Below are positions 1-64,000 of a DNA stretch of 64,000 bases, piece by piece. Every line of letters starts with the position of its first letter. Positions within the stretch are counted from its first letter, which is position 1. Source of the DNA: an uncultured Mollicutes bacterium. Lineage in GTDB: Bacteria > Bacillota_I > Bacilli_A > RF39 > UBA660. The stretch lies in assembly GCA_947652375.1 (NCBI GenBank), contig CANTCS010000001.1, positions 68,257 to 132,256 on the forward strand, given 5' to 3'. Made by a program: the position numbers and the translations under genes. Under the pieces are notes generated by a model that was given only the letters and a program-made list of their open reading frames with translations, searched no databases and was not told the DNA's origin.

Positions 1-769
1 TTTGCTCATCTATATAATTATTTATTATATTTAATAGTTCTTTTGTAGTATTTATTATTTCTTCATTTTGAAAATTCTTTTCTACTCTTAATAAAAAATT
101 ATCTAAGTATTTATGTTTTTTTAGTATTTTAAAACAACTTGGAAAATTTAAATCATAAACATAGGCAAAAAAAGTAATGATTTGATCAGCGTTATTTTTT
201 ACATCTTTGTAATAAACTATTTTATTATTTAAAAATTCTTGAACTATTTTTTTTGAAATTTTTAAGTTGTCAAATTCAGGATACCAAAAAATATCTTTCA
301 TTTTATCTTGATTAATTACTTTAAAAATATCTAGTTTATCAGCATCACGAATTATTTTTGAAAAAAGCAATGATTCTTCATCAATATTTTCTTCAATATT
401 AACTTTATTATGATTATATACTGCTTTTTTTATAATATTATCATATTTATCAGTATCAATAAATTTTTTTATTAAACCATCTTCATATAAAATTTTTAAA
501 CTATAAGAAGCATGATCAATTCCTGTATCTTTGTCAGAGAAAGTATCAAATTGTTTTACTTGTTCAAATCTTCCTATATCGTGAAATAAACCTATTAATT
601 CAGCTAGATTAATTTGTTCTTGATTTAAGTTTAATTCTTGAGCTAAATATCTTGAGTTTTCTGTAACTCTTAAAATGTGATCTACTTTTAATTTTATTCT
701 TCCAGAAGTTAAATCATATTGTTCAACATATTTTATAAATTCTTTTTTAGCATTTTCTATATCTATCAT
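1..769 (-). CDS. HD-domain metal-dependent phosphohydrolase (3' end runs off the window)
   Basis: Own translation of the minus strand from ATG at 769 (GAAGGAGA Shine-Dalgarno upstream) stays open to base 1. It contains LIGLFHDIGR and RDADKLD, typical of the HD superfamily. It is absent from the ORF track because it has no in-window stop. Confidence 0.6.
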   Translation of the reverse strand, partial: MIDIENAKKEFIKYVEQYDLTSGRIKLKVDHILRVTENSRYLAQELNLNQEQINLAELIGLFHDIGRFEQVKQFDTFSDKDTGIDHASYSLKILYEDGLIKKFIDTDKYDNIIKKAVYNHNKVNIEENIDEESLLFSKIIRDADKLDIFKVINQDKMKDIFWYPEFDNLKISKKIVQEFLNNKIVYYKDVKNNADQIITFFAYVYDLNFPSCFKILKKHKYLDNFLLRVEKNFQNEEIINTTKELLNIINNYIDEQ

Positions 770-848
770 TTTTAGTTAGTCTCCTTCTATTTATTTTATT
801 ATTAAAATTAAAAATCTACTGTTCCATAAAAATAAGAACATTAAGTTC

Positions 849-2006
849 TTATCTTGGAACATATTTAAATGGATTTATAATACTTCTAGTATATTGATTA
901 TAAGTTCCATTATAAGCCCATCCATAATTTTCGGACATTTCTAAGTGAAGATGACATCCTGATGAATAACCAGTTGATCCCATATATCCAATTACAGTTC
1001 CTAAATCAACATCTTGTCCGATATTAACATTATAACCTTGTAAGTGTGCATATTGTGAAAAAACTAGTTTACCATTGACATTATGAACTATTAATATCAT
1101 AAAAGCTCCATAATTATCTAAAGTATTTCCTTTGTAATAAACTCTTCCAGGAGCTACTGGATAAATTGGCGTTCCACAGCCTTTTACAAAGTCTACTCCT
1201 TTATGAACACCTCCATAGTTCCAACTAATTCTTCCGCCTATTATTGGACGTCTAAAACCGTTTTCCCCTATTATTACCCCACTTCCGACATCACTATTTC
1301 CGCCACCTCCTGTTGGTGGTTTTGGTGGAATATCACAAGTAACTCCTATAATATCATTTGATTTACATCCTCTACCTTTATAGTAAGATACTTGTTTTTT
1401 ATAAAATTCTATTTGTCCTTTAGTACTTGGAACTGTTCCTTCGATACTTCTGGTTTCTTTTTCAATTCTTTCTTTTTCAGAACTAAGCGATGTTTTCAAA
1501 ACACTGAGATCTTTATTTCTTTTATTTAATTCAATTGTTTTTTTATTATTTTCATCAATTAGTTTTTCTAATTCATCCATAATATTTTTATTATAATCTG
1601 TTAATTGTTCAATTACAGAAATTCTATAAATCATATCTGTAATACTTCTTGCTTCAAAAATATATTCTAAATATGTATTTTCATTAGTGATAACTTGAAA
1701 GTATTTAATTAATTTTTTACTCTCCTTTTCTTTTTTATTAATTTTTTGATTACTTTTTTCAATTTCTAATTTTAAGTTTTTTATTTCTTCTTCAGCATCA
1801 ATAATTTGTTTCTCAATTTTAGATATTTTTTCTTTAATTTCAGCTACTTCTGCAGCATTTTTAGCCATTTTATCTTCTTTTTCTTTCAACTCTTGTGAAT
1901 ACTTATCAACTAGATTTTCATATTCTTTTAAAGTTATAGCAGAAATTTTTGGAGGAAGAATAATTAAAGATAAAAATATTAAAAATATTATCCTTTTCTT
2001 TTTCAT
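849..2006 (-). CDS. Coiled-coil M23 (LytM) peptidoglycan endopeptidase, FtsEX-associated (EnvC/PcsB-like role)
   Basis: Signal-like N-terminus, long heptad-rich K/E coiled coil, and a C-terminal M23 domain with intact HKGVDF (HxxxD) and HLHLE (HxH) ligands. It lies 2 nt downstream of ftsX. Confidence 0.8.
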   Translation of the reverse strand: MKKKRIIFLIFLSLIILPPKISAITLKEYENLVDKYSQELKEKEDKMAKNAAEVAEIKEKISKIEKQIIDAEEEIKNLKLEIEKSNQKINKKEKESKKLIKYFQVITNENTYLEYIFEARSITDMIYRISVIEQLTDYNKNIMDELEKLIDENNKKTIELNKRNKDLSVLKTSLSSEKERIEKETRSIEGTVPSTKGQIEFYKKQVSYYKGRGCKSNDIIGVTCDIPPKPPTGGGGNSDVGSGVIIGENGFRRPIIGGRISWNYGGVHKGVDFVKGCGTPIYPVAPGRVYYKGNTLDNYGAFMILIVHNVNGKLVFSQYAHLQGYNVNIGQDVDLGTVIGYMGSTGYSSGCHLHLEMSENYGWAYNGTYNQYTRSIINPFKYVPR

Positions 2007-2008
2007 AT

Positions 2009-2908
2009 TTACACCTTTAAATACTTTCTAACGGCACTTGCACTACCTATCATTCCAACGATTATACCAATAATAACTATAATTATTGAGGCATAATATA
2101 TAAATGGTTCTGGTGAAATTAGTTCAATAAGTTTAGTAAATAAATATCCATCAAAATGCTGATAAAAGGCAAGATAACCATATGTTGTTAAAATTATTGG
2201 CACAATTGAACCAAATAACCCTAAAATCATTCCTTCAATTATAAATGGTATTTTAATTGAAAAGTTACTAGCTCCTACTAAACGCATTATTCCGATTTCT
2301 CTTTTTCTTGAAAAAATTGTTAATTTAATTGTGTTTATAATTAAAAATACGGTTACTACTACAAGAGCAATAACGACTCCATATGCTACTTTTTCTACTG
2401 ATCTAAAGGCATTTACTAGTTTTTCAACCATTCCCTCACCATATTGAACTAGTGCTACGTTTTTTTCATTTCTTAAATCTTTAGCTGTTTTCCCTATTTT
2501 TTCAACATCTTTGACTTTTATTTTAAATGTATCTCTTAAAGGATTATCTTCACTATCCCAGTCTTTCATTACAGAATTAAAAACATCATATTCTTCCATC
2601 ATTTCATTTTTTACATTTTCTTTAGATTGAAATGTTATTTCTGCAATATTATCTTTTCTTCTTAAAGTTTCTTCCATTGTTTCAATATCTTCTCTAGTTG
2701 AGTCATTTTCCATAAAAAGGACAATTGTTAAATCTTTTTCGATTTCTTTAGTAAAATTTTGTACATTAAAAGAAGCTATTATTGCGATTGCTACTATAAT
2801 TAATGTTATCGTTATACAAGAGATTGAGGCTAAGGAAAGACTAAAGTTTCTTATTACACTTTTAAAAGCATCTCTAATGCTTCTTCCTAACATTCTAAAT
2901 AGCTTCAT
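2009..2908 (-). CDS. ftsX: Cell-division ABC transporter permease-like protein FtsX
   Basis: 299 aa with one N-terminal TM, an extracytoplasmic loop of about 130 aa and three C-terminal TMs. It overlaps the ftsE stop by 14 nt. Confidence 0.85.
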   Translation of the reverse strand: MKLFRMLGRSIRDAFKSVIRNFSLSLASISCITITLIIVAIAIIASFNVQNFTKEIEKDLTIVLFMENDSTREDIETMEETLRRKDNIAEITFQSKENVKNEMMEEYDVFNSVMKDWDSEDNPLRDTFKIKVKDVEKIGKTAKDLRNEKNVALVQYGEGMVEKLVNAFRSVEKVAYGVVIALVVVTVFLIINTIKLTIFSRKREIGIMRLVGASNFSIKIPFIIEGMILGLFGSIVPIILTTYGYLAFYQHFDGYLFTKLIELISPEPFIYYASIIIVIIGIIVGMIGSASAVRKYLKV

Positions 2909-3593
2909 TATTGTAAGTTCCTTTCTGTTTAAAATTTACTAAATGGCCATCTTTTAAGGTAATTACTTGTTTTTTCATTTCATCTACTATTTCTTTATCA
3001 TGAGTTGCCATAATAATAGTTGTTCCTCTTGACTTATTTATATTTTCTAGAACTTTCATTATTTCCATACTTTTTTCTGGATCCAAATTACCTGTTGGTT
3101 CATCGCATAAAAGCATTTTTGGATTATTTACAATGGCACGTGCAATAGCTACTCTTTGTTGTTCACCACCTGATAATTGATCTGGATAATTATGAACTTT
3201 ATTTTTTAGTCCTACATCTTCTAATGCCTTTAAAACGTGTTTTCTTATTTTATCTTTTTTTTCTCCTATACATTCTAAAGCAAAAGCAACATTTTCATAA
3301 ACTGTAAGTTTTGGTAAAAGACGATAATCTTGAAAAACTATTCCTAATTGTCTTCTAAGTTTGTAGACTTTTTTATTTTTTAATCTGGCAACATCAAGTC
3401 CTCCTACAATGATTTGTCCTTTTGTTGGTTTTTCTTCTCGGTATAGCATTTTTATCAAAGTACTTTTGCCACTTCCGGAACCTCCGATAATAAAGACAAA
3501 TGAGCCTTTTTCTATTGCTAAATTTAAGTCATAGATGGCGGTTACTCCATTGCGATATTTTTTTTCTACATTTTTCACTCTAATTAAGTCCAT
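2895..3593 (-). CDS. ftsE: Cell-division ABC ATPase FtsE
   Basis: Walker A GGSGSGKST, signature LSGGEQQR, Walker B LLCDEPTGNLD. Typical FtsE length, and paired with ftsX. Confidence 0.9.
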   Translation of the reverse strand: MDLIRVKNVEKKYRNGVTAIYDLNLAIEKGSFVFIIGGSGSGKSTLIKMLYREEKPTKGQIIVGGLDVARLKNKKVYKLRRQLGIVFQDYRLLPKLTVYENVAFALECIGEKKDKIRKHVLKALEDVGLKNKVHNYPDQLSGGEQQRVAIARAIVNNPKMLLCDEPTGNLDPEKSMEIMKVLENINKSRGTTIIMATHDKEIVDEMKKQVITLKDGHLVNFKQKGTYNNEAI

Positions 3594-3835
3594 CTATTGT
3601 ATCACCACCTTAGTTTATATTCATTATAACATAAAAATTTGTAGAAAAAAAGGCTGATAATTTTTTTAATTTAATTAAATGTGATTATAAATAAAGCAAG
3701 TATTCTGAATTAAAAATATAGTTAAAATTTATTTAAATTACATAAAAGAAAATGTCAACATTTTTTATGTTAACATTTATTACTTTAGTATCTTTATTTT
3801 TAATTTTTTTCTAATTTAGAGAATAAAACTAATTT

Positions 3836-4693
3836 TTATCTTGCGCCTTCTACTTGATAGGAGTCAGTAACAGTAAAAAATGCGTCATTATCTATTTGTT
3901 TTATTCCACGAGCAAGTCTAAAATATTCTTGTGATGGTACAACTGTTAAAAGAACATTTTTTTGCTTTTCAAAAAAACCTCCTTTAACTTCAAAAATTGT
4001 TACACTATGATCTAATGTCTTAATAATGTAAGCTTTTATTTTTTTCTCCTCACTTGTTATTATATAAAATGCTTTATTATTAGAGATACCAAGAAGAATT
4101 TTGTCTAAAACAATATTATTTATATATAAAAATATAATTGCAAACATTGTATTTGTTGTACCAAAAAAATATGCTCCTGCTAAAACTATAGAAATATTTA
4201 TAAATAAACTGGATTTAGCAATTGAAATATGTTTTTTTTCATATAGAACTTGACTTATTACAGGGAAACCACCATTACTATATCCTGTCTTATACATAAG
4301 TCCATTAGCTAAACCACTAATGGCTCCTGCAAAGATAACTAGTAAAAGCATATCAGATGAATCTAAAGAAATTAACGTTGCTAAGGGAGATGTGATTTTT
4401 ACTAGTAATGGATATATAACACTTGCTATTAACGTACCTGCAGTTCTTTCAATTCCAACGAAAATAAAACTAAATAAAGCACATGCTGCAGATAAAATAA
4501 AAATCATTAATGCAGGATCTATTTTATATAAGTGTTTAGTTATAGTCGCAATTCCTTGAGTACCTCCTGTTACAAGATTTAGGGGAAGCAAAAAAATATT
4601 ATATAGGCAAGCACTTAAACTTAATGATATGCTCATAAGAATAATACGCCATATCTTTTTATTTCTCTTTATTTTATTTATAAATTTTTTCAT
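3836..4693 (-). CDS. YitT-family membrane protein (DUF2179-type C-terminal domain)
   Basis: Multi-pass N-terminal membrane domain plus a soluble C-terminal domain ending FFTVTDSYQVEG. Tandem paralog of the upstream gene. Confidence 0.7.
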   Translation of the reverse strand: MKKFINKIKRNKKIWRIILMSISLSLSACLYNIFLLPLNLVTGGTQGIATITKHLYKIDPALMIFILSAACALFSFIFVGIERTAGTLIASVIYPLLVKITSPLATLISLDSSDMLLLVIFAGAISGLANGLMYKTGYSNGGFPVISQVLYEKKHISIAKSSLFINISIVLAGAYFFGTTNTMFAIIFLYINNIVLDKILLGISNNKAFYIITSEEKKIKAYIIKTLDHSVTIFEVKGGFFEKQKNVLLTVVPSQEYFRLARGIKQIDNDAFFTVTDSYQVEGAR

Positions 4694-5575
4694 TTACTCT
4701 CCTCCAAATACTTCATATGTATCTGTAACTATGAAGAAAGCATCTCTATCTATTTCTTTTATTCCTTCTTTTAAACGATAATAGTCTTTTGTAGGAAGAA
4801 CAGCCATTAAAACATTTTCTTTTGTTTTAGAATAACCACCTTTTGCTTTAAAGACAGTAACTCCATGATTAAGATATTTAATTATGTAATTTTTTATTTC
4901 TTCTTCTCTATCTGTTATTATGTAGAAAATTTTGCTATCGGATATTCCTAAAACAACTCGATCTGAAATTAAACTTATAATATACAAAATTATAATGGAA
5001 TACATCATACTATTAATTCCAAAAAACACTCCAGATGACAGTACAATTAAACCGTCACTAAAAAGCATACTTTTACCAAGACTAATTTTACAATATTTTG
5101 ATATTATTTGATTAATTATATCAGTTCCTCCAGTGGTAAAACCAGCTTTAAAAACTAAACCTGCACCAAAACCGTATAAAATCCCTCCGAAAATTGCTGA
5201 TAAAAGTAATTGTGATGTATCTATTTTTAAAATTAAATTTATGGATTGTGTTAATCCTATTAAAAAAGGTAGAAGCATTGTTCCTAAAATTGAGGCTTTT
5301 GTTTTGTCTTTTCCTAATAAAAAATAACTAATTATAATAAGAAATAAATTCATTATTAAAATAGAAAGAGAATTGTTAATATTAAAAAATTTATTTAATA
5401 TTATTGCAATTCCACCTACTCCACCAGGAACTAAATTATTCGAAGCTATAAAAATATTATAGGCTAAAGCTATAAAAAGACACCCTAAAATAAATTGAAT
5501 GGTTCTTTTTAAATAAGATTTTTTATTAATATATTCTAAAAATCTTAAATCCTTGTTTTTTGAAAAAATATTCAT
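4694..5575 (-). CDS. YitT-family membrane protein (DUF2179-type C-terminal domain)
   Basis: Same architecture as 3836..4693 (GGTDII, C-terminal FFIVTDTYEVFGG). Its start overlaps the prfB stop by 4 nt. Confidence 0.7.
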   Translation of the reverse strand: MNIFSKNKDLRFLEYINKKSYLKRTIQFILGCLFIALAYNIFIASNNLVPGGVGGIAIILNKFFNINNSLSILIMNLFLIIISYFLLGKDKTKASILGTMLLPFLIGLTQSINLILKIDTSQLLLSAIFGGILYGFGAGLVFKAGFTTGGTDIINQIISKYCKISLGKSMLFSDGLIVLSSGVFFGINSMMYSIIILYIISLISDRVVLGISDSKIFYIITDREEEIKNYIIKYLNHGVTVFKAKGGYSKTKENVLMAVLPTKDYYRLKEGIKEIDRDAFFIVTDTYEVFGGE

Positions 5576-6676
5576 CTTTCTAGCTCCTTTTTTAAATTAC
5601 TTTCAATAAAAATATCAATATCACCATCTAATATTTTATTAACATTACTTGTTGCTACATTAGTTCTATGGTCTTTTACCATAGAATAAGGGTGCATTAC
5701 ATAACTTCTTATTTGTGAACCAAATTCAATATTTTTTTGTATACCTTTTATTTTATTTAATTCTTGCTCTTGTTCTTCTATTTTTTTTAATAATAATTTA
5801 TTTTTTAAAACTTTCATCGCTTGTTCTTTATTTTGAATTTGACTTCTTTCATTTTGACATGTAACAACTATTTTTGATGGTAAATGAGTTATTCTTACTG
5901 CTGAGTCTGTTGTATTTACTCCTTGTCCGCCTGCTCCAGTTGAACGATAAACATCTATTTTTAAATCTTTATCATTTATTTCAATTGATGAATCTTGATC
6001 GATTTCTGGTGTTACTTCAACAGAAGCAAAAGAAGTATGTCTACGATTATTGGAATCAAAAGGAGATAATCTTACTAATCTATGTACCCCTTTTTCATTT
6101 TTTAAGTATCCATAAGCATTCTGTCCTTTAATTAATATTGAAACGTTTTTTACTCCTGCTTCTTCACCATCTTGATAATCAAGTAAAGTTATTTTATAAT
6201 TGTTTTTTTCACACCATCTTGAATACATCCTATAAAGCATATTAGCCCAATCACAGGATTCAGTTCCACCAGCTCCAGGATGTATATCTAGTATGCAATT
6301 AGACTTATCATATGGACCACTAAGTAATAAAATTTTGTTTAATTTTTCCACTTCAAGCACTATTTCGTTTGTTTTAAAAGAAATTTCTTTATAAATAATT
6401 TCATCATAATCTAATTTTAATAATTCTATAATTTCAAGATTATCTGTTATCTCTTCTTTTAGTTTTTCTAATTGATTAATTTCTTCTTTCAAAGAATTTA
6501 TATCTTTTAAAATTGCTTCTGCTTTATTACGATCATTCCAAAAATTATTATTTTCAGTTTGTTTCTCTAATTTTAATACTTCGTTTTTTTTGACGTCTAT
6601 GTCAAAGTGACCTCCATAAATTGATTATTATTTCTAGTTTTAGCTCTAATATTTTTTGTAATTCATTCAGTTCCAT
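5572..6676 (-). CDS. prfB: Peptide chain release factor 2, expressed via +1 programmed frameshift
   Basis: SPF (RLVRLSPFDS) and GGQ (STGAGGQGVN) motifs are present. Frame-0 leader: ATG at 6676, MELNELQKILELKLEIIINLWRSL, then CTT TGA C. The +1 frame from 6603 is open to 5572 (1032 nt) and is continuous with the track ORF 5572..6492. Confidence 0.92.
6601..6616 (-). promoter_or_regulatory. RF2 autoregulatory +1 frameshift site (SD-like GGAGG, then CTT TGA C)
   Basis: The minus strand reads TGGAGGTCACTTTGAC. There is an internal Shine-Dalgarno-like GGAGG 3 nt before the slippery CTT and the in-frame TGA followed by C, as in the classic prfB site. Confidence 0.9.
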
Positions 6677-6874
6677 ATAATTTCTCCTTTAGTTTTATTT
6701 ATAATTATTATACCAGAAATTTATTAAATTTTTGGAGAATTTATTTCTAATAAATATTTTTAACTTTTTTAATAGATTTATTCTTTAAATTTTATGTATA
6801 TTTTTTTTAGTGTTGCATATATTATTAGTGAGGAAGGTTCACTATGTAGTGTGAAGATCCTCTGTATATAGATT

Positions 6875-6900
6875 AAGAAGCACATTGTGCTTCTTTTTTT
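6875..6900 (+). terminator. Strong plus-strand intrinsic terminator with no annotated upstream gene
   Basis: AAGAAGCAC-ATT-GTGCTTCTT (9-bp stem, 3-nt loop) followed by TTTTT. There is no T-run on the opposite strand. Confidence 0.55.
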
Positions 6901-6977
6901 AATGTTTTTTTATTATATATCCCCTATTTTTTATTTCTTTATATTTTTAAATGACATAATGCTTTTAGGTGAAATAA

Positions 6978-7427
6978 ATGATTGTTGAAAATTTAAAAAA
7001 TACTCGTGAAGAATTAGAATTAAAGCAAAAAGATGTAGCTAAATTTTTAGGAATACATTTATCAACTGTTTCTGGATGGGAAACAGGAAAAGATACTATT
7101 CCTATTAGAAAATTAATTATGTATGCTAATCAGTATTGCTTAAGTTTAGATTATTTATTTGGTTTAATAGCTAATAATGAAGAATATAATAAATTAAATT
7201 TAAATTTAGAAGTTTTAGCTAAAAATCTTACCGAATTAAGACTTACAAATAAATATACCCAAATGTATATTGCTAATAAGCTTAATACAAATCAATCTAC
7301 ATATTCACATTACGAAAATGCTTTAAATATAATACCTACATCATTTCTTTATGGTTTAACTAAAATTTATGGAAAATCATTATCAATAGACAAATTATTT
7401 GGAAGAGAAAAAAAGAAGAAAAATTAG
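6978..7427 (+). CDS. XRE-family transcriptional regulator with two HTH domains
   Basis: Two Cro/C1-type HTH units (LKQKDVAKFLGIHLSTVSGWETG and YTQMYIANKLNTNQSTYSHYENA) in 149 aa. Confidence 0.75.
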   Translation: MIVENLKNTREELELKQKDVAKFLGIHLSTVSGWETGKDTIPIRKLIMYANQYCLSLDYLFGLIANNEEYNKLNLNLEVLAKNLTELRLTNKYTQMYIANKLNTNQSTYSHYENALNIIPTSFLYGLTKIYGKSLSIDKLFGREKKKKN

Positions 7428-7448
7428 TTTATAACAAATTTAGATTCA

Positions 7449-8138
7449 TTAGTGATGTTTGTAATCAATATTTGCCAATTTTGCTTGTTTACATAATTCT
7501 TTTGTTTGTAATTTATATTCTTTTCCATCTTTTATGAAATAAGTATCGCATTGCCTAAATTCAAAATTAACATTTTTTCTTATGCATTGCTCTCTAAGAT
7601 TTAATACCCAGTCATAATTAAATGGTCTAGCTTTATAATCTGATTCTCCCCCAACTACTACTAGTTCTATTTCATCAAGATATTTTTCAATATCAATACT
7701 TTGTAATAATGGTTGGGCTATAACATTTATGTTTTATTGGTAAGTCTTTAAATATAGATAATTTATAATCTGCATTTTTTTGATTTTCAATAGTACAACC
7801 TACAACTACATTATTGTATCCATTATTCCAGTCATTTGGAATACATTTTATAAATCTATCTATTTTTTTAGTTAGAAACAAAAAAGTACAATCCTGTCTT
7901 TTTTTAATCATTTCCCAACACTCATTTCTCCATTCATCAGCTTCTTCAATAAGAAAATCTGATACCAGATTTCATTTTATAATTGCCATTTTTCAACTTT
8001 TCTATTGGTTTTTCAAAGTCTTTTGTTTTTTTATTTCATTAGTATTTATATTTTTTTTGAATCTCCTTTATGGATATAACAATGTAAGCAACCATCACTA
8101 CATTTAATACAACCTCTCCAAGGGTTCCACATTGACAT
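7449..8138 (-). pseudogene. DUF5131 (phage Gp37/Gp68-like) gene disrupted by at least two frameshifts
   Basis: My translation gives three consecutive fragments in different frames. (1) MSMWNPWRGCIKCSDGCLHCY...SGIRFSY*. (2) ...EEADEWRNECWEMIKKRQDCTFLFLTKKIDRF...VVVGCTIENQ...*. (3) ...ELVVVGGESDYKARPFNYDWVLNLREQCIRKNVNFEFRQ...*. Together they match the DUF5131 layout as I remember it. Confidence 0.6.
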
Positions 8139-8150
8139 ATAATAACACTC

Positions 8151-8603
8151 CTAGAATTTTGATTTTTCATAATTGTAAGGAATACTTGTTCCTACAACAA
8201 CATCATCTATTTTTTCTATAATTAACCAATCATCCATATTTCCTTGATGATCAAAATCTAGCGTCTCAATGCTTTCTACATTATTAAATTCCACTAAACA
8301 TAGACATTTTTTATGCCATCTTTCTTTTTGTTTGTCAGTCAATTGTAATTTATTATTATTATTTTCAATAGTTTTTTTAATTTCATCATCTGGTAATTTA
8401 ACAAAATTTTGGACATCTTTTACAACTGCCTTTGCTGTTATTTTTTTTGTTCCTTTTTCCATAAAATAAAGTATTTCTTCTTTAAATACTCTACTATGTG
8501 GTATTTTTCTTCCTGCGGCTCCTCTTATAACCATTGTTTTACTACCATCTAAAATTTTATTTAATTCTTTAGATTTATCATCACAATATACTAAATGTAC
8601 CAT
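8151..8603 (-). CDS. ASCH/PUA-like domain protein (tentative)
   Basis: 150 aa with a GSKTMVIRGAAGRK beta-barrel-type motif reminiscent of ASCH domains. Its stop abuts the DUF5131 pseudogene start. Confidence 0.45.
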   Translation of the reverse strand: MVHLVYCDDKSKELNKILDGSKTMVIRGAAGRKIPHSRVFKEEILYFMEKGTKKITAKAVVKDVQNFVKLPDDEIKKTIENNNNKLQLTDKQKERWHKKCLCLVEFNNVESIETLDFDHQGNMDDWLIIEKIDDVVVGTSIPYNYEKSKF

Positions 8604-9307
8604 AATTTTTCACCTCATCTTTTGAAACTCAAATCTTCTAATCTCATAAGTTTCTTATCTATAATTTAGTCTTCAATCTTTATAATAATCTTTTGCAACA
8701 GAATATTCTTCTTTTGATAGTTTTGTTTCGTTAATTGGATATTCTATTGCTTTATTTTTATTACCAAAATTACCAAGCTTTTTAATATATTTCTTACTTC
8801 TTTAAATTTTTCGATATTAGCTTGTGTTTTTTTGTTCCTAATTTCTCATCTAACTTTAAAAATGTATATTTATTAGAAATTTTTTTAAATACTCATTGGG
8901 TGATTTTAATCTTCTCGTTCTATTTCTTGTTTTGTTTTAAAATTAGAGTTTGTCATCCACTTCCTTTTTCTAAGAACTATTACAAACTTATAATATTTCT
9001 TTCTTTTTTTGTATTTGTACTAGAACTTGAATATTTTATAAAGTTATCTAAAAAGAAAAAATGCCAACAATTAAAAAATGGTGACATCTATAAATTTGAA
9101 ACCTCATTTTTGACCTCTTTCAAACCCTTTGATTTTAAAGATATTTTTTAAAACAGGTGAAAACTAAAATGAGGTGTTTTTTAATTTTCTTGAATTTTTA
9201 GACTTTTCTTAATTTTCTTTTGCAAAACCTTATATATTAAAGGATTAAATTTTATTTTCCACAACAATTTTTATATTTCAAACCAGAGCCACATGTTCAT
9301 CCTTTTC

Positions 9308-9406
9308 TAGTATTATTTGTACTATGTAAAACTATCTGTATTATATGTTTTTAAAGGACTGAATGGTTCTGGTAAGGTTATGTATAAATAGTATTATTTG
9401 TACTAT
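9308..9406. repeat. Two exact 18-bp direct repeats TAGTATTATTTGTACTAT (9308..9325 and 9389..9406), candidate integrase arm-type sites
   Basis: Exact copies 81 bp apart, 180-280 bp beyond the integrase stop, in ORF-less DNA at the element end. Confidence 0.4.
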
Positions 9407-9519
9407 TTTTACTATGTGTTTTCTTCTCAATGAACACAAAATGCACACAATGTATCCATTCGTTCTCAAGATTAATTAATTTGAGTATATAAATAATATA
9501 TACTGCTGACTAAATTATA

Positions 9520-9583
9520 CTATAAAATAAAAAAATAAGCAACACACCCAGATGCGTGTTATAGCATTTTGAGTATGTTGCTT
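9520..9583 (-). terminator. Intrinsic terminator after the integrase gene
   Basis: Minus strand: AAGCAACA (9583..9576) pairs with TGTTGCTT (9544..9537), with an inner AACAC/GTGTT hairpin, followed by ATTTTTTTATTTT. Confidence 0.5.
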
Positions 9584-9588
9584 TTATT

Positions 9589-10869
9589 CTAATATTCAAA
9601 AATTTGATACTCTGATATTTCTTTAATAAGATCAGATTGCATCATTTGATCAAAAGCATCTGTTGCTCCCTTTCTTGAATCTGATGTACTTGATACATAA
9701 TAGTTTTCTGTTGTTTCTATATTTTTGTGACCAAGCATATCTGCAACATCTCTAATCTCTACTCCAGTTTTCAATATTTTTGTTGCATAACTACCTCTTA
9801 AATCATAAAATCTAACTTTTTCAATGCCTAGTTCCTTATGAATTATTTCAAATGGATATCTAACTAAATCTGTCCCAACATATTTTCCATTTGTCTTAGT
9901 AAAAACTAGATTAAGATTTTCTTTATCACTATCATTATCATTCTTTTCTACTATTCTTTGTTCTACTACCTTTCCATATTTGTTTTTTACATCCTCTAAA
10001 TAGTAGTAAGTATATTCGCTACCCAAAGCTTCCTTTAAAAATTTCTGTTTTTCCTTATAATTTTTTAGTGCAAATAATAATGTTGGGCTAATATACACTA
10101 TTCTTTCTCCTGCTATTGTTTTTGTACTTCCTAAATACCATCTGCCTTTATCATCTTTAGTTTTATCATATACACTGTGCTTAACATAAATAATTCCATT
10201 CTCTAAATCAATATCTTCCCATGTTAATGCAAATACTTCTCCTGTTCTCATTCCAGTAAAACATGATGTTAAAAATGAGCAAGTAAAAGTATCGTTATAT
10301 CTAAATCTATATAATATCTTATTTATCTCTTCAGGAGTATATAAATGTTTCGGATCTGATTTAGTTATATCCATTCTAGGTAACCTTAAAGTTAGGGCTG
10401 GGTTATATTTAATAAATCCATATAAATCACACGCATCCCTAAATGTTCCTTTAACTACTTTTAAAATATTTCTAAAATATGATCTTGAAAAAGAATATTC
10501 ATCGCATATTTCTGTAATAAACATATTTAATCTTACGCTTGTTAAAGTAGATAATCTATACATACCTAATCTCGGTCTTATATATTTATCAATTATAGTT
10601 TTATATTTACAAATTGTATTATACTTCAAATTGCTTTTACAATAGTTATCTAACCAGTAATTCAAATAATCACTGTAAGACAACTTACTCTCTTTAAACG
10701 GAACTCCTGCATTTAAATATTCTGTTTGTGCAATACTTCCTGCTTCTTGAGCCTCAGCTTTAGTTTTAAAGCCAGACTTGTTAATAAACTTTCTAACTCC
10801 CCCTTGTGGAGCTATTTCAAATCTATACTGATATACATTTCCCCTTTTTTCTATTTTTATTTGTCCCAT
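9589..10869 (-). CDS. int: Tyrosine site-specific integrase
   Basis: 426 aa. N-terminal SAM-like/arm-binding region, then a C-terminal catalytic domain with TGMRTGEVFAL (Arg), HDLRGSYAT and LGHKNIETTENYY (His-x-x-Arg ... Tyr). Confidence 0.9.
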   Translation of the reverse strand: MGQIKIEKRGNVYQYRFEIAPQGGVRKFINKSGFKTKAEAQEAGSIAQTEYLNAGVPFKESKLSYSDYLNYWLDNYCKSNLKYNTICKYKTIIDKYIRPRLGMYRLSTLTSVRLNMFITEICDEYSFSRSYFRNILKVVKGTFRDACDLYGFIKYNPALTLRLPRMDITKSDPKHLYTPEEINKILYRFRYNDTFTCSFLTSCFTGMRTGEVFALTWEDIDLENGIIYVKHSVYDKTKDDKGRWYLGSTKTIAGERIVYISPTLLFALKNYKEKQKFLKEALGSEYTYYYLEDVKNKYGKVVEQRIVEKNDNDSDKENLNLVFTKTNGKYVGTDLVRYPFEIIHKELGIEKVRFYDLRGSYATKILKTGVEIRDVADMLGHKNIETTENYYVSSTSDSRKGATDAFDQMMQSDLIKEISEYQIFEY

Positions 10870-11099
10870 TGATCATTCTCCAAATCATCTAAACACAAAG
10901 GTTTAATGCTATCTAAATTTGATAAATCTTTACCTTGGTTTTCATTTAAAAATTGTTCTAATGCTTTTTTTAATATTCTAGTGCTACCTAGTTTTATGGC
11001 TGGTAGGTATCCTTTTTTTATTAAAGTATAAACATAATTTGGACTACAATGTAAAACTGCTGCTACATCTCTCACTGTATAAACCATTGTTTCATTCAT
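10857..11099 (-). CDS. xis: Excisionase-family helix-turn-helix DNA-binding protein
   Basis: 80 aa. YTVRDVAAVLHCSPNYVYTLIKKGYLPAIKLG is an MerR/excisionase-type HTH. It overlaps the int start by 13 nt. Confidence 0.7.
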   Translation of the reverse strand: MNETMVYTVRDVAAVLHCSPNYVYTLIKKGYLPAIKLGSTRILKKALEQFLNENQGKDLSNLDSIKPLCLDDLENDQWDK

Positions 11100-11171
11100 A
11101 TAATTTTTCCTTTCATCCTTTCTTTGAACTACATAAATTACTCCAACAAAAAAACAACTAAAATAAGTTGT

Positions 11172-11906
11172 CTATACGCTTCTTAAAACTGCATGAATAT
11201 AATATCTATCTGTCTTTTGTCTATTCGATTCGTGTGAGCAAGAATATAAAGTAATAATTTTATCTTCTTTTGCATTTACATCTACTTCTGTTTTATAATT
11301 GCTTTTTTCTTTAATCATATCAATATATTTTTTATATTCTTCAATAGAATTAAATTTTTGATTGTATGATTCTGATGTTGTATTATCTATATATGCACTA
11401 AATATTTCTGCTATATAATTTCCAGATGGTGTATATAGCATATAAGTAGGATGTTCTCTTAAAAAGGCTTCATTCATATATTTATATAATTCTCCAAACA
11501 TACTACCATTTTTAGTATGATGCCCATAAATAAATGTATTGTAATCTGAAAAGTCATTAGAAGATCTATAATCTGCAAAAATGCTTCCTAGAGAATTCCA
11601 TTTTTTATCAAAGCTATGATTTAAATAATAATAATTATTTTCCCCTTGAACAATAGGATAATTAATTTGTGTTCCTTCTACTAATATCCAACCTATTACA
11701 TCACTATTAATATTTTGCAATGAACTAAAATCAATATTAAAGTCTTCAGTTTCAATTGTTTCTTCAGGTATTTCTATTAATTCTATTAAATCATGTTTAA
11801 TTTGCTCAGAATCTAATATTTCTTGTTTAACGCTATATATTTTGTAAGCACTAAAACAAAATGAACATATTAATACCACTAATAAAATTATTTTTATTTT
11901 CTTCAT
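11172..11906 (-). CDS. srtB: Class-B-like sortase
   Basis: N-terminal TM anchor, DVIGWILVEGTQINYPIVQG, catalytic His in FIYGHHT, Cys in TLYSCS, and a downstream conserved Arg (DRYYIHA). Confidence 0.8.
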   Translation of the reverse strand: MKKIKIILLVVLICSFCFSAYKIYSVKQEILDSEQIKHDLIELIEIPEETIETEDFNIDFSSLQNINSDVIGWILVEGTQINYPIVQGENNYYYLNHSFDKKWNSLGSIFADYRSSNDFSDYNTFIYGHHTKNGSMFGELYKYMNEAFLREHPTYMLYTPSGNYIAEIFSAYIDNTTSESYNQKFNSIEEYKKYIDMIKEKSNYKTEVDVNAKEDKIITLYSCSHESNRQKTDRYYIHAVLRSV

Positions 11907-11908
11907 GT

Positions 11909-12199
11909 TTATTTTCCTAAATCCTCTTCTAATTCTTTTTCTTGTTCCTCTTTTGAAAACTCCTCTATATTTTGTTGTTCCTTATCTTTAATTTCCATTT
12001 TTAAAACATTTTCTTTTACATACTCATCATAAATATCATCTTGGGATTTAATAAATTTATACACTCTTTCGATTTCTTCATCACTTATTCTTTTTTCTTG
12101 TTTATCAAAATATTCATATATTAATGCTGCCGTTTCAATATCATAAATATTTTTGTTATTATACATGTTTAATAAACTTCTAATATAATTTGTATTCAT
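11909..12199 (-). CDS. Hypothetical acidic protein
   Basis: Start moved to ATG at 12199 (MNTNYIRS, AAGGA SD upstream). No family recognised. It ends 2 nt before the sortase start. Confidence 0.4.
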   Translation of the reverse strand: MNTNYIRSLLNMYNNKNIYDIETAALIYEYFDKQEKRISDEEIERVYKFIKSQDDIYDEYVKENVLKMEIKDKEQQNIEEFSKEEQEKELEEDLGK

Positions 12200-12282
12200 T
12201 TTAAAATCCTTTCTTTTTATTTTCATAAAAAAAATTAGTATCATAAATACTAATCTTAATCCACAATTCTGTTGATAACTTA

Positions 12283-12558
12283 TTATTTATTAACAGATTC
12301 TTTTAAATCTTTACCAGCTTTAAAACTTACATTTTTAGATGCTGCAATTTTAATTGTTTCTCCTGTTGCTGGATTACGACCTTCACGAGCTGCTCTTTCT
12401 GAAATTCTAAATGTTCCAAATCCTGAAACTGAAACATTATTTCCTTTTGCAAGTTCTCCCTTTAGTAAATCAAAAACACCATTAAATGCTCTTTCACTAT
12501 CAGCCTTTGTTAATCCAGTAGCATTTGCTAAAGCTTCTATCATTTCTGATTTTTTCAT
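12283..12558 (-). CDS. hup: HU-family nucleoid-associated DNA-binding protein
   Basis: 91 aa. GFGTFRISERAAREGRNPATGETIKIAASK is the canonical HU/IHF beta-arm. Confidence 0.9.
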   Translation of the reverse strand: MKKSEMIEALANATGLTKADSERAFNGVFDLLKGELAKGNNVSVSGFGTFRISERAAREGRNPATGETIKIAASKNVSFKAGKDLKESVNK

Positions 12559-12632
12559 GTATAATCACCTCCATATTAAACAATTTAATTATAACACCTA
12601 ATAGTTAAAATACAAAACATTTACATAAATTA

Positions 12633-12914
12633 TTATCTAATATTTTCCTCTAATCTTTCATCGTTTAGTAAAAATAATAGTCGCTCATAACCAGCAGCCT
12701 TTAATAATTTACTTATAGAAATATCCAATTCTTTAGAAATATTTGTTAATATTTCAATGCTTGGTTTTTGAATTCTACCTTCTTCAAGATCATTTACCGA
12801 TACATGATTTATTCCAATTCTTCTTGCTAGTTCTCTTTGAGATATTCTTTTTTTGCTTCTTGCACTTACAATTAAATTCTTTAAAATTCTTGTATTACAT
12901 TTTTGCTTATTCAT
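12633..12914 (-). CDS. XRE-family HTH regulator
   Basis: ISQRELARRIGINHVSVNDLEEGR is a Cro/C1-type HTH. Confidence 0.7.
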   Translation of the reverse strand: MNKQKCNTRILKNLIVSARSKKRISQRELARRIGINHVSVNDLEEGRIQKPSIEILTNISKELDISISKLLKAAGYERLLFLLNDERLEENIR

Positions 12915-12923
12915 ATTCTCTCC

Positions 12924-14600
12924 TTATTTTGTTTTATAATAATCTTTCACTTTTTGCTTTTTATTTTGTGAAATAGATTCAATATCTTCACCATTTACTC
13001 TATCTATTTCTTCATCATATTTATCATAGAGAATGTATTCCTTATCATCAACTAAATAAACAATTCCTCTATTGTCATAACTTATCCACGCTACACTTAC
13101 TTTTGGAATATAAAAATAATAATCGCTATACGGAATACGAACACAATATTCATCTTCAGTAGTTCTTTGCTCATCTATCATATTTCTACTTATTGAAACG
13201 CTCTTTATATATCCTTTTTCTGATTCTAATGATATACCACGAATTTTTTCAAGTTCACTAATTTTACTTTTCAAATATGTAAGATAAGCATACCTTTGAT
13301 TCATATCCATTTTTAATTTATTAGCTTCTGAAATAATATCTTCTACCTCTTCTGTCGTTTCAACATTGAGTTCTTTTTTTAAATCTAAAAATGCTTTAAC
13401 TTCATTTGGAAGTTCAGCATCTATTGGATATATCTCTTGTTGTTCAAGATAGGCATTATAATCATCAAGATATTTAATATATAAATTACAAAGAGGAACT
13501 CTTAATTGCAATGTTTCATGTTTAGATAATAAAGCTTGATACTCATTTTCTTTTTGATCTATATCAGCCTTTAATTCTTTAATTTGTTTCTCTAAGGAAT
13601 TATAATCATATATTTCATGACTATTTAAAAAATTAATTGTATCAACTAATTTATGGTAACGCCTAATTTCCAAATACCTTGAATTGTAGTATTTAAAATA
13701 ATCGGAATTAGTATCTAAGGCCTTCATAGTTGAAAGTACAGAATGCTTAGACAGTCTTGCTAATTCATCATATATATTTAAAATATCACTATCATTTACA
13801 TTTAAATGATAACTAGGAAAATTAATAACTTTTTGATTCTTTCTTTTCTCTCTAAAAAAATCTTTCAATGCTTCTTCACTATAATCAATTCCCAATATTT
13901 TCATAGTAACAAATCTTTCTTTTCCATAAGGTTTAATCCTAATATTTTTGCCTTGTTTTATTTGATAACCTTCAAGTGCTAATTGTTCTAATAATTCATC
14001 AAAAGAATAGCATCTATCTTTTAATATTTCTAACATTTCTATTATTTGTTTTCTCCAAGATTTGTTTGCTAAATCATATAAATATTTATTCTTATGATAG
14101 TGTCCTATTTTTGGTGCGTCCTCAATAATGTGAAGCCCATGCTCTAATGCTATTTGATCACTTGCATCCCTTAATCCATATAAACCTTCAATAGGATTTG
14201 ATAACCTGTCTTCTAATTTTCTTCCTTTTAAATTTAGAGAAGATATGCAAAAGTGATTATGTAAATGCAAATGATCGACATGAGTACACACTATAACTTG
14301 AAAATCTGGATATAATTTTTTTGCAAGTTCTATTCCCATTTGATGAACTTCTTCAGGCGTTAAGTTTTTTTCTTTGGGATCAAATGATTGATAGGCGTGA
14401 TAACAAGTTCTACTTTCATTATCTTCTTCTATATTAAATTTTTGACTATTTCTAAGCATATCATAAGGAGCTAATTCAGCAGAGCAATTTATTCCAGTAA
14501 CTAATTTACCACCCATAGTCTTATCAGGATTTTTAATGTAGTCTATACATTTGATTCTACCTTGCACTCCATGTACTGCCCATCTAGCTGTTGCTGGCAT
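12924..14600 (-). CDS. Relaxase/mobilisation nuclease (MobA/VirD2-type) with a C-terminal extension
   Basis: Histidine triad HVDHLHLHNH and the N-terminal catalytic region (MPATARWAVHG...). The start is placed at ATG 14600 (GGTGAT SD) rather than the alternative start in the track. Confidence 0.85.
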   Translation of the reverse strand: MPATARWAVHGVQGRIKCIDYIKNPDKTMGGKLVTGINCSAELAPYDMLRNSQKFNIEEDNESRTCYHAYQSFDPKEKNLTPEEVHQMGIELAKKLYPDFQVIVCTHVDHLHLHNHFCISSLNLKGRKLEDRLSNPIEGLYGLRDASDQIALEHGLHIIEDAPKIGHYHKNKYLYDLANKSWRKQIIEMLEILKDRCYSFDELLEQLALEGYQIKQGKNIRIKPYGKERFVTMKILGIDYSEEALKDFFREKRKNQKVINFPSYHLNVNDSDILNIYDELARLSKHSVLSTMKALDTNSDYFKYYNSRYLEIRRYHKLVDTINFLNSHEIYDYNSLEKQIKELKADIDQKENEYQALLSKHETLQLRVPLCNLYIKYLDDYNAYLEQQEIYPIDAELPNEVKAFLDLKKELNVETTEEVEDIISEANKLKMDMNQRYAYLTYLKSKISELEKIRGISLESEKGYIKSVSISRNMIDEQRTTEDEYCVRIPYSDYYFYIPKVSVAWISYDNRGIVYLVDDKEYILYDKYDEEIDRVNGEDIESISQNKKQKVKDYYKTK

Positions 14601-15387
14601 AAGAATCACCAACTAACTCATATTTTTCTTCATTACTATAACCATATACATCTGATTTTATTTCTTCAGCACATCTCTTTGCAGAATCTAAATCATCATA
14701 TCCAATTACTATTGAACATTCTAGTTTATTGTCTTTTTTATAAAATGATAGCAATGACTTCTTCTTCATAGCGACATCTCTAAAAATGTTGATTTGTTCC
14801 TCAAAAAGTTTAATATTTAAATTATCTAATTCAAAATCAATATAGTTATTTTTTAAAAACACTATATATTTGTACTTTATATTTGGAACTTGTAAGTTAG
14901 AAGGTCTAACTAAATAAATGATCTCATTATTTTTAATAACTCTTTTTAGAAAAGATTCATCAGGACAATACTTTTCAATTAGATTCATTCGCTGCTGAAT
15001 TTTCTTTTCAGTGTTAACTGATAAAGTAGCAACTATTAAACTAGACAAAATATCTATCATCTCTAATATTTGGACATTCTGATTGCTAATTTTTTCTATT
15101 GCCTCTGGAGATAATAAAACATTTTTTAAAATTGACTTTTGTTCATATAATATTTCTCTAAGTGTTTTAATAAAATCACTGATATAATTACATATTTCAT
15201 TTTTACCCTCTATATCTTCTACATATATATTTTCATAAATACAAGCAGCTCTAATATATTCAGCTAAACAATCCCCATAACCATACCTTATTGCTTTTTC
15301 AGTTATAATTCTTCTTTCCTCTTCGTTAAGCATAACATTAATCTTTTGTCTTCTTAGTTTACTATATTTTTCATCTTGATTGCTCAT
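14584..15387 (-). CDS. Relaxosome accessory protein, MobC/RHH-like N-terminus (tentative)
   Basis: INVMLNEEERRIITEKAIRYGYGDCLAEYIRAA resembles MobC ribbon-helix-helix leaders. It is translationally coupled to the relaxase. Confidence 0.45.
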   Translation of the reverse strand: MSNQDEKYSKLRRQKINVMLNEEERRIITEKAIRYGYGDCLAEYIRAACIYENIYVEDIEGKNEICNYISDFIKTLREILYEQKSILKNVLLSPEAIEKISNQNVQILEMIDILSSLIVATLSVNTEKKIQQRMNLIEKYCPDESFLKRVIKNNEIIYLVRPSNLQVPNIKYKYIVFLKNNYIDFELDNLNIKLFEEQINIFRDVAMKKKSLLSFYKKDNKLECSIVIGYDDLDSAKRCAEEIKSDVYGYSNEEKYELVGDSYASNS

Positions 15388-15925
15388 ATCGTTTTTTCTT
15401 TTCCTTTTGAAGTTTTAATTTATACAATTCAAGTTCTTTTAGATATGCCTTACGAAAGTAATTCTCTGTTAACCATTTTACTCCTTCTTTTGAAATCATA
15501 ACTTTGCCATCTTTAATATATTTATATGAAATAGTATTTCTTCTTTCCATCCTTTGAACTGCCATACCAATAGCAGCTTTAGTTCGATTAAAATATTCTC
15601 TTAAATCATATAAAGACATATCGTAATATTCAAACTTATAAGATGGAATTTTTAATTCGTTTTCTAATCTTAAAATTTGTTTTTGAAAAAATTCTATATC
15701 AGCATCTAAATAAAATTTACTACTATTAAAATACACTTCACTTAACCACTCAACACATTCTAATTTAATATACTCAACTCTCTCGCCATTAGAAGCTATC
15801 CTTTTATGAATCCAACTTTCTAATGGATGCCTTCTTTTTAACTTTTTAATAACATTCTCGAACTGTTCATCTGTAAGATGAAATTTTTGTTGAACTCGCC
15901 ACTTCTCCATTGATTTAAATTCCAT
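15371..15925 (-). CDS. Hypothetical protein with an internal duplication, first gene after the candidate oriT
   Basis: Two related segments (EYIKLECVEWLSEVYF and VMISKEGVKWLTENYF). Possibly a DNA-binding accessory factor. No family recognised with confidence. Confidence 0.35.
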   Translation of the reverse strand: MEFKSMEKWRVQQKFHLTDEQFENVIKKLKRRHPLESWIHKRIASNGERVEYIKLECVEWLSEVYFNSSKFYLDADIEFFQKQILRLENELKIPSYKFEYYDMSLYDLREYFNRTKAAIGMAVQRMERRNTISYKYIKDGKVMISKEGVKWLTENYFRKAYLKELELYKLKLQKEKKKRYEQSR

Positions 15926-16081
15926 TTCTTACTCCTTTCTTTTTTATTCAGAAGTGAGGTAACTAAATAGTCTTATATAATATATCAAGCATGGTGTTGA
16001 CACACCCTATCGCTTGTTAGGGAATATCCCTAAGACCCACTAATTAGTCGCTGACAGTTAATGAATTTTTTTCAAAAATTT
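15926..16081. other. Candidate origin of transfer (oriT)
   Basis: A 156-bp ORF-less, locally GC-enriched gap at the head of the relaxase operon. It has inverted repeats GGTGT-tgac-ACACC (15993..16006) and TTAGGGA-ata-TCCCTAA (16017..16033). Confidence 0.35.
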
Positions 16082-16411
16082 TTAATATTCTTTTTCATTT
16101 TCATCAATTTCTAATACCGAAAAATAATCTAGGCTATCATAAAAAACAGCTTCAGAAATTTCTCCTGAAGTAGCATTTTTTAAATCTTTTTTTGTTAAAT
16201 CTCCTCTAGTGTAATGATCAGTTAAGTAATGAGAAATTGAATATGGATTTATATTTTCGTTCTCAACTTTTAATGTAATTTTATATATAAATTGAGCATC
16301 TCTCTCATCAATATCAGGATAACAATCAAAGATTCCTTGATAAATTAAATAAGATTTCAAATTATTTTTATGATATTCTGGCATAGTTTTATAAGCATAT
16401 AGAGTATTCAT
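16082..16411 (-). CDS. Hypothetical protein
   Basis: 109-aa ORF tightly packed in the operon. No family recognised. Confidence 0.4.
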   Translation of the reverse strand: MNTLYAYKTMPEYHKNNLKSYLIYQGIFDCYPDIDERDAQFIYKITLKVENENINPYSISHYLTDHYTRGDLTKKDLKNATSGEISEAVFYDSLDYFSVLEIDENEKEY

Positions 16412-16413
16412 AA

Positions 16414-17007
16414 TTAATCAATCTCCCTTTCTTGTTCATTATCTTTTATTACATCTACCAAATAATTTTCTTTATATTTTTTTAGTTTTTCAAAATCATC
16501 ATCTATTATTAAATCCACATTACCTTCATTATTATATACAAATAATTCATCAAAAAGAAAATCATAAAATTCTTTATTCTTCCAATAATTTTCATCATCA
16601 AAAGCTATTAAAGAATTATTATGATCTATAGTTACTTCTATATCATAAACTTTGTGAGTATATAATATTTTTTCTAATAAATTCAATTCATTGTTTTGTT
16701 CTTCTGTTAATTTTATATTTAAAAATTTATCATTATAAAGGTTATTAAGTCTTACTAAAATATAATCATTAGTTAATTTTTTATTGAACCAATCTATTTC
16801 TTCTACTTCTATTTGCCAATTTCCTGAGTCATCTTTTATGCCATATTCAATAGTTGCTGAAGGTTTATATGTACTACAATAATGTAAGTCTACACAATAT
16901 TTTCCTTCTAATACTCTTGCTACTGTGTAGGACTCTCCTTCCTTTATATCTTTAGGAGAAACAAAAACTTCTTCATAACTATCATAAAAGTCTGCCTTTT
17001 TAGTCAT
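16414..17007 (-). CDS. Hypothetical acidic protein
   Basis: Start placed at ATG 17007 (MTKKADFY) with GGAG 8 nt upstream inside the preceding gene. No family recognised. Confidence 0.4.
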   Translation of the reverse strand: MTKKADFYDSYEEVFVSPKDIKEGESYTVARVLEGKYCVDLHYCSTYKPSATIEYGIKDDSGNWQIEVEEIDWFNKKLTNDYILVRLNNLYNDKFLNIKLTEEQNNELNLLEKILYTHKVYDIEVTIDHNNSLIAFDDENYWKNKEFYDFLFDELFVYNNEGNVDLIIDDDFEKLKKYKENYLVDVIKDNEQEREID

Positions 17008-18259
17008 ATTCCATCTCCAATTCATAATCATCTTTATTTAAACTATTTATAGTTTTTTCTTCCTCTAAATCTAGTTTTTTATTTGCTGATTCATAATCAA
17101 TTTCATTCTCAATTCTTGATATATAATCTAATACATTATCCTTATTATCTAAATCTAATGCACTTAATTTTTTTATTAATTCTTTATCATTAATTTTCTT
17201 AATACTGCATGAAATATAGTCATCTAAATTGCAAGAATACTTTTTCACAAAAATTTCTATTATAGCATTCCTAATAGTAATTCCTTGTATATGAGGAATA
17301 TTCATATCTATATTTCTAAAGTTTTCATCTTTACATAATTGATTAAACTTATCTATTTTTTTATTCAAATATCTCTTTAATTCTAATTTTTCATACGCAG
17401 TTAATTGATTATAATTAGGTTTATATATTCCACTAATTATTAATTTTTTTAAATCTTCTACCTTTATAGAGTAAAATTGTTGTCCTAGTGGTCTTTGAAA
17501 GTCATAAATATCAAAACAATCTTTGTTAATTCCCAAAATTAATCCAATACATTTAATATCTATAGCAATATCTTTTTCATTAGAAAATTGATAAATAGAT
17601 TCAAATGAATTAATTTTTAACCCTATAAGTTTTTCGGCATTAATATCATTTTGCTTCAACTTATTATTAATAAATCGTTGTAATCTATCCTTCATTTTAC
17701 TTTTATATTGAAAATCTCCAAAAGCAAATTCATATCTATTATCGACTTGTTTTCCTTCTCCAAAATATAATTGATAATGGTAGCCCCTATCACTTTTTAT
17801 CTTTACAACATTCCACTTTTCTTTTTTCATAATTAAATCAAACTCTTTAATATTTTTTAATGTCCAAAATTCAGATAAAACATCTACGATGATAAAATCC
17901 TTTTTATTTATTTTTTGAATATTATTATTTTCTTCTTTTAATTTAATTCCTAAATTAGTTTCTAAAAAATAATTTATTCCTTGATTATATGGACTAATAT
18001 TTGTAGGTTTTGACTTTATTCTTTTAAAACTCAATTTAGATTGGGAATTAATATCAAGATTAAGATCGGATAGTGATTGATTACAATCTAATTTGATTAC
18101 CTTATCTCCAAAAGGATTATAATCATAATAAAAAACTGTCATAGAGCAATCATACTTTTCTTTATATTCTTTTAATGCTTGCCATTGTGATAATTCATTT
18201 GCAATATTCATTCTTAACCAATGAGTATATATAAAATGTCTACTATGAATACTATTCAT
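17000..18259 (-). CDS. Hypothetical protein (419 aa)
   Basis: Long ORF translationally coupled to ardC. No family recognised. Confidence 0.45.
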   Translation of the reverse strand: MNSIHSRHFIYTHWLRMNIANELSQWQALKEYKEKYDCSMTVFYYDYNPFGDKVIKLDCNQSLSDLNLDINSQSKLSFKRIKSKPTNISPYNQGINYFLETNLGIKLKEENNNIQKINKKDFIIVDVLSEFWTLKNIKEFDLIMKKEKWNVVKIKSDRGYHYQLYFGEGKQVDNRYEFAFGDFQYKSKMKDRLQRFINNKLKQNDINAEKLIGLKINSFESIYQFSNEKDIAIDIKCIGLILGINKDCFDIYDFQRPLGQQFYSIKVEDLKKLIISGIYKPNYNQLTAYEKLELKRYLNKKIDKFNQLCKDENFRNIDMNIPHIQGITIRNAIIEIFVKKYSCNLDDYISCSIKKINDKELIKKLSALDLDNKDNVLDYISRIENEIDYESANKKLDLEEEKTINSLNKDDYELEMEYD

Positions 18260-19202
18260 ATTCCATCTCCAATTCTAACTCTATATCACAAGATTGAGTC
18301 TTTGTTTTTTCAATACTATTTGCCTCTAAATAATCAACTATTTGATTTGATTCAGTTATTGCATTAAATAACTCTTGTGGATTATTTTTTAAAATCTCTA
18401 ACCAATTTTTTACATAACTTTTATGATTATTTAAATGTCTTTCATCAGCTTCTAAATGGAATCTTTGCATAAGAAATGATGAACTAATCTCTGCTCTCAA
18501 TTCTTCTTTTGCATACTCCTCTGAACCAAAATTATCATTTAAATTTCTACATAGTCTTGATTCGTGTCCAGTTGAATGTGATAATTCATGTAACTGAGTA
18601 GCATAATAAGAATAATTAGTTTCAAAACTTTTTGCAGGTGGTAATACTACTTGATCTAATTTGGGAATATAGTATGCTTCATCACCTTTTTCAATATATT
18701 TTACTCCTAAATTATCTATAATATTTTTCACATAATCATTGCTAATAATTTCTACTTCTTGCTCTTTTTTAGAATTCACTAATCCATCTATTAAGTCCCC
18801 ATTAAATACTGTATAACTCATTTTATGGATTTTGAATTCTGATTCTTTATCTGGATCTTTTTCTATAATTTTTCTATATTCTTCAAAATTATAAATTTTA
18901 TGATTTAATTTATTTTTCATTCCCCAATACTCTACAGTAACTCCTTGACCTTTGGCTTCTTTGATAAATTTCCACTTATTCTTTATCATTTGATTATATG
19001 TAATCCATCTATTATCATTATAACCTCTTTTTTCTGTAATGTATGATAAATATAAATTGTTTACCCCTCTATATTTTATACCAGTTATACCATTTTCAGG
19101 AATAGATGTCTTCCACATTTTTTCCCAAGGAATCTTTCCTTCTTCTAAACATTCTATATACATATCGACTAATTCTTGCCTAGTTTTTGGAAGTTTAATC
19201 AT
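18252..19202 (-). CDS. ardC: ArdC-like antirestriction protein (ssDNA-binding N-domain plus zinc-metalloprotease domain)
   Basis: N-terminal IPWEKMW...GIKYRGVNNLYL (DUF1738/ArdC-N type) and a C-terminal HELSHSTGH metalloprotease motif. Confidence 0.8.
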   Translation of the reverse strand: MIKLPKTRQELVDMYIECLEEGKIPWEKMWKTSIPENGITGIKYRGVNNLYLSYITEKRGYNDNRWITYNQMIKNKWKFIKEAKGQGVTVEYWGMKNKLNHKIYNFEEYRKIIEKDPDKESEFKIHKMSYTVFNGDLIDGLVNSKKEQEVEIISNDYVKNIIDNLGVKYIEKGDEAYYIPKLDQVVLPPAKSFETNYSYYATQLHELSHSTGHESRLCRNLNDNFGSEEYAKEELRAEISSSFLMQRFHLEADERHLNNHKSYVKNWLEILKNNPQELFNAITESNQIVDYLEANSIEKTKTQSCDIELELEMEYE

Positions 19203-19410
19203 TACTTGTCTTTCCCTTATTACTGTTAATTTTTACATCTAAATCTTGCTGCATTTGATAAATTTTTTCTTGTTGTTTCTTATAATCATATAAAACTTTT
19301 AATTGCTTATCATAGTCAGCTACAACATTATTAATAGCTTTTATTTTATCTAATTCTTTACTTTTTAATCCTTCAATCTTTTCGATTTTTTTCTCTAATG
19401 CTTTATTCAA
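19195..19410 (-). CDS. Small coiled-coil protein
   Basis: 71-aa K/E/Q-rich ORF. No family recognised. Confidence 0.35.
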   Translation of the reverse strand: MNKALEKKIEKIEGLKSKELDKIKAINNVVADYDKQLKVLYDYKKQQEKIYQMQQDLDVKINSNKGKTSND

Positions 19411-19425
19411 AATATTTTTCCCCTT

Positions 19426-19986
19426 TCATATTTCTTGTTCTAATTCTTCATCAAACGGATCTTTTAAATAAGAAATATCATTTTCTTCTTTATATTTATT
19501 TTCAAGAATCCAATTAAGATTTTTGGAAATATCACAATCTTCTCTTAATAACAGCCCTTGCCATATTCCTTTTAAATGATTTATCCCATTTAAAAACTTA
19601 ATTCCCGTTCCTCCAGCATCTTTCCAATCTAACAAATTCTTTGTATGATCATCAATTAAATAATCATAAGATGTAATTTTGTTGGGAATATATTTATATT
19701 TACATTCACCATAAGGAACAAAAATTCTATTTTCTTTTTTCAATTCAGGAAGATACTTATCAAGCCAAGAATTCTTTTCTTCTAAAGCAAAAGCACTATC
19801 ACTTAAAAAAGAGGAAAGAATAAAAACATTCTCTCCTTCCTTAATAAGTCTTTTAGTTTCATTTAAAATATGCTCATTAGGTCTTAATGATTCATAATAG
19901 CCTTGTTGATATAATTCGTAATTAGAAGTAACATTTTTCCATTCAGCAAGAGTACCATCCATATCAATAAAGATCCTAGTATTCAT
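19426..19986 (-). CDS. HAD-superfamily 5'(3')-deoxyribonucleotidase (NT5C-like)
   Basis: N-terminal IFIDMDGTLAEW (DxDxT nucleophile motif) and a downstream LIDDH motif. Size is typical of NT5C-type enzymes. Confidence 0.6.
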   Translation of the reverse strand: MNTRIFIDMDGTLAEWKNVTSNYELYQQGYYESLRPNEHILNETKRLIKEGENVFILSSFLSDSAFALEEKNSWLDKYLPELKKENRIFVPYGECKYKYIPNKITSYDYLIDDHTKNLLDWKDAGGTGIKFLNGINHLKGIWQGLLLREDCDISKNLNWILENKYKEENDISYLKDPFDEELEQEI

Positions 19987-19988
19987 TG

Positions 19989-20357
19989 TTATGCCATACC
20001 CATTTCTGGCTCTACATCATCATGTGATTGTTCATGTTCTTTACTTCTTGAAGAAAGAAAAGTAACCTTTTCAGCAACTATATTCATGAATTTTTTTCTT
20101 TCACCATCTTTAGTATAAGAATTACTTTGTATTCTTCCTTTAACACCTATAACATCCCCTTTTTTACAATATTCTGCTGTTCGTTCTGCAACCATATCCC
20201 ATAAAGTACAATCTATAAAATCTGTTTCATAAACGCCTTCTTCATTCTTAAATGGTCGTGGTACAGCTATTGTTATATTAGATACATTCTTACCATTTTC
20301 TGTTTCTTTAACTGATGGTTCTTCAACAATTCTTCCTACAAATATTGCTTGATTCAT
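19989..20357 (-). CDS. ssb: Single-stranded DNA-binding protein
   Basis: OB-fold N-terminus NQAIFVGRIVEEPSVKETENGK...DFIDCTLWDMVAE...GDVIGVKGRIQSNSY with an acidic tail. Confidence 0.85.
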   Translation of the reverse strand: MNQAIFVGRIVEEPSVKETENGKNVSNITIAVPRPFKNEEGVYETDFIDCTLWDMVAERTAEYCKKGDVIGVKGRIQSNSYTKDGERKKFMNIVAEKVTFLSSRSKEHEQSHDDVEPEMGMA

Positions 20358-20375
20358 AATTTTATTTCTCCTTTT

Positions 20376-21419
20376 CTATTTTTCTATTTCTTCTAAATCT
20401 TCTTCTACCTCTTCATTTTTTATCTTTTCTAAATCATGATGGTAAAGTTCGTTTTTTCCATAAGTTATTGATGTTATATTTGAAAAATTAAATTCTTCTG
20501 TCCATCTACTTGTTTCTTCTTTTGAATTCTCTTTAATGAAATTCGATACTTCTTCATAGGCTTTACCATATCCACTACTTCCCTTGCTATCATTTAATAA
20601 ATCTCTTTTTAAGGAATTATAGTCATATTTAAATGTTAAATTCTTTTCTCCATATTGGATTGTGATATTAACTGTTTTTGCTTCTATATCTTTAATAGAG
20701 TTATATATATCTTTCTTAATATATAAATCATTAAAAATATTATTTTTATTTTCTTTTATAGTATTTAAATACTCGATTTTATCACGAAAAATCAGTAACT
20801 CTAGTCCTAATTCTTCTTTATTATTTCTATAATCATCTATTGTTTCTATAATTTTATTAGCATACTTTTCAATAGTATTTTGCGAATTATTTAAATATTC
20901 AATATCTATATAATGACCTTTATATTCTGGAATATTTGTAAATTCGTAACTTGAATATGACTTTTCAAGTTTTATTATTGGATTCGTTTCTTCTACAAAT
21001 TGATTTCTAACTTCTCGTTTATAAATTTCAATTCTATAATCTTCTAAATGATTATATTTTTCAATAGCAATATCCTTTAATTTATCCTCATTAGCAAAGG
21101 AATATTTTTCAATATAATCTTGAATACCATTCCAAATTTTTTCACCTAGAACTCCAAAACTGCTTTTTTGAATTAAACTATTTTCTTTGGATAATAATTC
21201 ATTTAAATAATAATTACAATTATATAATACTTTATCTTTTGTATCCAAATATCCAGCCACTTCATAATTATCTTGAGATAAATAATTATAATTTCTTTTA
21301 GTATATATAACAATAAATCTATCATCAAATCGTTCTTTATGAACCTTTTGCTGATTATAAGTACCATCAAAAACCAGATCATTAAAATCTGGGTTCAAAA
21401 GAAATCGCTCAATATTCAT
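20376..21419 (-). CDS. Hypothetical protein, tandem paralog 2
   Basis: About 40% identical by eye to 21442..22470. Shared blocks: ELGLELLI, AKTVNITIQYGE, FKY, SNITSITYGK. Confidence 0.45.
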   Translation of the reverse strand: MNIERFLLNPDFNDLVFDGTYNQQKVHKERFDDRFIVIYTKRNYNYLSQDNYEVAGYLDTKDKVLYNCNYYLNELLSKENSLIQKSSFGVLGEKIWNGIQDYIEKYSFANEDKLKDIAIEKYNHLEDYRIEIYKREVRNQFVEETNPIIKLEKSYSSYEFTNIPEYKGHYIDIEYLNNSQNTIEKYANKIIETIDDYRNNKEELGLELLIFRDKIEYLNTIKENKNNIFNDLYIKKDIYNSIKDIEAKTVNITIQYGEKNLTFKYDYNSLKRDLLNDSKGSSGYGKAYEEVSNFIKENSKEETSRWTEEFNFSNITSITYGKNELYHHDLEKIKNEEVEEDLEEIEK

Positions 21420-21441
21420 ATTTTAATAATCACCCTTTTCA

Positions 21442-22470
21442 TTATATTTCTATTTCTAAGTCTTCTTCTATTTCTTTGTTATTATCTAAAATATCTTTGT
21501 TATATAATTCTGTTTTACCATTAGTGATTGATGTAATATGACTAAATAAAAATTCATTTCTCCATTTATCTTGATTATATCCAGTTTTATCATTATCTCT
21601 TAAAAATTCATTTACTTTTCCATAACTATTGTTATAACTAGAAGACGACATTCTACCATTTGTTAGTGATGTTATTAAATCTTGCAATTCATATTTAAAT
21701 GTATAACTATTTTCTCCATATTGAATTGTGATATTAACTGTTTTGGCATCCACATATTTAATAGAATCTAATATTTTTTTACAATCATGTATATCATTAT
21801 ATTCATGATTTTTATTTTCAGTTAATCCTTTTAAATATTCTAGTTTATCATAATAAATTAATAACTCTAAACCTAATTCTTCACCTCTTTTTTCAATAAT
21901 TTTTATTGCCATTTCTTCAATAGTATTTTTTGGGTTATCTAAATAAGAAGTTGTTTTATTTCCGTCATACATATTCATCGCTATATCAGAATCATAAGCA
22001 GGAATTGAAATTTCAATGTCAGATTCCTTTTGCATAATAAAATATTTATTAACCTCTTTTTTGTAATCAAAAAGTCTACTATCATCTTTAGCTTCATACT
22101 TATCCATAGCTAATTTATTTAATTCTTTTTCATGTGAAAAAATATAATCAGAAAGATATTTTTTTAAATCTTCTAAGATTTGTTTATCTAGCTGACTAAA
22201 AGAATTAAATTTAATTACTTGACTTTCTTGAAGCTTATCATGAAGAAAACTATTTGCTTCATATATGCAATGGTCTTTTTTATCATAATAGCCAAATAAA
22301 TCATAAGTAGAACGGCGTTGTCTTAATTCTCTACTATTTTGTTTTCCATAAAGAATGTCAAATCTATCATCATATTTTTCTTTATGAACTTTATACTCAT
22401 GTGCTTGGTAATCAAATAACTCATCATTTAATTTATTATCTAATAAAAAGTTTTCTAATTTACTATACAT
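21442..22470 (-). CDS. Hypothetical protein, tandem paralog 1
   Basis: Paralog of 20376..21419 (KVHKEKYDDRF, ELGLELLIYYDKLEYL, AKTVNITIQYGENSYTFKY). Confidence 0.45.
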   Translation of the reverse strand: MYSKLENFLLDNKLNDELFDYQAHEYKVHKEKYDDRFDILYGKQNSRELRQRRSTYDLFGYYDKKDHCIYEANSFLHDKLQESQVIKFNSFSQLDKQILEDLKKYLSDYIFSHEKELNKLAMDKYEAKDDSRLFDYKKEVNKYFIMQKESDIEISIPAYDSDIAMNMYDGNKTTSYLDNPKNTIEEMAIKIIEKRGEELGLELLIYYDKLEYLKGLTENKNHEYNDIHDCKKILDSIKYVDAKTVNITIQYGENSYTFKYELQDLITSLTNGRMSSSSYNNSYGKVNEFLRDNDKTGYNQDKWRNEFLFSHITSITNGKTELYNKDILDNNKEIEEDLEIEI

Positions 22471-22484
22471 ATTTTCTCCTTTCG

Positions 22485-23063
22485 CTAGTAGTCATAATCC
22501 ATATCATCTTGATCTTCTTCATATTCATCTTCAGGAGATGATGGCTGATTATTATTTGAATTTTGGACATTATTTAATTCTCTGTCCTCTTCTCTTTCTA
22601 TGAAATTAGATACTTCCATGGCATGTGCTTGGAGATTAGGATCTGTTAAACCTTTTCTATATTCATCTACAATATCTTGATTAAAAAAATGAAATTTTCT
22701 TTTTTCTTCTACTTGTTTTTCTTGTAATGATTCATAAGCATGATTTAAAGCAATTTGTTCAGATATTCTTAAATCTTTTGGATTTAAATTATTATCCATA
22801 CAGATAAGTGCTTTATAAAATAAATCTTCATTTTCTTTTTTAAACAAGTTTAACTGATCATACATTATAGTTAAAAATCTTAAACTAACAGCTTGTGATA
22901 CAGTTCTCTCTATTTCTTGACCAAGCTCTTTTTCATAGTGAGTTGCTGGTACTCTAGTAGGTTGTTGCGATTCTGGATTTAAATATTTAAATGTCATATC
23001 TTCAATTAGTTTTGCCATTTCTTTAGGCTTAGACTGAATAAAATCATCATAAAATTTTCTCAT
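22485..23063 (-). CDS. Hypothetical acidic protein
   Basis: 192-aa ORF with the C-terminal tail EDEYEEDQDDMDYDY. No family recognised. Confidence 0.4.
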   Translation of the reverse strand: MRKFYDDFIQSKPKEMAKLIEDMTFKYLNPESQQPTRVPATHYEKELGQEIERTVSQAVSLRFLTIMYDQLNLFKKENEDLFYKALICMDNNLNPKDLRISEQIALNHAYESLQEKQVEEKRKFHFFNQDIVDEYRKGLTDPNLQAHAMEVSNFIEREEDRELNNVQNSNNNQPSSPEDEYEEDQDDMDYDY

Positions 23064-23077
23064 TGTTTTCTCCTTTT

Positions 23078-23425
23078 CTATTTTTCAATATTAATTTCAT
23101 TACTCTTTTCTTTTGTTGATAATTCCTTGTTTTTAATTTGTTGTTGCAAGTTTTTATAGTCTTCCATTTCAATAAGTTCCAACAAATTTTCTGCTTTATC
23201 ACCCGATAAATAAATATATGGTGATGAAAAAGCAAAGGTGTCTTTAATTATATTAATTATTTCTTGTGTTACCACATTAATATCAAATTTACCCTTGCTA
23301 CTTTCTAAAATTCCTCCATCCATATTATGACCTTTTGAATTATAAATTGTGTAATCAACTGTATAACCTTGATTGCATATATGAATGATATTATTCTCAT
23401 TACTAATCACTAATGTATCATTCAT
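23078..23425 (-). CDS. Hypothetical protein
   Basis: 115-aa ORF that overlaps the upstream XRE gene by 8 nt. Confidence 0.4.
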   Translation of the reverse strand: MNDTLVISNENNIIHICNQGYTVDYTIYNSKGHNMDGGILESSKGKFDINVVTQEIINIIKDTFAFSSPYIYLSGDKAENLLELIEMEDYKNLQQQIKNKELSTKEKSNEINIEK

Positions 23426-23756
23426 TGCATAACTCCAAGACTATTATAATTTCGGGTATTATAAATTCTTCTTCTACTTCTTCTTCATCATTAATATCAT
23501 CTAATTCATTAGAGGATTCTTGGCATTCAGTTGATAAATATCCAGCACTTTCTAATAAACTTATAAAATCTATTTTTAATACTCTACACATATTAATTAA
23601 TGTTATAAGATTATAATTTTCTCTTTCTCCATGTTCTATTCTTGATAATTCTGTATCACTAATACCTACTAATGATGCTAGTTTTCTTTTACTATATCCT
23701 AATTTAATTCTTCTATTTCTAAATACTTCAGCTATAAATACATAATTATTTTTCAT
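23418..23756 (-). CDS. XRE-family HTH regulator with an acidic C-terminal tail
   Basis: YSKRKLASLVGISDTELSRIEHGER is a Cro/C1-type HTH. Confidence 0.7.
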   Translation of the reverse strand: MKNNYVFIAEVFRNRRIKLGYSKRKLASLVGISDTELSRIEHGERENYNLITLINMCRVLKIDFISLLESAGYLSTECQESSNELDDINDEEEVEEEFIIPEIIIVLELCNE

Positions 23757-23809
23757 ATCTTATCCTTTCTTTAAGTTCACGATAGTAAACTATTACATCA
23801 AAAAAATAA

Positions 23810-24025
23810 CTACTTTTCTAAATCGTTGTCATCTAATTCTATTTCATAATCATTATTAAATAATTTATCCTGATCAATATCTATATTAAAATCATATTGT
23901 AAGTTTGAAATTACATAAGATATTATTTGACTTTCTAAATCTTCGACTGAATTTATTTCGATTTCACTATTTTTGAAAATTTTTTTATTTTTTTCAAATA
24001 TTTCTTTAATATATTCTTTATTCAT
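23810..24025 (-). CDS. Small acidic hypothetical protein
   Basis: 71-aa ORF. No family recognised. Confidence 0.3.
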   Translation of the reverse strand: MNKEYIKEIFEKNKKIFKNSEIEINSVEDLESQIISYVISNLQYDFNIDIDQDKLFNNDYEIELDDNDLEK

Positions 24026-24027
24026 TA

Positions 24028-24306
24028 TTAAGCTCCATTAAAGCAATTTAAATATATTGATTTGATTTCATTGTAAGCCTTTTGTGTTATTAATGAACCA
24101 TTATTGGAATGTTCATAATTATAGAGCAAATCTTGACATCTCCATAACATTTTAAAGTCATCTTCAGACATATCAAAATCTCTTAAATCAGCATATCCTT
24201 CGTAATTTGAATAATATTCTTTATTACTATAAAAGTCATTTCTAACTTGTTCATTATATAATTTTACGGCTTCTTGATATTCTTCTTCTGTAAAAATCTC
24301 TTTCAT
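24028..24306 (-). CDS. Small hypothetical protein
   Basis: Start moved to ATG 24306 (MKEIFTEEEY) with AAAGGAGAA SD upstream. No family recognised. Confidence 0.35.
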   Translation of the reverse strand: MKEIFTEEEYQEAVKLYNEQVRNDFYSNKEYYSNYEGYADLRDFDMSEDDFKMLWRCQDLLYNYEHSNNGSLITQKAYNEIKSIYLNCFNGA

Positions 24307-24344
24307 ATTTTCTCCTTTTCTATTTTTTACATAATATTTTATAA

Positions 24345-25079
24345 TCATTCTGTTTCTAACTTCATACCTAAATAGATTCCATTTTCATCTTGAATCGGAC
24401 TACACATTCCTGTTTGATTTGTCTTTTTTAATTCATTAGCACAAGCTTCAGCAACATTCATCATGGTATATCCATCAGAGAAAAGAAAATATTTTACTAT
24501 TTTAGTTGAAGGTTTATTTTCAGTGATTGGTTTTTCATTTTGAACTGGATCTTTTGGCTTATTTGTTTCTGTATTACTTGAACTATTATTACTTGGTATT
24601 GATGGCTTTTCTTTTTCTGGTATCGGACTGTTATTAGAAGATGAACCATTGTTATTTTCTAATATTTTTTCTTTTATTAAAACAGAAAGAATTTCCTGAC
24701 TACTATTACCAGAATTATCAGAAACACTATATATAATTGATTGTTCACCAATAATAGAAGTATCAATTTCTTGATATTTAACTTTATCTAATAAATCTCC
24801 ATCTTTGTCATCAATTACACTCTCTATATAATCCAAATAACTTATATCATCCCCTTTCGTGATTTCTATATTATTAACTTTTAATTTAATGATTGGAGCA
24901 ACTTCATCTTTTACAATTACTTCTTCTTTTATTTTTTCGACTTCTGGAGATGAAGTATTATTAAAGTGAAAGTATAAATACAAACTTATTAATAAGATGA
25001 AAAGAAGAATGACAGCAATAATAATCATTCTTTTTCTCTTATATTTTTGATACATAATCAATAATTCTTCATCACTCAT
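24345..25079 (-). CDS. Membrane-anchored protein with an Ig-like (DUF5011-type) domain
   Basis: N-terminal TM (IIIAVILLFILLISLYLYF). The domain APIIKLKVNNIEITKGDDISYLDYIESVIDDKDGDL...YSVSDNSGNSS matches the DUF5011 pattern. An S/N/P-rich linker follows. Confidence 0.5.
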   Translation of the reverse strand: MSDEELLIMYQKYKRKRMIIIAVILLFILLISLYLYFHFNNTSSPEVEKIKEEVIVKDEVAPIIKLKVNNIEITKGDDISYLDYIESVIDDKDGDLLDKVKYQEIDTSIIGEQSIIYSVSDNSGNSSQEILSVLIKEKILENNNGSSSNNSPIPEKEKPSIPSNNSSSNTETNKPKDPVQNEKPITENKPSTKIVKYFLFSDGYTMMNVAEACANELKKTNQTGMCSPIQDENGIYLGMKLETE

Positions 25080-25101
25080 AAATAGTTCTCCCTTCCTATA
25101 A

Positions 25102-25524
25102 CTAATTTACATATTTAAAATTTGGTTTTTCTTTAATAATTACTTGAAGTTCAGCTTTAGTAGTATTTAGTGCAGTATCACTAATTTCATACTCGACTAC
25201 ATACTCTCCTGATTTATTAATATCTAATTCATTATAAATAACCTTATCAGTTAGATTCCCTTCTAAATTGTCAGATGCTTCTTTAATAAAAGCTTTATAA
25301 TTTAGTTCATCTCCTTGATACATTATTACTTTATCTTGTGTGAGAATTAATATTGGAGCAACTTCATCTGCCTTCAATGTTGCTTCGTATGCCTCTTTTT
25401 GAGCTTGTTCTTGCTCATGTGCTTTTAATTTTCTCTGGATAGTTCCTTTATTTAATAACAATGGAACTACAATACATACTAAAATTACAACTATGAAAAT
25501 AAAAATTATCTTACCCTTTTTCAT
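25102..25524 (-). CDS. Membrane-anchored protein with an Ig-like (DUF5011-type) domain
   Basis: N-terminal TM, then APILILTQDKVIMYQGDELNYKAFIKEASDNLEGNLTDKV...YEISDTALNTT. Related to the domain in 24345..25079. Confidence 0.5.
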   Translation of the reverse strand: MKKGKIIFIFIVVILVCIVVPLLLNKGTIQRKLKAHEQEQAQKEAYEATLKADEVAPILILTQDKVIMYQGDELNYKAFIKEASDNLEGNLTDKVIYNELDINKSGEYVVEYEISDTALNTTKAELQVIIKEKPNFKYVN

Positions 25525-25537
25525 ATTTTCTCCTTTT

Positions 25538-27346
25538 CTAATCTAAATATATAAATCCTACTACTGTTAAGCCACTATTCTTACTTGCTTTTCTATAAGC
25601 ATCAAATGAGTTATAAGTTTTTGCTCTTACTAATTCCTCTGCATGTTCATTAGCATATTCAACTTGACTACATGAATCATCGTTACTACAAGCATTGCCC
25701 ACATTGCCTTCACTTATGGTTATACTTTTACCATCATAAGCCTCCACATAAGCAACATGACCAAATTTGTGTCCCATAAGAACAGCAACAGAATTAGTTG
25801 ATGGCTGTGTACCAGTTTTATATCCCATACTTATTGCAGATGTTAACCATGTTTGTGCATTTCCTGTTGGCATCTTCTTACCTGAAACCTCTAATGCTCT
25901 TCCAAATGAATACCAAGTGCATTGCCCTTTAAATCCAGATGTTGCTAAGGTGTTTTTAGAATTATAATTATCACTTTTTAAATTGGCTTTTGTTTCATTT
26001 TTACCATATATAGATATATGAGTAACAAAATCATTACCAAGTAGTTCTGCAAAATCATCAGATTGATATAAAAGTTCCAACATTTCTTTTTGATCATTTG
26101 AAAATGAGGTATCAGTACCATCTGTAATTTTCTTTTTCTTATTAAAATCTGCTATTTTAGAATAATTATTATTAAGCCATTCTAAATAATCTTCATATAC
26201 CCCATTGGTAATAACAAGAACAGGAATAGTGTTTGTTGTTGAATCATCCGAATCTACTTCTTGATATACTACTTCATGTTTTTCAAATAGACCAGCCTGT
26301 TTAAAAGTATTTAATAAATTTTTTTCATTATTATCAAAGTTTATTTCAGCACCAGTAGATTGAATTATTGCTAGTGGTATTCTCCAATCTATTTGACCAT
26401 AATCTCCTTTTACTCCAACTACAATACCATTAGGATTCTGTCTTTTCCAATCATCAACCTGCCTATTATATTCTGATTGAACTGATGTCATATATGATGA
26501 ATAATCTGAAATAGATTTATCATTAGATGAACCACTACCAAAAATAGAGCCAATAGCAACTATAATTAAAATAACAAGTGCAACTGGAATTATAAATTCT
26601 GCTAATGCTGCAAATAAAGATATTAACATTTTTAATAATTTAACTATCACTGTCTTTGCAACCTGCACTAATTTTTTACCGATTGTTTGATTAAATTTCT
26701 TTTTTATTTTATTAGCACCTTTTTTAGTTATTTTATAAGCCTTAGTTTTGACTTTACGACCTATTTTATCATTTATATATTCAGTACCAGTTCCATCATT
26801 AGAAATAGCTTTATTTAATTCTCTGGAGGTTCTTGTAATTGTTCTTCCTGTTTTTGATAGTTTGCTACCAGTCTTACTCATTACTGTTATGGTCTTTGAA
26901 ACCTTACCTTGATTATCATTAAATTTAAATGTCTTTTGTAAAACTTTAGAAGCAGATGTTTTTAACTTACTTACTTTAGTTTTCTCTTCATCATTCCCTA
27001 TTGCTTCATTTTTTTGTGTTCCTTCAGATGATTTATTATCATTTGAATTATTAACATTAGTTTTTATTCTACTGGTAAATTCTTCAGTTTTGTTTTCTTC
27101 TTGAATATTTTCTTTTTCTTGAGTGTTTTCCGAAGTTTTTAATCTGGAATTTACTTCTTTATTATTTGCTTCTTGTTGTTGATTAGTTTCATTTTCAGAA
27201 GTCTTTAAATCTCTTTCTTCTTTAATATCAGATAGTTTTTTTGCTCCTTGATCAACTAAATCAAAAGTTTTAGATGATACTGAAGAAGTAGCAATTGATA
27301 ATCTATCAACTGTCTTCTTAGTATCCCTTTCAGCATTGTTGTTCAT
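25538..27346 (-). CDS. T4SS-associated cell-wall hydrolase (TM segment plus C-terminal CHAP domain)
   Basis: Central TM (FIIPVALVILIIVAIGSIF). C-terminal CHAP motifs GQCTWYSFGRA (Cys) and FGHVAYVE (His). Located next to virB4. Confidence 0.8.
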   Translation of the reverse strand: MNNNAERDTKKTVDRLSIATSSVSSKTFDLVDQGAKKLSDIKEERDLKTSENETNQQQEANNKEVNSRLKTSENTQEKENIQEENKTEEFTSRIKTNVNNSNDNKSSEGTQKNEAIGNDEEKTKVSKLKTSASKVLQKTFKFNDNQGKVSKTITVMSKTGSKLSKTGRTITRTSRELNKAISNDGTGTEYINDKIGRKVKTKAYKITKKGANKIKKKFNQTIGKKLVQVAKTVIVKLLKMLISLFAALAEFIIPVALVILIIVAIGSIFGSGSSNDKSISDYSSYMTSVQSEYNRQVDDWKRQNPNGIVVGVKGDYGQIDWRIPLAIIQSTGAEINFDNNEKNLLNTFKQAGLFEKHEVVYQEVDSDDSTTNTIPVLVITNGVYEDYLEWLNNNYSKIADFNKKKKITDGTDTSFSNDQKEMLELLYQSDDFAELLGNDFVTHISIYGKNETKANLKSDNYNSKNTLATSGFKGQCTWYSFGRALEVSGKKMPTGNAQTWLTSAISMGYKTGTQPSTNSVAVLMGHKFGHVAYVEAYDGKSITISEGNVGNACSNDDSCSQVEYANEHAEELVRAKTYNSFDAYRKASKNSGLTVVGFIYLD

Positions 27347-27347
27347 A

Positions 27348-29759
27348 TTATCTTGCCTGTACCATACTATCCGTATTATTTACTTTATATATTAAATAAT
27401 CTTTTGGTACTTTATTGGTAAATGGTATTACATCAGATCCAAAAACTACCAATCCTTGACCAGTAGGAGCATCACCTTGTACATACATAGCTTCTTCTTC
27501 ACTAATATTAAAAATATTACAAATAGATGGTAAATCTAGTGGCTTTTGTTTCAATATCAACGCAAACTCTGAATTAGATAATATATCTTTACCAGACTCA
27601 GACCTTAACAAATGGGATATTTGTTGTGAAATAACTGTATTTAAAGCATTTAGTTTTCTACCAGTCTTATAAAAGTTCGCTACATATTGGGCTGAGTATG
27701 GATTAGCAAGTAATATATGAAATTCATCAATAAATATCCAAGTATATTTACCAAGTTCTTTATTTTTAGCAAGTCTATTTTGAATATGATCAAGAACTAC
27801 TAAATATCCAGTAGTTTGTAAAGAAGCAGATAGTTTACTAATATCAAAAGATACAAGCCTATTTTGAATATCAATATTTGTCTTCTTTGAAAATAAATCC
27901 ATAGAGCCTTTAACATATCTCTCAAGAATGAGTGCTAAATCTTTTGCCTCTTCTTCAGGTTGCCTCAAAAGCATATTATAAAAGTCAGGTAATGTTGGAA
28001 GTAAACTTTCATCAGAAAAATTACTTTTTTCATAATCTTCAAAAATAATTTTAGTACAACGATCTATGATAGTTTTCTGACCACCAGTTAAGGCATTTGC
28101 TCCTACAATACTTTCAAGAAAAGCAATTATATATTCAACTTTACTTTTAACTGGCTCACTTTTTCCAGTGTCTGAGCATCCATAATTTAAAGATAAATCA
28201 AAAGGATTAATGTGAGTATCTGATGTTGTTGATATAAAAATCTTCTGACCACCAAATACTTCTAATAAGCTAGAATATTCGTCCTGAGGTTCTATTATAC
28301 AGATTTCATCCAAAGGATAACGAATCAGAATTTGCTCAATTAGTGTTTTCACATTAAATGATTTACCAGCACCAGATGTTGCCAATACACACCCATTACC
28401 ATTAATAAGTTGCTTTCTATCACAGAATATAGCATTTTTACTTACCAAATTGACACCATAAAATAAAGACTTTTCATGATTAAAGTCTTTACTATTAAAT
28501 GGAACATTTACAGCAGTTGCTTCACTTGTTAAAGTTCTTTGAAACTGTAATGAATTATGACCTAATGGAAGAATATTTTGTAATCCTTCTAATTGTTGCC
28601 ATAATAATGGTTTTATTTCAACCAACATTTCAGCAGCTGCTTCTTGTACTTTTACAGTCTGATCTTCCAACTCTTCAAATGAGTTTGCTGATATACAAAC
28701 TAAAAAATTATTTTGAAATATCTTTTGATTATTTTTTTGAAGATCGTATTGAAGTTGTTCAGCATTTGAAATCTTTGTTTCTAACTTCTTATCCTTAACC
28801 CATTCATAGTCCAAATTACTTTTACCAGCTCTTTTAATTTTTTCTAGTCTTTCTGTTTCCATAGCTGATAAACTTTTATCAACTTGTTTTATCATTTTAG
28901 CAGAATTAGTAGGATTTATATTTAGAGTAGTTATTAAGTTAATTTCCTCTAAGGTAGTTAAGCGATTATAGAAACGAGGCGTCAAACTTTTAGGAAGTTT
29001 AGATACATACAATACTCTTAAAAACTTTTTATCATCTATTTCTATAAAATCTGATTCTCTCATAGAAATCTTTTTAGGGGCAATAACATCAAAAATAGAT
29101 AAGTTATTCTCCTTTGCATAAGTAATAATATTATCAATTCCTCTTGTTTCCAAAGATTCTACATTAAAGAAATTATATAAAAATTTTAATCTTTCTTTAA
29201 TACTAACCATAGATACTTTTGATTTTAATTCTTTAAACTTTTGCTCTGTTTTTATAAACATGTTTAAAAATAAAGCATTAGCTTCTAAAAAACTTTTAGT
29301 TTTTAATGAAAGTACAATATATCTTTTAGTTTGTAGTGTCTCTTCTTTTGAGCCAAGTGAATTAGTTATAATAGTATTTAATTCATCTGCAATTTGTTTT
29401 TGATTACTATCTTCTATATTATCTGTATCAAATATAAACTTTTCTTTATATTTTTCAGTTTTAATAGGAGTTCCAGCATTTATTACCTCAATGTGAGTAT
29501 CTTCTCTAAATGAATGTAAATACTCTAACCATTTAAAAAAGATATTCTCTGCCTCTTCATCATTAGCTTTTGCAAAAGATACATCAGAATATTCAATACA
29601 AATTGAGTATTCTTCTTCATTTATTTTAAAGATATTAGTTTTTTCATCAAATTCTTTAAACATATAAGATATTACTTCTTGACTTGTTTTAGGAGTAAAA
29701 ACTTTAGGAAGCATCTTGTGGTTCTTCAACTTTTGGCTCTTCTTGAATTTCTTTGCCAT
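27348..29759 (-). CDS. VirB4-family conjugative transfer ATPase
   Basis: 803 aa. Walker A ATSGAGKSF and Walker B-like WIFIDEFH. Gene order is typical of Gram-positive T4SS. The true start may be the internal MLPKVF. Confidence 0.9.
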   Translation of the reverse strand: MAKKFKKSQKLKNHKMLPKVFTPKTSQEVISYMFKEFDEKTNIFKINEEEYSICIEYSDVSFAKANDEEAENIFFKWLEYLHSFREDTHIEVINAGTPIKTEKYKEKFIFDTDNIEDSNQKQIADELNTIITNSLGSKEETLQTKRYIVLSLKTKSFLEANALFLNMFIKTEQKFKELKSKVSMVSIKERLKFLYNFFNVESLETRGIDNIITYAKENNLSIFDVIAPKKISMRESDFIEIDDKKFLRVLYVSKLPKSLTPRFYNRLTTLEEINLITTLNINPTNSAKMIKQVDKSLSAMETERLEKIKRAGKSNLDYEWVKDKKLETKISNAEQLQYDLQKNNQKIFQNNFLVCISANSFEELEDQTVKVQEAAAEMLVEIKPLLWQQLEGLQNILPLGHNSLQFQRTLTSEATAVNVPFNSKDFNHEKSLFYGVNLVSKNAIFCDRKQLINGNGCVLATSGAGKSFNVKTLIEQILIRYPLDEICIIEPQDEYSSLLEVFGGQKIFISTTSDTHINPFDLSLNYGCSDTGKSEPVKSKVEYIIAFLESIVGANALTGGQKTIIDRCTKIIFEDYEKSNFSDESLLPTLPDFYNMLLRQPEEEAKDLALILERYVKGSMDLFSKKTNIDIQNRLVSFDISKLSASLQTTGYLVVLDHIQNRLAKNKELGKYTWIFIDEFHILLANPYSAQYVANFYKTGRKLNALNTVISQQISHLLRSESGKDILSNSEFALILKQKPLDLPSICNIFNISEEEAMYVQGDAPTGQGLVVFGSDVIPFTNKVPKDYLIYKVNNTDSMVQAR

Positions 29760-30330
29760 TTATATTTGTGTCCTCCTTCCCCACTACTTGCTTTGCTAGT
29801 TTTAATAATACCTGTGCTTCTTCTTGACTTAATGAGAAATTACTTGATGAATTTTCTAAATTATTAATTCCAAATTTCTTCTTAGCTCTAGCAATTTCTC
29901 TTTGCTTTTTTCTTTCTTTTCGAAGATCTCTCTGTTTTTGTTTTTCCATCTTCTGAAGATTTTTTTGCTCTTTCCTATTAACAGTAATAGGCTTAGTTTT
30001 TTTACCAGTTTTTTCCTGAATTAATTCTTCTTCAGTCTTATAAAGAATTGGTTTAGCAAAATTAATATAATTTCTTTTCCAAAAAAATATTATTCTTTCA
30101 GCATTAAGTCCTTGTATTGGAATAAATCCAAAAAAACCGATAGGAACTGCTATAATAATTACTAACCACCCAGTTATATTGCTTCCTATCTTTGGAGATA
30201 ATACTAAATATAAAGGAACAGTAGTTATAAGTATCAGAATTCCAAATATCCACTGCCTTAAAGTAAAATTATAAAACTTCTCTTTATAATCTTTAATTTC
30301 ATCATGAATTCTAGGTTCTATTCTATCCAT
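29704..30330 (-). CDS. PrgI/TcpE-like T4SS membrane protein
   Basis: Two TM helices after FTLRQWIFGILILITTVPLYLVL, with a basic C-terminal half. It lies immediately upstream of virB4. Confidence 0.6.
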   Translation of the reverse strand: MDRIEPRIHDEIKDYKEKFYNFTLRQWIFGILILITTVPLYLVLSPKIGSNITGWLVIIIAVPIGFFGFIPIQGLNAERIIFFWKRNYINFAKPILYKTEEELIQEKTGKKTKPITVNRKEQKNLQKMEKQKQRDLRKERKKQREIARAKKKFGINNLENSSSNFSLSQEEAQVLLKLAKQVVGKEDTNINGKEIQEEPKVEEPQDAS

Positions 30331-30331
30331 C

Positions 30332-31150
30332 TTATCCTCCTGTCCATTTCTCTGCCATATTGCTTGTCATTGAAATCATAGCCATCAAGAATCCATTTAA
30401 GAACATAATAGCAATCATAGAACTAATACTACTTGCATCAGATAATGTTGATAATGATAGTGAATAAACGGCTGTTGCCACAACTATCATAGATGATTCT
30501 ATTCCAAGAGCAATAGTTGACATTATAAATCTTTTACATACATTTTGACCATCTTCCCAAGTACCGATTGAAATTGGTATTGGGGAAAAGGCAAAACTTA
30601 ATATTAATTTTCCTATTCGTAAGAATACTTGAACGAGTACCCCAATCATAGTTCCCATAAAAGGAATATATAAAATTAGAATTATTACACCCATAAATCC
30701 TCGATCAATCAACCCTCCTGCATTCCTTACTAAATCTCCCATTTGTGTTGCAAGATTTGGAACTGATGCCGAAGAGGAAATCGTTGCCGTTACCTTCGAC
30801 AAAATATCATTAGTAATTGTCATGATAGATGATAACAATTCAAAAGAATTTTCTATAAGCATTTTAAAAATTAAAAAGCGAATACAAGTAAATACAATTC
30901 GCTCCCAACTCATACGCTCATAATCCATTACTTTTTTTGTTATATCTATCAAGAAAAACAGAGTTAATAAACTGAGTCCAATAGGAACAATAATTGAGTG
31001 AATCTTTGTTGCAAGACTCCATACTGTTGTGTTCGTAATAGTATTCCAATTACATAAGCTACGAATAGTTCCAACAAAATCACTAATATCTATTTTAAAT
31101 CCTAATACTTTGAAGGATATTTTAAATAGATTTTCAATCAATTTAGCCAT
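30332..31150 (-). CDS. VirB6/TrbL-like polytopic T4SS membrane protein
   Basis: 272 aa with 5-6 predicted TMs. It sits between the Maff2-like and PrgI-like genes, as in clostridial ICEs. Confidence 0.5.
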   Translation of the reverse strand: MAKLIENLFKISFKVLGFKIDISDFVGTIRSLCNWNTITNTTVWSLATKIHSIIVPIGLSLLTLFFLIDITKKVMDYERMSWERIVFTCIRFLIFKMLIENSFELLSSIMTITNDILSKVTATISSSASVPNLATQMGDLVRNAGGLIDRGFMGVIILILYIPFMGTMIGVLVQVFLRIGKLILSFAFSPIPISIGTWEDGQNVCKRFIMSTIALGIESSMIVVATAVYSLSLSTLSDASSISSMIAIMFLNGFLMAMISMTSNMAEKWTGG

Positions 31151-31175
31151 TCGTACCCTCCTTATGAATTACATC

Positions 31176-31502
31176 TTATAAACCAAATAATCCTTTTGAT
31201 TGACTTATTGCAATTACCATGAACCCAGCCATCATAGTCATAAGACCTCTTGATTTGCCTTCAGCATCATCTCTTTGCCAACCTAGAGCAAACATAACAG
31301 CTCCAATTAAAGCAACTACTCCACCAATTTTTAACAGCCAATCACATACAAAGGTAATAAATCCATCAATACTACCAGTGTTACTTCCAGCTGCATGTAC
31401 ACTTGTTGTACTTAAAATCAAACTACATAATACAATGTTTAAACTACTAATTATTTTTCTAAATGAATTTTTAGCTTTTGCTAATAAGTTATTTTTTTTC
31501 AT
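31176..31502 (-). CDS. Maff2-family small membrane protein
   Basis: Start at ATG 31502 (MKKNNLL, GGAGAA SD). Signal peptide plus two TMs. IGAVMFALGWQRDDAEGKSRGLMTMMAGFMVI resembles the Maff2 consensus as I remember it. Confidence 0.55.
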   Translation of the reverse strand: MKKNNLLAKAKNSFRKIISSLNIVLCSLILSTTSVHAAGSNTGSIDGFITFVCDWLLKIGGVVALIGAVMFALGWQRDDAEGKSRGLMTMMAGFMVIAISQSKGLFGL

Positions 31503-31569
31503 ATTTTCTCCTTTTCCTTTAAAATAGTTCACGATAGTAAACTACTACATCAAAAAAAATAAACTACAT

Positions 31570-33513
31570 TTAAATAGCATCTAATAGTTCATCAGTAAGT
31601 GATTTATTAGATAACAATACTTCACTTTTATCAAACTGTTTTTCTTCTTCCAAAGTCATTTTTCTAGCTTTAAATTCAGAATTTATTTTCACGAATCCCA
31701 AACCTAAATCTTTAAATAACTGTTGTTTCCTTCTTATTTCCTTTGTCTTCCTCCTTTCTACTTCATGATCATATCTATTTTGAATCGTAGAACTTTCATT
31801 CCACGCCTCAAACAATTCTGAGTACCTAGGATGTTTTGATAAATCATACATCTTAGAGTAAAAAGGTCGTAGTCCAGAAACTAATAAAATACAATAACCT
31901 TTTTCCATCCTAGCAATTTCATCTATAAATGCAAGTTCTCTACCAACAATATCCCAGTTAGTCGAAGAAGAACCTTGTTTAGAATAAGTTCTACCAGATG
32001 ACCTTTTATACCATGTTTTTTTGCCCAGCATAGAAGACATATAATCTAATGTTTCTTTACTTCGAGATCCCATAAAAAGAATATAATCGCAACAATCAAG
32101 AGCTGTTTCCCAATTATCTTTATAAACTTTTTTAAGTTGGCTTAAACTTTGCAAACATGTAGTTATACCACAATTAAGTCCTCGAACATAAGCCAAATTT
32201 TCTAAGTAGCGTGGTATTACTCCCAGCTGACTCCACTCATCACAGTATATCTGACATGGAGAAGCTAAAGAACCATTATTATGACTAGCATTATAATCTA
32301 TAATGGAAAATATTTGAGTATACATAATACTTGCAATGAAATTAAATGTAGAATCATTCGGACTATTGATAATAAAGTAAGCAATTTTACCTTCATCACC
32401 CTTACCACCAATACGATTTAATTCCATAGTATCATTAACTGTAATTGCTTCTAGTTCAGCAATATTAAATGGTGAAAGTCTTGCAGATGCTGTAATAATA
32501 ATTGTACTCATCATTTTTGTAGAAGAAGCAGAAACTTTAAAATGTTTCCACTGCTTAATACCTATATTATCGGGATCTTTAGTTTCCCAAACTTTAAACA
32601 TATTTCCTAAAGTAGAATTACCTTCTTTATCTGGTTCTGCAAGTCTTATTAATTCAAGAACGGTTTTAAAGTTTCTATCTTTCAAATCATAATTAAATAT
32701 AACATAATAAATAATTGCTTGAAGAAACATTGATTCACATCTTTCCCAAAATGGATCTCCTGTATTACTTTCTATGGTTTCAGATTTTGTATTCAACATT
32801 AAAGTATTTATTAAAGTCATGACATCATCTTCTGCTATCCACTCTTCACCCTCAGAGTCTTCATCAACATATTTATTTATTTTTTTAATATAAAGTAAAG
32901 GATTAAAATGATCAGATTTCCACTTTTCTACTAAATTTAACACTCGTATATCATAACCTTTATTAATTAAAGACATCCCTGCATCACGAAGAAGTTCTCC
33001 TTTTGGATCTGTAACTATAATTGTTTCTCCATCTGCATTTAAAAGGTTAGGCTTAAAATAATACCGACTTTTACCAGTCCCAGGTCTTCCCAGTAAAATT
33101 ACATTTCTATTTCTCTTTGATATTTTCATATTTTTTGAAAACATTTCAGTAGATGTAAATATTTGATTGTTAGTATATTCTTTATCACGATATTCTAAAG
33201 TATTCTTAGGATCTTCCCATTCTGAAGAACCATGAGTATTTTCTTGAATATTTTTTTTATTATTTATTAAATAAGTATATATAATCATTGCAACAAATAA
33301 TCCTATAAATAATGCTGTTGATATTGTTTTAGCATTTAAAACTAATGGCGTTGTAATAATATGAAGTTTATCCAAAGCTTCAGTTAAATATTCAAACTTA
33401 AATTCTCCGTTTACTTCAGCTAAACTACTTACTCTAAGAGAATAATAAGAGGCAATCAAAGCTATAATAAAAATAACCCATTTACTACCTTTATGAACTC
33501 TTTTAACGAGCAA
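31570..33513 (-). CDS. VirD4/TraG-type type IV coupling protein
   Basis: Two N-terminal TMs, Walker A LLGRPGTGKS, Walker B-like IYCDEW. 647 aa. Confidence 0.9.
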   Translation of the reverse strand: MLVKRVHKGSKWVIFIIALIASYYSLRVSSLAEVNGEFKFEYLTEALDKLHIITTPLVLNAKTISTALFIGLFVAMIIYTYLINNKKNIQENTHGSSEWEDPKNTLEYRDKEYTNNQIFTSTEMFSKNMKISKRNRNVILLGRPGTGKSRYYFKPNLLNADGETIIVTDPKGELLRDAGMSLINKGYDIRVLNLVEKWKSDHFNPLLYIKKINKYVDEDSEGEEWIAEDDVMTLINTLMLNTKSETIESNTGDPFWERCESMFLQAIIYYVIFNYDLKDRNFKTVLELIRLAEPDKEGNSTLGNMFKVWETKDPDNIGIKQWKHFKVSASSTKMMSTIIITASARLSPFNIAELEAITVNDTMELNRIGGKGDEGKIAYFIINSPNDSTFNFIASIMYTQIFSIIDYNASHNNGSLASPCQIYCDEWSQLGVIPRYLENLAYVRGLNCGITTCLQSLSQLKKVYKDNWETALDCCDYILFMGSRSKETLDYMSSMLGKKTWYKRSSGRTYSKQGSSSTNWDIVGRELAFIDEIARMEKGYCILLVSGLRPFYSKMYDLSKHPRYSELFEAWNESSTIQNRYDHEVERRKTKEIRRKQQLFKDLGLGFVKINSEFKARKMTLEEEKQFDKSEVLLSNKSLTDELLDAI

Positions 33514-34708
33514 CTTCTAACTCCTCTTCCTTATCTAAGACTTTTTCTACTGGATTATTTTTTTCAGCAAATTCATCTGCCTCTTTTACTAAATCTGCTG
33601 TTTTCGATTTTTTTTTACTGTTTTCAACCAAATCCTTTGTATCTGTTTCTTTAACAAGAACTGTTGTTTTGCCATCAGGGGTATGCTGTGCAACAAAATC
33701 TTTACTACTATATTTTTCTTTAAATAATTTATAATCATCAAAATTATTTAACTCTAATTCAATAATATCATTTGTATTACTTTCTGACTCAATATCTCTA
33801 GCACCATTTGAACCATACTCTTTAATTGGTCTATCAAGAGGAGCAATCCTTTTATATTCTTCTAAATCTTCAGAATGAATAGCAATTATCATTTCATTAT
33901 CATTATAAACACATGCCCCATGACTTCGTAACTCAAATAATTGCTCTCTAATTTCGCAATATTGTTGTTTGGTAATCTTTTGAGTACAGTAATTAGACAA
34001 ATAATCCCTAACAGCACATGAACCAAAATCTTCACCAACTTTATTTAAATCTTCAACTTTAAGATTCATTCCTCTTGATAACATAGGCTCATAATCATGT
34101 TCATCAATGATACCATCTTTATTAATATCAGCAAGTTCATTTTTTGCATACTGCTTTACTCTGTTTTCAGGAATTTTTGCTAACTGTTCATTTAAAAATC
34201 CTAACTTACTTTTATTAAATATCAAAACATATCTCTCATCTAAATTTTGTTGCTCATCTTGTATAGATAGCCTTTTATATTTATCAGTTTGAGCCTTACA
34301 TATATTTTGAATGATTGGAATCTTTTTGAATGTACTTCTTCTATCATTCCATTTTCTATATTTTATTTCATTCTTAGCAAGTTTTTCTTGCTTATGAAGG
34401 GATTGATTTTTCCCCTTTTCACCATCTGGATCCATCTTTTTAATTCCCATTAATACATTATTTTCTCGACATGCAGCAATGATTTGTTTAGCCTCTGCTC
34501 TTGTAAGTGGTGGAGTAACATATAATTCTTTAGTAGCACCATCATTACGCAGTGCTTTCATTGATGATGAAAAATGTTTATTATAATATCTTTTAGCTTT
34601 TATCAAAAATCTGCCAAATATCTTTGTAAATATTTTGGTTGATTTTGCTGATACAGCAACTGTTTTTTCAGCAGTATGCTCCAAATCATGTTTAGCATTA
34701 CCATCCAT
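33503..34708 (-). CDS. PcfB/DUF3801-like protein (tentative)
   Basis: It sits directly upstream of the coupling protein. The N-terminal segment ELYVTPPLTRAEAKQIIAACRENNVLMGIKKM resembles the PcfB pattern. The rest is unknown. Confidence 0.35.
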   Translation of the reverse strand: MDGNAKHDLEHTAEKTVAVSAKSTKIFTKIFGRFLIKAKRYYNKHFSSSMKALRNDGATKELYVTPPLTRAEAKQIIAACRENNVLMGIKKMDPDGEKGKNQSLHKQEKLAKNEIKYRKWNDRRSTFKKIPIIQNICKAQTDKYKRLSIQDEQQNLDERYVLIFNKSKLGFLNEQLAKIPENRVKQYAKNELADINKDGIIDEHDYEPMLSRGMNLKVEDLNKVGEDFGSCAVRDYLSNYCTQKITKQQYCEIREQLFELRSHGACVYNDNEMIIAIHSEDLEEYKRIAPLDRPIKEYGSNGARDIESESNTNDIIELELNNFDDYKLFKEKYSSKDFVAQHTPDGKTTVLVKETDTKDLVENSKKKSKTADLVKEADEFAEKNNPVEKVLDKEEELEVAR

Positions 34709-34710
34709 AT

Positions 34711-37671
34711 TTATGCAGCCTCCTTTTCATATAATGGAACATCTAATTTTTCTTCAAAAGGAAATTCTATAACCTTATCATCATTTCTATGATTGTAACT
34801 GTCCAAAATCTTATCTCCAGTATAGCGATCAATATATTCACCATCTTTACCATGAAAACCTATTTGTTCAGTTTTATCTATTTCCAAAAGAACAGATTCA
34901 GTATTAATCTTTGTTTTAATAATGTTTACATTAAGATAACCTTGTACATTATCAATAATCATTGGTATTTCTACGAAATTAGAATTAAACTTGCATTTAT
35001 ATTTTGGAAAGTTAATAGTAATGACATCTCGTTTTTTAGAATCTTTTGGAAGAAGAATTTTTAAATACTTATTTATCTCATTATAAGATAATTTTTTTTC
35101 AAAAGTTTTAGTAAATCCATCTAATCTATACTTAGATATGCCACTACCATTTAAGAAGCCTTTTCTAGGACTTACTATTAAATAACTTTTATCATCTGTC
35201 CAATTACAAATCTTTTTAACAACAAATAATAAAGTAGTTGGATTATCAGTTTTAATATAAAAACCTTTTTCAGTTTCTAAATATATTTTAGAATAATATA
35301 TTTTACTAATTGGTTCCTTGTATTTTGAAGTATAACTATTATCGTAAATGATATTATCTTCATTTTCTTGTACTTCTTTTTCTATTTCATTATTGGGATT
35401 AGATTGTTTCTTTGTTTTATCTTCCCATTTAAATTTTAATTCATCAAAAGACTTAGTACAAATATACTCGCCTAACTTGTTATAAATCTTATAAGAATCA
35501 CCATATTTAAGTTTAGTATAAAAAAGTTCTCCACTATCTACCCATTCACACTCATTTTTAGGAATATAAAAATACTCTTTAGCATCTGTATTTGGAATTC
35601 TTACAAAATAATGTGTGTCGGTTTCTAATGAAGGCACTAATAAAACTTGATTTATAGAAAATAAATAATCCTCTTTTTTTACCTTCTCCTGTTCTTCATT
35701 TGAAATAGCAATTTCTTCTTTTATCGGTTCATTATTTGCAACAACATTGCTTTTATCAAGTGTAAGATTATTATCTAAATTATTATAAAAGAGAATTGTT
35801 TTGAATTCTCCATTTTTACCTTTAAATTTATCATCTATGAAATCCTTATCAATATTTAAAAATAAGCTTCCATATTTAAAAAATTGCATTTTACCTTTAT
35901 TTAAAAAAAGTCGCTCTTTTATATTTTCTTTTATAATCTCTAATGTTTTATTATTATAAGAAAGAATCCCATCTATATCATCTAAATTATTAATGATATA
36001 GAGTTCTTCTACTTCCTCCAAAGCAAGTTTTTCTTGATCGGTAAGACTATCTTCATATTGCTTTATTACTGTTTGAATTTGATTATCCTTTAGTTTAATT
36101 CTAGCACTACCATTAGAATTTTTTATATAAGTTTTATTAAAGACATTAATATATTTGAATCTATTTAATGACTCATAATTTGAATATTCCTTATTATCTT
36201 TTAAAAAATCTGATAGTAGTTCTTCTCTTTTGATTTTTGAATTTTTTTCTAAATATTTTTCTGGATTAGCATTAAATATAGAAACAAGTCTTTTTTCTAT
36301 TTCCTCTTTATGATTACTAAAATAAACAGATAATACTTTGTCATCCTTTTTATCTACTTGCACCAATAATTCTGTATACAAAAAATTAGTCATTGCTTTT
36401 GAAGCTAGATTATCCATTTCATTTTCTTTTTTTTCTATTTTTTTAGGATACATAATCTCATCTAATTCCTGCTTATTATAAGATGTTTTATCTATAATAT
36501 ATTCTTTAAATAGAGCATCATCATAAGTATTAGAAATTAGCCTATCTTTTTTCATAGATTTATATGCTAACGAAATCTTCTCAGCATTAAAAACTTGTTC
36601 TTTAAAATATTTATAATCTAATAAAAAAGTGAATCCAGATATTTTAGATTTTTGTATATCCTGAAATGGAATATCATTTTTTGATAAATCTCCAAAATCT
36701 TTAAATTCACCTAATTTAGAAATATCTATGACATTAACTTTAAATCCTTGTTGTAATAAATCTGGAATAAGTCTAAGCATTGCATCATGCCCTGCTTGAT
36801 CATTATCCAAAGCAAGAGTAATTGAAGAATGATTTCTTTTAATCATTTTTAAATGCTCTGGTGTAAGAGCTACTCCCATAGTAGCTACTACATTTTCATA
36901 TCCTATTCTTCTTGCTCCAACAACATCTAAAAAACCTTCAACAATAATCAGCTCATTATTATATGAAAGAGTTTTAGCATTAGAAAAATTATAAAGTAAT
37001 TCTTTCTTTTTAAAAATACTACTTTCACTGGTATGTAAATATTTAGGTACTTCGTCTTTTATACCTCTACCAGCAAATGATACAACATTGCCCTTTTCAT
37101 CTTGAATTGGAAACATAATTCGATTTGTAAATGATTCTTGTAAATTACCAAAATCATCTATTCTTAAATATCCAAGTTCTAATAAATCTTCTTTTTTTAC
37201 CTTTTCGTTTTTTTGAGCCATATTTAAAAACTGCCCTTTTTTACAATATCCAAGATTTAATTCTTTTATTTGTTTATCATCAACATTTCTTGAATAAAGG
37301 TAATTCCTTGGTTCTTTATCAATAGCTGTTAAATTATAATGAAATAGTTTTGCCAAAAACTCATTTACTTCTATAAGTTCTTGTTCTCTCTTACTATATC
37401 TTTTTGAACCAATAATATACTGCTTATCATAAGATTGTCTATTTAAATGTGATATATCTATATTTAAATGACAAATTTCAACAACTTTAGCTATTGCTTG
37501 ATTAACAGTTAAATTATTATTATTAATTTGTTTTTCATATTTTTGAACAAAAGAAATAACATTACCAGTTGCCCCACAAGAGAAACAAGTTGCAATATTC
37601 TTTTTAGGATTTACTGTCATACTTGGATTATTATCATTATGAAAAGGACATAACGATTTATTATGATTCAA
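34711..37671 (-). CDS. DNA primase (zf-CHC2 plus Toprim) with a C-terminal extension of about 550 aa; likely starts upstream near 37743
   Basis: CPFHNDNNPSMTV...CFSCGATGNV zinc finger. Toprim motifs IIVEGFLDV and LALDNDQAG. The in-frame upstream codons encode INNLYNEVLKQASIIDVFNYYGLKL, typical of primase N-termini. Confidence 0.85.
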   Translation of the reverse strand: MNHNKSLCPFHNDNNPSMTVNPKKNIATCFSCGATGNVISFVQKYEKQINNNNLTVNQAIAKVVEICHLNIDISHLNRQSYDKQYIIGSKRYSKREQELIEVNEFLAKLFHYNLTAIDKEPRNYLYSRNVDDKQIKELNLGYCKKGQFLNMAQKNEKVKKEDLLELGYLRIDDFGNLQESFTNRIMFPIQDEKGNVVSFAGRGIKDEVPKYLHTSESSIFKKKELLYNFSNAKTLSYNNELIIVEGFLDVVGARRIGYENVVATMGVALTPEHLKMIKRNHSSITLALDNDQAGHDAMLRLIPDLLQQGFKVNVIDISKLGEFKDFGDLSKNDIPFQDIQKSKISGFTFLLDYKYFKEQVFNAEKISLAYKSMKKDRLISNTYDDALFKEYIIDKTSYNKQELDEIMYPKKIEKKENEMDNLASKAMTNFLYTELLVQVDKKDDKVLSVYFSNHKEEIEKRLVSIFNANPEKYLEKNSKIKREELLSDFLKDNKEYSNYESLNRFKYINVFNKTYIKNSNGSARIKLKDNQIQTVIKQYEDSLTDQEKLALEEVEELYIINNLDDIDGILSYNNKTLEIIKENIKERLFLNKGKMQFFKYGSLFLNIDKDFIDDKFKGKNGEFKTILFYNNLDNNLTLDKSNVVANNEPIKEEIAISNEEQEKVKKEDYLFSINQVLLVPSLETDTHYFVRIPNTDAKEYFYIPKNECEWVDSGELFYTKLKYGDSYKIYNKLGEYICTKSFDELKFKWEDKTKKQSNPNNEIEKEVQENEDNIIYDNSYTSKYKEPISKIYYSKIYLETEKGFYIKTDNPTTLLFVVKKICNWTDDKSYLIVSPRKGFLNGSGISKYRLDGFTKTFEKKLSYNEINKYLKILLPKDSKKRDVITINFPKYKCKFNSNFVEIPMIIDNVQGYLNVNIIKTKINTESVLLEIDKTEQIGFHGKDGEYIDRYTGDKILDSYNHRNDDKVIEFPFEEKLDVPLYEKEAA

Positions 37672-37753
37672 TTTAAGCCCATAATAATTAAATACATCTA
37701 TAATACTAGCTTGTTTTAAAACTTCGTTATATAGATTATTTATATTGTATCCC

Positions 37754-38623
37754 CTACCTTTCTATTTCAAATTCTAAATCATTATTACTTTTACTAATCT
37801 TTTCTGCTGCAAGTCTACACTTATAAATAAGATCTAATGAAAGTTTTGATAAATTATGTGCAATATAATCAGCATTTCTAACAATCAATCTAGCAGACGG
37901 TTCTTTTGCATTACCTCTTGATTCAATAATAGATTCAATATATTCATCTGCATTAAACTCTTTCCCATATTTGTAAAGGTTATAAACAACACTTGTAGCA
38001 TTACTATTTGAAACATCAATATTAAAAGAAAATTTACTATTACTATCTAAAGGAAATTGGAGTTTCCAATCGTTTCCTTCTGAAACAACATTCCAATTAC
38101 ATTCTTCAATAATTGATTTTAATTTACTTAGTGAAATATTACTAATATTTATATTTTCTCTATTTTTAAAATACTTCCCTATTTTTAACTCTTTAAATAT
38201 CTTATCTAAATCTGTATGCCAGTTAGGAATAAATGTATCCTTACTTAAAAGTTCTATTTCTAAACTGCGAAAAGAATTGTTATAGTATGCTTTAAAGCCT
38301 CCAATATTATAATGTGCTATATCACCACAAGCATTAGTAAAAAAGTGGTACATATTCTCATTTAAATTATCCAAAGTTTCATCCTTTTGAAGTTTTCTAT
38401 ATTGCTTAACAATTTTTTCAAATGGATATACAGTATTACCATCATATAAAATATCTGATTTTAATTTGTTATCATCTATACATTGTTGAATAATTAATCT
38501 ATCTTTACTTTCATTACCTGTAAGAGAAAGATTATTAATTATATCTTGCTCAAATTCTATTACTGATTTACTACCAAAGAGTGCAATTTTAATTCCATTT
38601 TTATTAATATCAATACGATTCAA
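37754..38623 (-). CDS. Hypothetical protein (289 aa)
   Basis: Long ORF with no family recognised. Confidence 0.4.
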   Translation of the reverse strand: MNRIDINKNGIKIALFGSKSVIEFEQDIINNLSLTGNESKDRLIIQQCIDDNKLKSDILYDGNTVYPFEKIVKQYRKLQKDETLDNLNENMYHFFTNACGDIAHYNIGGFKAYYNNSFRSLEIELLSKDTFIPNWHTDLDKIFKELKIGKYFKNRENINISNISLSKLKSIIEECNWNVVSEGNDWKLQFPLDSNSKFSFNIDVSNSNATSVVYNLYKYGKEFNADEYIESIIESRGNAKEPSARLIVRNADYIAHNLSKLSLDLIYKCRLAAEKISKSNNDLEFEIER

Positions 38624-38639
38624 TTATAAAGCTCCTTTC

Positions 38640-39089
38640 TTATTTTTCTATTTCATCTTCCTTATCTAATTCTTGTTTTTGTTCTTCTCTCTTTTTCCAC
38701 TCAATTAAACCTCTTGATGTTTTTCCAATTTCACTCCAACTACAATTACGATTAGCAATACCCTTTCTATCATTTAAATCTTTCATAATACGAAGTGCAA
38801 TACACTTATATGAATGGTCTTCAAAACAAGATAAATCATTAATAATAACTCCTATATATCTATCTTCATATTTATCTTTGAGTATTGCTGTCAAATTATA
38901 ATAATTTTTATTATAAGAAACAATATCTAAATCATATCTAGCAACTTGTTCTTTTAAACTTTCTTTCATTTGATTAGGATACTTTTCATAATTTTTTTTA
39001 GAAGATAATTTCAACACCTTTTCTTCTATAAACTTATTGTAATCCATTAAACTTTTCTTCTTCCCTAGAACAGTTGCTAGAAATAACAC
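38640..39089 (-). CDS. Hypothetical protein
   Basis: 149-aa ORF (the start may be the internal MDYNKF at 39047). No family recognised. Confidence 0.35.
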   Translation of the reverse strand: MLFLATVLGKKKSLMDYNKFIEEKVLKLSSKKNYEKYPNQMKESLKEQVARYDLDIVSYNKNYYNLTAILKDKYEDRYIGVIINDLSCFEDHSYKCIALRIMKDLNDRKGIANRNCSWSEIGKTSRGLIEWKKREEQKQELDKEDEIEK

Positions 39090-39161
39090 AACACGAATAC
39101 AAAAAAAGTAACAAAGTTAATATTACTATAATTCCTAAAATAATTAATATAATTTTTAACA

Positions 39162-40196
39162 TTAAATATCCCTTTCTATCTCATAATTTTCATTATCTAA
39201 TTGAAATTCTATATTATTAAGCATCTTCTCATACATAATATCATCATTTTCAATTGCTATGCTATTTCTTTTAGTATTAAAACATGCAACAACAAAATTA
39301 CCACTACCTGCAAATTGATCTAATAGCGTTTCATAAGGTTTAGATATATATGTGATAATTTCTTGTAAAAGTTGAACTGGCTTTTCTGCCTCCATTACTT
39401 TTTCATTCTTGCCCCTAGGCTGATAATCAAAAGTGGTAGGAAGCATACCATTAGTGCCTTTCATATAACAAACTGTTAACTCATTCTCTACCAATATATC
39501 TCTTACTTCATAAGAGCTTTTACCTTTAACATTAATATTATTTTTTAATGCTGTTTCTATATTTTTTTTAGCATCAAGTTTTAATGCTCTAGGTTCCCCT
39601 TTAGAAAATATCATCACATCTTCAGTATTTTTGGATTTCCTACCAGTATTTGCTATAAACTCTCCTTTTTTCCAAGGAACTTTTGCAAAATACTTAAAGC
39701 CACTATTAATTGCCATTTGTTTAATTTGATATAAATATTCAAAATTAATTTCAGATTCTTCAGGTAAAAATTCTACCATGAAAGCACCATCTTTTAATAC
39801 TCTTTGTTTTTCATTAAAATCTTTTTGATTATATTTAAATAGTTCATAGGAGGCAAATTTTCTATTGCCTCCTGTTAAAGCTTTATTTAAATCATAAGGA
39901 TGATCTGTAATAATTCCATCAATAGAATTATCTTCAATCATTGATAAATCTCTTCCATCACCATTAATTAAAAGGCAATTGTTAGGTTTGCCATTTATTT
40001 GTGATGATACTTTATAAACCCCACGAGTAATCTTTTTAAATAATCCCTTATCAACGCCTTCGTAAATTCTTGCTCTAATTGATTCATTATTAACATCCAT
40101 ATTTTTAATATTTTTAACTAAATTAGTAGCCTCTTGTATAGTGAATTTTTCATCATCCAAAAAATATTGAAATAAATTCATTTGAATAGTGTTCAT
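39162..40196 (-). CDS. Orphan beta-class N6-adenine/N4-cytosine DNA methyltransferase
   Basis: Motif IV variant GIITDHPYD precedes motif I LDQFAGSGN (beta-class order). There is an N-terminal HTH-like region. No adjacent nuclease was recognised. Confidence 0.75.
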   Translation of the reverse strand: MNTIQMNLFQYFLDDEKFTIQEATNLVKNIKNMDVNNESIRARIYEGVDKGLFKKITRGVYKVSSQINGKPNNCLLINGDGRDLSMIEDNSIDGIITDHPYDLNKALTGGNRKFASYELFKYNQKDFNEKQRVLKDGAFMVEFLPEESEINFEYLYQIKQMAINSGFKYFAKVPWKKGEFIANTGRKSKNTEDVMIFSKGEPRALKLDAKKNIETALKNNINVKGKSSYEVRDILVENELTVCYMKGTNGMLPTTFDYQPRGKNEKVMEAEKPVQLLQEIITYISKPYETLLDQFAGSGNFVVACFNTKRNSIAIENDDIMYEKMLNNIEFQLDNENYEIERDI

Positions 40197-40205
40197 TTAT
40201 AATCC

Positions 40206-40940
40206 TTAATTAGCATTAGGTAGTAAAGCTTTAAATGATGTTTTATATTTATAGTTTATATTACGAAGTTGCCTTTTCTTTAAACAAGGACTTATCATTT
40301 CTTTTAGATGATTATATAATTCTTCTTCACTATCAAATTCTTGCTTTACAATATATTGATCAAATGGGACATCTTCAATGCTTTTATCTAATTCATTATA
40401 TTTAATTACCCATTTTTCTCCAGAATAATTATAATGTTCAATCCATATTATTTTATTTATTTTTTCACTAACTAATAATAATCTTAATTCCTTTATACCA
40501 TCATTTTTTCTCCAAGTAGAATCATCTGCAATTAATCCTATATCTGCATAAGAAATAAGATTATATATGCCTTCATATATACTTCCTACTGGACTAATAA
40601 TAGAATATCCCAAATGTTTTATTAGTAATTGTTTTAATTTATAAACTAAATTAGTTAAAGAGGTAAAATTATAAAATTCAATTTTCTCATATTGATAAGT
40701 ATCAAAACTTTCTGGGCTTGTCGATTGAATCATAATAGTATAATCTTTATACGAATTTGAGATATTAATTTCTTCTTTTAACTCTATATTGTTAATACGA
40801 ATATCTAAAGAAAATTCTCCATTTTCATTAACACCTGAAAAATCTACCAATCTTTCTATATCTAATCCATATATTAATTGATAAAGTTCTTCATAAGAAC
40901 TGGGATAATTCTTTTTTTTCAATTCTTTTAATCTTATCAT
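40206..40940 (-). CDS. Hypothetical protein (244 aa)
   Basis: ORF with no family recognised and no convincing PD-(D/E)xK motif. Confidence 0.35.
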   Translation of the reverse strand: MIRLKELKKKNYPSSYEELYQLIYGLDIERLVDFSGVNENGEFSLDIRINNIELKEEINISNSYKDYTIMIQSTSPESFDTYQYEKIEFYNFTSLTNLVYKLKQLLIKHLGYSIISPVGSIYEGIYNLISYADIGLIADDSTWRKNDGIKELRLLLVSEKINKIIWIEHYNYSGEKWVIKYNELDKSIEDVPFDQYIVKQEFDSEEELYNHLKEMISPCLKKRQLRNINYKYKTSFKALLPNAN

Positions 40941-40970
40941 AAAATAATCCTCCTTATATAAAAAGACATG

Positions 40971-43900
40971 TTATCCGTGAACGGTATAACATGCCTCAGC
41001 CTCATTACCATTTCTATCAATAGCATAACCACATAAAGTACGACCTTCAGGATCTTTTAAATATAAAACATTTTCTAAAATTCTTGAAGCTCCTATTTCT
41101 CGACCTGCACCATGACCATTTTTATATGGTACTAGCCATGTTTCAAATCTATCTACACCGACACCATTATCGTAAGCATCTATTGAAATTTTTATATCAT
41201 GTCCACCTCTTGAGTTTGGACCTAATACTTGAACACTAAACCCTGTAATTGTTGGTGGAGTATCATCATACCAGTTAGCAGTAAATGTTCTGTTACCTAT
41301 TGATCCTTTTGGAATTGTTACATTTTTAGAATTACCATTAATTTCTGTTCCTGACCATCCCACAAAAGAAAATTCTCCATATTTACTAGGATTATTTAAA
41401 GTAAATGAATTACTTTCTACTGTATAAGTAATAGGATTAGAAGGTAAAGAACTCATATTCGTTTTATAAGATATTGTATAAGTAATTACTTCCCAGTTTG
41501 CAGTATATTCTTTATTACCAATGTTCCCTTTTTCTATTTGAACACTTTTAGATGGTGTTGATCCATTAGAACCAGTCCATCCTAAAAATGTATAGCCTTT
41601 TCTTGTTGGATTTGTCAAAGTAAAAGTATTTGTTTCAACATTATATTGTGTTGGATTTGATGAAACACTACCACCATTTAAATTATAAGAAATATTATAA
41701 GTAATTATTTGCCAGTCAGCCTTTAATTCATGATCAAATGCTTTTTGCATAACAGTTGTTTCTTCGATTAAAGAATTACCATAATGCCAACCTTTAAATG
41801 TGTATCCTCTTCTTTGAGCAGTTGGTAAAATACCATATAAACTATTATAAGAAATCGCTATACTACTAGGGCTTACTATTCCTTGATTTGAATTTAAATT
41901 AACATTATATATATTAGCTTCCCAGTTTGCAGTATACTCTTTATTACCAATCGAATGTTTTGGGATAGTTATATTTACCTTTGGTTTTAATCCATTAGAA
42001 CCAGTCCATCCTAAAAATGTATAACCTGTTCTAGTTGGTATTGGTAATGAAAATGATTCACTTTCAACATTATAATGAATTTCTTTTAAATCACCTGTAC
42101 CTTCCATATTTAAGTTATATTTAATTGTATAATCATTTGTTGAATATTGAGCTTTAAAAATAGTATCTTTCTTAATAATTTCATCATCTGAACCCCAACC
42201 TATAAATGTATAGCCATCAATAAATGGATCTTCAGGAGCTACTGAATTATTTCCATAATCAACTATTTCTTCTTTTAATATTACATCAAACAAATCATAA
42301 TATTTAACATTTAATTTAATAATTCCCCATTTTGCATATAAATCTATAACTTTGCCATCTTCTTTAGATAGATTATATAGTTGTTGTTCATCTGTATATA
42401 TAACATTACCATTTTCTTCAGTTGACCAACCAAGAAAATTATATCCTTCTCTTGTAAAACTATTTTTGTTTAAATTAAATCTATTATTATATTTAACCTT
42501 TGTATTATCCATCATTCCATTTCCACCATTAGAATGATAAACAATAGAATAAGAAATAGGTTTATAGTTTGCTGTTAATTCTATATTATCAATAGTTCCT
42601 TTTGGTATTTCAAAATCTTTCTTAAAGGTATCGTCTTCATTTATAGTCCATCCAAGGAAAATATATCCTTCTTTATTTGGATTAGGTATTTTAAATGTTT
42701 CAGTTTCTACATCAAATGATTCTTTAACATCTTCTATTGTTCCACCAACTAAATTATAAGTAATATCATATTTTATTGTGTTCCAATTAGCATTAATTGT
42801 TACATCATTAGATTCATTAAAAACTGTATTTTCCGAAACATCTTTATTGCTATTATCAGTCCAACCTACAAATTCATATCCATCCTTAGTTACTAAAGGC
42901 AATTCTCCATATTTAGAATCATAATTAACTATTTTAGGATTGACCTCTTCGTTCGCACCATTTGTATTAAATATTAATTGATATGAATTGGGGATATAAT
43001 TAGCAATTAAATCTATGTTACCAATTGCTCCTTTTTTTATCTCATAATCTTTATTTAAATTTTCATCTATTTTATTAGACCATCCTAGAAATGTATAACC
43101 TTTTTTACTAGGAGTTGGAATTTTATAAGAATCATTTTCAATAGTATAAGTTGAAGGAACATCTTCTTCAAATGTTCCTCCACTTAAATCATAAGATATT
43201 TCATAATCATTAATATTATAAAGTGCTGTTATTTTTAGATTATCATTAACTGTTTTTATATCATTATCCCATTTTAAAAATGTATATCCTTTTCTTTCAG
43301 GATCATCTGGAACAATTATACTATCTCCATAATCATATCTATCTTTATGAATGGTTGAGCCATCATAATCTAAAAATTCCACATCAAATGATTCAATATG
43401 CCACATTGCATATAGAATTACTTTATCATTATTTTTTGTAGACAAATTAAATACTTCCATCTCATCTAGGTATATAGGTTCTCCATCTTTTTCAGTTGAC
43501 CAGCCAGTAAATCTATGTCCTTCTTTACTTAATGTGCTTTTGGGTAAATTACATACTTCATTTCCAACGCAAACAATTTTTTCCATTGTTCCAACTCCAC
43601 CATTAGAATCAAAAACTATTGTATATTTTATTCCTTCAGCTTTTTCTACTTTATCCCTTTTAGGAATATATTTATATGGATCATCTTCCTGCTTTTTATC
43701 CGTTTTTGGTTCTTCTTTAGAGTTGTTATCTGGTATTACTTCCTCTTGATTATTATTTATTGGTTTATTTTCAGGTATATCCTTTTTACAATTTAAACAT
43801 AAAAATAGCAATAGAAAAAGTAATAGTAAAAACAATAATATTAAAAAAGGTGTACTAGTTTTCAATAATACATATTTATTATCTCCTACCCATATATACC

Positions 43901-44123
43901 CTTTTTTAAATCCAAAAATTCTTTCTTTTATAATATATTCATTATCATTAAAACATAATAAATCCAACTCTTCATTATCAGAGTCGGATTTATATTTTTT
44001 TAACTTAGTTTTACCAATGATAATATTATCCTTATTTTTATTAAATTCTTTCTTTTTTATATAAGGAACTTCTTTATAATATTTTGAACTCTCATGATTA
44101 TTAACAATATATTTATGACTCAT
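40971..44123 (-). CDS. Giant membrane-anchored surface protein with about 11 Listeria-Bacteroides (Flg_new-type) repeats
   Basis: Cytoplasmic head of about 85 aa and one TM (FLILLFLLLLFLLLFLCL). Reiterated units of 70-80 aa end in GYTF(L/K)GW, and an Ig-like C-terminal domain follows. The nucleotide sequence is visibly repetitive. Confidence 0.7.
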   Translation of the reverse strand: MSHKYIVNNHESSKYYKEVPYIKKKEFNKNKDNIIIGKTKLKKYKSDSDNEELDLLCFNDNEYIIKERIFGFKKGYIWVGDNKYVLLKTSTPFLILLFLLLLFLLLFLCLNCKKDIPENKPINNNQEEVIPDNNSKEEPKTDKKQEDDPYKYIPKRDKVEKAEGIKYTIVFDSNGGVGTMEKIVCVGNEVCNLPKSTLSKEGHRFTGWSTEKDGEPIYLDEMEVFNLSTKNNDKVILYAMWHIESFDVEFLDYDGSTIHKDRYDYGDSIIVPDDPERKGYTFLKWDNDIKTVNDNLKITALYNINDYEISYDLSGGTFEEDVPSTYTIENDSYKIPTPSKKGYTFLGWSNKIDENLNKDYEIKKGAIGNIDLIANYIPNSYQLIFNTNGANEEVNPKIVNYDSKYGELPLVTKDGYEFVGWTDNSNKDVSENTVFNESNDVTINANWNTIKYDITYNLVGGTIEDVKESFDVETETFKIPNPNKEGYIFLGWTINEDDTFKKDFEIPKGTIDNIELTANYKPISYSIVYHSNGGNGMMDNTKVKYNNRFNLNKNSFTREGYNFLGWSTEENGNVIYTDEQQLYNLSKEDGKVIDLYAKWGIIKLNVKYYDLFDVILKEEIVDYGNNSVAPEDPFIDGYTFIGWGSDDEIIKKDTIFKAQYSTNDYTIKYNLNMEGTGDLKEIHYNVESESFSLPIPTRTGYTFLGWTGSNGLKPKVNITIPKHSIGNKEYTANWEANIYNVNLNSNQGIVSPSSIAISYNSLYGILPTAQRRGYTFKGWHYGNSLIEETTVMQKAFDHELKADWQIITYNISYNLNGGSVSSNPTQYNVETNTFTLTNPTRKGYTFLGWTGSNGSTPSKSVQIEKGNIGNKEYTANWEVITYTISYKTNMSSLPSNPITYTVESNSFTLNNPSKYGEFSFVGWSGTEINGNSKNVTIPKGSIGNRTFTANWYDDTPPTITGFSVQVLGPNSRGGHDIKISIDAYDNGVGVDRFETWLVPYKNGHGAGREIGASRILENVLYLKDPEGRTLCGYAIDRNGNEAEACYTVHG

Positions 44124-44144
44124 AAATTGCTCCTTTCATGATTT

Positions 44145-47100
44145 TTACTTTCTTCTTTTCTTTTTGTTTAATGATATTAAAATTGCTGCTATACCTGCAA
44201 AAGAAAGCCCACCAATAGTTAAATATAAAGTCATATTGTCATCATATCCAGTTTGAACACCATTATTTTCTTGGATAACAGGTAATAGTGTATCTTGATA
44301 TTTTATACTATAAAGTAAATCTTCATTTGTTTCTACTAGCTTATCATTAATGAATAAGCCTTCATCATTTAGTTTTATACGAACAATTTCAGATGAAATA
44401 GAATACCCTTCAGGTGCTTCATATTCACTGGCAAACCATTCCCCATAATAAATTGGTATTAAAGCTGTTCCATCTTCAATATTAGCATGATATATATCTA
44501 CTACTTCTTTACATGCTTCATCTTTACACAATCTAAATGAAAAGTCTTTACTAATTATATTCTCTAAAGTTTTATCATCAACTTTATTAATTAAAACATA
44601 GTTTTTTATTGGCTCGTTATATACCTTTTCTGAATTTGATATTTTTTCAATATTTTGACCTTTATATTTTGTATCTACTGCAAGTTTTTCGGTATTTTTA
44701 TAATATCCATTCAATTCTTGTTCTTCTAAAATTTCAAAATAAATTTCATCATCAAATGAAAGTGGAAGATCAGCATTAAATACATATTTACCTTTATCAT
44801 CAGTTTTACCCACTTCTATTAATTCTCCAGCTTTAACTAACACTTTTCCATCATAAGATAAAATATCTTTAGTTGCTTTCAAATTAAAAATAACACCTTC
44901 TAGTGCTATATCTCTATCTGAATCTAATTTAGTTAAATCTACTTCTACTTTTTGTCTTTTATTAGTAATAGAAAGTGTTTCCATTACTACTTCAGTTTCA
45001 TTATCTTTAAATTCTAAATTGATATTATATTTCTTTGTATCAATAATCATTCCTTGTGGTGCTTTATATTCATAAGCCACATAATGTCCTAAAGGAAGTA
45101 AATTAGATAAAGTATATTCTTCGCTAGTAGTAGTAACTATATCAACTACTTCCCCTTTTTTATAAATTACTGAACCGTCTGCGGGATCAATTATATCCTC
45201 ATCAGCTTGAATATAAACTACCATTCCCTCTAAACTTTTTTCTTCATAGATAAATTTGATATTATCATTTTCATCTTTTTCAATACCTGTTAATACTTCT
45301 CCTCTTTTAGAAACTTTAACTTGTCCTTTAACAGCTTGATCATACATTGTAACTGTTAATATTGGATCACCGTCTTCATCCACTTCTACAATATTAGCAT
45401 TTGTTACTTTAAAATTTTGACCTTCTTTATTAATAACATATAAGTCAGGACTTTCAATTTCTTCAAGAATCCAATTACCAGCCTTAACTTCTAATGGAAG
45501 TTGGAAGAAACCTTTATCTGAAGTTTTCCAAGTATCATAAGTTTTATCAGCAACCTTTTGTGTTAAATATTCTCCAGTATCAGCATTTTTAATTTTAAAA
45601 GAAGTATTAGACATAGTTATTAATTTACCAGTATCTTTATCTCTTTTAACTAATTTTAAATAAGAAGTAAAATTACGATTGTTAATTATATATTTTATTG
45701 TATCTTGATTTTCCCTAGCTACTTTAAATTCCCAAGTATTTTTTACCATATCTGTATCAATTTTACCTTTTACTTGTTTTACTACAAATGTTCCATAAGC
45801 AAGTTTTCTACTTTTAGCATACCCTTTGCTAGAAGTAATTAGTTTATCATATTCCTTTTCTGTAAATTCATTTCTATGATTCCATGCTTCTTCTATACTT
45901 CCATATTTCTCTACATACTTTTTAGCTACAACTAAAAATTCTGCTCCTTCTTCTTTTTCAACTATCTCAGATTCATCACCTGAAGTAATAATTTTTTCTA
46001 ATTCAAAATCTCCAACAATTACACTTTCTTTTGATGTTGTTTTATTAGTTACAACTTTTGCATTTTGATTTGCATAAGTTAAACTAAATTTATGAACTGT
46101 TGGATCAATTGAGAAGCCAATTCCAGCTGTTAGTTCACGCCACTCATAATCACCAAGATATAAATCTTCTACCTTTGCTTCACCATTTGCAATGCGAATT
46201 TTAGTTATTTCAGTTCCTTTAGTATAAATTACCGAATTATCTGCTGGATCTAAAATATCGGAACTAGCATATAACCCATACACAGCACCATCTATTTCAG
46301 ACTCATTTTGTGCATATTTTACATCGGCATCTTCCTTAAATAAATAAGCAGTACCTCTAACTCTTTCGTTAGTTAAACTAACTTTTACACTACCACTTCC
46401 TGTTGCTTTATCACTTACAGTTGTATTATCTGGATTTAACCAGTATTTTGTTTTAGTCTTTGTTTCAATAACTGTAAATGTATGAGTTTGTGATGCTTTT
46501 TGTGTTGCTGCTTTTTGTGCTTCAGCATCTGCTGCTGCTTGTGCCTCTACCCTACTATGAAATGCACCTCTTTGATCTACTTCGGCTTTTCCAGCATCTC
46601 CTAAATCATCCCAGTTTGTTACAAAGGTTTTAGGTGAAGATGTAGAAGAGTGGGAAACTATTGATGTTGATACTGCATTACCACTTGCATCAGTGACTCC
46701 AGATGAAAATTTAACCCCATCTCTATAAAAATCCACCTCCACTCCAGATAGTGGCTTGTTTGTTTCAATATCAGTTTTATGAAAAGTTATTTCTACTCTT
46801 TCATCTGATGTTTTAGTAGAACTTAATGTATCATATACAGGTTCCACCTCAGTTAATCTAAATACAGAGATATAATCCATAGAATTTACATGTGGTGGTA
46901 TATTAAGTGGCATAATACTATATTCTGTATCATTTAATGATGAAGCATTAATAGTTGATACATTAGTAGCCATAACATAATCTTTTATGCCTGTAGTTCC
47001 AGCACCATAATTAGCAATAGTTTTTCCATAAATGTGCATAAAACCTACATGACCATCACCTGTATATGAAGCTTTATCTTCTGGTCTTTGAATAATTAAA

Positions 47101-47516
47101 TCGCCATTTTTAAATAAATGAGCATTTGCTTCTATATCTTTAATATATCCTTGCCAAATTAATTTTGCATCTTCAGGATGATTCATTGCGTTTTTATACA
47201 TTGCAGCTGGAGAATACCTTGCACCTGTACCTTCAGGTTGTTTAGTATCAATATTGTAAGGATGAGTTCCAACTACTGATGTTCCAATACCTAATTTATT
47301 TAATGTACGAGTAACTAATCCTGTACAAGTTCCTACCTCCCAATATCCCCAACTACTATAATTTTGAGCCACTTCAATAATCTTATCACCAGATACATTT
47401 GAAAGTGCATGAACTTCAGTTATAAATGGTGTAATAGGAATTGAAGCAAGAAAAATACCTACTGCCATAACTGCATTTAAAAATTTTTTTAACTTCATAC
47501 CAAATTTCTTCTTCAC
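44145..47516 (-). CDS. Cell-wall-anchored adhesin: NlpC/P60-like head, Cna-B/SpaA-type stalk, GVQTG sorting signal
   Basis: GTG start with GAAAGGAGA SD and a signal peptide. Cys (GTCTGLV) and His (GDGHVGFMHIYG) in the head. Repeated prealbumin-like stalk modules (GDYEWRELTAGIGF, GHYVAYEYKAPQGM, GEWFASEYEAPEGY). The C-terminus is NNGVQTG, then a hydrophobic helix, then KKKRRK. Confidence 0.8.
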   Translation of the reverse strand: MKKKFGMKLKKFLNAVMAVGIFLASIPITPFITEVHALSNVSGDKIIEVAQNYSSWGYWEVGTCTGLVTRTLNKLGIGTSVVGTHPYNIDTKQPEGTGARYSPAAMYKNAMNHPEDAKLIWQGYIKDIEANAHLFKNGDLIIQRPEDKASYTGDGHVGFMHIYGKTIANYGAGTTGIKDYVMATNVSTINASSLNDTEYSIMPLNIPPHVNSMDYISVFRLTEVEPVYDTLSSTKTSDERVEITFHKTDIETNKPLSGVEVDFYRDGVKFSSGVTDASGNAVSTSIVSHSSTSSPKTFVTNWDDLGDAGKAEVDQRGAFHSRVEAQAAADAEAQKAATQKASQTHTFTVIETKTKTKYWLNPDNTTVSDKATGSGSVKVSLTNERVRGTAYLFKEDADVKYAQNESEIDGAVYGLYASSDILDPADNSVIYTKGTEITKIRIANGEAKVEDLYLGDYEWRELTAGIGFSIDPTVHKFSLTYANQNAKVVTNKTTSKESVIVGDFELEKIITSGDESEIVEKEEGAEFLVVAKKYVEKYGSIEEAWNHRNEFTEKEYDKLITSSKGYAKSRKLAYGTFVVKQVKGKIDTDMVKNTWEFKVARENQDTIKYIINNRNFTSYLKLVKRDKDTGKLITMSNTSFKIKNADTGEYLTQKVADKTYDTWKTSDKGFFQLPLEVKAGNWILEEIESPDLYVINKEGQNFKVTNANIVEVDEDGDPILTVTMYDQAVKGQVKVSKRGEVLTGIEKDENDNIKFIYEEKSLEGMVVYIQADEDIIDPADGSVIYKKGEVVDIVTTTSEEYTLSNLLPLGHYVAYEYKAPQGMIIDTKKYNINLEFKDNETEVVMETLSITNKRQKVEVDLTKLDSDRDIALEGVIFNLKATKDILSYDGKVLVKAGELIEVGKTDDKGKYVFNADLPLSFDDEIYFEILEEQELNGYYKNTEKLAVDTKYKGQNIEKISNSEKVYNEPIKNYVLINKVDDKTLENIISKDFSFRLCKDEACKEVVDIYHANIEDGTALIPIYYGEWFASEYEAPEGYSISSEIVRIKLNDEGLFINDKLVETNEDLLYSIKYQDTLLPVIQENNGVQTGYDDNMTLYLTIGGLSFAGIAAILISLNKKKRRK

Positions 47517-47611
47517 AATATTCTCCTTTCATAAATTGGTACTACTTAAAAACATTTTAAATTTATCTCTCATCCCCTTTCTTTATAAACAAAAAACAGA
47601 GAAAAAAGCAC

Positions 47612-47640
47612 AAAAAAAATAGACACAAAATTATGTCTAT
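47612..47640 (-). terminator. Intrinsic terminator separating the upstream cargo genes from the adhesin operon
   Basis: The minus strand reads ATAGACA-taattttg-TGTCTAT followed by TTTTTTTT. Confidence 0.6.
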
Positions 47641-47753
47641 TTATTCCTCTTTATAATTTCTCTACAATACCATATTAGCACATTTTTTTAGGACAGTCAA
47701 CGGACAAAGTAAATTTTTTGAACAATTTGTAATTTTTGAACAATCAAATCATC

Positions 47754-48527
47754 TTATTTGCAAATATTTTCATTCATTTCAATTTCCTTATCTACATAAA
47801 TTTTTTTTGAAGTCTTACAGTAAAGCACATCAAAGTCGTTTCCATGATATAAAACATCATTATTATAACTATATATATTAAATTTCCCTTTTTCTGCCTG
47901 ATATTCTAAAAACTGCAAAAAATCAGAAATTTCTAACCAACCATATGATAAAATCTGATCAAAATATATCATTTTTCCCATACCATTTTCTATTGCTAAA
48001 TTTCCGAAGCAATTATAGTTAATAGTATAATCTTTAATGCTAAAAACATCTGGAATATAACAATAGCCAGTATCATTAATAGGAAATATTTTATATTTTA
48101 ACTTTTTATAATCATCAATTTTTCCACAAAAATTATTATCAACTTTTCCAACCCTATAATTGATTATAATTTTATTATAAAAACCTTCTCTTTCGAAGTT
48201 ATAAGACAATATTGAATAATTGTTTTTCTCATTATAATAAATAGCGTCAGATGAGGTACAATTATATCTTTCGTATTCTTCAAAAATTTTTTTTAATTCC
48301 TTCTGAATAATATATTTACTTCTAAATGTCTTCAATACAATGTAATTCTTTTCCTTTTCTACCACCTTAGAAAAAATCGGAATGTTTATTTCAATGGAAT
48401 CTGAAATATATACTTTACTACCAAATGGATAGAATTTTAAAATCAAGAAAAATAAACATACTAAAAACAATAGCAGTATAAAAATTTTAATAGTAATTTT
48501 TTTCATTATTTGTTCTCTCTTTTCCAA
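47754..48527 (-). CDS. Membrane-anchored Cys-containing extracytoplasmic protein, unknown family
   Basis: N-terminal TM (IFILLLFLVCLFFLIL), then a domain of about 220 aa. No family recognised. Confidence 0.4.
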   Translation of the reverse strand: MEKREQIMKKITIKIFILLLFLVCLFFLILKFYPFGSKVYISDSIEINIPIFSKVVEKEKNYIVLKTFRSKYIIQKELKKIFEEYERYNCTSSDAIYYNEKNNYSILSYNFEREGFYNKIIINYRVGKVDNNFCGKIDDYKKLKYKIFPINDTGYCYIPDVFSIKDYTINYNCFGNLAIENGMGKMIYFDQILSYGWLEISDFLQFLEYQAEKGKFNIYSYNNDVLYHGNDFDVLYCKTSKKIYVDKEIEMNENICK

Positions 48528-48635
48528 TTTATTAATTGTTTAAATTTAATTTTAAGATTATCATTATATTATATTATACTATTTCACAAAAAAATTGCAA
48601 GATTGATTACATAGTGATAATCTTGCAATTTAAAA

Positions 48636-49484
48636 TTATTTATTTAATATATCATTGTTTATGCTATCCAATAAACTTCTTAAATCAGAGTTATTAGTTA
48701 AAACAGAATCAGATTCTGTCAAATCTTCAGAAGATGTACTTTGCTTTTCTATTATCTCATTTTCTAACTGTTCTAATAATGATGATTCTTGTTGACTTTG
48801 AACAGAATAACTATTAAATGAAGCAACTTCTGTTTTATTTTCAGGAATAAATTCTATTTCAATATTATTTATATATCCATAGTCAATAATATACATAACT
48901 TGCCATTCACCAGGTTTATTAACATCAGAAGACTTTTGCGTTTTATATTCTAAAGATGGTGCTTTAATATACTCGCCTGGATTACTTTTCATTTGCGAAT
49001 TTATTGTTCTGTTAAATAAATCAACTAAATAACTTTTACTTATTTTTGTAACATTTAATGTATCTAGATCCTTCAATGTAATTTCTCTTACAAATTTTTT
49101 GTTATTGAAAAAATTGTTAATTTCCTTTATTTCATCTCTGTATTTTTCTGAAGTAGATAATGTTGCATACTTCGACGGTATTCTTTCAATTTCTTCGCCT
49201 GTTTCCATATTCTTATAGGATATATAATATTCTGTACCTTCTGGCTTATGTTTTAAATTATAACCATCAAAGATATAATTAATAGTTTGGTTCTCATCTG
49301 CATAAATTATCTCAAAGCCATATACCCATCCATCTTCTAGTTCATCAAAAACACTGCGTTCTGTATATCCTAATTCACTGTCTACTATAAGTTTTTTATT
49401 ATTTGATTGAGCATGAACAGTAAGTATACCTATTAGTAAAACAACCATACATATACAAGCTGCTACAATTCCACTTTTTTTCAT
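48636..49484 (-). CDS. Secreted protein, unknown family
   Basis: Signal peptide MKKSGIVAACICMVVLLIGILTVHA. 282 aa with an S/E/L-rich tail. Confidence 0.4.
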   Translation of the reverse strand: MKKSGIVAACICMVVLLIGILTVHAQSNNKKLIVDSELGYTERSVFDELEDGWVYGFEIIYADENQTINYIFDGYNLKHKPEGTEYYISYKNMETGEEIERIPSKYATLSTSEKYRDEIKEINNFFNNKKFVREITLKDLDTLNVTKISKSYLVDLFNRTINSQMKSNPGEYIKAPSLEYKTQKSSDVNKPGEWQVMYIIDYGYINNIEIEFIPENKTEVASFNSYSVQSQQESSLLEQLENEIIEKQSTSSEDLTESDSVLTNNSDLRSLLDSINNDILNK

Positions 49485-49523
49485 TCTTTCACCTCCATTT
49501 TTATAAAATTACATATTGTATTA

Positions 49524-50024
49524 TTAATTCATACAAATTCCATAATAGAATAATCCCTGTGGAATAGGAGTACCACCTGTTATTCCAGAAATTGAGAAAT
49601 TCATATATAATTCACAAGTTTGATCTCCTTCACTATCAATATTCCCAGGAGTAATTGTTTTATTAAGCTGAAAATCTGTTAGTACCCTTCCAGTAAAAAA
49701 TCCAATGTAATATTTAACTCTTTCATCTGGTTCATATGCTGGAGGATCATCTTCCATCAAATACCCATGTATAATTGTTCCAGAACTTGGCGTATACCAA
49801 TTTGGTAAACTCCCAAAGTTGGAAAAATAAACGGCAGTGTTGATTCCTTTACAGGCACTTGCTGTTGTTTTTAAGCTTACAATATGCCCTCTATTCTCTG
49901 CATAACCTTGTGGTATTTGAGGAGCTTGTAATCCCCATTCGCAATCTCTTGCATAAACATTAAAATTTCCTACAAAAAATAGTCCAACTAGAAAAATACC
50001 AAACATTATAATCTTTTTTCTCAT
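49524..50024 (-). CDS. Small Sec-exported four-cysteine protein, paralog L
   Basis: Signal peptide ending VYA|RDCEW. Cys at 28, 58, 137 and 164 of 166. Shares ARxCE(W/Y)G, T(T/S)AS(A/S)C, GDQTCELYM and a terminal ICM(N/D) with 60229..60714. Confidence 0.5.
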   Translation of the reverse strand: MRKKIIMFGIFLVGLFFVGNFNVYARDCEWGLQAPQIPQGYAENRGHIVSLKTTASACKGINTAVYFSNFGSLPNWYTPSSGTIIHGYLMEDDPPAYEPDERVKYYIGFFTGRVLTDFQLNKTITPGNIDSEGDQTCELYMNFSISGITGGTPIPQGLFYYGICMN

Positions 50025-50109
50025 ATCATCACCTCCTTCTTAATATATTCTATCAATGCTATAAGCAATTAATAGTCTTTAATAAATTTCAGATGCAACA
50101 ATATTATTA

Positions 50110-50170
50110 TACAAAAAAGCAGTAGCTTCCAATCACAACAATAACTCGCTGCAACGATGAAAGATACTGC
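50110..50170 (-). terminator. Possible terminator after 50244..50915
   Basis: Minus strand: GCAGTA ... TACTGC (6-bp outer stem, long GC-enriched loop) followed by TTTTTT. The geometry is atypical. Confidence 0.3.
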
Positions 50171-50243
50171 ATATTCATCACTAATTTCTTATCTTTATAA
50201 TATCATATATTCTGATAAAAGAAAATAGCAAATAGACAAATTA

Positions 50244-50915
50244 TTACTTTTTTTTACACTTTTTTATTATTAATTCTTTTAATGTAAGAAATATCAAACA
50301 AATTAAATTAAAACAAACTATCACAATGGCTATCTTTATAAAATTATATTTTAATTGTTCTTTTATTAATAAGTGAGTTTTTGCATTTATTTTTAAAAAA
50401 TAATTTTCAAATTCATTATCACTGGTGTACATATTGGATATTTTATATGGTAATTCTGTCCTAAAATTTAATCTAACTTTATTATTAGATTCAAAAAATA
50501 AAATACACACTGTTTTTTCATTGCTATATATAATTATTCTTTGATTTTCTAATATTAGATTAGATTGAATTTCTACCCCATTTTCCTTTAAAAATAGAAC
50601 TATATTTTCTATAGAATCATATTTAGCAAATACTGATACTTCTCCAATGACTCGCTTACGAAAGTCATTTTTATTTATTTGAATAATAGCATCATCACAA
50701 AAAGACAAATAATTATTATTTACAATTAAAGAATCCAAAAAGATAGAATCCAAATCAGATACTTTTATTTTTTCATTATATTGATAAATTCTAATTTCTC
50801 CACTTTTATAGTTGTATTCTTTTTTTAACAAAAATATCCGACAAAAATATAATGTAAGAAAAATAATTATACTCAATATGATAACAACAATATATTTTTT
50901 TGAAAAGTTTGACAT
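50244..50915 (-). CDS. Double-TM envelope protein immediately downstream of effector A (candidate immunity protein)
   Basis: N-terminal TM (IVVIILSIIIFLTLYF) and C-terminal TM (IAIVIVCFNLICLIFLTL) flank a domain of about 150 aa. It starts 78 nt after the stop of A. Confidence 0.4.
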   Translation of the reverse strand: MSNFSKKYIVVIILSIIIFLTLYFCRIFLLKKEYNYKSGEIRIYQYNEKIKVSDLDSIFLDSLIVNNNYLSFCDDAIIQINKNDFRKRVIGEVSVFAKYDSIENIVLFLKENGVEIQSNLILENQRIIIYSNEKTVCILFFESNNKVRLNFRTELPYKISNMYTSDNEFENYFLKINAKTHLLIKEQLKYNFIKIAIVIVCFNLICLIFLTLKELIIKKCKKK

Positions 50916-50993
50916 AATTGCTCACCATTAATATTATACTATAAAAAATAGTTAATTGACTAATTTAATCAATTAACTATCCTTAGTTATATT

Positions 50994-53426
50994 TTATCTT
51001 CCTTCTGTATATTCCTTAAATATAAATGATTTAAATGCATCTATTGCTGCATCAATATATTTTTGTTCAGCACTACTCAATGTTCCCTTTAACTGTTTTA
51101 TAGGCGTTTCATCAGAGTTTATCAACTCACAAAGCTCAATAAAGCGTGATGTTGACATATAATTTAAAAATCTGCTTGCTCTTTTCTCATACTCATATTT
51201 ATGAGTTTCTAAAGATGGTAAAACATAATAAAAGTAAAATGCTTCTGGTAGAGTATGCCCTTTAAATTTAATCATATGGTATAAATTATATGCATCAATA
51301 TCATCTATATAATCTGGAAGATTAAAATGTGCTTGATTTGGAGTACAAATATTATCTTTTGCCCATTTAACATAATCAGTAGTTAATCCATCTTTATCTG
51401 CTTTTTGAATTGAATCTGCATACGAAATTGTATCTCCAGCCCAGCCAGAATAACAATCAACTAATTCGTCAAAACCTCTTAAATCATCATTTCCAATTTG
51501 GTATAGTAACGAATTTAGAGTAGCTGCTAAATGTGGTAAATCATGTGATGTAGTAGGATTTACAGATGAATCTACAAATCCAAAATCCAAATTATATAAT
51601 TTGCTATCTACTAAATTACAATATCCTTTGTCTATAGTACCAGCTACAACATCCCATTTAATATTACCTATTACACCCCCTTCACTTTGACTTCCATTTC
51701 CAGCAAAAATAGATGTATCTCCATAGCGTCCCTTTCTAAGATATTGTAGAACTAATAAATTACTTTTTTCTTCATTGTTATTAGTATAATCTAATGCTAA
51801 ATTATACATATCAACTAAATTATAATATACCTTTCCATAATCTTTTAGATATAGATCCCCTATTAATCCAAGATCCCTACCAGACATCGCATCTTTATCT
51901 ATTTCAATCCTACCCTCTCCAGAGCCGATAGTAACAGTTGCAAATTGATCAAATGCCCAATTATCTGGTATAGGGAATCCTAGATTTCCACTAAATCCTG
52001 TTGACATATCACTAACAAAACTATATTTTGCTAAGCCTTTATTACTAACTCTCGTACAAACATTTCTTGTTCCATATATACTAACAGGGTATTTATTATT
52101 ATACTTACTTTTCATTATATTGTTTATTGTTGTAAAATATGGAATAATATTAGAAGTTATTTCTGTATCTAAAGGATCACAATCGACTGCAAAATAAATA
52201 CTAGTATCACTAGGCATGCCAAGTGCATTTGCGTGTTCAAAAGCACTGTCTACATCTTTTATTGCGTTTTCAGTTGTAAAATATGAAACTTTGTTTGCAC
52301 TTGATTGATGAATTGGAAAAATATATAATCCAGCATCAGCAGCAATTTGTAATTCTTCTCTTGTTAATGCTTTACTTGCTCCACTTGCAATATATCCAGA
52401 TAAGTATCTTCCAACTCTAAGATAACCATTATCATATAAAGTTTTTGCTTTTGCTTGTGTTAAAATAGTAGCACAATCACATGCACTAGCACTTCTATCC
52501 GTGTCTCCACAACTAATTAATAGAGATAACCATGTTGTATAATCTATTTTCCCATTTGCTGAAATAGAGTATTTAGTTTGAAAACTCATTATAGTATTTT
52601 CGTCTAAATTAGATGTTAATTCTCCTGAACCAAATCCATTAAAATACAAAGCTATATTTGCTAAAGTTTTAAATTTATTTAAACTAGCAGTTGAATATGA
52701 TTGTCCATTATATCCAGTACCCGATGATGTTCCGTTTGCTGATAATATTGGTAGACAACGCTTTGTAGATGGTCCACAGTTTCCATTAGCTACTGAAGTA
52801 GGCATACACTCTTCTGCCTGAATTGCATATATCAATGCTTGACTTGTTCTACGAGCATATACTCCATCACATGGTCTAATTCCAATATAGGCTTCATAAT
52901 TTCTATTTAGATATCTTTGCATTTTAATAATATTTTGAGTCTTTTCTGATTGATCATATGAATAGAAGTAATCCATTGATAATAATGCTTTCATAACATT
53001 TAAAGTTACTGTTGAACTTGTATCTGTTAACCCTGCATCTTCCTTTAAATTTTTTATTGCCCCACCTGTTCCTCCGTAAAAATTACATGTAGGCGTGTTA
53101 GCACCTATTGCATATCCTTTGCATAGTAGTGCTCCTTGTATGATTCCATAAATGTTCTTCTTTGTTTTATCATCTGATGATTGTTGTTGTACACCATTAG
53201 GATATTGAGTTTTGAATGCATTTTGTGTACCATTTCCAAAATTATCAGCTGTAGATTGAATTCCTAATTCAATTTGTAATGCTCTTGTTAAAGCATAAAT
53301 GGTAGCCCATCCAGTTTTACCATTTTCTGTAACAGTATTAAATCTACTGTCATTTCCATAAGTATCATTTAACCATTTTTGTGTATAAAATACATATGGA
53401 TCTCCTACTACTTCGTTATTTGCCAT
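50994..53426 (-). CDS. Leaderless cell-wall effector A: three PG-binding-like repeats, a DUF1906/Rv2525c-like glycoside-hydrolase-like domain and a unique C-terminal region of about 295 aa
   Basis: No signal peptide or TM. PG_binding-like units (ADNFGNGTQNAF, FYGGTGGAIKNL, DGVYARRTSQAL). GH25-like TIM-barrel region (GYLRVGRYLSG...IYFAVDCD...IYGTRNVC...DNWAFDQF). The N-terminal 515 aa or so are paralogous to B. Confidence 0.6.
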   Translation of the reverse strand: MANNEVVGDPYVFYTQKWLNDTYGNDSRFNTVTENGKTGWATIYALTRALQIELGIQSTADNFGNGTQNAFKTQYPNGVQQQSSDDKTKKNIYGIIQGALLCKGYAIGANTPTCNFYGGTGGAIKNLKEDAGLTDTSSTVTLNVMKALLSMDYFYSYDQSEKTQNIIKMQRYLNRNYEAYIGIRPCDGVYARRTSQALIYAIQAEECMPTSVANGNCGPSTKRCLPILSANGTSSGTGYNGQSYSTASLNKFKTLANIALYFNGFGSGELTSNLDENTIMSFQTKYSISANGKIDYTTWLSLLISCGDTDRSASACDCATILTQAKAKTLYDNGYLRVGRYLSGYIASGASKALTREELQIAADAGLYIFPIHQSSANKVSYFTTENAIKDVDSAFEHANALGMPSDTSIYFAVDCDPLDTEITSNIIPYFTTINNIMKSKYNNKYPVSIYGTRNVCTRVSNKGLAKYSFVSDMSTGFSGNLGFPIPDNWAFDQFATVTIGSGEGRIEIDKDAMSGRDLGLIGDLYLKDYGKVYYNLVDMYNLALDYTNNNEEKSNLLVLQYLRKGRYGDTSIFAGNGSQSEGGVIGNIKWDVVAGTIDKGYCNLVDSKLYNLDFGFVDSSVNPTTSHDLPHLAATLNSLLYQIGNDDLRGFDELVDCYSGWAGDTISYADSIQKADKDGLTTDYVKWAKDNICTPNQAHFNLPDYIDDIDAYNLYHMIKFKGHTLPEAFYFYYVLPSLETHKYEYEKRASRFLNYMSTSRFIELCELINSDETPIKQLKGTLSSAEQKYIDAAIDAFKSFIFKEYTEGR

Positions 53427-53525
53427 TTTTTCATCTCCTTAAATATTAAATTTTTTACTGCAAATTTTTAGTACATCTAAGCTCTCCAAATTTTTAATTA
53501 CATTTCTAAAAGATTTAATACTAAT

Positions 53526-53861
53526 TTATTCCTCAGTATGATTTGCAAATGATTCTCTAATTTTTTTCAAAACTTCATAATAATTGATTTCGTTAATTCT
53601 TTTTACATTATATAGTAATAACTCTGTTATAATATCTGCTGCCTCATTTAAATATAATCTTATATCAATCTCTACATCATTCTCATTTAATTCATGTGGT
53701 ATACTATATTTTAATAACTTCTCTTTAGTATTACTTGCTAATTCTCTAGCTGTTGCATCATCATTTTCATCTATATTTTTTGTTAAAATACCTATAAGAG
53801 TGTTATATTCTTTCTTTGTAAGAATTAACTTAATTGGTGGTACTCTTTTCACATATGCCAT
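53526..53861 (-). CDS. Hypothetical protein (111 aa)
   Basis: ORF between the sigma-like gene and effector A. No family recognised. Confidence 0.35.
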   Translation of the reverse strand: MAYVKRVPPIKLILTKKEYNTLIGILTKNIDENDDATARELASNTKEKLLKYSIPHELNENDVEIDIRLYLNEAADIITELLLYNVKRINEINYYEVLKKIRESFANHTEE

Positions 53862-53879
53862 TTTTTCATCTCCGTTCTT

Positions 53880-54065
53880 TTACTTTCTTAACCTATTTAC
53901 AACCACTTTAACATTCTCTTTTTTTAAACAATCTAAATTCAAATTATTTAAATCTACTTTATTGATAAAATCGATAATCATTTGTCTTGCTCTTTTTTTG
54001 TTTTTTGCATTTACTTCAAAAGAAAGTGATTTTAGCTGATTTATTTCTACTGTGAATTTTTTCAT
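53880..54065 (-). CDS. Small basic hypothetical protein (61 aa)
   Basis: ORF with no family recognised. Confidence 0.3.
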   Translation of the reverse strand: MKKFTVEINQLKSLSFEVNAKNKKRARQMIIDFINKVDLNNLNLDCLKKENVKVVVNRLRK

Positions 54066-54125
54066 TATAATTTTGACTATTAAACACTAAATCTTTTAAA
54101 ATTAGCTTATAAAATTTTTGGATAG

Positions 54126-54157
54126 CAAGTGAAAGAGCATTATATCCCTTTCACTTG
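54126..54157. other. 10-bp-stem hairpin between the sigma-like gene and the downstream small genes
   Basis: CAAGTGAAAG-(12 nt)-CTTTCACTTG. There is no clean T-run on the minus strand, so it is possibly a partial attenuator or RNA-processing site. Confidence 0.3.
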
Positions 54158-54186
54158 TTTCCTAACTTAAATATGTTTTGTGTAGT

Positions 54187-54663
54187 CTAATTTTTAAATT
54201 TTTTTGATAATTTTTGAATTGCAATATCTATACTAAACTTTACTGCTCTTTTTGTGCATCCTTCTTCTATTGCTATTTTTTCATATGTTTTGTGTTCTAT
54301 ATAATACTTTTTTAATCTATTTTTTTGTATAGTTGGCAATTCTTCTATAAAACTATTCAATAGTTCTATCATTAATTTAGTTTCAATAATGTCTTCTATT
54401 GATATATCTTTATTAAAAGATCTTTTGTATAAAGTTTCTTCATAAAGTTCTGAGTGCTCAATATGATTATCATATTCATTCATTTCAGATAAATCTTCTA
54501 ACTCAAACTTATTGAACTCTTTATATAACAATTCATTTATTTCAATCACTCGAGTAATGTTATTCACATCTTTAAATGAGAGAGTATAAGTCTTTTTTAC
54601 TTCATCAAATCCAAGTGTATAAGGATTATCCTTGCTTTTTCTTCTTTTTGGGAACACACCCAT
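54187..54663 (-). CDS. Sigma-70 region-4-like HTH regulator (no recognisable region 2)
   Basis: C-terminal LPTIQKNRLKKYYIEHKTYEKIAIEEGCTKRAVKFSIDIAIQKLSKKF is a region-4/LuxR-like HTH. The N-terminal half resembles the small sigma-like proteins of Gram-positive conjugative transposons. Confidence 0.55.
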   Translation of the reverse strand: MGVFPKRRKSKDNPYTLGFDEVKKTYTLSFKDVNNITRVIEINELLYKEFNKFELEDLSEMNEYDNHIEHSELYEETLYKRSFNKDISIEDIIETKLMIELLNSFIEELPTIQKNRLKKYYIEHKTYEKIAIEEGCTKRAVKFSIDIAIQKLSKKFKN

Positions 54664-54676
54664 AATTTTTTCCTCC

Positions 54677-54704
54677 TATCAATTTCATTTTTTTAAAATT
54701 GATA
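54677..54704. promoter_or_regulatory. Inverted repeat TATCAATTT-N10-AAATTGATA abutting the SD of the sigma-like gene (candidate operator or 5'-UTR hairpin)
   Basis: Perfect 9-bp arms at 54677..54685 and 54696..54704. GGAGGA (54676..54671 on the minus strand) follows directly. Confidence 0.35.
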
Positions 54705-54751
54705 GAAATAGGGGGACCTCTTATCCTAAGAAAAAGTATTTCTATAAATTG

Positions 54752-54802
54752 AAAAAGACTATATTTCTTATAAGCTTTTAGAGCAAAGAATATAGTCTTT
54801 TT
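54752..54802. terminator. Bidirectional intrinsic terminator downstream of the holin
   Basis: AAAAAGACTATAT (54752..54764) pairs with ATATAGTCTTTTT (54790..54802). The A-run and T-run allow termination on either strand. Confidence 0.5.
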
Positions 54803-55124
54803 ATGATTTAATATACTATCTTTTCTTACTAAAAAATATGTATAATACTTTTCTGGTTCCATAATAATCGCTCCATAAAAGCAATTCATATAAAGCAAAA
54901 ATAAATACTACACAATTTTTTTGCATATATAAAACTAGTATCTATAGTAAGAATAGAAAGTGTATTATACTACTTTTTACTTCTTACTACTTAACTAGTT
55001 TCTTTTTATTATTTCACCATCACATTTCTTAATATAAATACTTGGCATTTTTGCCTTGCTATCATAAATATTATACAATAAAATTCGACTTTTTTAAACA
55101 CTGCTAAAGTTTAACAATAATTAT

Positions 55125-55562
55125 TTATGATTTATGATTTGATTCTTCTCCTTTTATGGTTTCTATGTCATTTTCATCTTGATCTTTATTTAATTTTTCA
55201 AGCGATTTATATAAAATATTAGGAACTTTGATTCCCATAGCACTACTATTTTCTAAAATTGATAACATCTCATTAAAAATAAATGAATATATAATTAATG
55301 CTCTTAAGCCTCCATTTACTTCCAATAAATTATCTAATATTACTGCCACTGCAACAACACATAAGTATACTGCTTTTTTTATAATTCCTTTACCTCCTAT
55401 ACTGCTATTAACTTTTTTCGTAATAAAGGCTCTACTTACACCTGTTATATAATCTATAAACATTAAAGACAATAAAGTTTTTAACATAAAATCAAAACTT
55501 CCAAATAAAAAAATCAAAAAAGATAACAAAAAACTAATTATATTATCAAAAATTTGTTTCAT
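55125..55562 (-). CDS. Holin of the TcdE / LL-H (phage_holin_4_1-type) family
   Basis: 145 aa with three TMs, the DYITGVSRAF...NSSIGGKGIIKK motif shared with TcdE-type holins, and a charged C-terminal tail. Confidence 0.75.
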   Translation of the reverse strand: MKQIFDNIISFLLSFLIFLFGSFDFMLKTLLSLMFIDYITGVSRAFITKKVNSSIGGKGIIKKAVYLCVVAVAVILDNLLEVNGGLRALIIYSFIFNEMLSILENSSAMGIKVPNILYKSLEKLNKDQDENDIETIKGEESNHKS

Positions 55563-55611
55563 TTTTCTTCACCTCTCTTTATAAAATTGACTTAAAATAT
55601 CTACTCATAAA

Positions 55612-55663
55612 CAAATATAAAAAGGGTGTTAATCAATATAAAAATTATATATTAATTAACACC
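55612..55663 (-). terminator. Intrinsic terminator between the endolysin and the holin
   Basis: 16-bp stem with one mismatch (GGTGTTAATCAATATA / TATATTAATTAACACC, 55625..55663) followed on the minus strand by CTTTTTATATTT. Confidence 0.55.
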
Positions 55664-55696
55664 GAATAAATTACCGTAATTATAAATTATTTTTTA

Positions 55697-56455
55697 CTAA
55701 TATTTTAATATTTGCCCTATTTTAATTAAATCAGGGTTATTACCTATAATGTCTTTATTTAATTCATATAATTTTTCCCAAGTTGTTCCAAACTTTTTAG
55801 CTATTTTTATTAGAGTATCATCTTTTTTCACCATATAAAAATTTGTCCCTTTTAGCTCTTTATTTTTTATTTCATTTACTATCTTTTGAACATCACTTGC
55901 ATTATATCCCATATTTGTAAGTTTATCAATTCTAGTCTTTCCATTACCATATTTCCCCGCAATTACTTCATAAGCAATTTCTATTAAATCTATTTTAGAT
56001 GTCTCAGAATGATTAATGTTTTTTAACTGGTAATCATAATTATGTGGATCTTCATATTCCCCACCATTACTATTTTTCATTCCTAAATGCAAATGAATTC
56101 CTGTTGCCATACCAGTTGAGCCTGTATAGCCAAGCAATAACCCTTCATGAACTTCTTGCCCTGTTTTTACACAAATACTATCTAAATGGTAATGCAAAAT
56201 TTTTTTATTGATTCTTGGATAATTTACCCATATAAATTTAGCTCCATCAGAAGCGATTCCACAGGATAAAATTTTGCCATTTTCTAATGCATATTGTCCC
56301 CACTTTTCTCCGTTAGTTCCATAATCGCATCCATTATGAAAGTTGGTGGTTATACCTTTTTTAGTTTTAATTGGAGCTCTACTCCCAAAAGGGGAAGTTA
56401 CATACCAATCATTTCTTTTAAATATTTTAGTTGCAAGTTTTATTTTAATCACCAT
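55697..56455 (-). CDS. Leaderless endolysin: M23 peptidase, CW_7 repeat and LysM
   Basis: No signal peptide. M23 ligands HNGCDY and HLHLG. CW_7-type IAYEVIAGKYGNGKTRIDKLTNMGYNASDVQKIV. LysM YMVKKDDTLIKIAKKFGTTWEKLYELN. Confidence 0.8.
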   Translation of the reverse strand: MVIKIKLATKIFKRNDWYVTSPFGSRAPIKTKKGITTNFHNGCDYGTNGEKWGQYALENGKILSCGIASDGAKFIWVNYPRINKKILHYHLDSICVKTGQEVHEGLLLGYTGSTGMATGIHLHLGMKNSNGGEYEDPHNYDYQLKNINHSETSKIDLIEIAYEVIAGKYGNGKTRIDKLTNMGYNASDVQKIVNEIKNKELKGTNFYMVKKDDTLIKIAKKFGTTWEKLYELNKDIIGNNPDLIKIGQILKY

Positions 56456-56461
56456 CCTCGC

Positions 56462-56503
56462 TTATAAATAAAATAAAGAAAATGCATATCAAGCATTTTC
56501 TTT
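56462..56503 (-). terminator. Intrinsic terminator after the lipoprotein gene
   Basis: AAAGAAAATGC (56475..56485) pairs with GCATTTTCTTT (56493..56503). The minus strand continues ATTTTATTTAT. Confidence 0.6.
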
Positions 56504-56538
56504 ATTAATCATGATAATAGTTTTAGACTGGCATTTTA

Positions 56539-57075
56539 TTATTGACATTTATAACTATTTCTAGAACATTTGACAACTTCGTCTGAACTAGAAATACTAG
56601 CACTTCCATTATAATATATATAATCATCATCTACATTTTTTATAGAAGTTAACATTAATTTACTATCTAATTTTGATAATAAATCTATTTTGCTAGTCTT
56701 ACTTCCAGATAAAGTATACTCTAAAACTACTCCTCCAGAACATCTATTAACATAAAGCTTATCACCATAAAAATAATTTTGATTTTTATTTTTGTAAGCT
56801 TCAGAAGAATTACAAGAATTTATTTCATCAAGCAATATATAATCATCATCTGTTACCTTATAAAATAAACCACTAATTCGTTCTTCATTATTTTCAGGAG
56901 TGATATCAGTAATAATATACTCATGCTTATGATTATCATCATCTACATAGGAATATCTATTAGTAATATCATAATTCTTTAAATTATAATGTTTAAAATC
57001 TGTATATTGACTGTTATTTTCACATCCACATACACATAATATCAAAAATAAAAGTATAACTACATTTTTTTTCAT
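56539..57075 (-). CDS. Lipoprotein immediately downstream of effector B (candidate immunity protein)
   Basis: Start at ATG 57075 (MKKNVVILLFLILCVCGC, lipobox-like VCGC). It begins 62 nt after the stop of B and is followed by a terminator. No family recognised. Confidence 0.45.
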   Translation of the reverse strand: MKKNVVILLFLILCVCGCENNSQYTDFKHYNLKNYDITNRYSYVDDDNHKHEYIITDITPENNEERISGLFYKVTDDDYILLDEINSCNSSEAYKNKNQNYFYGDKLYVNRCSGGVVLEYTLSGSKTSKIDLLSKLDSKLMLTSIKNVDDDYIYYNGSASISSSDEVVKCSRNSYKCQ

Positions 57076-57137
57076 CTTAATCACCAAAACTATTATATCA
57101 TATTATATTATACTTGATAATATCTAATGATAATTTT

Positions 57138-59396
57138 CTAATACCAAGCTCTTTCAGATCCTTGACTAGCGTACTCAATTCCAATGCTTGCATAACCAGA
57201 AAAACTAGTAAATGAACTACTGCCTTTTTTCTTAATTCCATCTATACGGTTTGTCCATGGTCTTGTGTACCCTGGATTAATAAAATTACCTCTATTTATT
57301 TTTATATAATCACCCTTATTAAGCATTCCTACATAAGTTCCTTGGGCATTAAAATAAGGAACTGGTTTATTAATATAGATTTCTCTTGATGATGTATCAT
57401 CCCATTTATGCAATATATATTCATCAGAAGCTTGATCATATTCTACACAAGTGAATGGTTCATGACCTACTAATATTTGTGCTTTTACGGCTTCATCATC
57501 AGTAGGATTTAAAGTCATACTAGGTAAAACATACTGTTCTCTTATATAACCTATTTTGACATCTTTACCATCATTAAACATGACTCTATGAACATTATCC
57601 ATACTAGGGCTACTAACTTGATATCTAACATAGAAATCATGAGGCTTAATATAACCTATTATACCCCCTGTAGGTTCGTACATTGGTACAACTGGGGCAA
57701 CCTCAGGCATAACTGGCATTTTTTTTGCATAAACAGGCACTGATGATTCAGTCATATTTATTAAAATTCTTCCTCCACCTTCATAAAGATTTGTATGATT
57801 ACAATCACCATCAGCAACAGAGTATTCTTGGGCAATACCTTCATATCTTCCAGAAAATCCATCTTTATCTATTTCTATTGATTTTCCACCAGATGATATT
57901 GTTGTAGTATTAAATTGATCAAATGCCCAATTATCTGGTATAGGAAATCCTAGATTTCCACTAAATCCTGTTGACATATCACTAACAAAACTACTACATG
58001 CATAACCAGCATTACATACCCTAGTACATAAATTTCTCGTTCCATAAACACCAACACGGTATTTACCTTTTCCAGCAGTCATGAAACTTGAATATAGAGT
58101 TTTGAAATAAGGTAAAATTAAACTTGAAATTTCTGCATCTGTTGCATCATAATCTACCGCAAAGTAAATGATTGATCCAAATTGTAATTTTAAATTATCA
58201 GCATACTCTGCTGCACTCTCTGCATCTGCTTGTGCATTTTCTACGGTAAAATATGAAGCCTTGTTAGCTGATCTTTGATGAATTGGAAATAATCTAATAC
58301 CATTCTTAAATAACACTTGTAATTCTGTTGTAGATAATGCTTTACTTGCTCCACTTGCAATATATCCAGATAAATATCTACCAATATATTTATAATTATT
58401 ATTTTTTAAAACACTAACATTATCAGTAGTTATTATGGTAGCACAATCACATGCAACTGCACTTCTATCTGTGTCCCCACAACTAATTAATAGAGATAAC
58501 CATGTTGTATAATCAATCTTACCTGTTGCTGTAATTGAATATTTTGATTGAAAACTTTTTATAGTATTTTCGTTTAGATTAGATGTTAATTCTCCTGAAC
58601 CAAATCCATTAAAATATAATGCTATATTTGCTAAAGTTTTAAATTTATTTATACTATCTGTTGAATATGCTTGTCCCTTATAACTAGTTCCTGAAGATGA
58701 GCCAGTTACTGAAAGTGTTGGCAAACATCTTTTTGTAGCTGGTCCACAGTTACCATTTGCTTCTGATGTTGTCATGCCTTCCTCAGCTTGAATTGCAAAG
58801 ATTAATGCTTGACTTGTTCTACGAGCATATACTCCATCACAAGGTCTAATACCAATATAGGCTTCATAATTTCTATTTAGATATCTTTGCATTTTAATAA
58901 TATTTTGAGTCTTTTCTGATTGATCATATGAATAGAAGTAATCCATTGATAATAATGCTTTCATAACATTTAAAGTTACTGTTGAACTTGTATCTGCTAA
59001 TCCTGCATCTGCTTTTAATTTCTTTATAGCTCCACCTGTTCCTCCATAAAAATGACAAGTTGGTGTATTTGCTCCAAAATCATAACCTTTACAGATTAAA
59101 GCTCCTTGTATAATTCCATAAACATTATCTGATGATTTATCATCATCTGATTGTTGTTTTACTCCATTTGGAAACTTACTTTTAAATGCATTTTGTGTTC
59201 CATTTCCAAAATTATCAGCTGTAGATTGAATTCCTAATTCAATTTGCAATGCTCTTGTAAGAGCATAAATAGTAGACCATCCTGTTTTTCCATTTTCAGT
59301 TACAGTATTAAATCTACTATCAGACCCATATGTTTCGTTTAACCATTTTTGTACATTGTATACATATGGATCTCCAGTCGTTGTTTTTTCTGCCAT
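57138..59396 (-). CDS. Leaderless cell-wall effector B: the same PG-binding-like plus DUF1906-like N-terminal module as A, with a different C-terminal region of about 245 aa
   Basis: Start set to ATG 59396 (MAEKTTTGDPYV), which is in register with the start of A and 8 nt after AAGGAGA. The track start at 59405 lies inside the SD. The C-terminal part (VPVYAKKMPVMPE..., GTYVGMLNKGDYIKINRG) may include SH3-like wall-binding folds. Confidence 0.6.
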   Translation of the reverse strand: MAEKTTTGDPYVYNVQKWLNETYGSDSRFNTVTENGKTGWSTIYALTRALQIELGIQSTADNFGNGTQNAFKSKFPNGVKQQSDDDKSSDNVYGIIQGALICKGYDFGANTPTCHFYGGTGGAIKKLKADAGLADTSSTVTLNVMKALLSMDYFYSYDQSEKTQNIIKMQRYLNRNYEAYIGIRPCDGVYARRTSQALIFAIQAEEGMTTSEANGNCGPATKRCLPTLSVTGSSSGTSYKGQAYSTDSINKFKTLANIALYFNGFGSGELTSNLNENTIKSFQSKYSITATGKIDYTTWLSLLISCGDTDRSAVACDCATIITTDNVSVLKNNNYKYIGRYLSGYIASGASKALSTTELQVLFKNGIRLFPIHQRSANKASYFTVENAQADAESAAEYADNLKLQFGSIIYFAVDYDATDAEISSLILPYFKTLYSSFMTAGKGKYRVGVYGTRNLCTRVCNAGYACSSFVSDMSTGFSGNLGFPIPDNWAFDQFNTTTISSGGKSIEIDKDGFSGRYEGIAQEYSVADGDCNHTNLYEGGGRILINMTESSVPVYAKKMPVMPEVAPVVPMYEPTGGIIGYIKPHDFYVRYQVSSPSMDNVHRVMFNDGKDVKIGYIREQYVLPSMTLNPTDDEAVKAQILVGHEPFTCVEYDQASDEYILHKWDDTSSREIYINKPVPYFNAQGTYVGMLNKGDYIKINRGNFINPGYTRPWTNRIDGIKKKGSSSFTSFSGYASIGIEYASQGSERAWY

Positions 59397-59473
59397 ATTT
59401 TTCATCTCCTTAAATATTAAATTTTTTATCTAATATATAGAAAGATTAAAATACCGTATTCAAGTCCGTTTCA

Positions 59474-59502
59474 ATCATAATATCAAATAAAATGATTGAC
59501 AA
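59474..59502 (-). promoter_or_regulatory. Candidate sigma-A-type promoter of the effector B operon
   Basis: The minus strand reads TTGTCA (59502..59497), a 17-nt spacer, then TATGAT (59479..59474), about 75 nt upstream of the start of B. Confidence 0.45.
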
Positions 59503-59564
59503 TTGAACACAATAGATATAAATACCATATTTTATTTATAGTCCGGACATATAAAATAAATATT

Positions 59565-59624
59565 GTATAATAAAAAAGTGTTAACTATAATAAAACCAAT
59601 CCAAGGTCTATATATAATTAACAC
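59565..59624 (-). terminator. Intrinsic terminator after 59747..60241; sequence-related to the terminator at 55612..55663
   Basis: GTGTTAACTATA (59578..59589) pairs with TATAATTAACAC (59613..59624) with one mismatch. The minus strand continues TTTTTTATTATAC. Confidence 0.5.
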
Positions 59625-59746
59625 CGAAAATATACCGTATTCATTTGTCATAACAATATTAACATTTAATCAAATATTAGTCAATATATTTTCTTGATTT
59701 TTAAATTTTTTTGACATATATTCTATTGTTTCTTTATTTGATACTA

Positions 59747-60241
59747 TTACTCTATTTTACTAGAATCTGATACCCAATCGGAATTTATATTGGCTGATAT
59801 TCCATCCACTATCTCTAAATGATTATAATTATTTGTATCTACTTTAATAAAGAAATAAAATGGAATATTATTTGATAAGCTATAAGATTTATCTTTAGCA
59901 AGATTATCACAACTATAAGTACCATCATTACATTCTGAATTATAATTAACCTTTATATAAAGAATATTGCTTTGAGATTTATAATATCCATATAATTGTA
60001 AGCTCTCTAGTTCAATTAATTTTAAATTAGAGTTGTCAAAATAATCTGAACTATCAATTTTCTTATAAACAGCGTCTACTATTTTTTGTTCCTTTTTATT
60101 AAATCTTTCATTTGTATCCAAGCCATTGCTTTTCGTTTTATTTGTTGGTTTTTTGAATAAAAAAATTAATGATGATACTATTATCAATAATAAAATTAAT
60201 ACCATTATCCAAATTTTTTTATTTTTTTTTAATCCATGCAT
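59747..60241 (-). CDS. Membrane-anchored extracytoplasmic protein, unknown family
   Basis: N-terminal TM (IWIMVLILLLIIVSSLIFLF). 164 aa. Overlaps the upstream gene by 13 nt. Confidence 0.4.
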   Translation of the reverse strand: MHGLKKNKKIWIMVLILLLIIVSSLIFLFKKPTNKTKSNGLDTNERFNKKEQKIVDAVYKKIDSSDYFDNSNLKLIELESLQLYGYYKSQSNILYIKVNYNSECNDGTYSCDNLAKDKSYSLSNNIPFYFFIKVDTNNYNHLEIVDGISANINSDWVSDSSKIE

Positions 60242-60714
60242 ATTGTATACCTAAACATATCACTGTCAAAGTATTCAACATTATTATGTGCTAATGGCTC
60301 TTTTAATCTAAATTTCATATACAACTCACAAGTTTGATCTCCAGCACTATCCAAATTACCATCAAATTTTTGCTGTAAAGTCCATTTCATTAAACTATAA
60401 CCTGAATTATAACCAAAATATAATTTAGCTTTATCATCTGGATTAGGATCTTTATCTTTTTCCATTAAATATGCCTCTATGGTAAAATTATGAGTGGATA
60501 AATAATTTCCATCACTAAAATAAACATACATATTATCAGCTAGACATGATGATGCTGAAGTCTTAAAATTTATTACTTGTCCATAAGCCCAATTTCCATT
60601 ATAGTATATTGGTGGTGATGGCATTCCATACTCACAAGTCCTAGCTTCAACTGCAAACGGCATAAAAACTGCCATACATAAAATTATAAATACTGCTTTT
60701 TTCATAATTAACAT
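60229..60714 (-). CDS. Small Sec-exported four-cysteine protein, paralog R
   Basis: Signal peptide ending VEA|RTCEY. Mature Cys at 27, 57, 129 and 159 of 161. Paralog of 49524..50024. The start may be ATG 60705. Confidence 0.5.
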   Translation of the reverse strand: MLIMKKAVFIILCMAVFMPFAVEARTCEYGMPSPPIYYNGNWAYGQVINFKTSASSCLADNMYVYFSDGNYLSTHNFTIEAYLMEKDKDPNPDDKAKLYFGYNSGYSLMKWTLQQKFDGNLDSAGDQTCELYMKFRLKEPLAHNNVEYFDSDMFRYTICMD

Positions 60715-60821
60715 TCCTCCCTTTCTACATCCAAATACATAAATAAATTAAAATAAACTATTGTTATTCATCTCCCTTTCTTCATTATATTTTACAGATA
60801 CATTATAGCATAAATATCTAA

Positions 60822-61391
60822 CTATTTTTGATTATTTTTTAAAATATTATATTCTATTTGTTCTTTTACATCCTCTAAACTATCTAATTCATATATTTTA
60901 CTTAAATCTGCACTTATTTTAAGATATATTTCATTGCTATCATCAAAATAACTTACATATATATTTTCTTTATTAGCACCATAAACATTGACAATAGATT
61001 TTATTTTTTTATTATCTATTATTACAGGGAGCTCTTTTTCAGAAGATAATTTAAATCCTATAACTCTAAAGTTTTTTTCTTGATCTTGATTAAAAATGTA
61101 TATATAATCTTGGGTTCCCAATATAATATCTCCTTTTTTATAATACAATGAATCTATAGAAAAAAATAATTGATATTCCTCAGTTTGTTCTCCTTGTTTT
61201 AAAATGCTTAATGAGCCATCTTTAACCCCCGTATAAGTATTTTCATACAAAATTGCATAGTTCAACCAACGCTGCCCATTATTAGAGTCTATATATGTAG
61301 GATGATAAGAATAACCCGTTTCTTTTGTACTACATCCAGATAAAAATAAAATTAAAAACAAAAAAACAATTAATGTATATTTTTTTACCAT
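60822..61391 (-). CDS. Lipoprotein, unknown family
   Basis: Lipobox LFLSGC after a signal peptide. 189 aa. Confidence 0.5.
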   Translation of the reverse strand: MVKKYTLIVFLFLILFLSGCSTKETGYSYHPTYIDSNNGQRWLNYAILYENTYTGVKDGSLSILKQGEQTEEYQLFFSIDSLYYKKGDIILGTQDYIYIFNQDQEKNFRVIGFKLSSEKELPVIIDNKKIKSIVNVYGANKENIYVSYFDDSNEIYLKISADLSKIYELDSLEDVKEQIEYNILKNNQK

Positions 61392-61528
61392 TAAATTGTC
61401 CCCTTTCGCATATAATTCAAATAACTAAACTTATTTATTTTATTATATCACAAAATTTATTGTTTATTCGTACTTTTGCATTACTTTTTTTCCACAATAA
61501 TAAATACAATATAGTAGGAGGTGAAAGA

Positions 61529-61942
61529 ATGAAAAAAATATTAATGTCGTTATTTGTTTTAGGAATAACTGTTTTATCCCTTTTTGGGGCAACAAAAGTT
61601 TCTGCAGCTGAATACAAATCAACATTAAATATGCCAGCTAATTCAAATCATATTGGTGCCTATAGATGGTTTGATACAAAAAATTTCATCATAGAGATAT
61701 CTATGGATGCTCATACAGATTGTACATCTAATAGAGAAAAACTTTTATGGGTTACATTACACTTCGGTCCAACCACTCAAGTATCCGGTAAAATGATGGG
61801 TACAGAATTATATCGATGCGTTATAGCTAACATGGGAAAATTTAAAAACGGACAATATGCATATGGATTCTCTACAAATTATTCAGGTGGAAGACAATTT
61901 TGTGGAATTAAATCAAATAGTGTAATTATGAGTCAAAACTAA
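61529..61942 (+). CDS. Small secreted protein, unknown family, first gene of the ABC operon
   Basis: ATG at 61529 preceded by GTAGGAGGTGAAAGA. Signal peptide MKKILMSLFVLGITVLSLFGATKVSA|AEY. The longer track ORF from 61325 has no SD. Confidence 0.55.
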   Translation: MKKILMSLFVLGITVLSLFGATKVSAAEYKSTLNMPANSNHIGAYRWFDTKNFIIEISMDAHTDCTSNREKLLWVTLHFGPTTQVSGKMMGTELYRCVIANMGKFKNGQYAYGFSTNYSGGRQFCGIKSNSVIMSQN

Positions 61943-61964
61943 GTAAAAAGAAAGAAGGTAAATA

Positions 61965-62645
61965 ATGATAGAGTTAATTAATATACAAAAAAAATATTTA
62001 TTGAAAAATAAATTCATAAATGCTTTAGATGATATTAATATTAAGTTTGAAAAAGGAAAATTGTATGGAATTATGGGCGAATCTGGAAGTGGAAAATCTA
62101 CATTAATACAAATAATCGGACTTCTTATAGAGCCAACAAGTGGAATATTAAAAATAGATGGGCATGATACATCAAAATTATCAGAAAAAAAAATAGCTAA
62201 TCTTAGAAAAGAGGAATTATCATATATATTTCAATCTTTTAATTTGATTCCAACAATGAATGTTACAGAAAATGTAATCTTACCTCTTTATACTAATAAA
62301 AATTTAACCAAAAAAGAAAAAGTTGAAAGAGTCAATAACTTATTGAATTCACTAGGAATAGAGAATAGAAATAGGCATTACCCAAATCAACTTTCTGGTG
62401 GAGAACAACAAAGAGTTGCAATTGCTCGTGCTCTATGCAATAATCCAGAGATTATATTAGCCGATGAGCCTACTGCTTCTTTAGATAAGGAAAACACAAT
62501 TAAAATTTTAAGTATATTAAAAAAACTCTCAAATCAAGATAAATGTGTAATCGTTATTTGCCATGATGACATTATTAAAGATTATGCTGATGAAATTATT
62601 TACCTAAAAAATGGAAGGATGGAGATTATAGATGAAATTAATTGA
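61965..62645 (+). CDS. ABC transporter ATP-binding protein (MacB/LolD-like)
   Basis: Walker A GESGSGKST, signature LSGGEQQR, Walker B ILADEPTASLD. Confidence 0.9.
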   Translation: MIELINIQKKYLLKNKFINALDDINIKFEKGKLYGIMGESGSGKSTLIQIIGLLIEPTSGILKIDGHDTSKLSEKKIANLRKEELSYIFQSFNLIPTMNVTENVILPLYTNKNLTKKEKVERVNNLLNSLGIENRNRHYPNQLSGGEQQRVAIARALCNNPEIILADEPTASLDKENTIKILSILKKLSNQDKCVIVICHDDIIKDYADEIIYLKNGRMEIIDEIN

Positions 62646-63849
62646 TATGTTAAAAATGGAGATTAAAGAATTTTACAAAAATAAATCAAATTATTTTAAT
62701 ATTATTTTTATTTCTATAGCTGTTTCAATCATTATATTTTGCTTAACTTTTTCCAATAGTCTAAATAACTATTGGAATCAAAGCGTTAAAAAGATGGTGG
62801 ATTATCGTACATTTTTTGTGTATTACGATCCTGATGAGAAAGCAGAAAAAGAAGCATTAACAGAATTGCAATCATACAATACGATTGAATCTATATCTCC
62901 CTATACTTCCTACATAATAAATATGAGAATGTTTGAGGAACTCAATCATAATACTGAAATCAATTTATTTCTTTTTGGAGTACCAAAAGATACTATAACA
63001 ATATCTAATGGAGAAAGTATTGATAATTATAATTCTAGTGATAAAGTTATGGTATGTCCCGAAAATATATTCTATGAATATAAAAAAGAAAACAAAATAG
63101 AAAAAAAAGAAATAAATTTAAATAATCTTTTAGGAAAGCAATTTTCTTTAAAATTTATTGACGATGATACTAAAACAGAAAACTTCAAATTAATTGGAAC
63201 TTATGATTCCTCTATGAGACAGGGAAAAGAAAATTTTTGTTATACAAATTCAGATGTTGTAACAAATTTAAATTTGTATTATCAACCAGAAGCATTTAAA
63301 GAAGAGGAAGGGATAATTTATCCTCTAGTAGTAAGACTTAAAAGTACAGATGATATTCAGGAAACTTTGAAAAGATTTGAAAAGGATCATTTTTATACAA
63401 ATGGAGATCCCGTTGTAAAAATCGATACCACAATTGGGAATAAAATTTTGAATTTAATTACCACGATAGGCTTATTAGTGGGGATTATTTCAATCATAGT
63501 TATTATCCTAATATCAATAAAGAATCAATATAAACAAAATAAAAAGTATGCAATATTAAAAACACTTGGATATAATCGAGTAGATATTATAAAATTACAG
63601 TGCATTGAATCATTTTTATGTATATTAGTAACTTTATTTCTAACCCTAATTACAACTATCTTCACAATTTTTGTTTTTCAAAACTATTATTTGAATCACG
63701 AAGAAATGCTATATGGATTAAAATTAACAATTTCAAAATTCAATATAATCCTAGGAATTTCATTCTGCATTATCATAAATATCTTGTTACCACTGATATT
63801 TAATAATAAACTTAAAAATAATATTATTATGGAAGAACTAAAAAGTTAA
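62632..63849 (+). CDS. FtsX/MacB-type ABC permease
   Basis: One N-terminal TM, an extracytoplasmic domain of about 240 aa and three C-terminal TMs. It overlaps the ATPase gene by 14 nt. Confidence 0.75.
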   Translation: MKLIDMLKMEIKEFYKNKSNYFNIIFISIAVSIIIFCLTFSNSLNNYWNQSVKKMVDYRTFFVYYDPDEKAEKEALTELQSYNTIESISPYTSYIINMRMFEELNHNTEINLFLFGVPKDTITISNGESIDNYNSSDKVMVCPENIFYEYKKENKIEKKEINLNNLLGKQFSLKFIDDDTKTENFKLIGTYDSSMRQGKENFCYTNSDVVTNLNLYYQPEAFKEEEGIIYPLVVRLKSTDDIQETLKRFEKDHFYTNGDPVVKIDTTIGNKILNLITTIGLLVGIISIIVIILISIKNQYKQNKKYAILKTLGYNRVDIIKLQCIESFLCILVTLFLTLITTIFTIFVFQNYYLNHEEMLYGLKLTISKFNIILGISFCIIINILLPLIFNNKLKNNIIMEELKS

Positions 63850-64000
63850 ATGAATTCATTATTATTAAAAGAATTCATAAAATTAAGTAAAAAACAAATT
63901 ATTTCATATATTATATTATCAAGCTTGTTCTTATCCATAATAGTAATTATTCAATCATATGCTCAAATATCAAAGAGTTTAATTCCTAAACTCCAAAATC
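63850..64000 (+). CDS. Second FtsX-type permease, 5' fragment (runs off the window)
   Basis: The ATG directly follows the TAA of the previous gene. MNSLLLKEFIKLSKKQIISYIILSSLFLSIIVIIQ is a typical permease N-terminus with a TM. Confidence 0.5.
   Translation, partial: MNSLLLKEFIKLSKKQIISYIILSSLFLSIIVIIQSYAQISKSLIPKLQN

Follow-up and report, generated by a model that had tools for sequence, protein, structure and literature searches.

A probable Bac41-type bacteriolysin locus among the ICE cargo of an uncultured gut 'Bacilli' bacterium

The locus at positions 47754-61391 of the 64,000-nucleotide stretch of DNA analysed here (the window) is probably a Bac41-type bacteriolysin locus, that is, a polymorphic wall-toxin/immunity cluster forming part of the cargo of an integrative conjugative element (ICE) in an uncultured gut 'Bacilli' bacterium, a reading to which we give a probability of roughly 0.6. 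A role in antagonism is suggested by the toxin-type, TelC-like tail of one of its two large effectors, by the variable tails of the effector family with their paired small membrane proteins, and by the experimental precedent of Bac41. The first-pass annotation had considered the locus to be without a described counterpart; this was wrong, as the family of the two effectors, A and B, includes BacA of Bac41, and the Bac41 locus has the same layout with a homologous holin.

An ORF check of 47754-61391 placed all ORFs on the minus strand at the coordinates of the first-pass annotation, and Pfam searches bore out its domain calls (Table 1). Its fifteen genes do lie on one strand, all of them intact, although the count becomes 16 when the 78-aa ORF at 54626-54862 is included. 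The interval between A and B contains a leaderless lysin of the M23 type, a holin of the TcdE type and, together with small partner genes, a sigma-region-4 regulator. Directly behind each effector gene come the gene of a small surface-exposed protein of its own and then a terminator, an arrangement upheld by the TM segments of the one protein, the lipobox-like N-terminus of the other and the hairpins behind both genes. The scan for phage genes covered the locus itself, the ten largest ORFs of the window and, within 1-44 kb, another 35 ORFs of 90 aa or more. Among the window ORFs scanned were genes for an integrase, relaxase, VirB4-like protein, CHAP hydrolase, coupling protein, PrgI, ArdC, sortase and adhesins, and neither phage structural Pfam families nor type VII genes were found. 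The conjugation genes and the lack of phage structural families in these ORFs support ICE cargo rather than a prophage, as had been claimed from the lack of capsid, portal, terminase and tail genes. The host belongs to a low-GC MAG lineage.

Table 1. Coordinates of the features of the locus within the window
Feature	Position	Strand	Description
Three small exported proteins: 166 aa, 282 aa, 257 aa	47754..50024	-	Secreted and Cys-containing; secreted; TM anchor
Intrinsic-terminator-like hairpin and U-run	50113..50170	-	After 223-aa gene; hairpin at 50119-50170, dG -24.8 kcal/mol, z -3.9
223-aa protein, candidate immunity for A	50244..50915	-	TM helices at both ends, exposed central domain of ~155 aa
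Effector A, 810 aa	50994..53426	-	BacA/YbfG-family module aa 1-520 (PG-binding repeats and Rv2525c-like TIM barrel) and TelC-like tail; leaderless
Putative TelC-like (Lipocone) toxin domain of A, aa 521-810	50997..51866	-	PF27189 YkzU on tail; profile and fold match
111-aa protein, conserved companion of regulator	53526..53861	-	Family c23
61-aa ORF	53880..54065	-	Between regulator and 111-aa gene
Sigma-like regulator, 158 aa	54187..54663	-	Sigma-70 region 4 HTH at aa 100-155; N-terminal half novel
78-90-aa ORF	54626..54898	-	Upstream of and overlapping regulator gene; 78 aa by the metagenome-contig calls; conserved in L009 and L017
Holin, 145 aa, TcdE/UviB/LL-H family	55125..55562	-	PF05105 Phage_holin_4_1, E 3e-35
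ACGGTA box, then terminator-like hairpin	55625..55679	-	Between M23 and holin genes
Leaderless M23 lysin, 252 aa	55697..56455	-	Peptidase_M23, CW_7 and LysM (Pfam)
Terminator-like hairpin	56472..56506	-	After 182-aa lipoprotein gene
182-aa putative lipoprotein, candidate immunity or partner for B	56539..57087	-	Signal/lipobox-like N-terminus
Effector B, 755 aa	57138..59405	-	N-terminal module as in A; all-beta tail aa 524-755 (57141-57836)
Conserved effector upstream region, candidate promoter/operator	59406..59520	-	Tandem boxes AAACGGACTTGA / ATACGGTATTTT at 59448-59472
Second ACGGTA box, hairpin and T-run	59580..59640	-	After 164-aa gene
Three small exported proteins: 164 aa, 161 aa, 189 aa	59747..61391	-	TM anchor; secreted; lipoprotein

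The N-terminal modules of the two effectors align without a gap over 529 aa at 74% identity, and pairwise alignment confirmed that the two proteins are unrelated beyond that point. In Pfam both carry an Rv2525c_GlyHyd-like domain (E about 5e-45) and PG_binding_1; of the three peptidoglycan-binding repeats previously described in each, one per protein is Pfam-significant and the number three rests on weaker repeats. This module belongs to the BacA/YbfG/YkuG family, with 44% (A, aa 9-520) and 42% (B) identity to E. faecalis BacA over ~520 aa. A hydrophobic N-terminus is absent from A, B and the M23 protein, in agreement with the earlier call that they lack signal peptides, and all three are leaderless like BacL1 and BacA; A has no hydrophobic segment at all.

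The tails are where the two effectors part. By profile and model, the tail of A is a TelC-like (Lipocone) domain that keeps catalytic-type residues conserved in TelC (H632, G661-W-x-G-D665, D705, D709, D711 and R749), with a match that is weak by sequence and by fold. The sole PDB match for a profile of A-type tails is TelC (5UKH, E 0.0047), in an alignment where the H, GWxGD and DYxxDxDxxN motifs line up, and 5ukh is also the best Foldseek match (E 0.16, prob 0.69, TM 0.35) of the AF2 model (pLDDT 87.9). The same domain occurs on RHS, lectin, Big_2 and choline-binding proteins and thus appears to be a shuffled extracellular effector domain. The tail of B (AF2 pLDDT 83.7) looks in its model like tandem SH3b wall-binding modules only: the best Foldseek matches are YrvJ, T. 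vaginalis NlpC2, SlpA/SlpX, LytB and LysF1 SH3b (E 0.01-2), and no enzyme fold was seen in the model or its matches. Hence the possibility, raised at the outset against an effector role, that the C-termini are simply wall-binding appears to apply to B. The B-type tail is shared by 51 of the best 120 homologues; B itself has two possible starts, at 59405 (755 aa) or 59396 (752 aa).

Across 84 family members at least nine tail types are joined to one N-terminal module, which supports the idea of swappable C-termini, and in the neighbourhood survey the succession of effector and small membrane-exposed protein proposed for this locus is nearly universal, almost all effector genes being followed by a small membrane protein or lipoprotein gene. 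Specifically, small TM proteins follow 29 of 30 TelC-type genes, and these belong to many unrelated families rather than to one co-varying immunity family. The 223-aa protein, with TM segments at residues 1-32 and 188-218, is encoded 79 nt past A and directly downstream of A in the window and in L009, L010 and L017, and has its own promoter-like site (50933-50962). It is an orphan without a match in Pfam, NCBIfam or PDB, and its relatives in a set of 5.8 billion proteins are all at least 72% identical. The 182-aa lipoprotein gene is preceded by a promoter-like site with an extended -10 (57092-57120), and its family follows SH3b-type effectors only, at seven loci by automated call plus L053 added from the gene map, of 20 SH3b-type genes, versus 0/64 genes of other types. 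In L009 and L017 B is deleted and the lipoprotein gene partly deleted with it, the remainder being 93-95% identical. TM and signal prediction places domains of both candidate protectors outside the cell.

The assignment of the holin to the TcdE/UviB type is supported by TIGR01593, 'toxin secretion/phage lysis holin' (105.7 bits; cut-off 40.2), and the protein is 31% identical (E 7e-8) to the holin within the Bac41 locus. By analogy, holin-dependent export of A and B is plausible. It does not appear to be a family-wide trait, because the holin family lies within 10 kb of the effector gene in just 9 of 80 genome loci; the plasmid copies of E. faecium and L. plantarum have none annotated in their vicinity, and many plasmid copies of the family have no annotated holin nearby. 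The M23 lysin, whose family adjoins effector genes in six loci, is a candidate positional analogue of BacL1 or a candidate release endolysin.

Region 4 is the sole match of the regulator in Pfam and NCBIfam, as the first-pass annotation had it. Many effector genes of the family adjoin a dedicated sigma-like regulator, and the family of this regulator is their commonest neighbour family (23 loci); related neighbours at other loci are full ECF sigma factors with anti-sigma-like partners. Membership of the BacL2 family was considered and rejected, the protein failing the BacL2 model. The 111-aa family follows the regulator in L009, L013, L015, L017 and L018, and neither the 111-aa protein nor the 61-aa ORF has a match in Pfam, NCBIfam or PHROG. 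The region upstream of B contains a conserved 110-nt element with tandem ACGG boxes. The motif WTACGGTAWWTT occurs three times in the window, always within the locus, and lies 45-55 nt ahead of effector start codons in L011, L015, L018 and the metagenome contigs L094 and L097. The 14-mer TTCGGTGTTAATTA of the element at 55625-55679 is repeated identically at 59615-59628. Purely by inference, the regulator might bind the ACGG boxes.

In the E. faecalis Bac41 locus the order is BacL1 lysin, BacL2, phage holin, a hypothetical protein, BacA and a 2-TM protein. Its secreted effectors are BacL1 and BacA, its positive regulator is BacL2, and immunity comes from BacI; the enzymatic function of BacA is undefined, and peptidoglycan hydrolysis by it was not detected. 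A 2016 study by Kurushima is said to have assigned the immunity specificity of Bac41 to the BacA C-terminal region together with BacI. The likeness to our locus comprises the leaderless BacA-family effector and, encoded apart from it, a peptidoglycan hydrolase that is likewise leaderless; a gene for a positive regulator; a homologous holin (PF05105) situated between that regulator and the effector; a small membrane protein encoded immediately behind the effector; a variable effector C-terminus linked to immunity; and carriage on conjugative elements (pheromone plasmids for Bac41). In the available text of two further reports, the region downstream of bacA is diverse, and this diversity is associated with specific immunity factors (PMC8532689, PMC11808071). 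However, Bac41 has one effector rather than two; the BacA tail ends in a hydrophobic segment, unlike the TelC-like and SH3b-like tails here; its lysin is lysozyme-like with NlpC/P60 and SH3 instead of M23, CW_7 and LysM; and the host here is an uncultured low-GC Bacilli MAG lineage with an ICE as carrier. Furthermore, sequence comparison revealed no homology of our regulator, lysin and both candidate immunity proteins to BacL2, BacL1 and the BacI-position protein, which is of the YcxB family.

Other known systems resemble parts of the locus. TelC of Streptococcus intermedius is an LXG toxin exported by type VII secretion, a lipid II phosphatase with the partner TipC, and acts only from outside the cell, which fits the surface-exposed protector here. 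The tail of A keeps the H, GWxGD, DYxxDxD and C-terminal Arg, but the LXG domain is absent, the delivery module is PGBD plus Rv2525c-like, and the partner protein matches no solved structure and has no visible link to TipC. The fusion of PGBD, Rv2525c-like TIM barrel and prok-TelC was already noted in the Lipocone superfamily (Burroughs, Nicastro and Aravind 2025), where its neighbours are small proteins, secreted or multi-TM, that evolve fast; the available part of that source mentions no holins or bacteriocins, and so makes no tie to Bac41/BacA, nor any M23 lysin, sigma-like regulator or ICE carriage, while the Actinomycetota partners it lists (an Ig pair; 3TM-CCDN with VanY) are absent here. 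The TcdE/TcdL/TcdR and UviB/UviA systems, in which clostridial toxins and bacteriocin BCN5 are released by way of a holin, have in common with our locus a holin of the TIGR01593 family, large cargo without leaders, a partner of lysin type and a sigma-like regulator dedicated to the system, but their cargo is unrelated, the lysin here is intact rather than a remnant, and our regulator shows region 4 only. Going by its annotation, lactococcal ICE cargo likewise brings together a BacA-like protein, wall hydrolases and a holin, the last reported as SPP1-type (PMC11288074); in that survey the cluster was annotated but not analysed.

We now put forward a hypothetical mechanism for the locus. The regulator would turn on the effector promoter bearing the tandem ACGG boxes, and the holin, perhaps with the M23 lysin, would let the signal-less proteins out, either without lysis or with lysis of a fraction of the cells. 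Outside, the N-terminal module would bind or open the peptidoglycan of related, element-free cells, upon which the tail of A could cleave lipid II, or a comparable precursor linked to undecaprenyl, on the outer side of the membrane, while B and the M23 enzyme would attack or target the wall. The double-anchored 223-aa protein would guard the producer against A and the lipoprotein against B. If this is correct, the overall result would be that competitors without the element are killed and the ICE is stabilised.

The same proteins might instead serve conjugation, the wall enzymes and surface proteins making way for the mating channel through the wall of donor or recipient, or acting in surface exclusion. 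Indeed, the locus abuts the ICE adhesin genes, its 166-aa and 282-aa exported proteins travel with it, and in L012, L015, L019 and L020 the VirB4-like and CHAP transfer genes have the effector cluster immediately downstream of them. We nevertheless regard this role as unlikely, since the ICE already has a CHAP hydrolase beside VirB4, the family also occurs on 8-9 kb plasmids (223-224 of 564-565 plasmid records being typed non-mobilizable), and the tails and precedent given at the outset speak for antagonism. Less likely again is regulated autolysis, in which the holin, lysin and A/B lyse part of the host population to free DNA, the ICE or biofilm matrix and the small proteins modulate rather than protect: a holin and intact lysin under a dedicated regulator are a standard lysis set, and for similar cargo the lactococcal survey suggested autolysis or the lysis of neighbouring cells (PMC11288074), but TelC acts from outside only, the candidate protectors are exposed outside, antagonistic systems typically have variable tails and paired partners, and Bac41 kills other strains. 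Least probable is that the holin and M23 lysin are what remains of a prophage lysis cassette that came to lie between two unrelated wall enzymes, without forming a functional unit, for although the holin (PHROG 199) and M23 lysin (PHROG endolysin/metallo-endopeptidase families) match phage lysis families, A-like proteins occur in phage records (PHROG 15213) and the L072, L085 and L088 homologues sit in a prophage-like setting between DUF1492 activator and HNH/small terminase genes, the scanned ORFs contain no phage structural genes, all genes are intact on one strand, Bac41 has a homologous holin at the same place, and L018, a divergent ICE locus, repeats the gene order effector, lipoprotein, M23, holin, regulator, 111-aa gene, with part of the order from lysin to 111-aa gene also beside effector genes in L013 and L015.

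The preferred Bac41-type locus is also bracketed by small exported proteins. The 166-aa family is present at 14 loci and the 282-aa family at 11. The pair recurs with effector genes, and in L012 and L015 it comes straight after the genes for the VirB4-like protein and CHAP; the 166-, 282- and 257-aa proteins have no Pfam family. On the other flank, the secreted 161-aa protein contains Cys and is a paralogue of the 49524-50024 product, the 189-aa lipoprotein carries an LSGC lipobox, and the families of the 164-, 161- and 189-aa proteins recur beside effector genes.

We propose that the locus at 47754-61391, which consists of 15-16 genes that are all on the minus strand, is a Bac41-type antagonism module carried by an ICE, and with a probability of about 0.6 this is the best-supported reading. 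It is based on features that we take as established, namely the membership of the two large effector proteins, A and B, in the BacA family, a gene layout like that of Bac41, effectors without leaders, a TelC-type tail on A with an intact signature, a wall-binding tail on B, paired surface-exposed partners, and a dedicated regulator together with a cis element. An ORF check and Pfam searches confirmed the coordinates and domain calls of the first-pass annotation (see the table), and several of its structural claims are also borne out. Specifically, A and B share 74% identity across 529 gap-free residues and are unrelated beyond them, and both are leaderless, with a maximum 19-residue hydropathy of 0.97 (A) and 1.14 (B). 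The N-termini of A, B, and the M23 lysin lack a hydrophobic segment, as do those of BacA and the plasmid homologs. Each large gene is followed by a small envelope-exposed protein, a 223-aa protein with one TM segment at either end after A and a 182-aa protein with a leader of the lipoprotein type after B, and terminator-like hairpins lie downstream of both small genes. The two small proteins belong to no Pfam or NCBIfam family and gave nothing credible in the PDB, and the 223-aa protein is an orphan with close relatives only. No credible Pfam family was found for the small exported neighbors, there was no Rfam match within the locus, and megablast of the 13.6-kb locus against plasmid and phage collections gave no match.

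Principal genes of the locus, with their positions in the window and assigned domains
Feature	Coordinates	Strand	Description
A	50994-53426	-	810 aa; Pfam Rv2525c_GlyHyd-like (E about 5e-45) and PG_binding_1
B	57138-59405	-	755 aa; Pfam Rv2525c_GlyHyd-like (E about 5e-45) and PG_binding_1
Holin	55125-55562	-	Pfam Phage_holin_4_1 (PF05105; E 3e-35)
Lysin	55697-56455	-	Pfam Peptidase_M23, CW_7, and LysM
158-aa protein	54187-54663	-	sigma-70 region 4 alone detectable (Pfam, NCBIfam)
111-aa gene	53526-53861	-	companion of the 158-aa regulator
223-aa protein	50244-50915	-	candidate immunity protein, after A
182-aa lipoprotein	56539-57087	-	candidate immunity protein, after B

Bac41 is widespread in clinical Enterococcus faecalis. 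Two secreted effectors, BacL1 and BacA, jointly lyse E. faecalis; positive regulation comes from BacL2 and self-protection from BacI. The activity of BacA itself is described as undefined, with no hydrolase activity found. Kurushima et al. reportedly found in 2016 that the C-terminal region of BacA, with BacI1 or BacI2, sets specificity. On the E. faecalis plasmid pCQ025-1 the gene order is a 595-aa peptidoglycan hydrolase, bacL2, a phage holin family protein, a hypothetical protein, a 733-aa relative of A and B, and a 2-TM YcxB-family protein. This locus is a Bac41 determinant, and its bacL2 product scores 264.8 bits with the BacL2 equivalog model of NCBIfam. BacA shares 44% identity with A and 42% with B over the first 520 residues of A and B, and the holin inside the Bac41 locus is of the same family as that of the window and 31% identical to it (E 7e-8). 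The locus therefore has a described counterpart in BacA homology, layout, and holin, contrary to what was first thought. The two systems nevertheless differ, in that the window has two effectors with other tails, is carried by an ICE, and comes from an uncultured lineage. The leaderless lysin is not homologous to BacL1 and is analogous only, the place of BacL2 is held by a different sigma-like regulator, and the small proteins resemble the YcxB-family protein in the BacI position in location and membrane exposure, without homology. The 158-aa regulator was considered as a BacL2 and rejected, with no NCBIfam BacL2 match, no BLAST match, and an hhalign probability of 1.6%. In two reports (PMC8532689, PMC11808071), the subtypes of Bac41 are described as varying in the region that follows bacA, with particular immunity factors going with them, and a survey of lactococcal ICEs links a holin to a BacA-like protein and hydrolases (PMC11288074). 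The C-terminus of E. faecalis BacA (L006, 7996-8199) contains a hydrophobic, glycine-rich segment at residues 687-713 that might insert into membranes; A and B have no such segment.

A and B are members of the BacA/YbfG/YkuG family, as both have PG_binding_1 repeats ahead of an Rv2525c_GlyHyd-like TIM barrel and can be aligned with BacA; an alignment of 12 family sequences has 96 invariant columns. By tblastn, relatives of A and B are on about 565 plasmid records, 384 of them from Enterococcus and 72 from Lactiplantibacillus, and one is annotated as ybfG. A scan of one genome per species gave 80 loci with a family gene, the nearest (93% identity) in uncultured 'Bacilli' MAGs from the human gut, and others in Clostridia, Bifidobacterium, Gardnerella, Atopobium, Paenibacillus, and further groups. 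The C-termini were expected to vary among homologs and they do, since at least nine unrelated tail types occur on one N-terminal module in 84 family genes, joined after a conserved EIDKD..SGR stretch: TelC-like (30), SH3b-like (20), giant tails of 770-1160 aa (19), the BacA type (6), and five rarer ones. Among the best 120 homologs, the tail of A was found in 71 and that of B in 51. This arrangement, a constant N-terminal part with many alternative C-terminal domains, is that of polymorphic toxin systems. The giant members (1380-1800 aa) are from Acutalibacteraceae and other Clostridia (L033, L035-L041, L043-L046, L049, L050, L054, and L058) and are followed by conserved small TM proteins (neighbor families c10 and c19, or c14), often beside an ECF sigma/anti-sigma-like pair.

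The tail of A is assigned to Pfam PF27189 (YkzU), and a profile built from 19 such tails had a single PDB match, TelC of Streptococcus intermedius (5UKH; E 0.0047), which is weak but specific. Three collinear segments align with TelC (pHlaatLn/THQSITM, aGWaGD/AGWEGD, and DYidDiDAvNi/DYKADLDSVNI). The AlphaFold model of the tail is confident and all-helical (pLDDT 87.9), and TelC is its top Foldseek match, weakly so (E 0.16, probability 0.69, TM 0.35). The TelC-family signature given by Burroughs et al. consists of a His in helix 2, an Asp in helix 3 (GWxGD), an Asp in helix 4, one more Asp six positions later, and an Arg in the helix at the C-terminus. The corresponding residues of A are H632, D665, D705, D711, and R749 (tail H112, D145, D185, D191, and R229), which align with the TelC residues and are invariant or nearly so in 17-52 tail sequences. 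From the profile match and these residues the tail is probably a prok-TelC (Lipocone) domain, and we propose that it may carry out a lipid II-type cleavage. An exhaustive profile search found the domain in 673 representative clusters, with one match named as an RHS core protein. In 52 of the best-scoring proteins, picked to omit most of those of typical A/B length, its partners are Rv2525c/PGBD, ricin-type lectins, Big_2, CBM96, RHS repeats, choline-binding repeats, and SLH. Because it is joined to so many different partners, we regard it as an extracellular effector domain that is shuffled between proteins. LXG was not a partner in any of the 52, in a search that did not reach LXG proteins.

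The tail of B looks like wall-binding modules, an outcome that the first-pass annotation had named as counting against its reading. The model of this tail is confident and all-beta (pLDDT 83.7), and the best Foldseek matches are to SH3b-bearing proteins (YrvJ, Trichomonas NlpC2, the teichoic-acid-binding domains of SlpA/SlpX, LytB, and LysF1; E 0.01-2), which points to wall binding; the structure search found no enzyme fold. A conserved DxVHKVxF motif in B-type tails leaves some doubt about this non-enzymatic reading.

Several observations bear on the proposal of an effector-immunity layout. Nearly every family gene is followed by one for a small protein that spans the membrane one to five times, and these proteins fall into many unrelated families. 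Members of the lipoprotein family seen in the window occur only behind SH3b-type genes, at 7 of 20 by automated call plus one more (L053) from its gene map, versus 0 of 64 genes of other types. The small TM proteins that accompany TelC-type tails are diverse and unrelated to one another: in some loci the next gene encodes a double-anchored protein like the 223-aa one, and elsewhere a protein with 3-5 TM segments that is frequently encoded on the opposite strand. None of the small multi-TM neighbors in other loci matched the holin profile. In two human-gut MAGs (L009 and L017, 6054-6891), the locus is 93-95% identical with all other genes intact, but relative to window positions 56636-59351 a joint deletion has removed most of B, about 1.67 kb, along with about 290 bp from the lipoprotein gene. 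We propose that the 223-aa and 182-aa proteins would protect the producer.

The export step in our mechanism is that the effectors would leave the cell via the holin, with or without lysis. As in TcdE/UviB-type export, the holin is of the TIGR01593/PF05105 family (105.7 bits against a cut-off of 40.2 for TIGR01593, 'toxin secretion/phage lysis holin'). The linkage between holins and A/B homologs is partial, as a PF05105 holin lies within 10 kb of the effector gene in 9 of the 80 genome loci but not in the others. Taken by itself, holin export has a little less than an even chance. Many plasmid family members have no holin nearby. For example, WP_000344083.1 (783 aa; L007, 5998-8824), a member of the BacA family whose tail is TelC-like, is encoded on a 152-kb E. 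faecium plasmid (NZ_CP011282.1) and on many other large plasmid records from clinical isolates. Two small secreted proteins precede it, a 131-aa TM protein follows it, no annotated holin is near, and our literature search found no published description of it.

We further propose that the sigma-like regulator would activate effector expression. TcdE/UviB-type systems have a dedicated sigma factor of the TcdR/UviA group; in the regulator of the window, region 4 alone is detectable. The family of this regulator, the commonest among the neighbors (23 loci), has two forms: the one in the window, whose N-terminal half is novel, and complete ECF sigma factors encoded beside single-TM anti-sigma-like genes. 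Upstream of B, at 59448-59472, lies a tandem AAACGGACTTGA / ATACGGTATTTT, and the 64-kb window has three copies of the pattern WTACGGTAWWTT, all on the coding strand within the locus (two before B, one before the holin), where a chance estimate is circular because the pattern was derived from those sites. The proper test comes from independent loci, and in three of these (L011, L015, and L018) the pattern is 45-55 nt ahead of the effector start codon, and about 110 nt are conserved. The 23-nt tandem has 14 sites in a metagenome collection; five are in low-GC contigs, all with the whole element, and two of these directly precede effector genes (59-74% protein identity), while the other nine are chance matches in unrelated coding DNA. 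Judged by this sequence conservation, the region is taken as the effector promoter/operator, to which the regulator may bind at the tandem ACGG element. A lacks the element and is probably transcribed by read-through from the regulator operon. Promoter-like sites precede both candidate immunity genes, although such sites are no commoner here than in shuffled sequence.

The scanned ORFs of the window contain the ICE genes for an integrase, relaxase, ArdC, SSB, PrgI, VirB4-like ATPase, CHAP hydrolase, coupling protein, primase, sortase, and two large adhesins. Positions 1-6500 are chromosomal (a pcsB-like M23 protein, ftsX, ftsE, the peptide chain release factor gene prfB, and YitT-family genes), and the integrase (9589-10869) is just past this left end. 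A comparison of the integrase side with the far side for attachment-site repeats gave as longest exact matches AT-rich 14-20-mers, which are uninformative for that reason, and the search for an attachment site found no tRNA gene. In two metagenome contigs with an identical A protein (L002, 19304-22433; L004, 10175-13304), the 1050-aa Flg_new adhesin is cut to 422 aa and a split tyrosine integrase and then a Fic gene come next, suggesting that this edge has undergone another insertion or rearrangement.

In four related loci (L012, L015, L019, and L020) the effector cluster begins directly after the VirB4-like and CHAP genes, a position that would also suit an accessory of conjugation; set beside the BacA homology and the exchangeable tails, we consider this unlikely. 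A regulated autolysis module would contain a holin, a lysin, and a regulator; the variable tails with their paired partners count against it, and we judge autolysis to be very unlikely. The M23 lysin family is near effector genes in six loci. L018 has the complete order effector-lipoprotein-M23-holin-regulator-111-aa gene, and L013 and L015 have parts of it, all in ICE contexts. A remnant of a prophage lysis cassette, which the holin family would fit, is the least credible, as the scanned ORFs contain no phage structural families, as first noted. Three loci (L072, L085, and L088, from Atopobium, Helcococcus, and Gardnerella) are prophage-like, with VapE, SNF2, a DUF1492 sigma-region-4 activator, the effector, HNH, and the small terminase, where the effector is not in the position of a classical lysis cassette. 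PHROG 15213 spans A nearly end to end, and with these loci this means that the family rides plasmids, ICEs, and phages.

A wider view, and a rather doubtful one when all of its parts are taken together, builds on the Bac41-type reading. The BacA family would be a general Gram-positive polymorphic toxin platform whose PGBD and Rv2525c-like module would bring exchangeable killing domains across the wall of the target; here, a TelC-type lipid II-cleaving domain would leave via a TcdE-type holin rather than type VII, under a sigma-region-4 activator acting on tandem ACGG boxes. If true, this would account for the need for BacA in Bac41 killing despite its having no known hydrolase activity. BacA is placed in a large family borne by mobile elements, with a fixed wall-binding module and exchangeable tails, and since the commonest tail resembles TelC, a lipid II phosphatase, there is a specific hypothesis of function to test. 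It also suggests a route for TelC-type toxins other than the type VII system, and the ACGG boxes and regulator form a testable regulatory pair. TelC-tailed copies are on several hundred Enterococcus plasmid records, many of clinical origin, and on many Lactiplantibacillus plantarum plasmids, which makes the idea relevant to how plasmids are maintained and how strains compete among gut and food bacteria. Neither the link between the BacA family and TelC-tailed proteins nor the conserved upstream element was found in a literature search that lay outside the primary Bac41 papers, and we regard both as modest advances rather than a new category.

Secreted paralogs with 35% identity and conserved Cys positions flank the locus (49524-50024 and 60229-60714). 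Their family is found in 14 loci and a 282-aa family, often its pair, in 11, and in L012 and L015 the pair directly follows the VirB4-like and CHAP transfer genes. On the plus strand beside the locus (61325-63849), three genes encode a small secreted protein (61529-61939, 137 aa counted from its ATG), an ABC ATPase, and an FtsX-type permease with four TM segments. The secreted protein was considered as a lactococcin 972-type bacteriocin, for which there was no support and no credible Pfam family. The best scores of the ATPase are to DarD and lactococcin-972-type bacteriocin exporter models, yet under their cut-offs. The trio is also beside effector genes in L011, L013, L018, and L023, in differing arrangements, and it may be a second export or self-protection system.

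Follow-up and report, generated by a model that had tools for sequence, protein, structure and literature searches.

The window, a 64,000-nt stretch of contig CANTCS010000001.1 from an uncultured Mollicutes bacterium (RF39; UBA660), carries two large paralogous genes, A and B, together with a set of smaller genes between and behind them. In window coordinates, the features are:

50244..50915, minus strand: dnA, 223 aa, with N- and C-terminal TM segments and an outside domain
50994..53426, minus strand: gene A, 810 aa, signal peptide absent
50994..51869, minus strand: A C-terminal domain, all-alpha, Pfam PF27189 'YkzU', with TelC homology
51870..52493, minus strand: A codons 312-519, Rv2525c-like barrel, type-specific, ending at the IEIDKD..SGR junction
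52512..53426, minus strand: A codons 1-305, peptidoglycan-binding repeat zone, homogenised with B
52882..53026, minus strand: 145-nt tract identical to B 58852..58996, a B-to-A conversion tract
53427..53457, minus strand: shared 5' UTR and Shine-Dalgarno sequence, A copy
54187..54663, minus strand: sigma-70 region-4-like regulator (domain search)
55125..55562, minus strand: holin, PF05105 (Phage_holin_4_1; Pfam)
55697..56455, minus strand: leaderless M23 peptidase-CW_7-LysM wall hydrolase (domain search)
56539..57087, minus strand: dnB, lipoprotein of ~178-182 aa, lipobox ..LCVCGC
57138..59396, minus strand: gene B, 752 aa from the ATG at 59396
57138..57839, minus strand: B C-terminal domain, two beta-rich sub-domains, ending ..ERAWY
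59397..59428, minus strand: shared 5' UTR, B copy, with a 1-nt indel
59537..59553, minus strand: TATATGTCCGGACTATA motif, ~140 nt upstream of B

Domain layout and gene neighbourhood

Gene A begins with three PG_binding_1-like repeats, continues into an Rv2525c/DUF1906 barrel and closes with a TelC-like C-terminal domain. Gene B has the N-terminal module in common with A, ends in a beta-rich C-terminus and likewise encodes no signal peptide. Both proteins are modelled by AF2 with high mean pLDDT (91 for A, 87 for B). The barrel scores 154 bits against PF08924 (Pfam gathering cut-off 27), and its fold is matched by Foldseek to Rv2525c (4pmr; TM(target) 0.78-0.80) as well as to GH25 enzymes. Whole-chain Foldseek searches with the two AF2 models returned matches to the barrel only, and PDB searches with the single sequences of A, B, dnA and dnB were uninformative. 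The repeats and the Rv2525c/GH25-like barrel most likely dock on the Gram-positive wall and help the protein through it.

The host genome holds two full copies of the module, and within its taxonomic family the module occurs sporadically, in 5 of 201 genomes. No match to the locus was obtained by megablast against the PLSDB plasmids. A and B would be cargo of a conjugative island in uncultured low-GC gut Bacilli.

The holin, the M23 hydrolase and the sigma-like gene all lie between A and B, and the locus thus places large leaderless proteins in the company of holin, endolysin-type and sigma-factor genes. Family PF05105, which we take to include TcdE, also supplies a holin next to family members at three other loci (L012, L014 and L015), and four distinct types of locus have a holin adjacent to a family gene; at the A-type locus L016 there is none within 9 kb. 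The scanned neighbourhood encodes surface-protein, primase, methylase and ABC-transporter domains. The LXG domain is absent from A and B, and T7SS genes were not noted in the scanned parts of the window. Given this linkage and the lack of signal peptides, export probably proceeds through the TcdE-type holin and the M23 hydrolase under the control of the local sigma-like factor. Such an export context appears to be undescribed in the literature searched.

C-terminal domains and their downstream partners

A profile of the A C-terminus (A3), run against the PDB with hmmsearch, matched 5UKH, which is TelC, in three collinear segments (E = 3.4e-9). The DxxH, GWxGD and DYxxDxD motifs are kept. Among 67 sequences there is no variation at H632, D705 or D711 and at least 90% conservation at R749, and the His and both Asp residues stay invariant after distant homologues are added. 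These four positions, with D711 lying at +6, fit the prok-TelC signature laid out in PMC12419801, namely an active-site His, an H4 Asp, a second Asp at +6 and a C-terminal Arg. On sequence grounds, the A C-terminus is homologous to the toxin domain of TelC, a lipid II phosphatase that depends on Ca and is toxic from outside the cell only (PMC5555719). This homology predicts lipid II cleavage by the back half of A on the outside of the target membrane. The domain is found, among proteins of 446-1417 aa, on the family N-module only and is thus not, at the detected sequence level, a promiscuous cassette also used by LXG or Rhs proteins. Its distant relatives sit behind lectin, Big_2 or CBM modules. 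Searches of a Pfam copy lacking PF27189 and of NCBIfam gave no match to either C-terminus, and literature searches on ykzU, ykuG, or DUF1906 with bacteriocin found nothing relevant.

The C-terminus of B is homologous to those of a further group of family members, the C-type genes. A profile search of this B/C-type domain against the PDB gave zero matches, and it has no Pfam relative. Our impression is that it is SH3b-like, and in B it may serve to target the wall instead of acting as a toxin. The first-pass annotation had called both genes polymorphic toxins; that label is strengthened for A by the TelC homology, while B is left without a known relative.

Each C-terminus is followed by its own kind of gene. 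Homologues of dnA, a candidate immunity protein for the TelC-like domain, lie 3' of A-type genes in L011, L008, L009, L014 and L017 in addition to the window. L007 has a collinear 224-aa ORF (13155..13829) in a ~95%-identical nucleotide block, which is dnA-like by collinearity alone, and the A-type locus L016 is an exception with no dnA-like neighbour. A PDB search detected no similarity between dnA and solved structures. The lipoprotein dnB, a candidate immunity protein or inhibitor for B, has homologues 3' of the B-type genes in L011 (74% identity) and L015 (48%), giving three of three loci with the window included; in a related genome (G144), B and dnB have decayed together. A third gene, dnC, follows the C-type genes in both of their loci. 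Judged from these gene orders, the downstream gene covaries with the type of C-terminus, and the outward-facing, membrane-anchored proteins encoded after A and B are probably immunity proteins.

These partners bear on a different reading of the locus, one that treats A and B as housekeeping or ICE-service wall hydrolases, such as autolysins or mating-channel enzymes, whose C-termini target different wall polymers, like those of modular endolysins, and vary by ordinary lysin shuffling instead of toxin/immunity diversification. Such a role would suit a barrel that resembles both GH25 lysins and Rv2525c, a beta-rich and unannotated B C-terminus, the position of the loci on conjugative elements, and the lectin, Big_2 and CBM modules that precede distant relatives of the A C-terminus. 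It is nevertheless unlikely, since a proven toxin is among the homologues of the A C-terminus, which retains the active-site signature of that toxin, and since each gene is followed by a type-specific, outward-facing membrane protein, one of which decays with its partner. Furthermore, the ICE at L012 has a CHAP hydrolase of its own, and the module is present in just 5 of 201 related genomes.

The cluster could also be viewed as the remnant of a prophage lysis module, with A and B as oversized endolysins. A holin and an M23 lysin are indeed present, the N-module matches phrog_15213 (E = 6.5e-169) as well as an endolysin PHROG, and a faecal 'Bacteriophage sp.' record contains a copy with 38% identity. 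However, no phage structural domains were found in the scanned part of the neighbourhood, a separate lysin is already there, and a toxin domain with immunity-like partners is present, which makes a prophage origin very improbable.

Gene conversion in the front module and exchange at the junction

From the start codons to about 51870 and 57840, A and B align without gaps at an offset of +5970, as the first-pass annotation had it. Over this module 1215 of 1557 nt are identical in an ungapped comparison (78.0%), and BLASTP of the proteins gives 394 of 529 identical residues with 0 gaps. The 26-nt block of 5' UTR is identical at 26 of 26 positions, at an offset of 5971; B has one extra base between the Shine-Dalgarno sequence and the ATG relative to A, and for this reason its ORF can be extended in frame to 59405. 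The last codons in common are those for IEIDKD(A/G)(M/F)SGR, where homology had been said to end, and just past either module border identity drops to 34/100. Further upstream, the TATATGTCCGGACTATA motif is also kept before family genes in L011, L012, L017 and L018.

Identity within the module is a mosaic, as had been proposed, rather than a uniform divergence. Of the two near-identical patches reported earlier, 52834..53026 versus 58804..58996 was recounted at the same 191/193, while 51942..52024 versus 57912..57994 came to 81/83 instead of the claimed 82/83. The region of the three peptidoglycan-binding repeats (nt 1 to ~920) has an A/B dN of 0.09, against 0.37 in the barrel (nt ~930-1557). 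The longest identical run is 145 nt; in 10,000 shuffles the longest run averaged 25 and never reached 145. For identical synonymous third positions the longest run is 45 versus 17, and 0 of 20,000 shuffles reached 45.

The 145-nt tract corresponds to nt 401-545 of A, and dS falls to 0.036 in its codons (134-182) compared with about 0.57-0.74 in the flanks. The A orthologue of G144 is 94% identical to A and differs from it at 17 sites inside the tract; at all 17 of the listed differences (nt 414-537) A has the same base as B. The tract states in A match the B lineage (B0, P0053) and not the A orthologues, and from this pattern of shared states the donor is B and the recipient A. L011, the third island copy, has paralogues with 100% identity across nt 1-923, and this stretch is A-like; it records an independent event in the opposite direction, A-to-B. 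Quartet sites tell the same story at a larger scale: in nt 1-900 none support orthology and 49 support concerted evolution, whereas in nt 901-1557 the counts are ~117 and ~15. In L014, paralogue DNA identity (82%) extends only across the first 582 nt. Strong concerted evolution is thus confined to the peptidoglycan-binding zone, codons 1-305. Recurrent conversion of the N-module, suspected from the first, is borne out by the shuffles, the three-way comparison with G144 and the L011 identity.

Copies lying 6 kb apart have thus converted each other repeatedly within the first 900 nt; either copy has acted as donor, and the events are independent in different hosts. Conversion is limited to this part because the adjacent barrel has diverged. 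The barrel, having diverged too far, stays tied to its own C-terminus. Conversion between these paralogues seems to be undescribed in the literature searched. The use of dS as a clock was considered and set aside: orthologue and paralogue dS both plateau at ~0.65-0.73, and with dS near saturation in an AT-rich genome of 25% GC the ages of the events are unreadable from it.

Every compared sequence, and with it every locus, is a MAG or metagenome contig, so that identical tracts might be suspected of being short-read assembly artefacts in which repeats were collapsed or cross-threaded. There is little chance of this: the tract flanks remain on the correct paralogue with no visible swap, two long contigs both yielded the exact B11 protein, the pattern is repeated in independent assemblies and lineages, and assemblers are not expected to collapse 15%-divergent copies into identity. 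Least credible of all is purifying selection with codon bias acting on conserved peptides, for even though patches such as nt 1404-1485 encode motifs near-invariant in the family and codon usage is extremely AT-biased, synonymous sites are identical too, the closest A orthologue differs within the tract at the sites counted above, and another host has a different and much longer identical tract (923 nt).

Gene conversion of the front is joined, in the wider family, by exchange of the back. Between the A-type gene of L017 and the C-type gene of L018, identity is 98.8% across a stretch of 1,816 nt that runs from the upstream flank to codon 517; past the common junction their C-termini are unrelated and their downstream genes differ (dnA-like versus dnC-like). 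Proteins P0057 and P0097 have 514 of 519 aa in common. A-type, B/C-type and a third type of C-terminus are all found on one N-module, and the IEIDKD..SGR junction is fixed across the types, as in polymorphic toxins. The number of changes of C-terminus label needed is 15 on the N-module tree, 26 on the tree of the peptidoglycan-binding part and 8 on the barrel tree. In B-type genes, barrel and C-terminus form one old clade, which makes the A/B junction in the window ancient. Cassette exchange, which the first-pass annotation had read from the sharp breakpoint between A and B, therefore holds for the wider family (L017/L018) and not as a recent event in this pair. Orphan C-terminal cassettes or immunity arrays were not found, the host genome having only the two full copies, and what is left of B in G144 is a pseudogene that arose by a microhomology deletion and bears a stop codon. 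In the family at large, C-terminus and putative immunity gene are swapped as a cassette at the conserved junction encoding IEIDKDGFSGR.

Relation to known systems and implications

Taken together, these observations make it probable that A and B are paralogous, leaderless, secreted antibacterial effectors on a conjugative island, with a front that undergoes conversion and a back in which toxin and immunity gene are swapped. The closest characterized relative is TelC, the LXG effector of S. intermedius (5UKH), whose active-site motifs, Asp-rich and His, recur in the A C-terminus. TelC attacks lipid II from the outside and is neutralised by an extracytoplasmic immunity protein. A differs from it in having the PGBD and Rv2525c-barrel module and probably a holin, and may be diffusible rather than contact-dependent; dnA, for its part, has no detectable similarity to solved structures.

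The architecture of PGBD, Rv2525c barrel and TelC domain has been catalogued, Bacillota included, by Burroughs et al. (2025; PMC12419801, section 31), who read it there as a potential conflict system engaging the cell wall and list as actinobacterial operon partners an Ig pair, 3TM-CCDN and VanY. The holin, M23 and sigma context found here is missing from that paper ('holin' occurs 0 times), and its treatment of this architecture does not mention ICE location, alternative beta-rich C-termini or paralogue conversion.

Members of the colicin M family (PMC5821083) resemble what is proposed for A and B in being secreted, in degrading lipid II with a C-terminal domain behind modular N-terminal parts, and in having a cognate immunity protein on the outward face of the membrane. 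They differ in their unrelated catalytic fold, Gram-negative targets and receptor- and Ton-dependent import. In gene context the locus resembles those of holin-associated clostridial exoproteins, namely the large clostridial toxins with TcdR/TcdE/TcdL and BCN5 with UviA/UviB, which are also large leaderless proteins whose genes neighbour sigma-factor, holin and endolysin-type genes; the holin of the PaLoc lies between two paralogous large genes, as the holin does here (PMC9527704). Homology to BCN5 was suspected from this sigma/holin context and rejected, as BCN5 is a Zn-carboxypeptidase with SH3b domains (PMC9527704) and the likeness is one of analogy only. A Pfam search with A and B gave zero matches of the BCN5 or large-clostridial-toxin type; any sequence relationship to these proteins is absent, and holin export at the A/B locus is deduced from its genes. 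Finally, tandem paralogues in T7SS, Rhs and CDI toxin-immunity loci (e.g. PMC9484751) also show recombination or conversion of conserved segments and displacement of the C-terminal toxin and its immunity gene at a fixed junction. The present locus differs in having two full-length, expressed-looking paralogues rather than orphan arrays, and conversion restricted to the first 900 nt.

A bolder proposal, which we put forward as a tentative possibility, is that these genes represent an undescribed class of Gram-positive bacteriocin: a diffusible, holin-released counterpart of colicin M, with a converted delivery module, swapped warheads and immunity genes, and conjugative spread. If so, the peptidoglycan-binding and muramidase-like module would carry a TelC phosphatase through the walls of competitors, and paralogue B would deliver a wholly new beta-rich killing domain. 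To our knowledge, all TelC-type lipid II phosphatases with experimental support are contact-dependent T7SS effectors. With a TelC protein that has no leader but has its own module for crossing walls and a TcdE-type holin, gut Bacilli would possess a secreted and possibly contact-independent weapon, and A would be a candidate protein antibiotic aimed at lipid II. Tests of wall-directed activity are now also within reach for the uncharacterised B/C-type C-terminus, which comes with a lipoprotein partner. Ultimately, the locus offers a clean natural case in which recombination partitions a gene into a concerted delivery part and a replaceable warhead: conversion stops once divergence is too high, and warhead and putative immunity gene are replaced as a unit at one conserved junction.

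Mosaic identity in the shared front half of A and B

The two paralogous effector genes of the window are placed as follows:

50994..53426, minus strand: gene A, encoding 810 aa
57138..59396, minus strand: gene B, with an ORF readable from 59405

Their first ~520 residues (the N-module, with PG-binding repeats and an Rv2525c/DUF1906 barrel) align without a gap at 74% identity (BLASTP). The register B = A + 5970 proposed in the first-pass annotation runs unbroken between the start codons and 51870/57840 (1215 of 1557 nt identical), and the homology ends as sharply as had been described, with IEIDKD(A/G)(M/F)SGR as the final common codons and identity just beyond the module at 34%, the background level for 25% GC DNA. 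The 26-nt block of 5' UTR is also shared (26/26); here the offset is 5971, since one base has been gained or lost between the Shine-Dalgarno sequence and the ATG. The Shine-Dalgarno region GGAGATGAAAAA itself holds an ATG (window 53427-53440 and 59397-59411). This ATG is in frame only in B, owing to the one extra base there, and so lengthens ORF B by a spurious MKNM.

Two near-identical patches had been reported within the module; the recount returned the same 191/193 for the first and 81/83, not 82/83, for the second. Identical runs extend up to 145 nt, as opposed to an average maximum of 25 after shuffling, with no shuffle attaining 145; at synonymous third positions they extend up to 45, as opposed to 17, again reached by no shuffle. 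NG86 dS between A and B (saturated) drops to 0.036 at codons 134-182 from 0.57-0.74 in the flanks. Selective constraint was considered as the only cause of the identical patches, but the 145-nt run, the third-position run and the dS drop exceed both chance and constraint. In the shared module, dN is 0.09 in the PG-binding zone and 0.37 in the barrel zone.

Gene conversion and cassette exchange

The window's own genome holds only these two copies. The sister genome G144 has a copy of the island that is 93-95% identical, and in A nt 414-537 all differences from the G144 orthologue (17/17) fall at sites where A matches B; the A gene of G144 is only about 85% identical to B there. Unlike A orthologues, A has B-lineage residues in this tract (as in window B and the homologue P0053), and B therefore overwrote A in the window's lineage. 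On the metagenome scaffold L011, which carries the island with A and B both intact, the pair is 100% identical and A-like over nt 1-923 and 50-80% identical beyond, a tract whose pattern marks it as an independent, recent conversion in the direction opposite to the window's. Quartet-informative sites (A and B of the window and of L011) favor concerted evolution over orthology by 49 to 0 in nt 1-900, and orthology over concerted evolution by about 117 to about 15 in nt 901-1557. In the more distant lineage L014, DNA similarity (82%) between two co-resident paralogues is confined to the first 582 nt. From the G144, L011 and L014 comparisons, the shared module is therefore made of two zones, a PG-binding part that is repeatedly homogenised and a type-specific barrel that largely escapes conversion. 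An assembly artefact was considered for the identical tracts, and in its favor every data set behind the conversion and exchange results is an assembly. The recurrent conversion suggested at first pass is borne out by the G144 sites, the L011 tract and the quartets, and gene conversion between A and B is counted as shown.

The C-termini of the best 120 homologues are A-type, B-type or a distant C-type, the latter two being mutually homologous, and their labels require 15 changes on the N-module tree, 26 on that of the PG-binding part and 8 on that of the barrel part. Alternative cassettes in related genomes, which the first-pass annotation had proposed to look for, were found: the A-type P0057 and the C-type P0097 have 514/519 residues in common and share nothing after. 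Their contigs, from different samples, match at 98.8% identity across 1,816 nt, of which 260 nt lie upstream of the gene, and diverge completely from coding nt 1553, and the downstream gene differs accordingly (dnA-family for P0057, dnC-family for P0097). These contigs show that exchange at the IEIDKD..SGR junction is real in the wider family. For the window pair, exchange does not hold as a young event: B-type genes are monophyletic (100% support), and the A/B junction in the window is therefore old.

At L014 16147-18078 the same N-module is joined to a C-terminus of a third kind (about 140 aa, beta-rich and Ig-like by eye). The neighbor of this gene is an A-type gene directly preceded by a holin.

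Partner genes and neighborhood

A is followed by dnA, a two-TM protein, and B by dnB, a lipoprotein; both are candidate immunity genes. By homology, the gene after the A-type gene belongs to the dnA family in L011, L008, L009, L014 and L017, and a collinear 224-aa ORF occupies the dnA place in a near-identical block of the G144 locus; the A-type locus L016 has no dnA-family gene. A dnB homologue follows the B-type gene in L011 and L015. Across these loci, partner genes evidently covary with C-terminus type. In G144 (locus L007, G144:C1 6690-7470), the B remnant contains an in-frame stop codon, and B and dnB have decayed:

Counterpart window 59348..57685: B deletion, 1.66 kb between two CAATGTAC microhomologies
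Counterpart window 56932..56636: dnB decay, about 300 nt lost between ATGTAGATGATGAT repeats, with 4 nt also lost

Further features of the window are as follows:

Between A and B: a PF05105 holin, an M23-CW_7-LysM hydrolase and a sigma-like gene
59537-59553, minus strand: GC-rich 17-mer TATATGTCCGGACTATA, about 140 nt upstream of B
44145-47516: 1,123-aa surface protein with SpaA/Cna-B-type repeats
40971-44123: 1,050-aa surface protein with Listeria-Bacteroides repeats

Holin/M23/sigma-type genes are also found next to members of the family in L012, L014 and L015. That the cluster is a prophage lysis remnant was considered as an alternative. Next to the effector cluster, directly on its downstream side, are the two surface proteins, both very large. 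Every locus examined (including L008, L009, L010 and L012) also has a 257-aa TM protein and two kinds of secreted protein, one of 282 aa and one with four cysteines (166 and 161 aa), found in the window at 47754-50024 and 60229-60714. They occur with any type of C-terminus and resemble island genes more than toxin-specific partners. In L011, L012, L017 and L018 the 17-mer is conserved ahead of genes of the A, B and C types, with a TTGTCA..TATGAT-like promoter after it, and it may be an operator or sigma-dependent element. No copy precedes A in the window, where a 111-aa gene lies in front of A.

Domains and proposed function

Neither protein has a signal peptide, and both contain PG_binding_1 repeats and PF08924. 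The AF2 models are confident (pLDDT 91 for A, 87 for B), and Foldseek matches their barrels to Rv2525c, LytC, SleM and a phage GH25 lysin. A role for A and B as wall-remodelling enzymes was also considered. The C-terminus of A is all-alpha, is labeled PF27189 'YkzU' in the sequence collection's precomputed Pfam labels, and by profile matches PDB 5UKH, the TelC toxin domain (E = 3.4e-9). Residues H632, D705, D711 and R749 agree with the prok-TelC signature given by Burroughs et al. (PMC12419801), who already catalogue, for Bacillota, the fusion of TelC with PGBD and the Rv2525c barrel and call it a "potential conflict system". The profile match and signature residues show homology of this C-terminus to TelC, a Ca-dependent lipid II phosphatase whose toxicity is confined to action from outside the cell (PMC5555719). 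The C-terminus of B is all-beta in its AF2 model and has no relatives in Pfam or PDB. Among proteins of similar length, the A and B C-termini are each found only with this N-module. Weak TelC/YkzU-like domains end proteins of about 1,000 aa (P0176, P0207 and P0209) with Big_2, RicinB lectin or CBM96 modules, the lectin or Ig modules preceding the domain, a further delivery context for the fold.

The module is present in 5/201 genomes of the window's taxonomic family, a distribution that, like the domain context, fits A and B as mobile-element cargo. In the mechanism we propose, release of A and B would depend on the holin, the N-module would dock on and penetrate the wall, A would cleave lipid II, and dnA and dnB would provide immunity.
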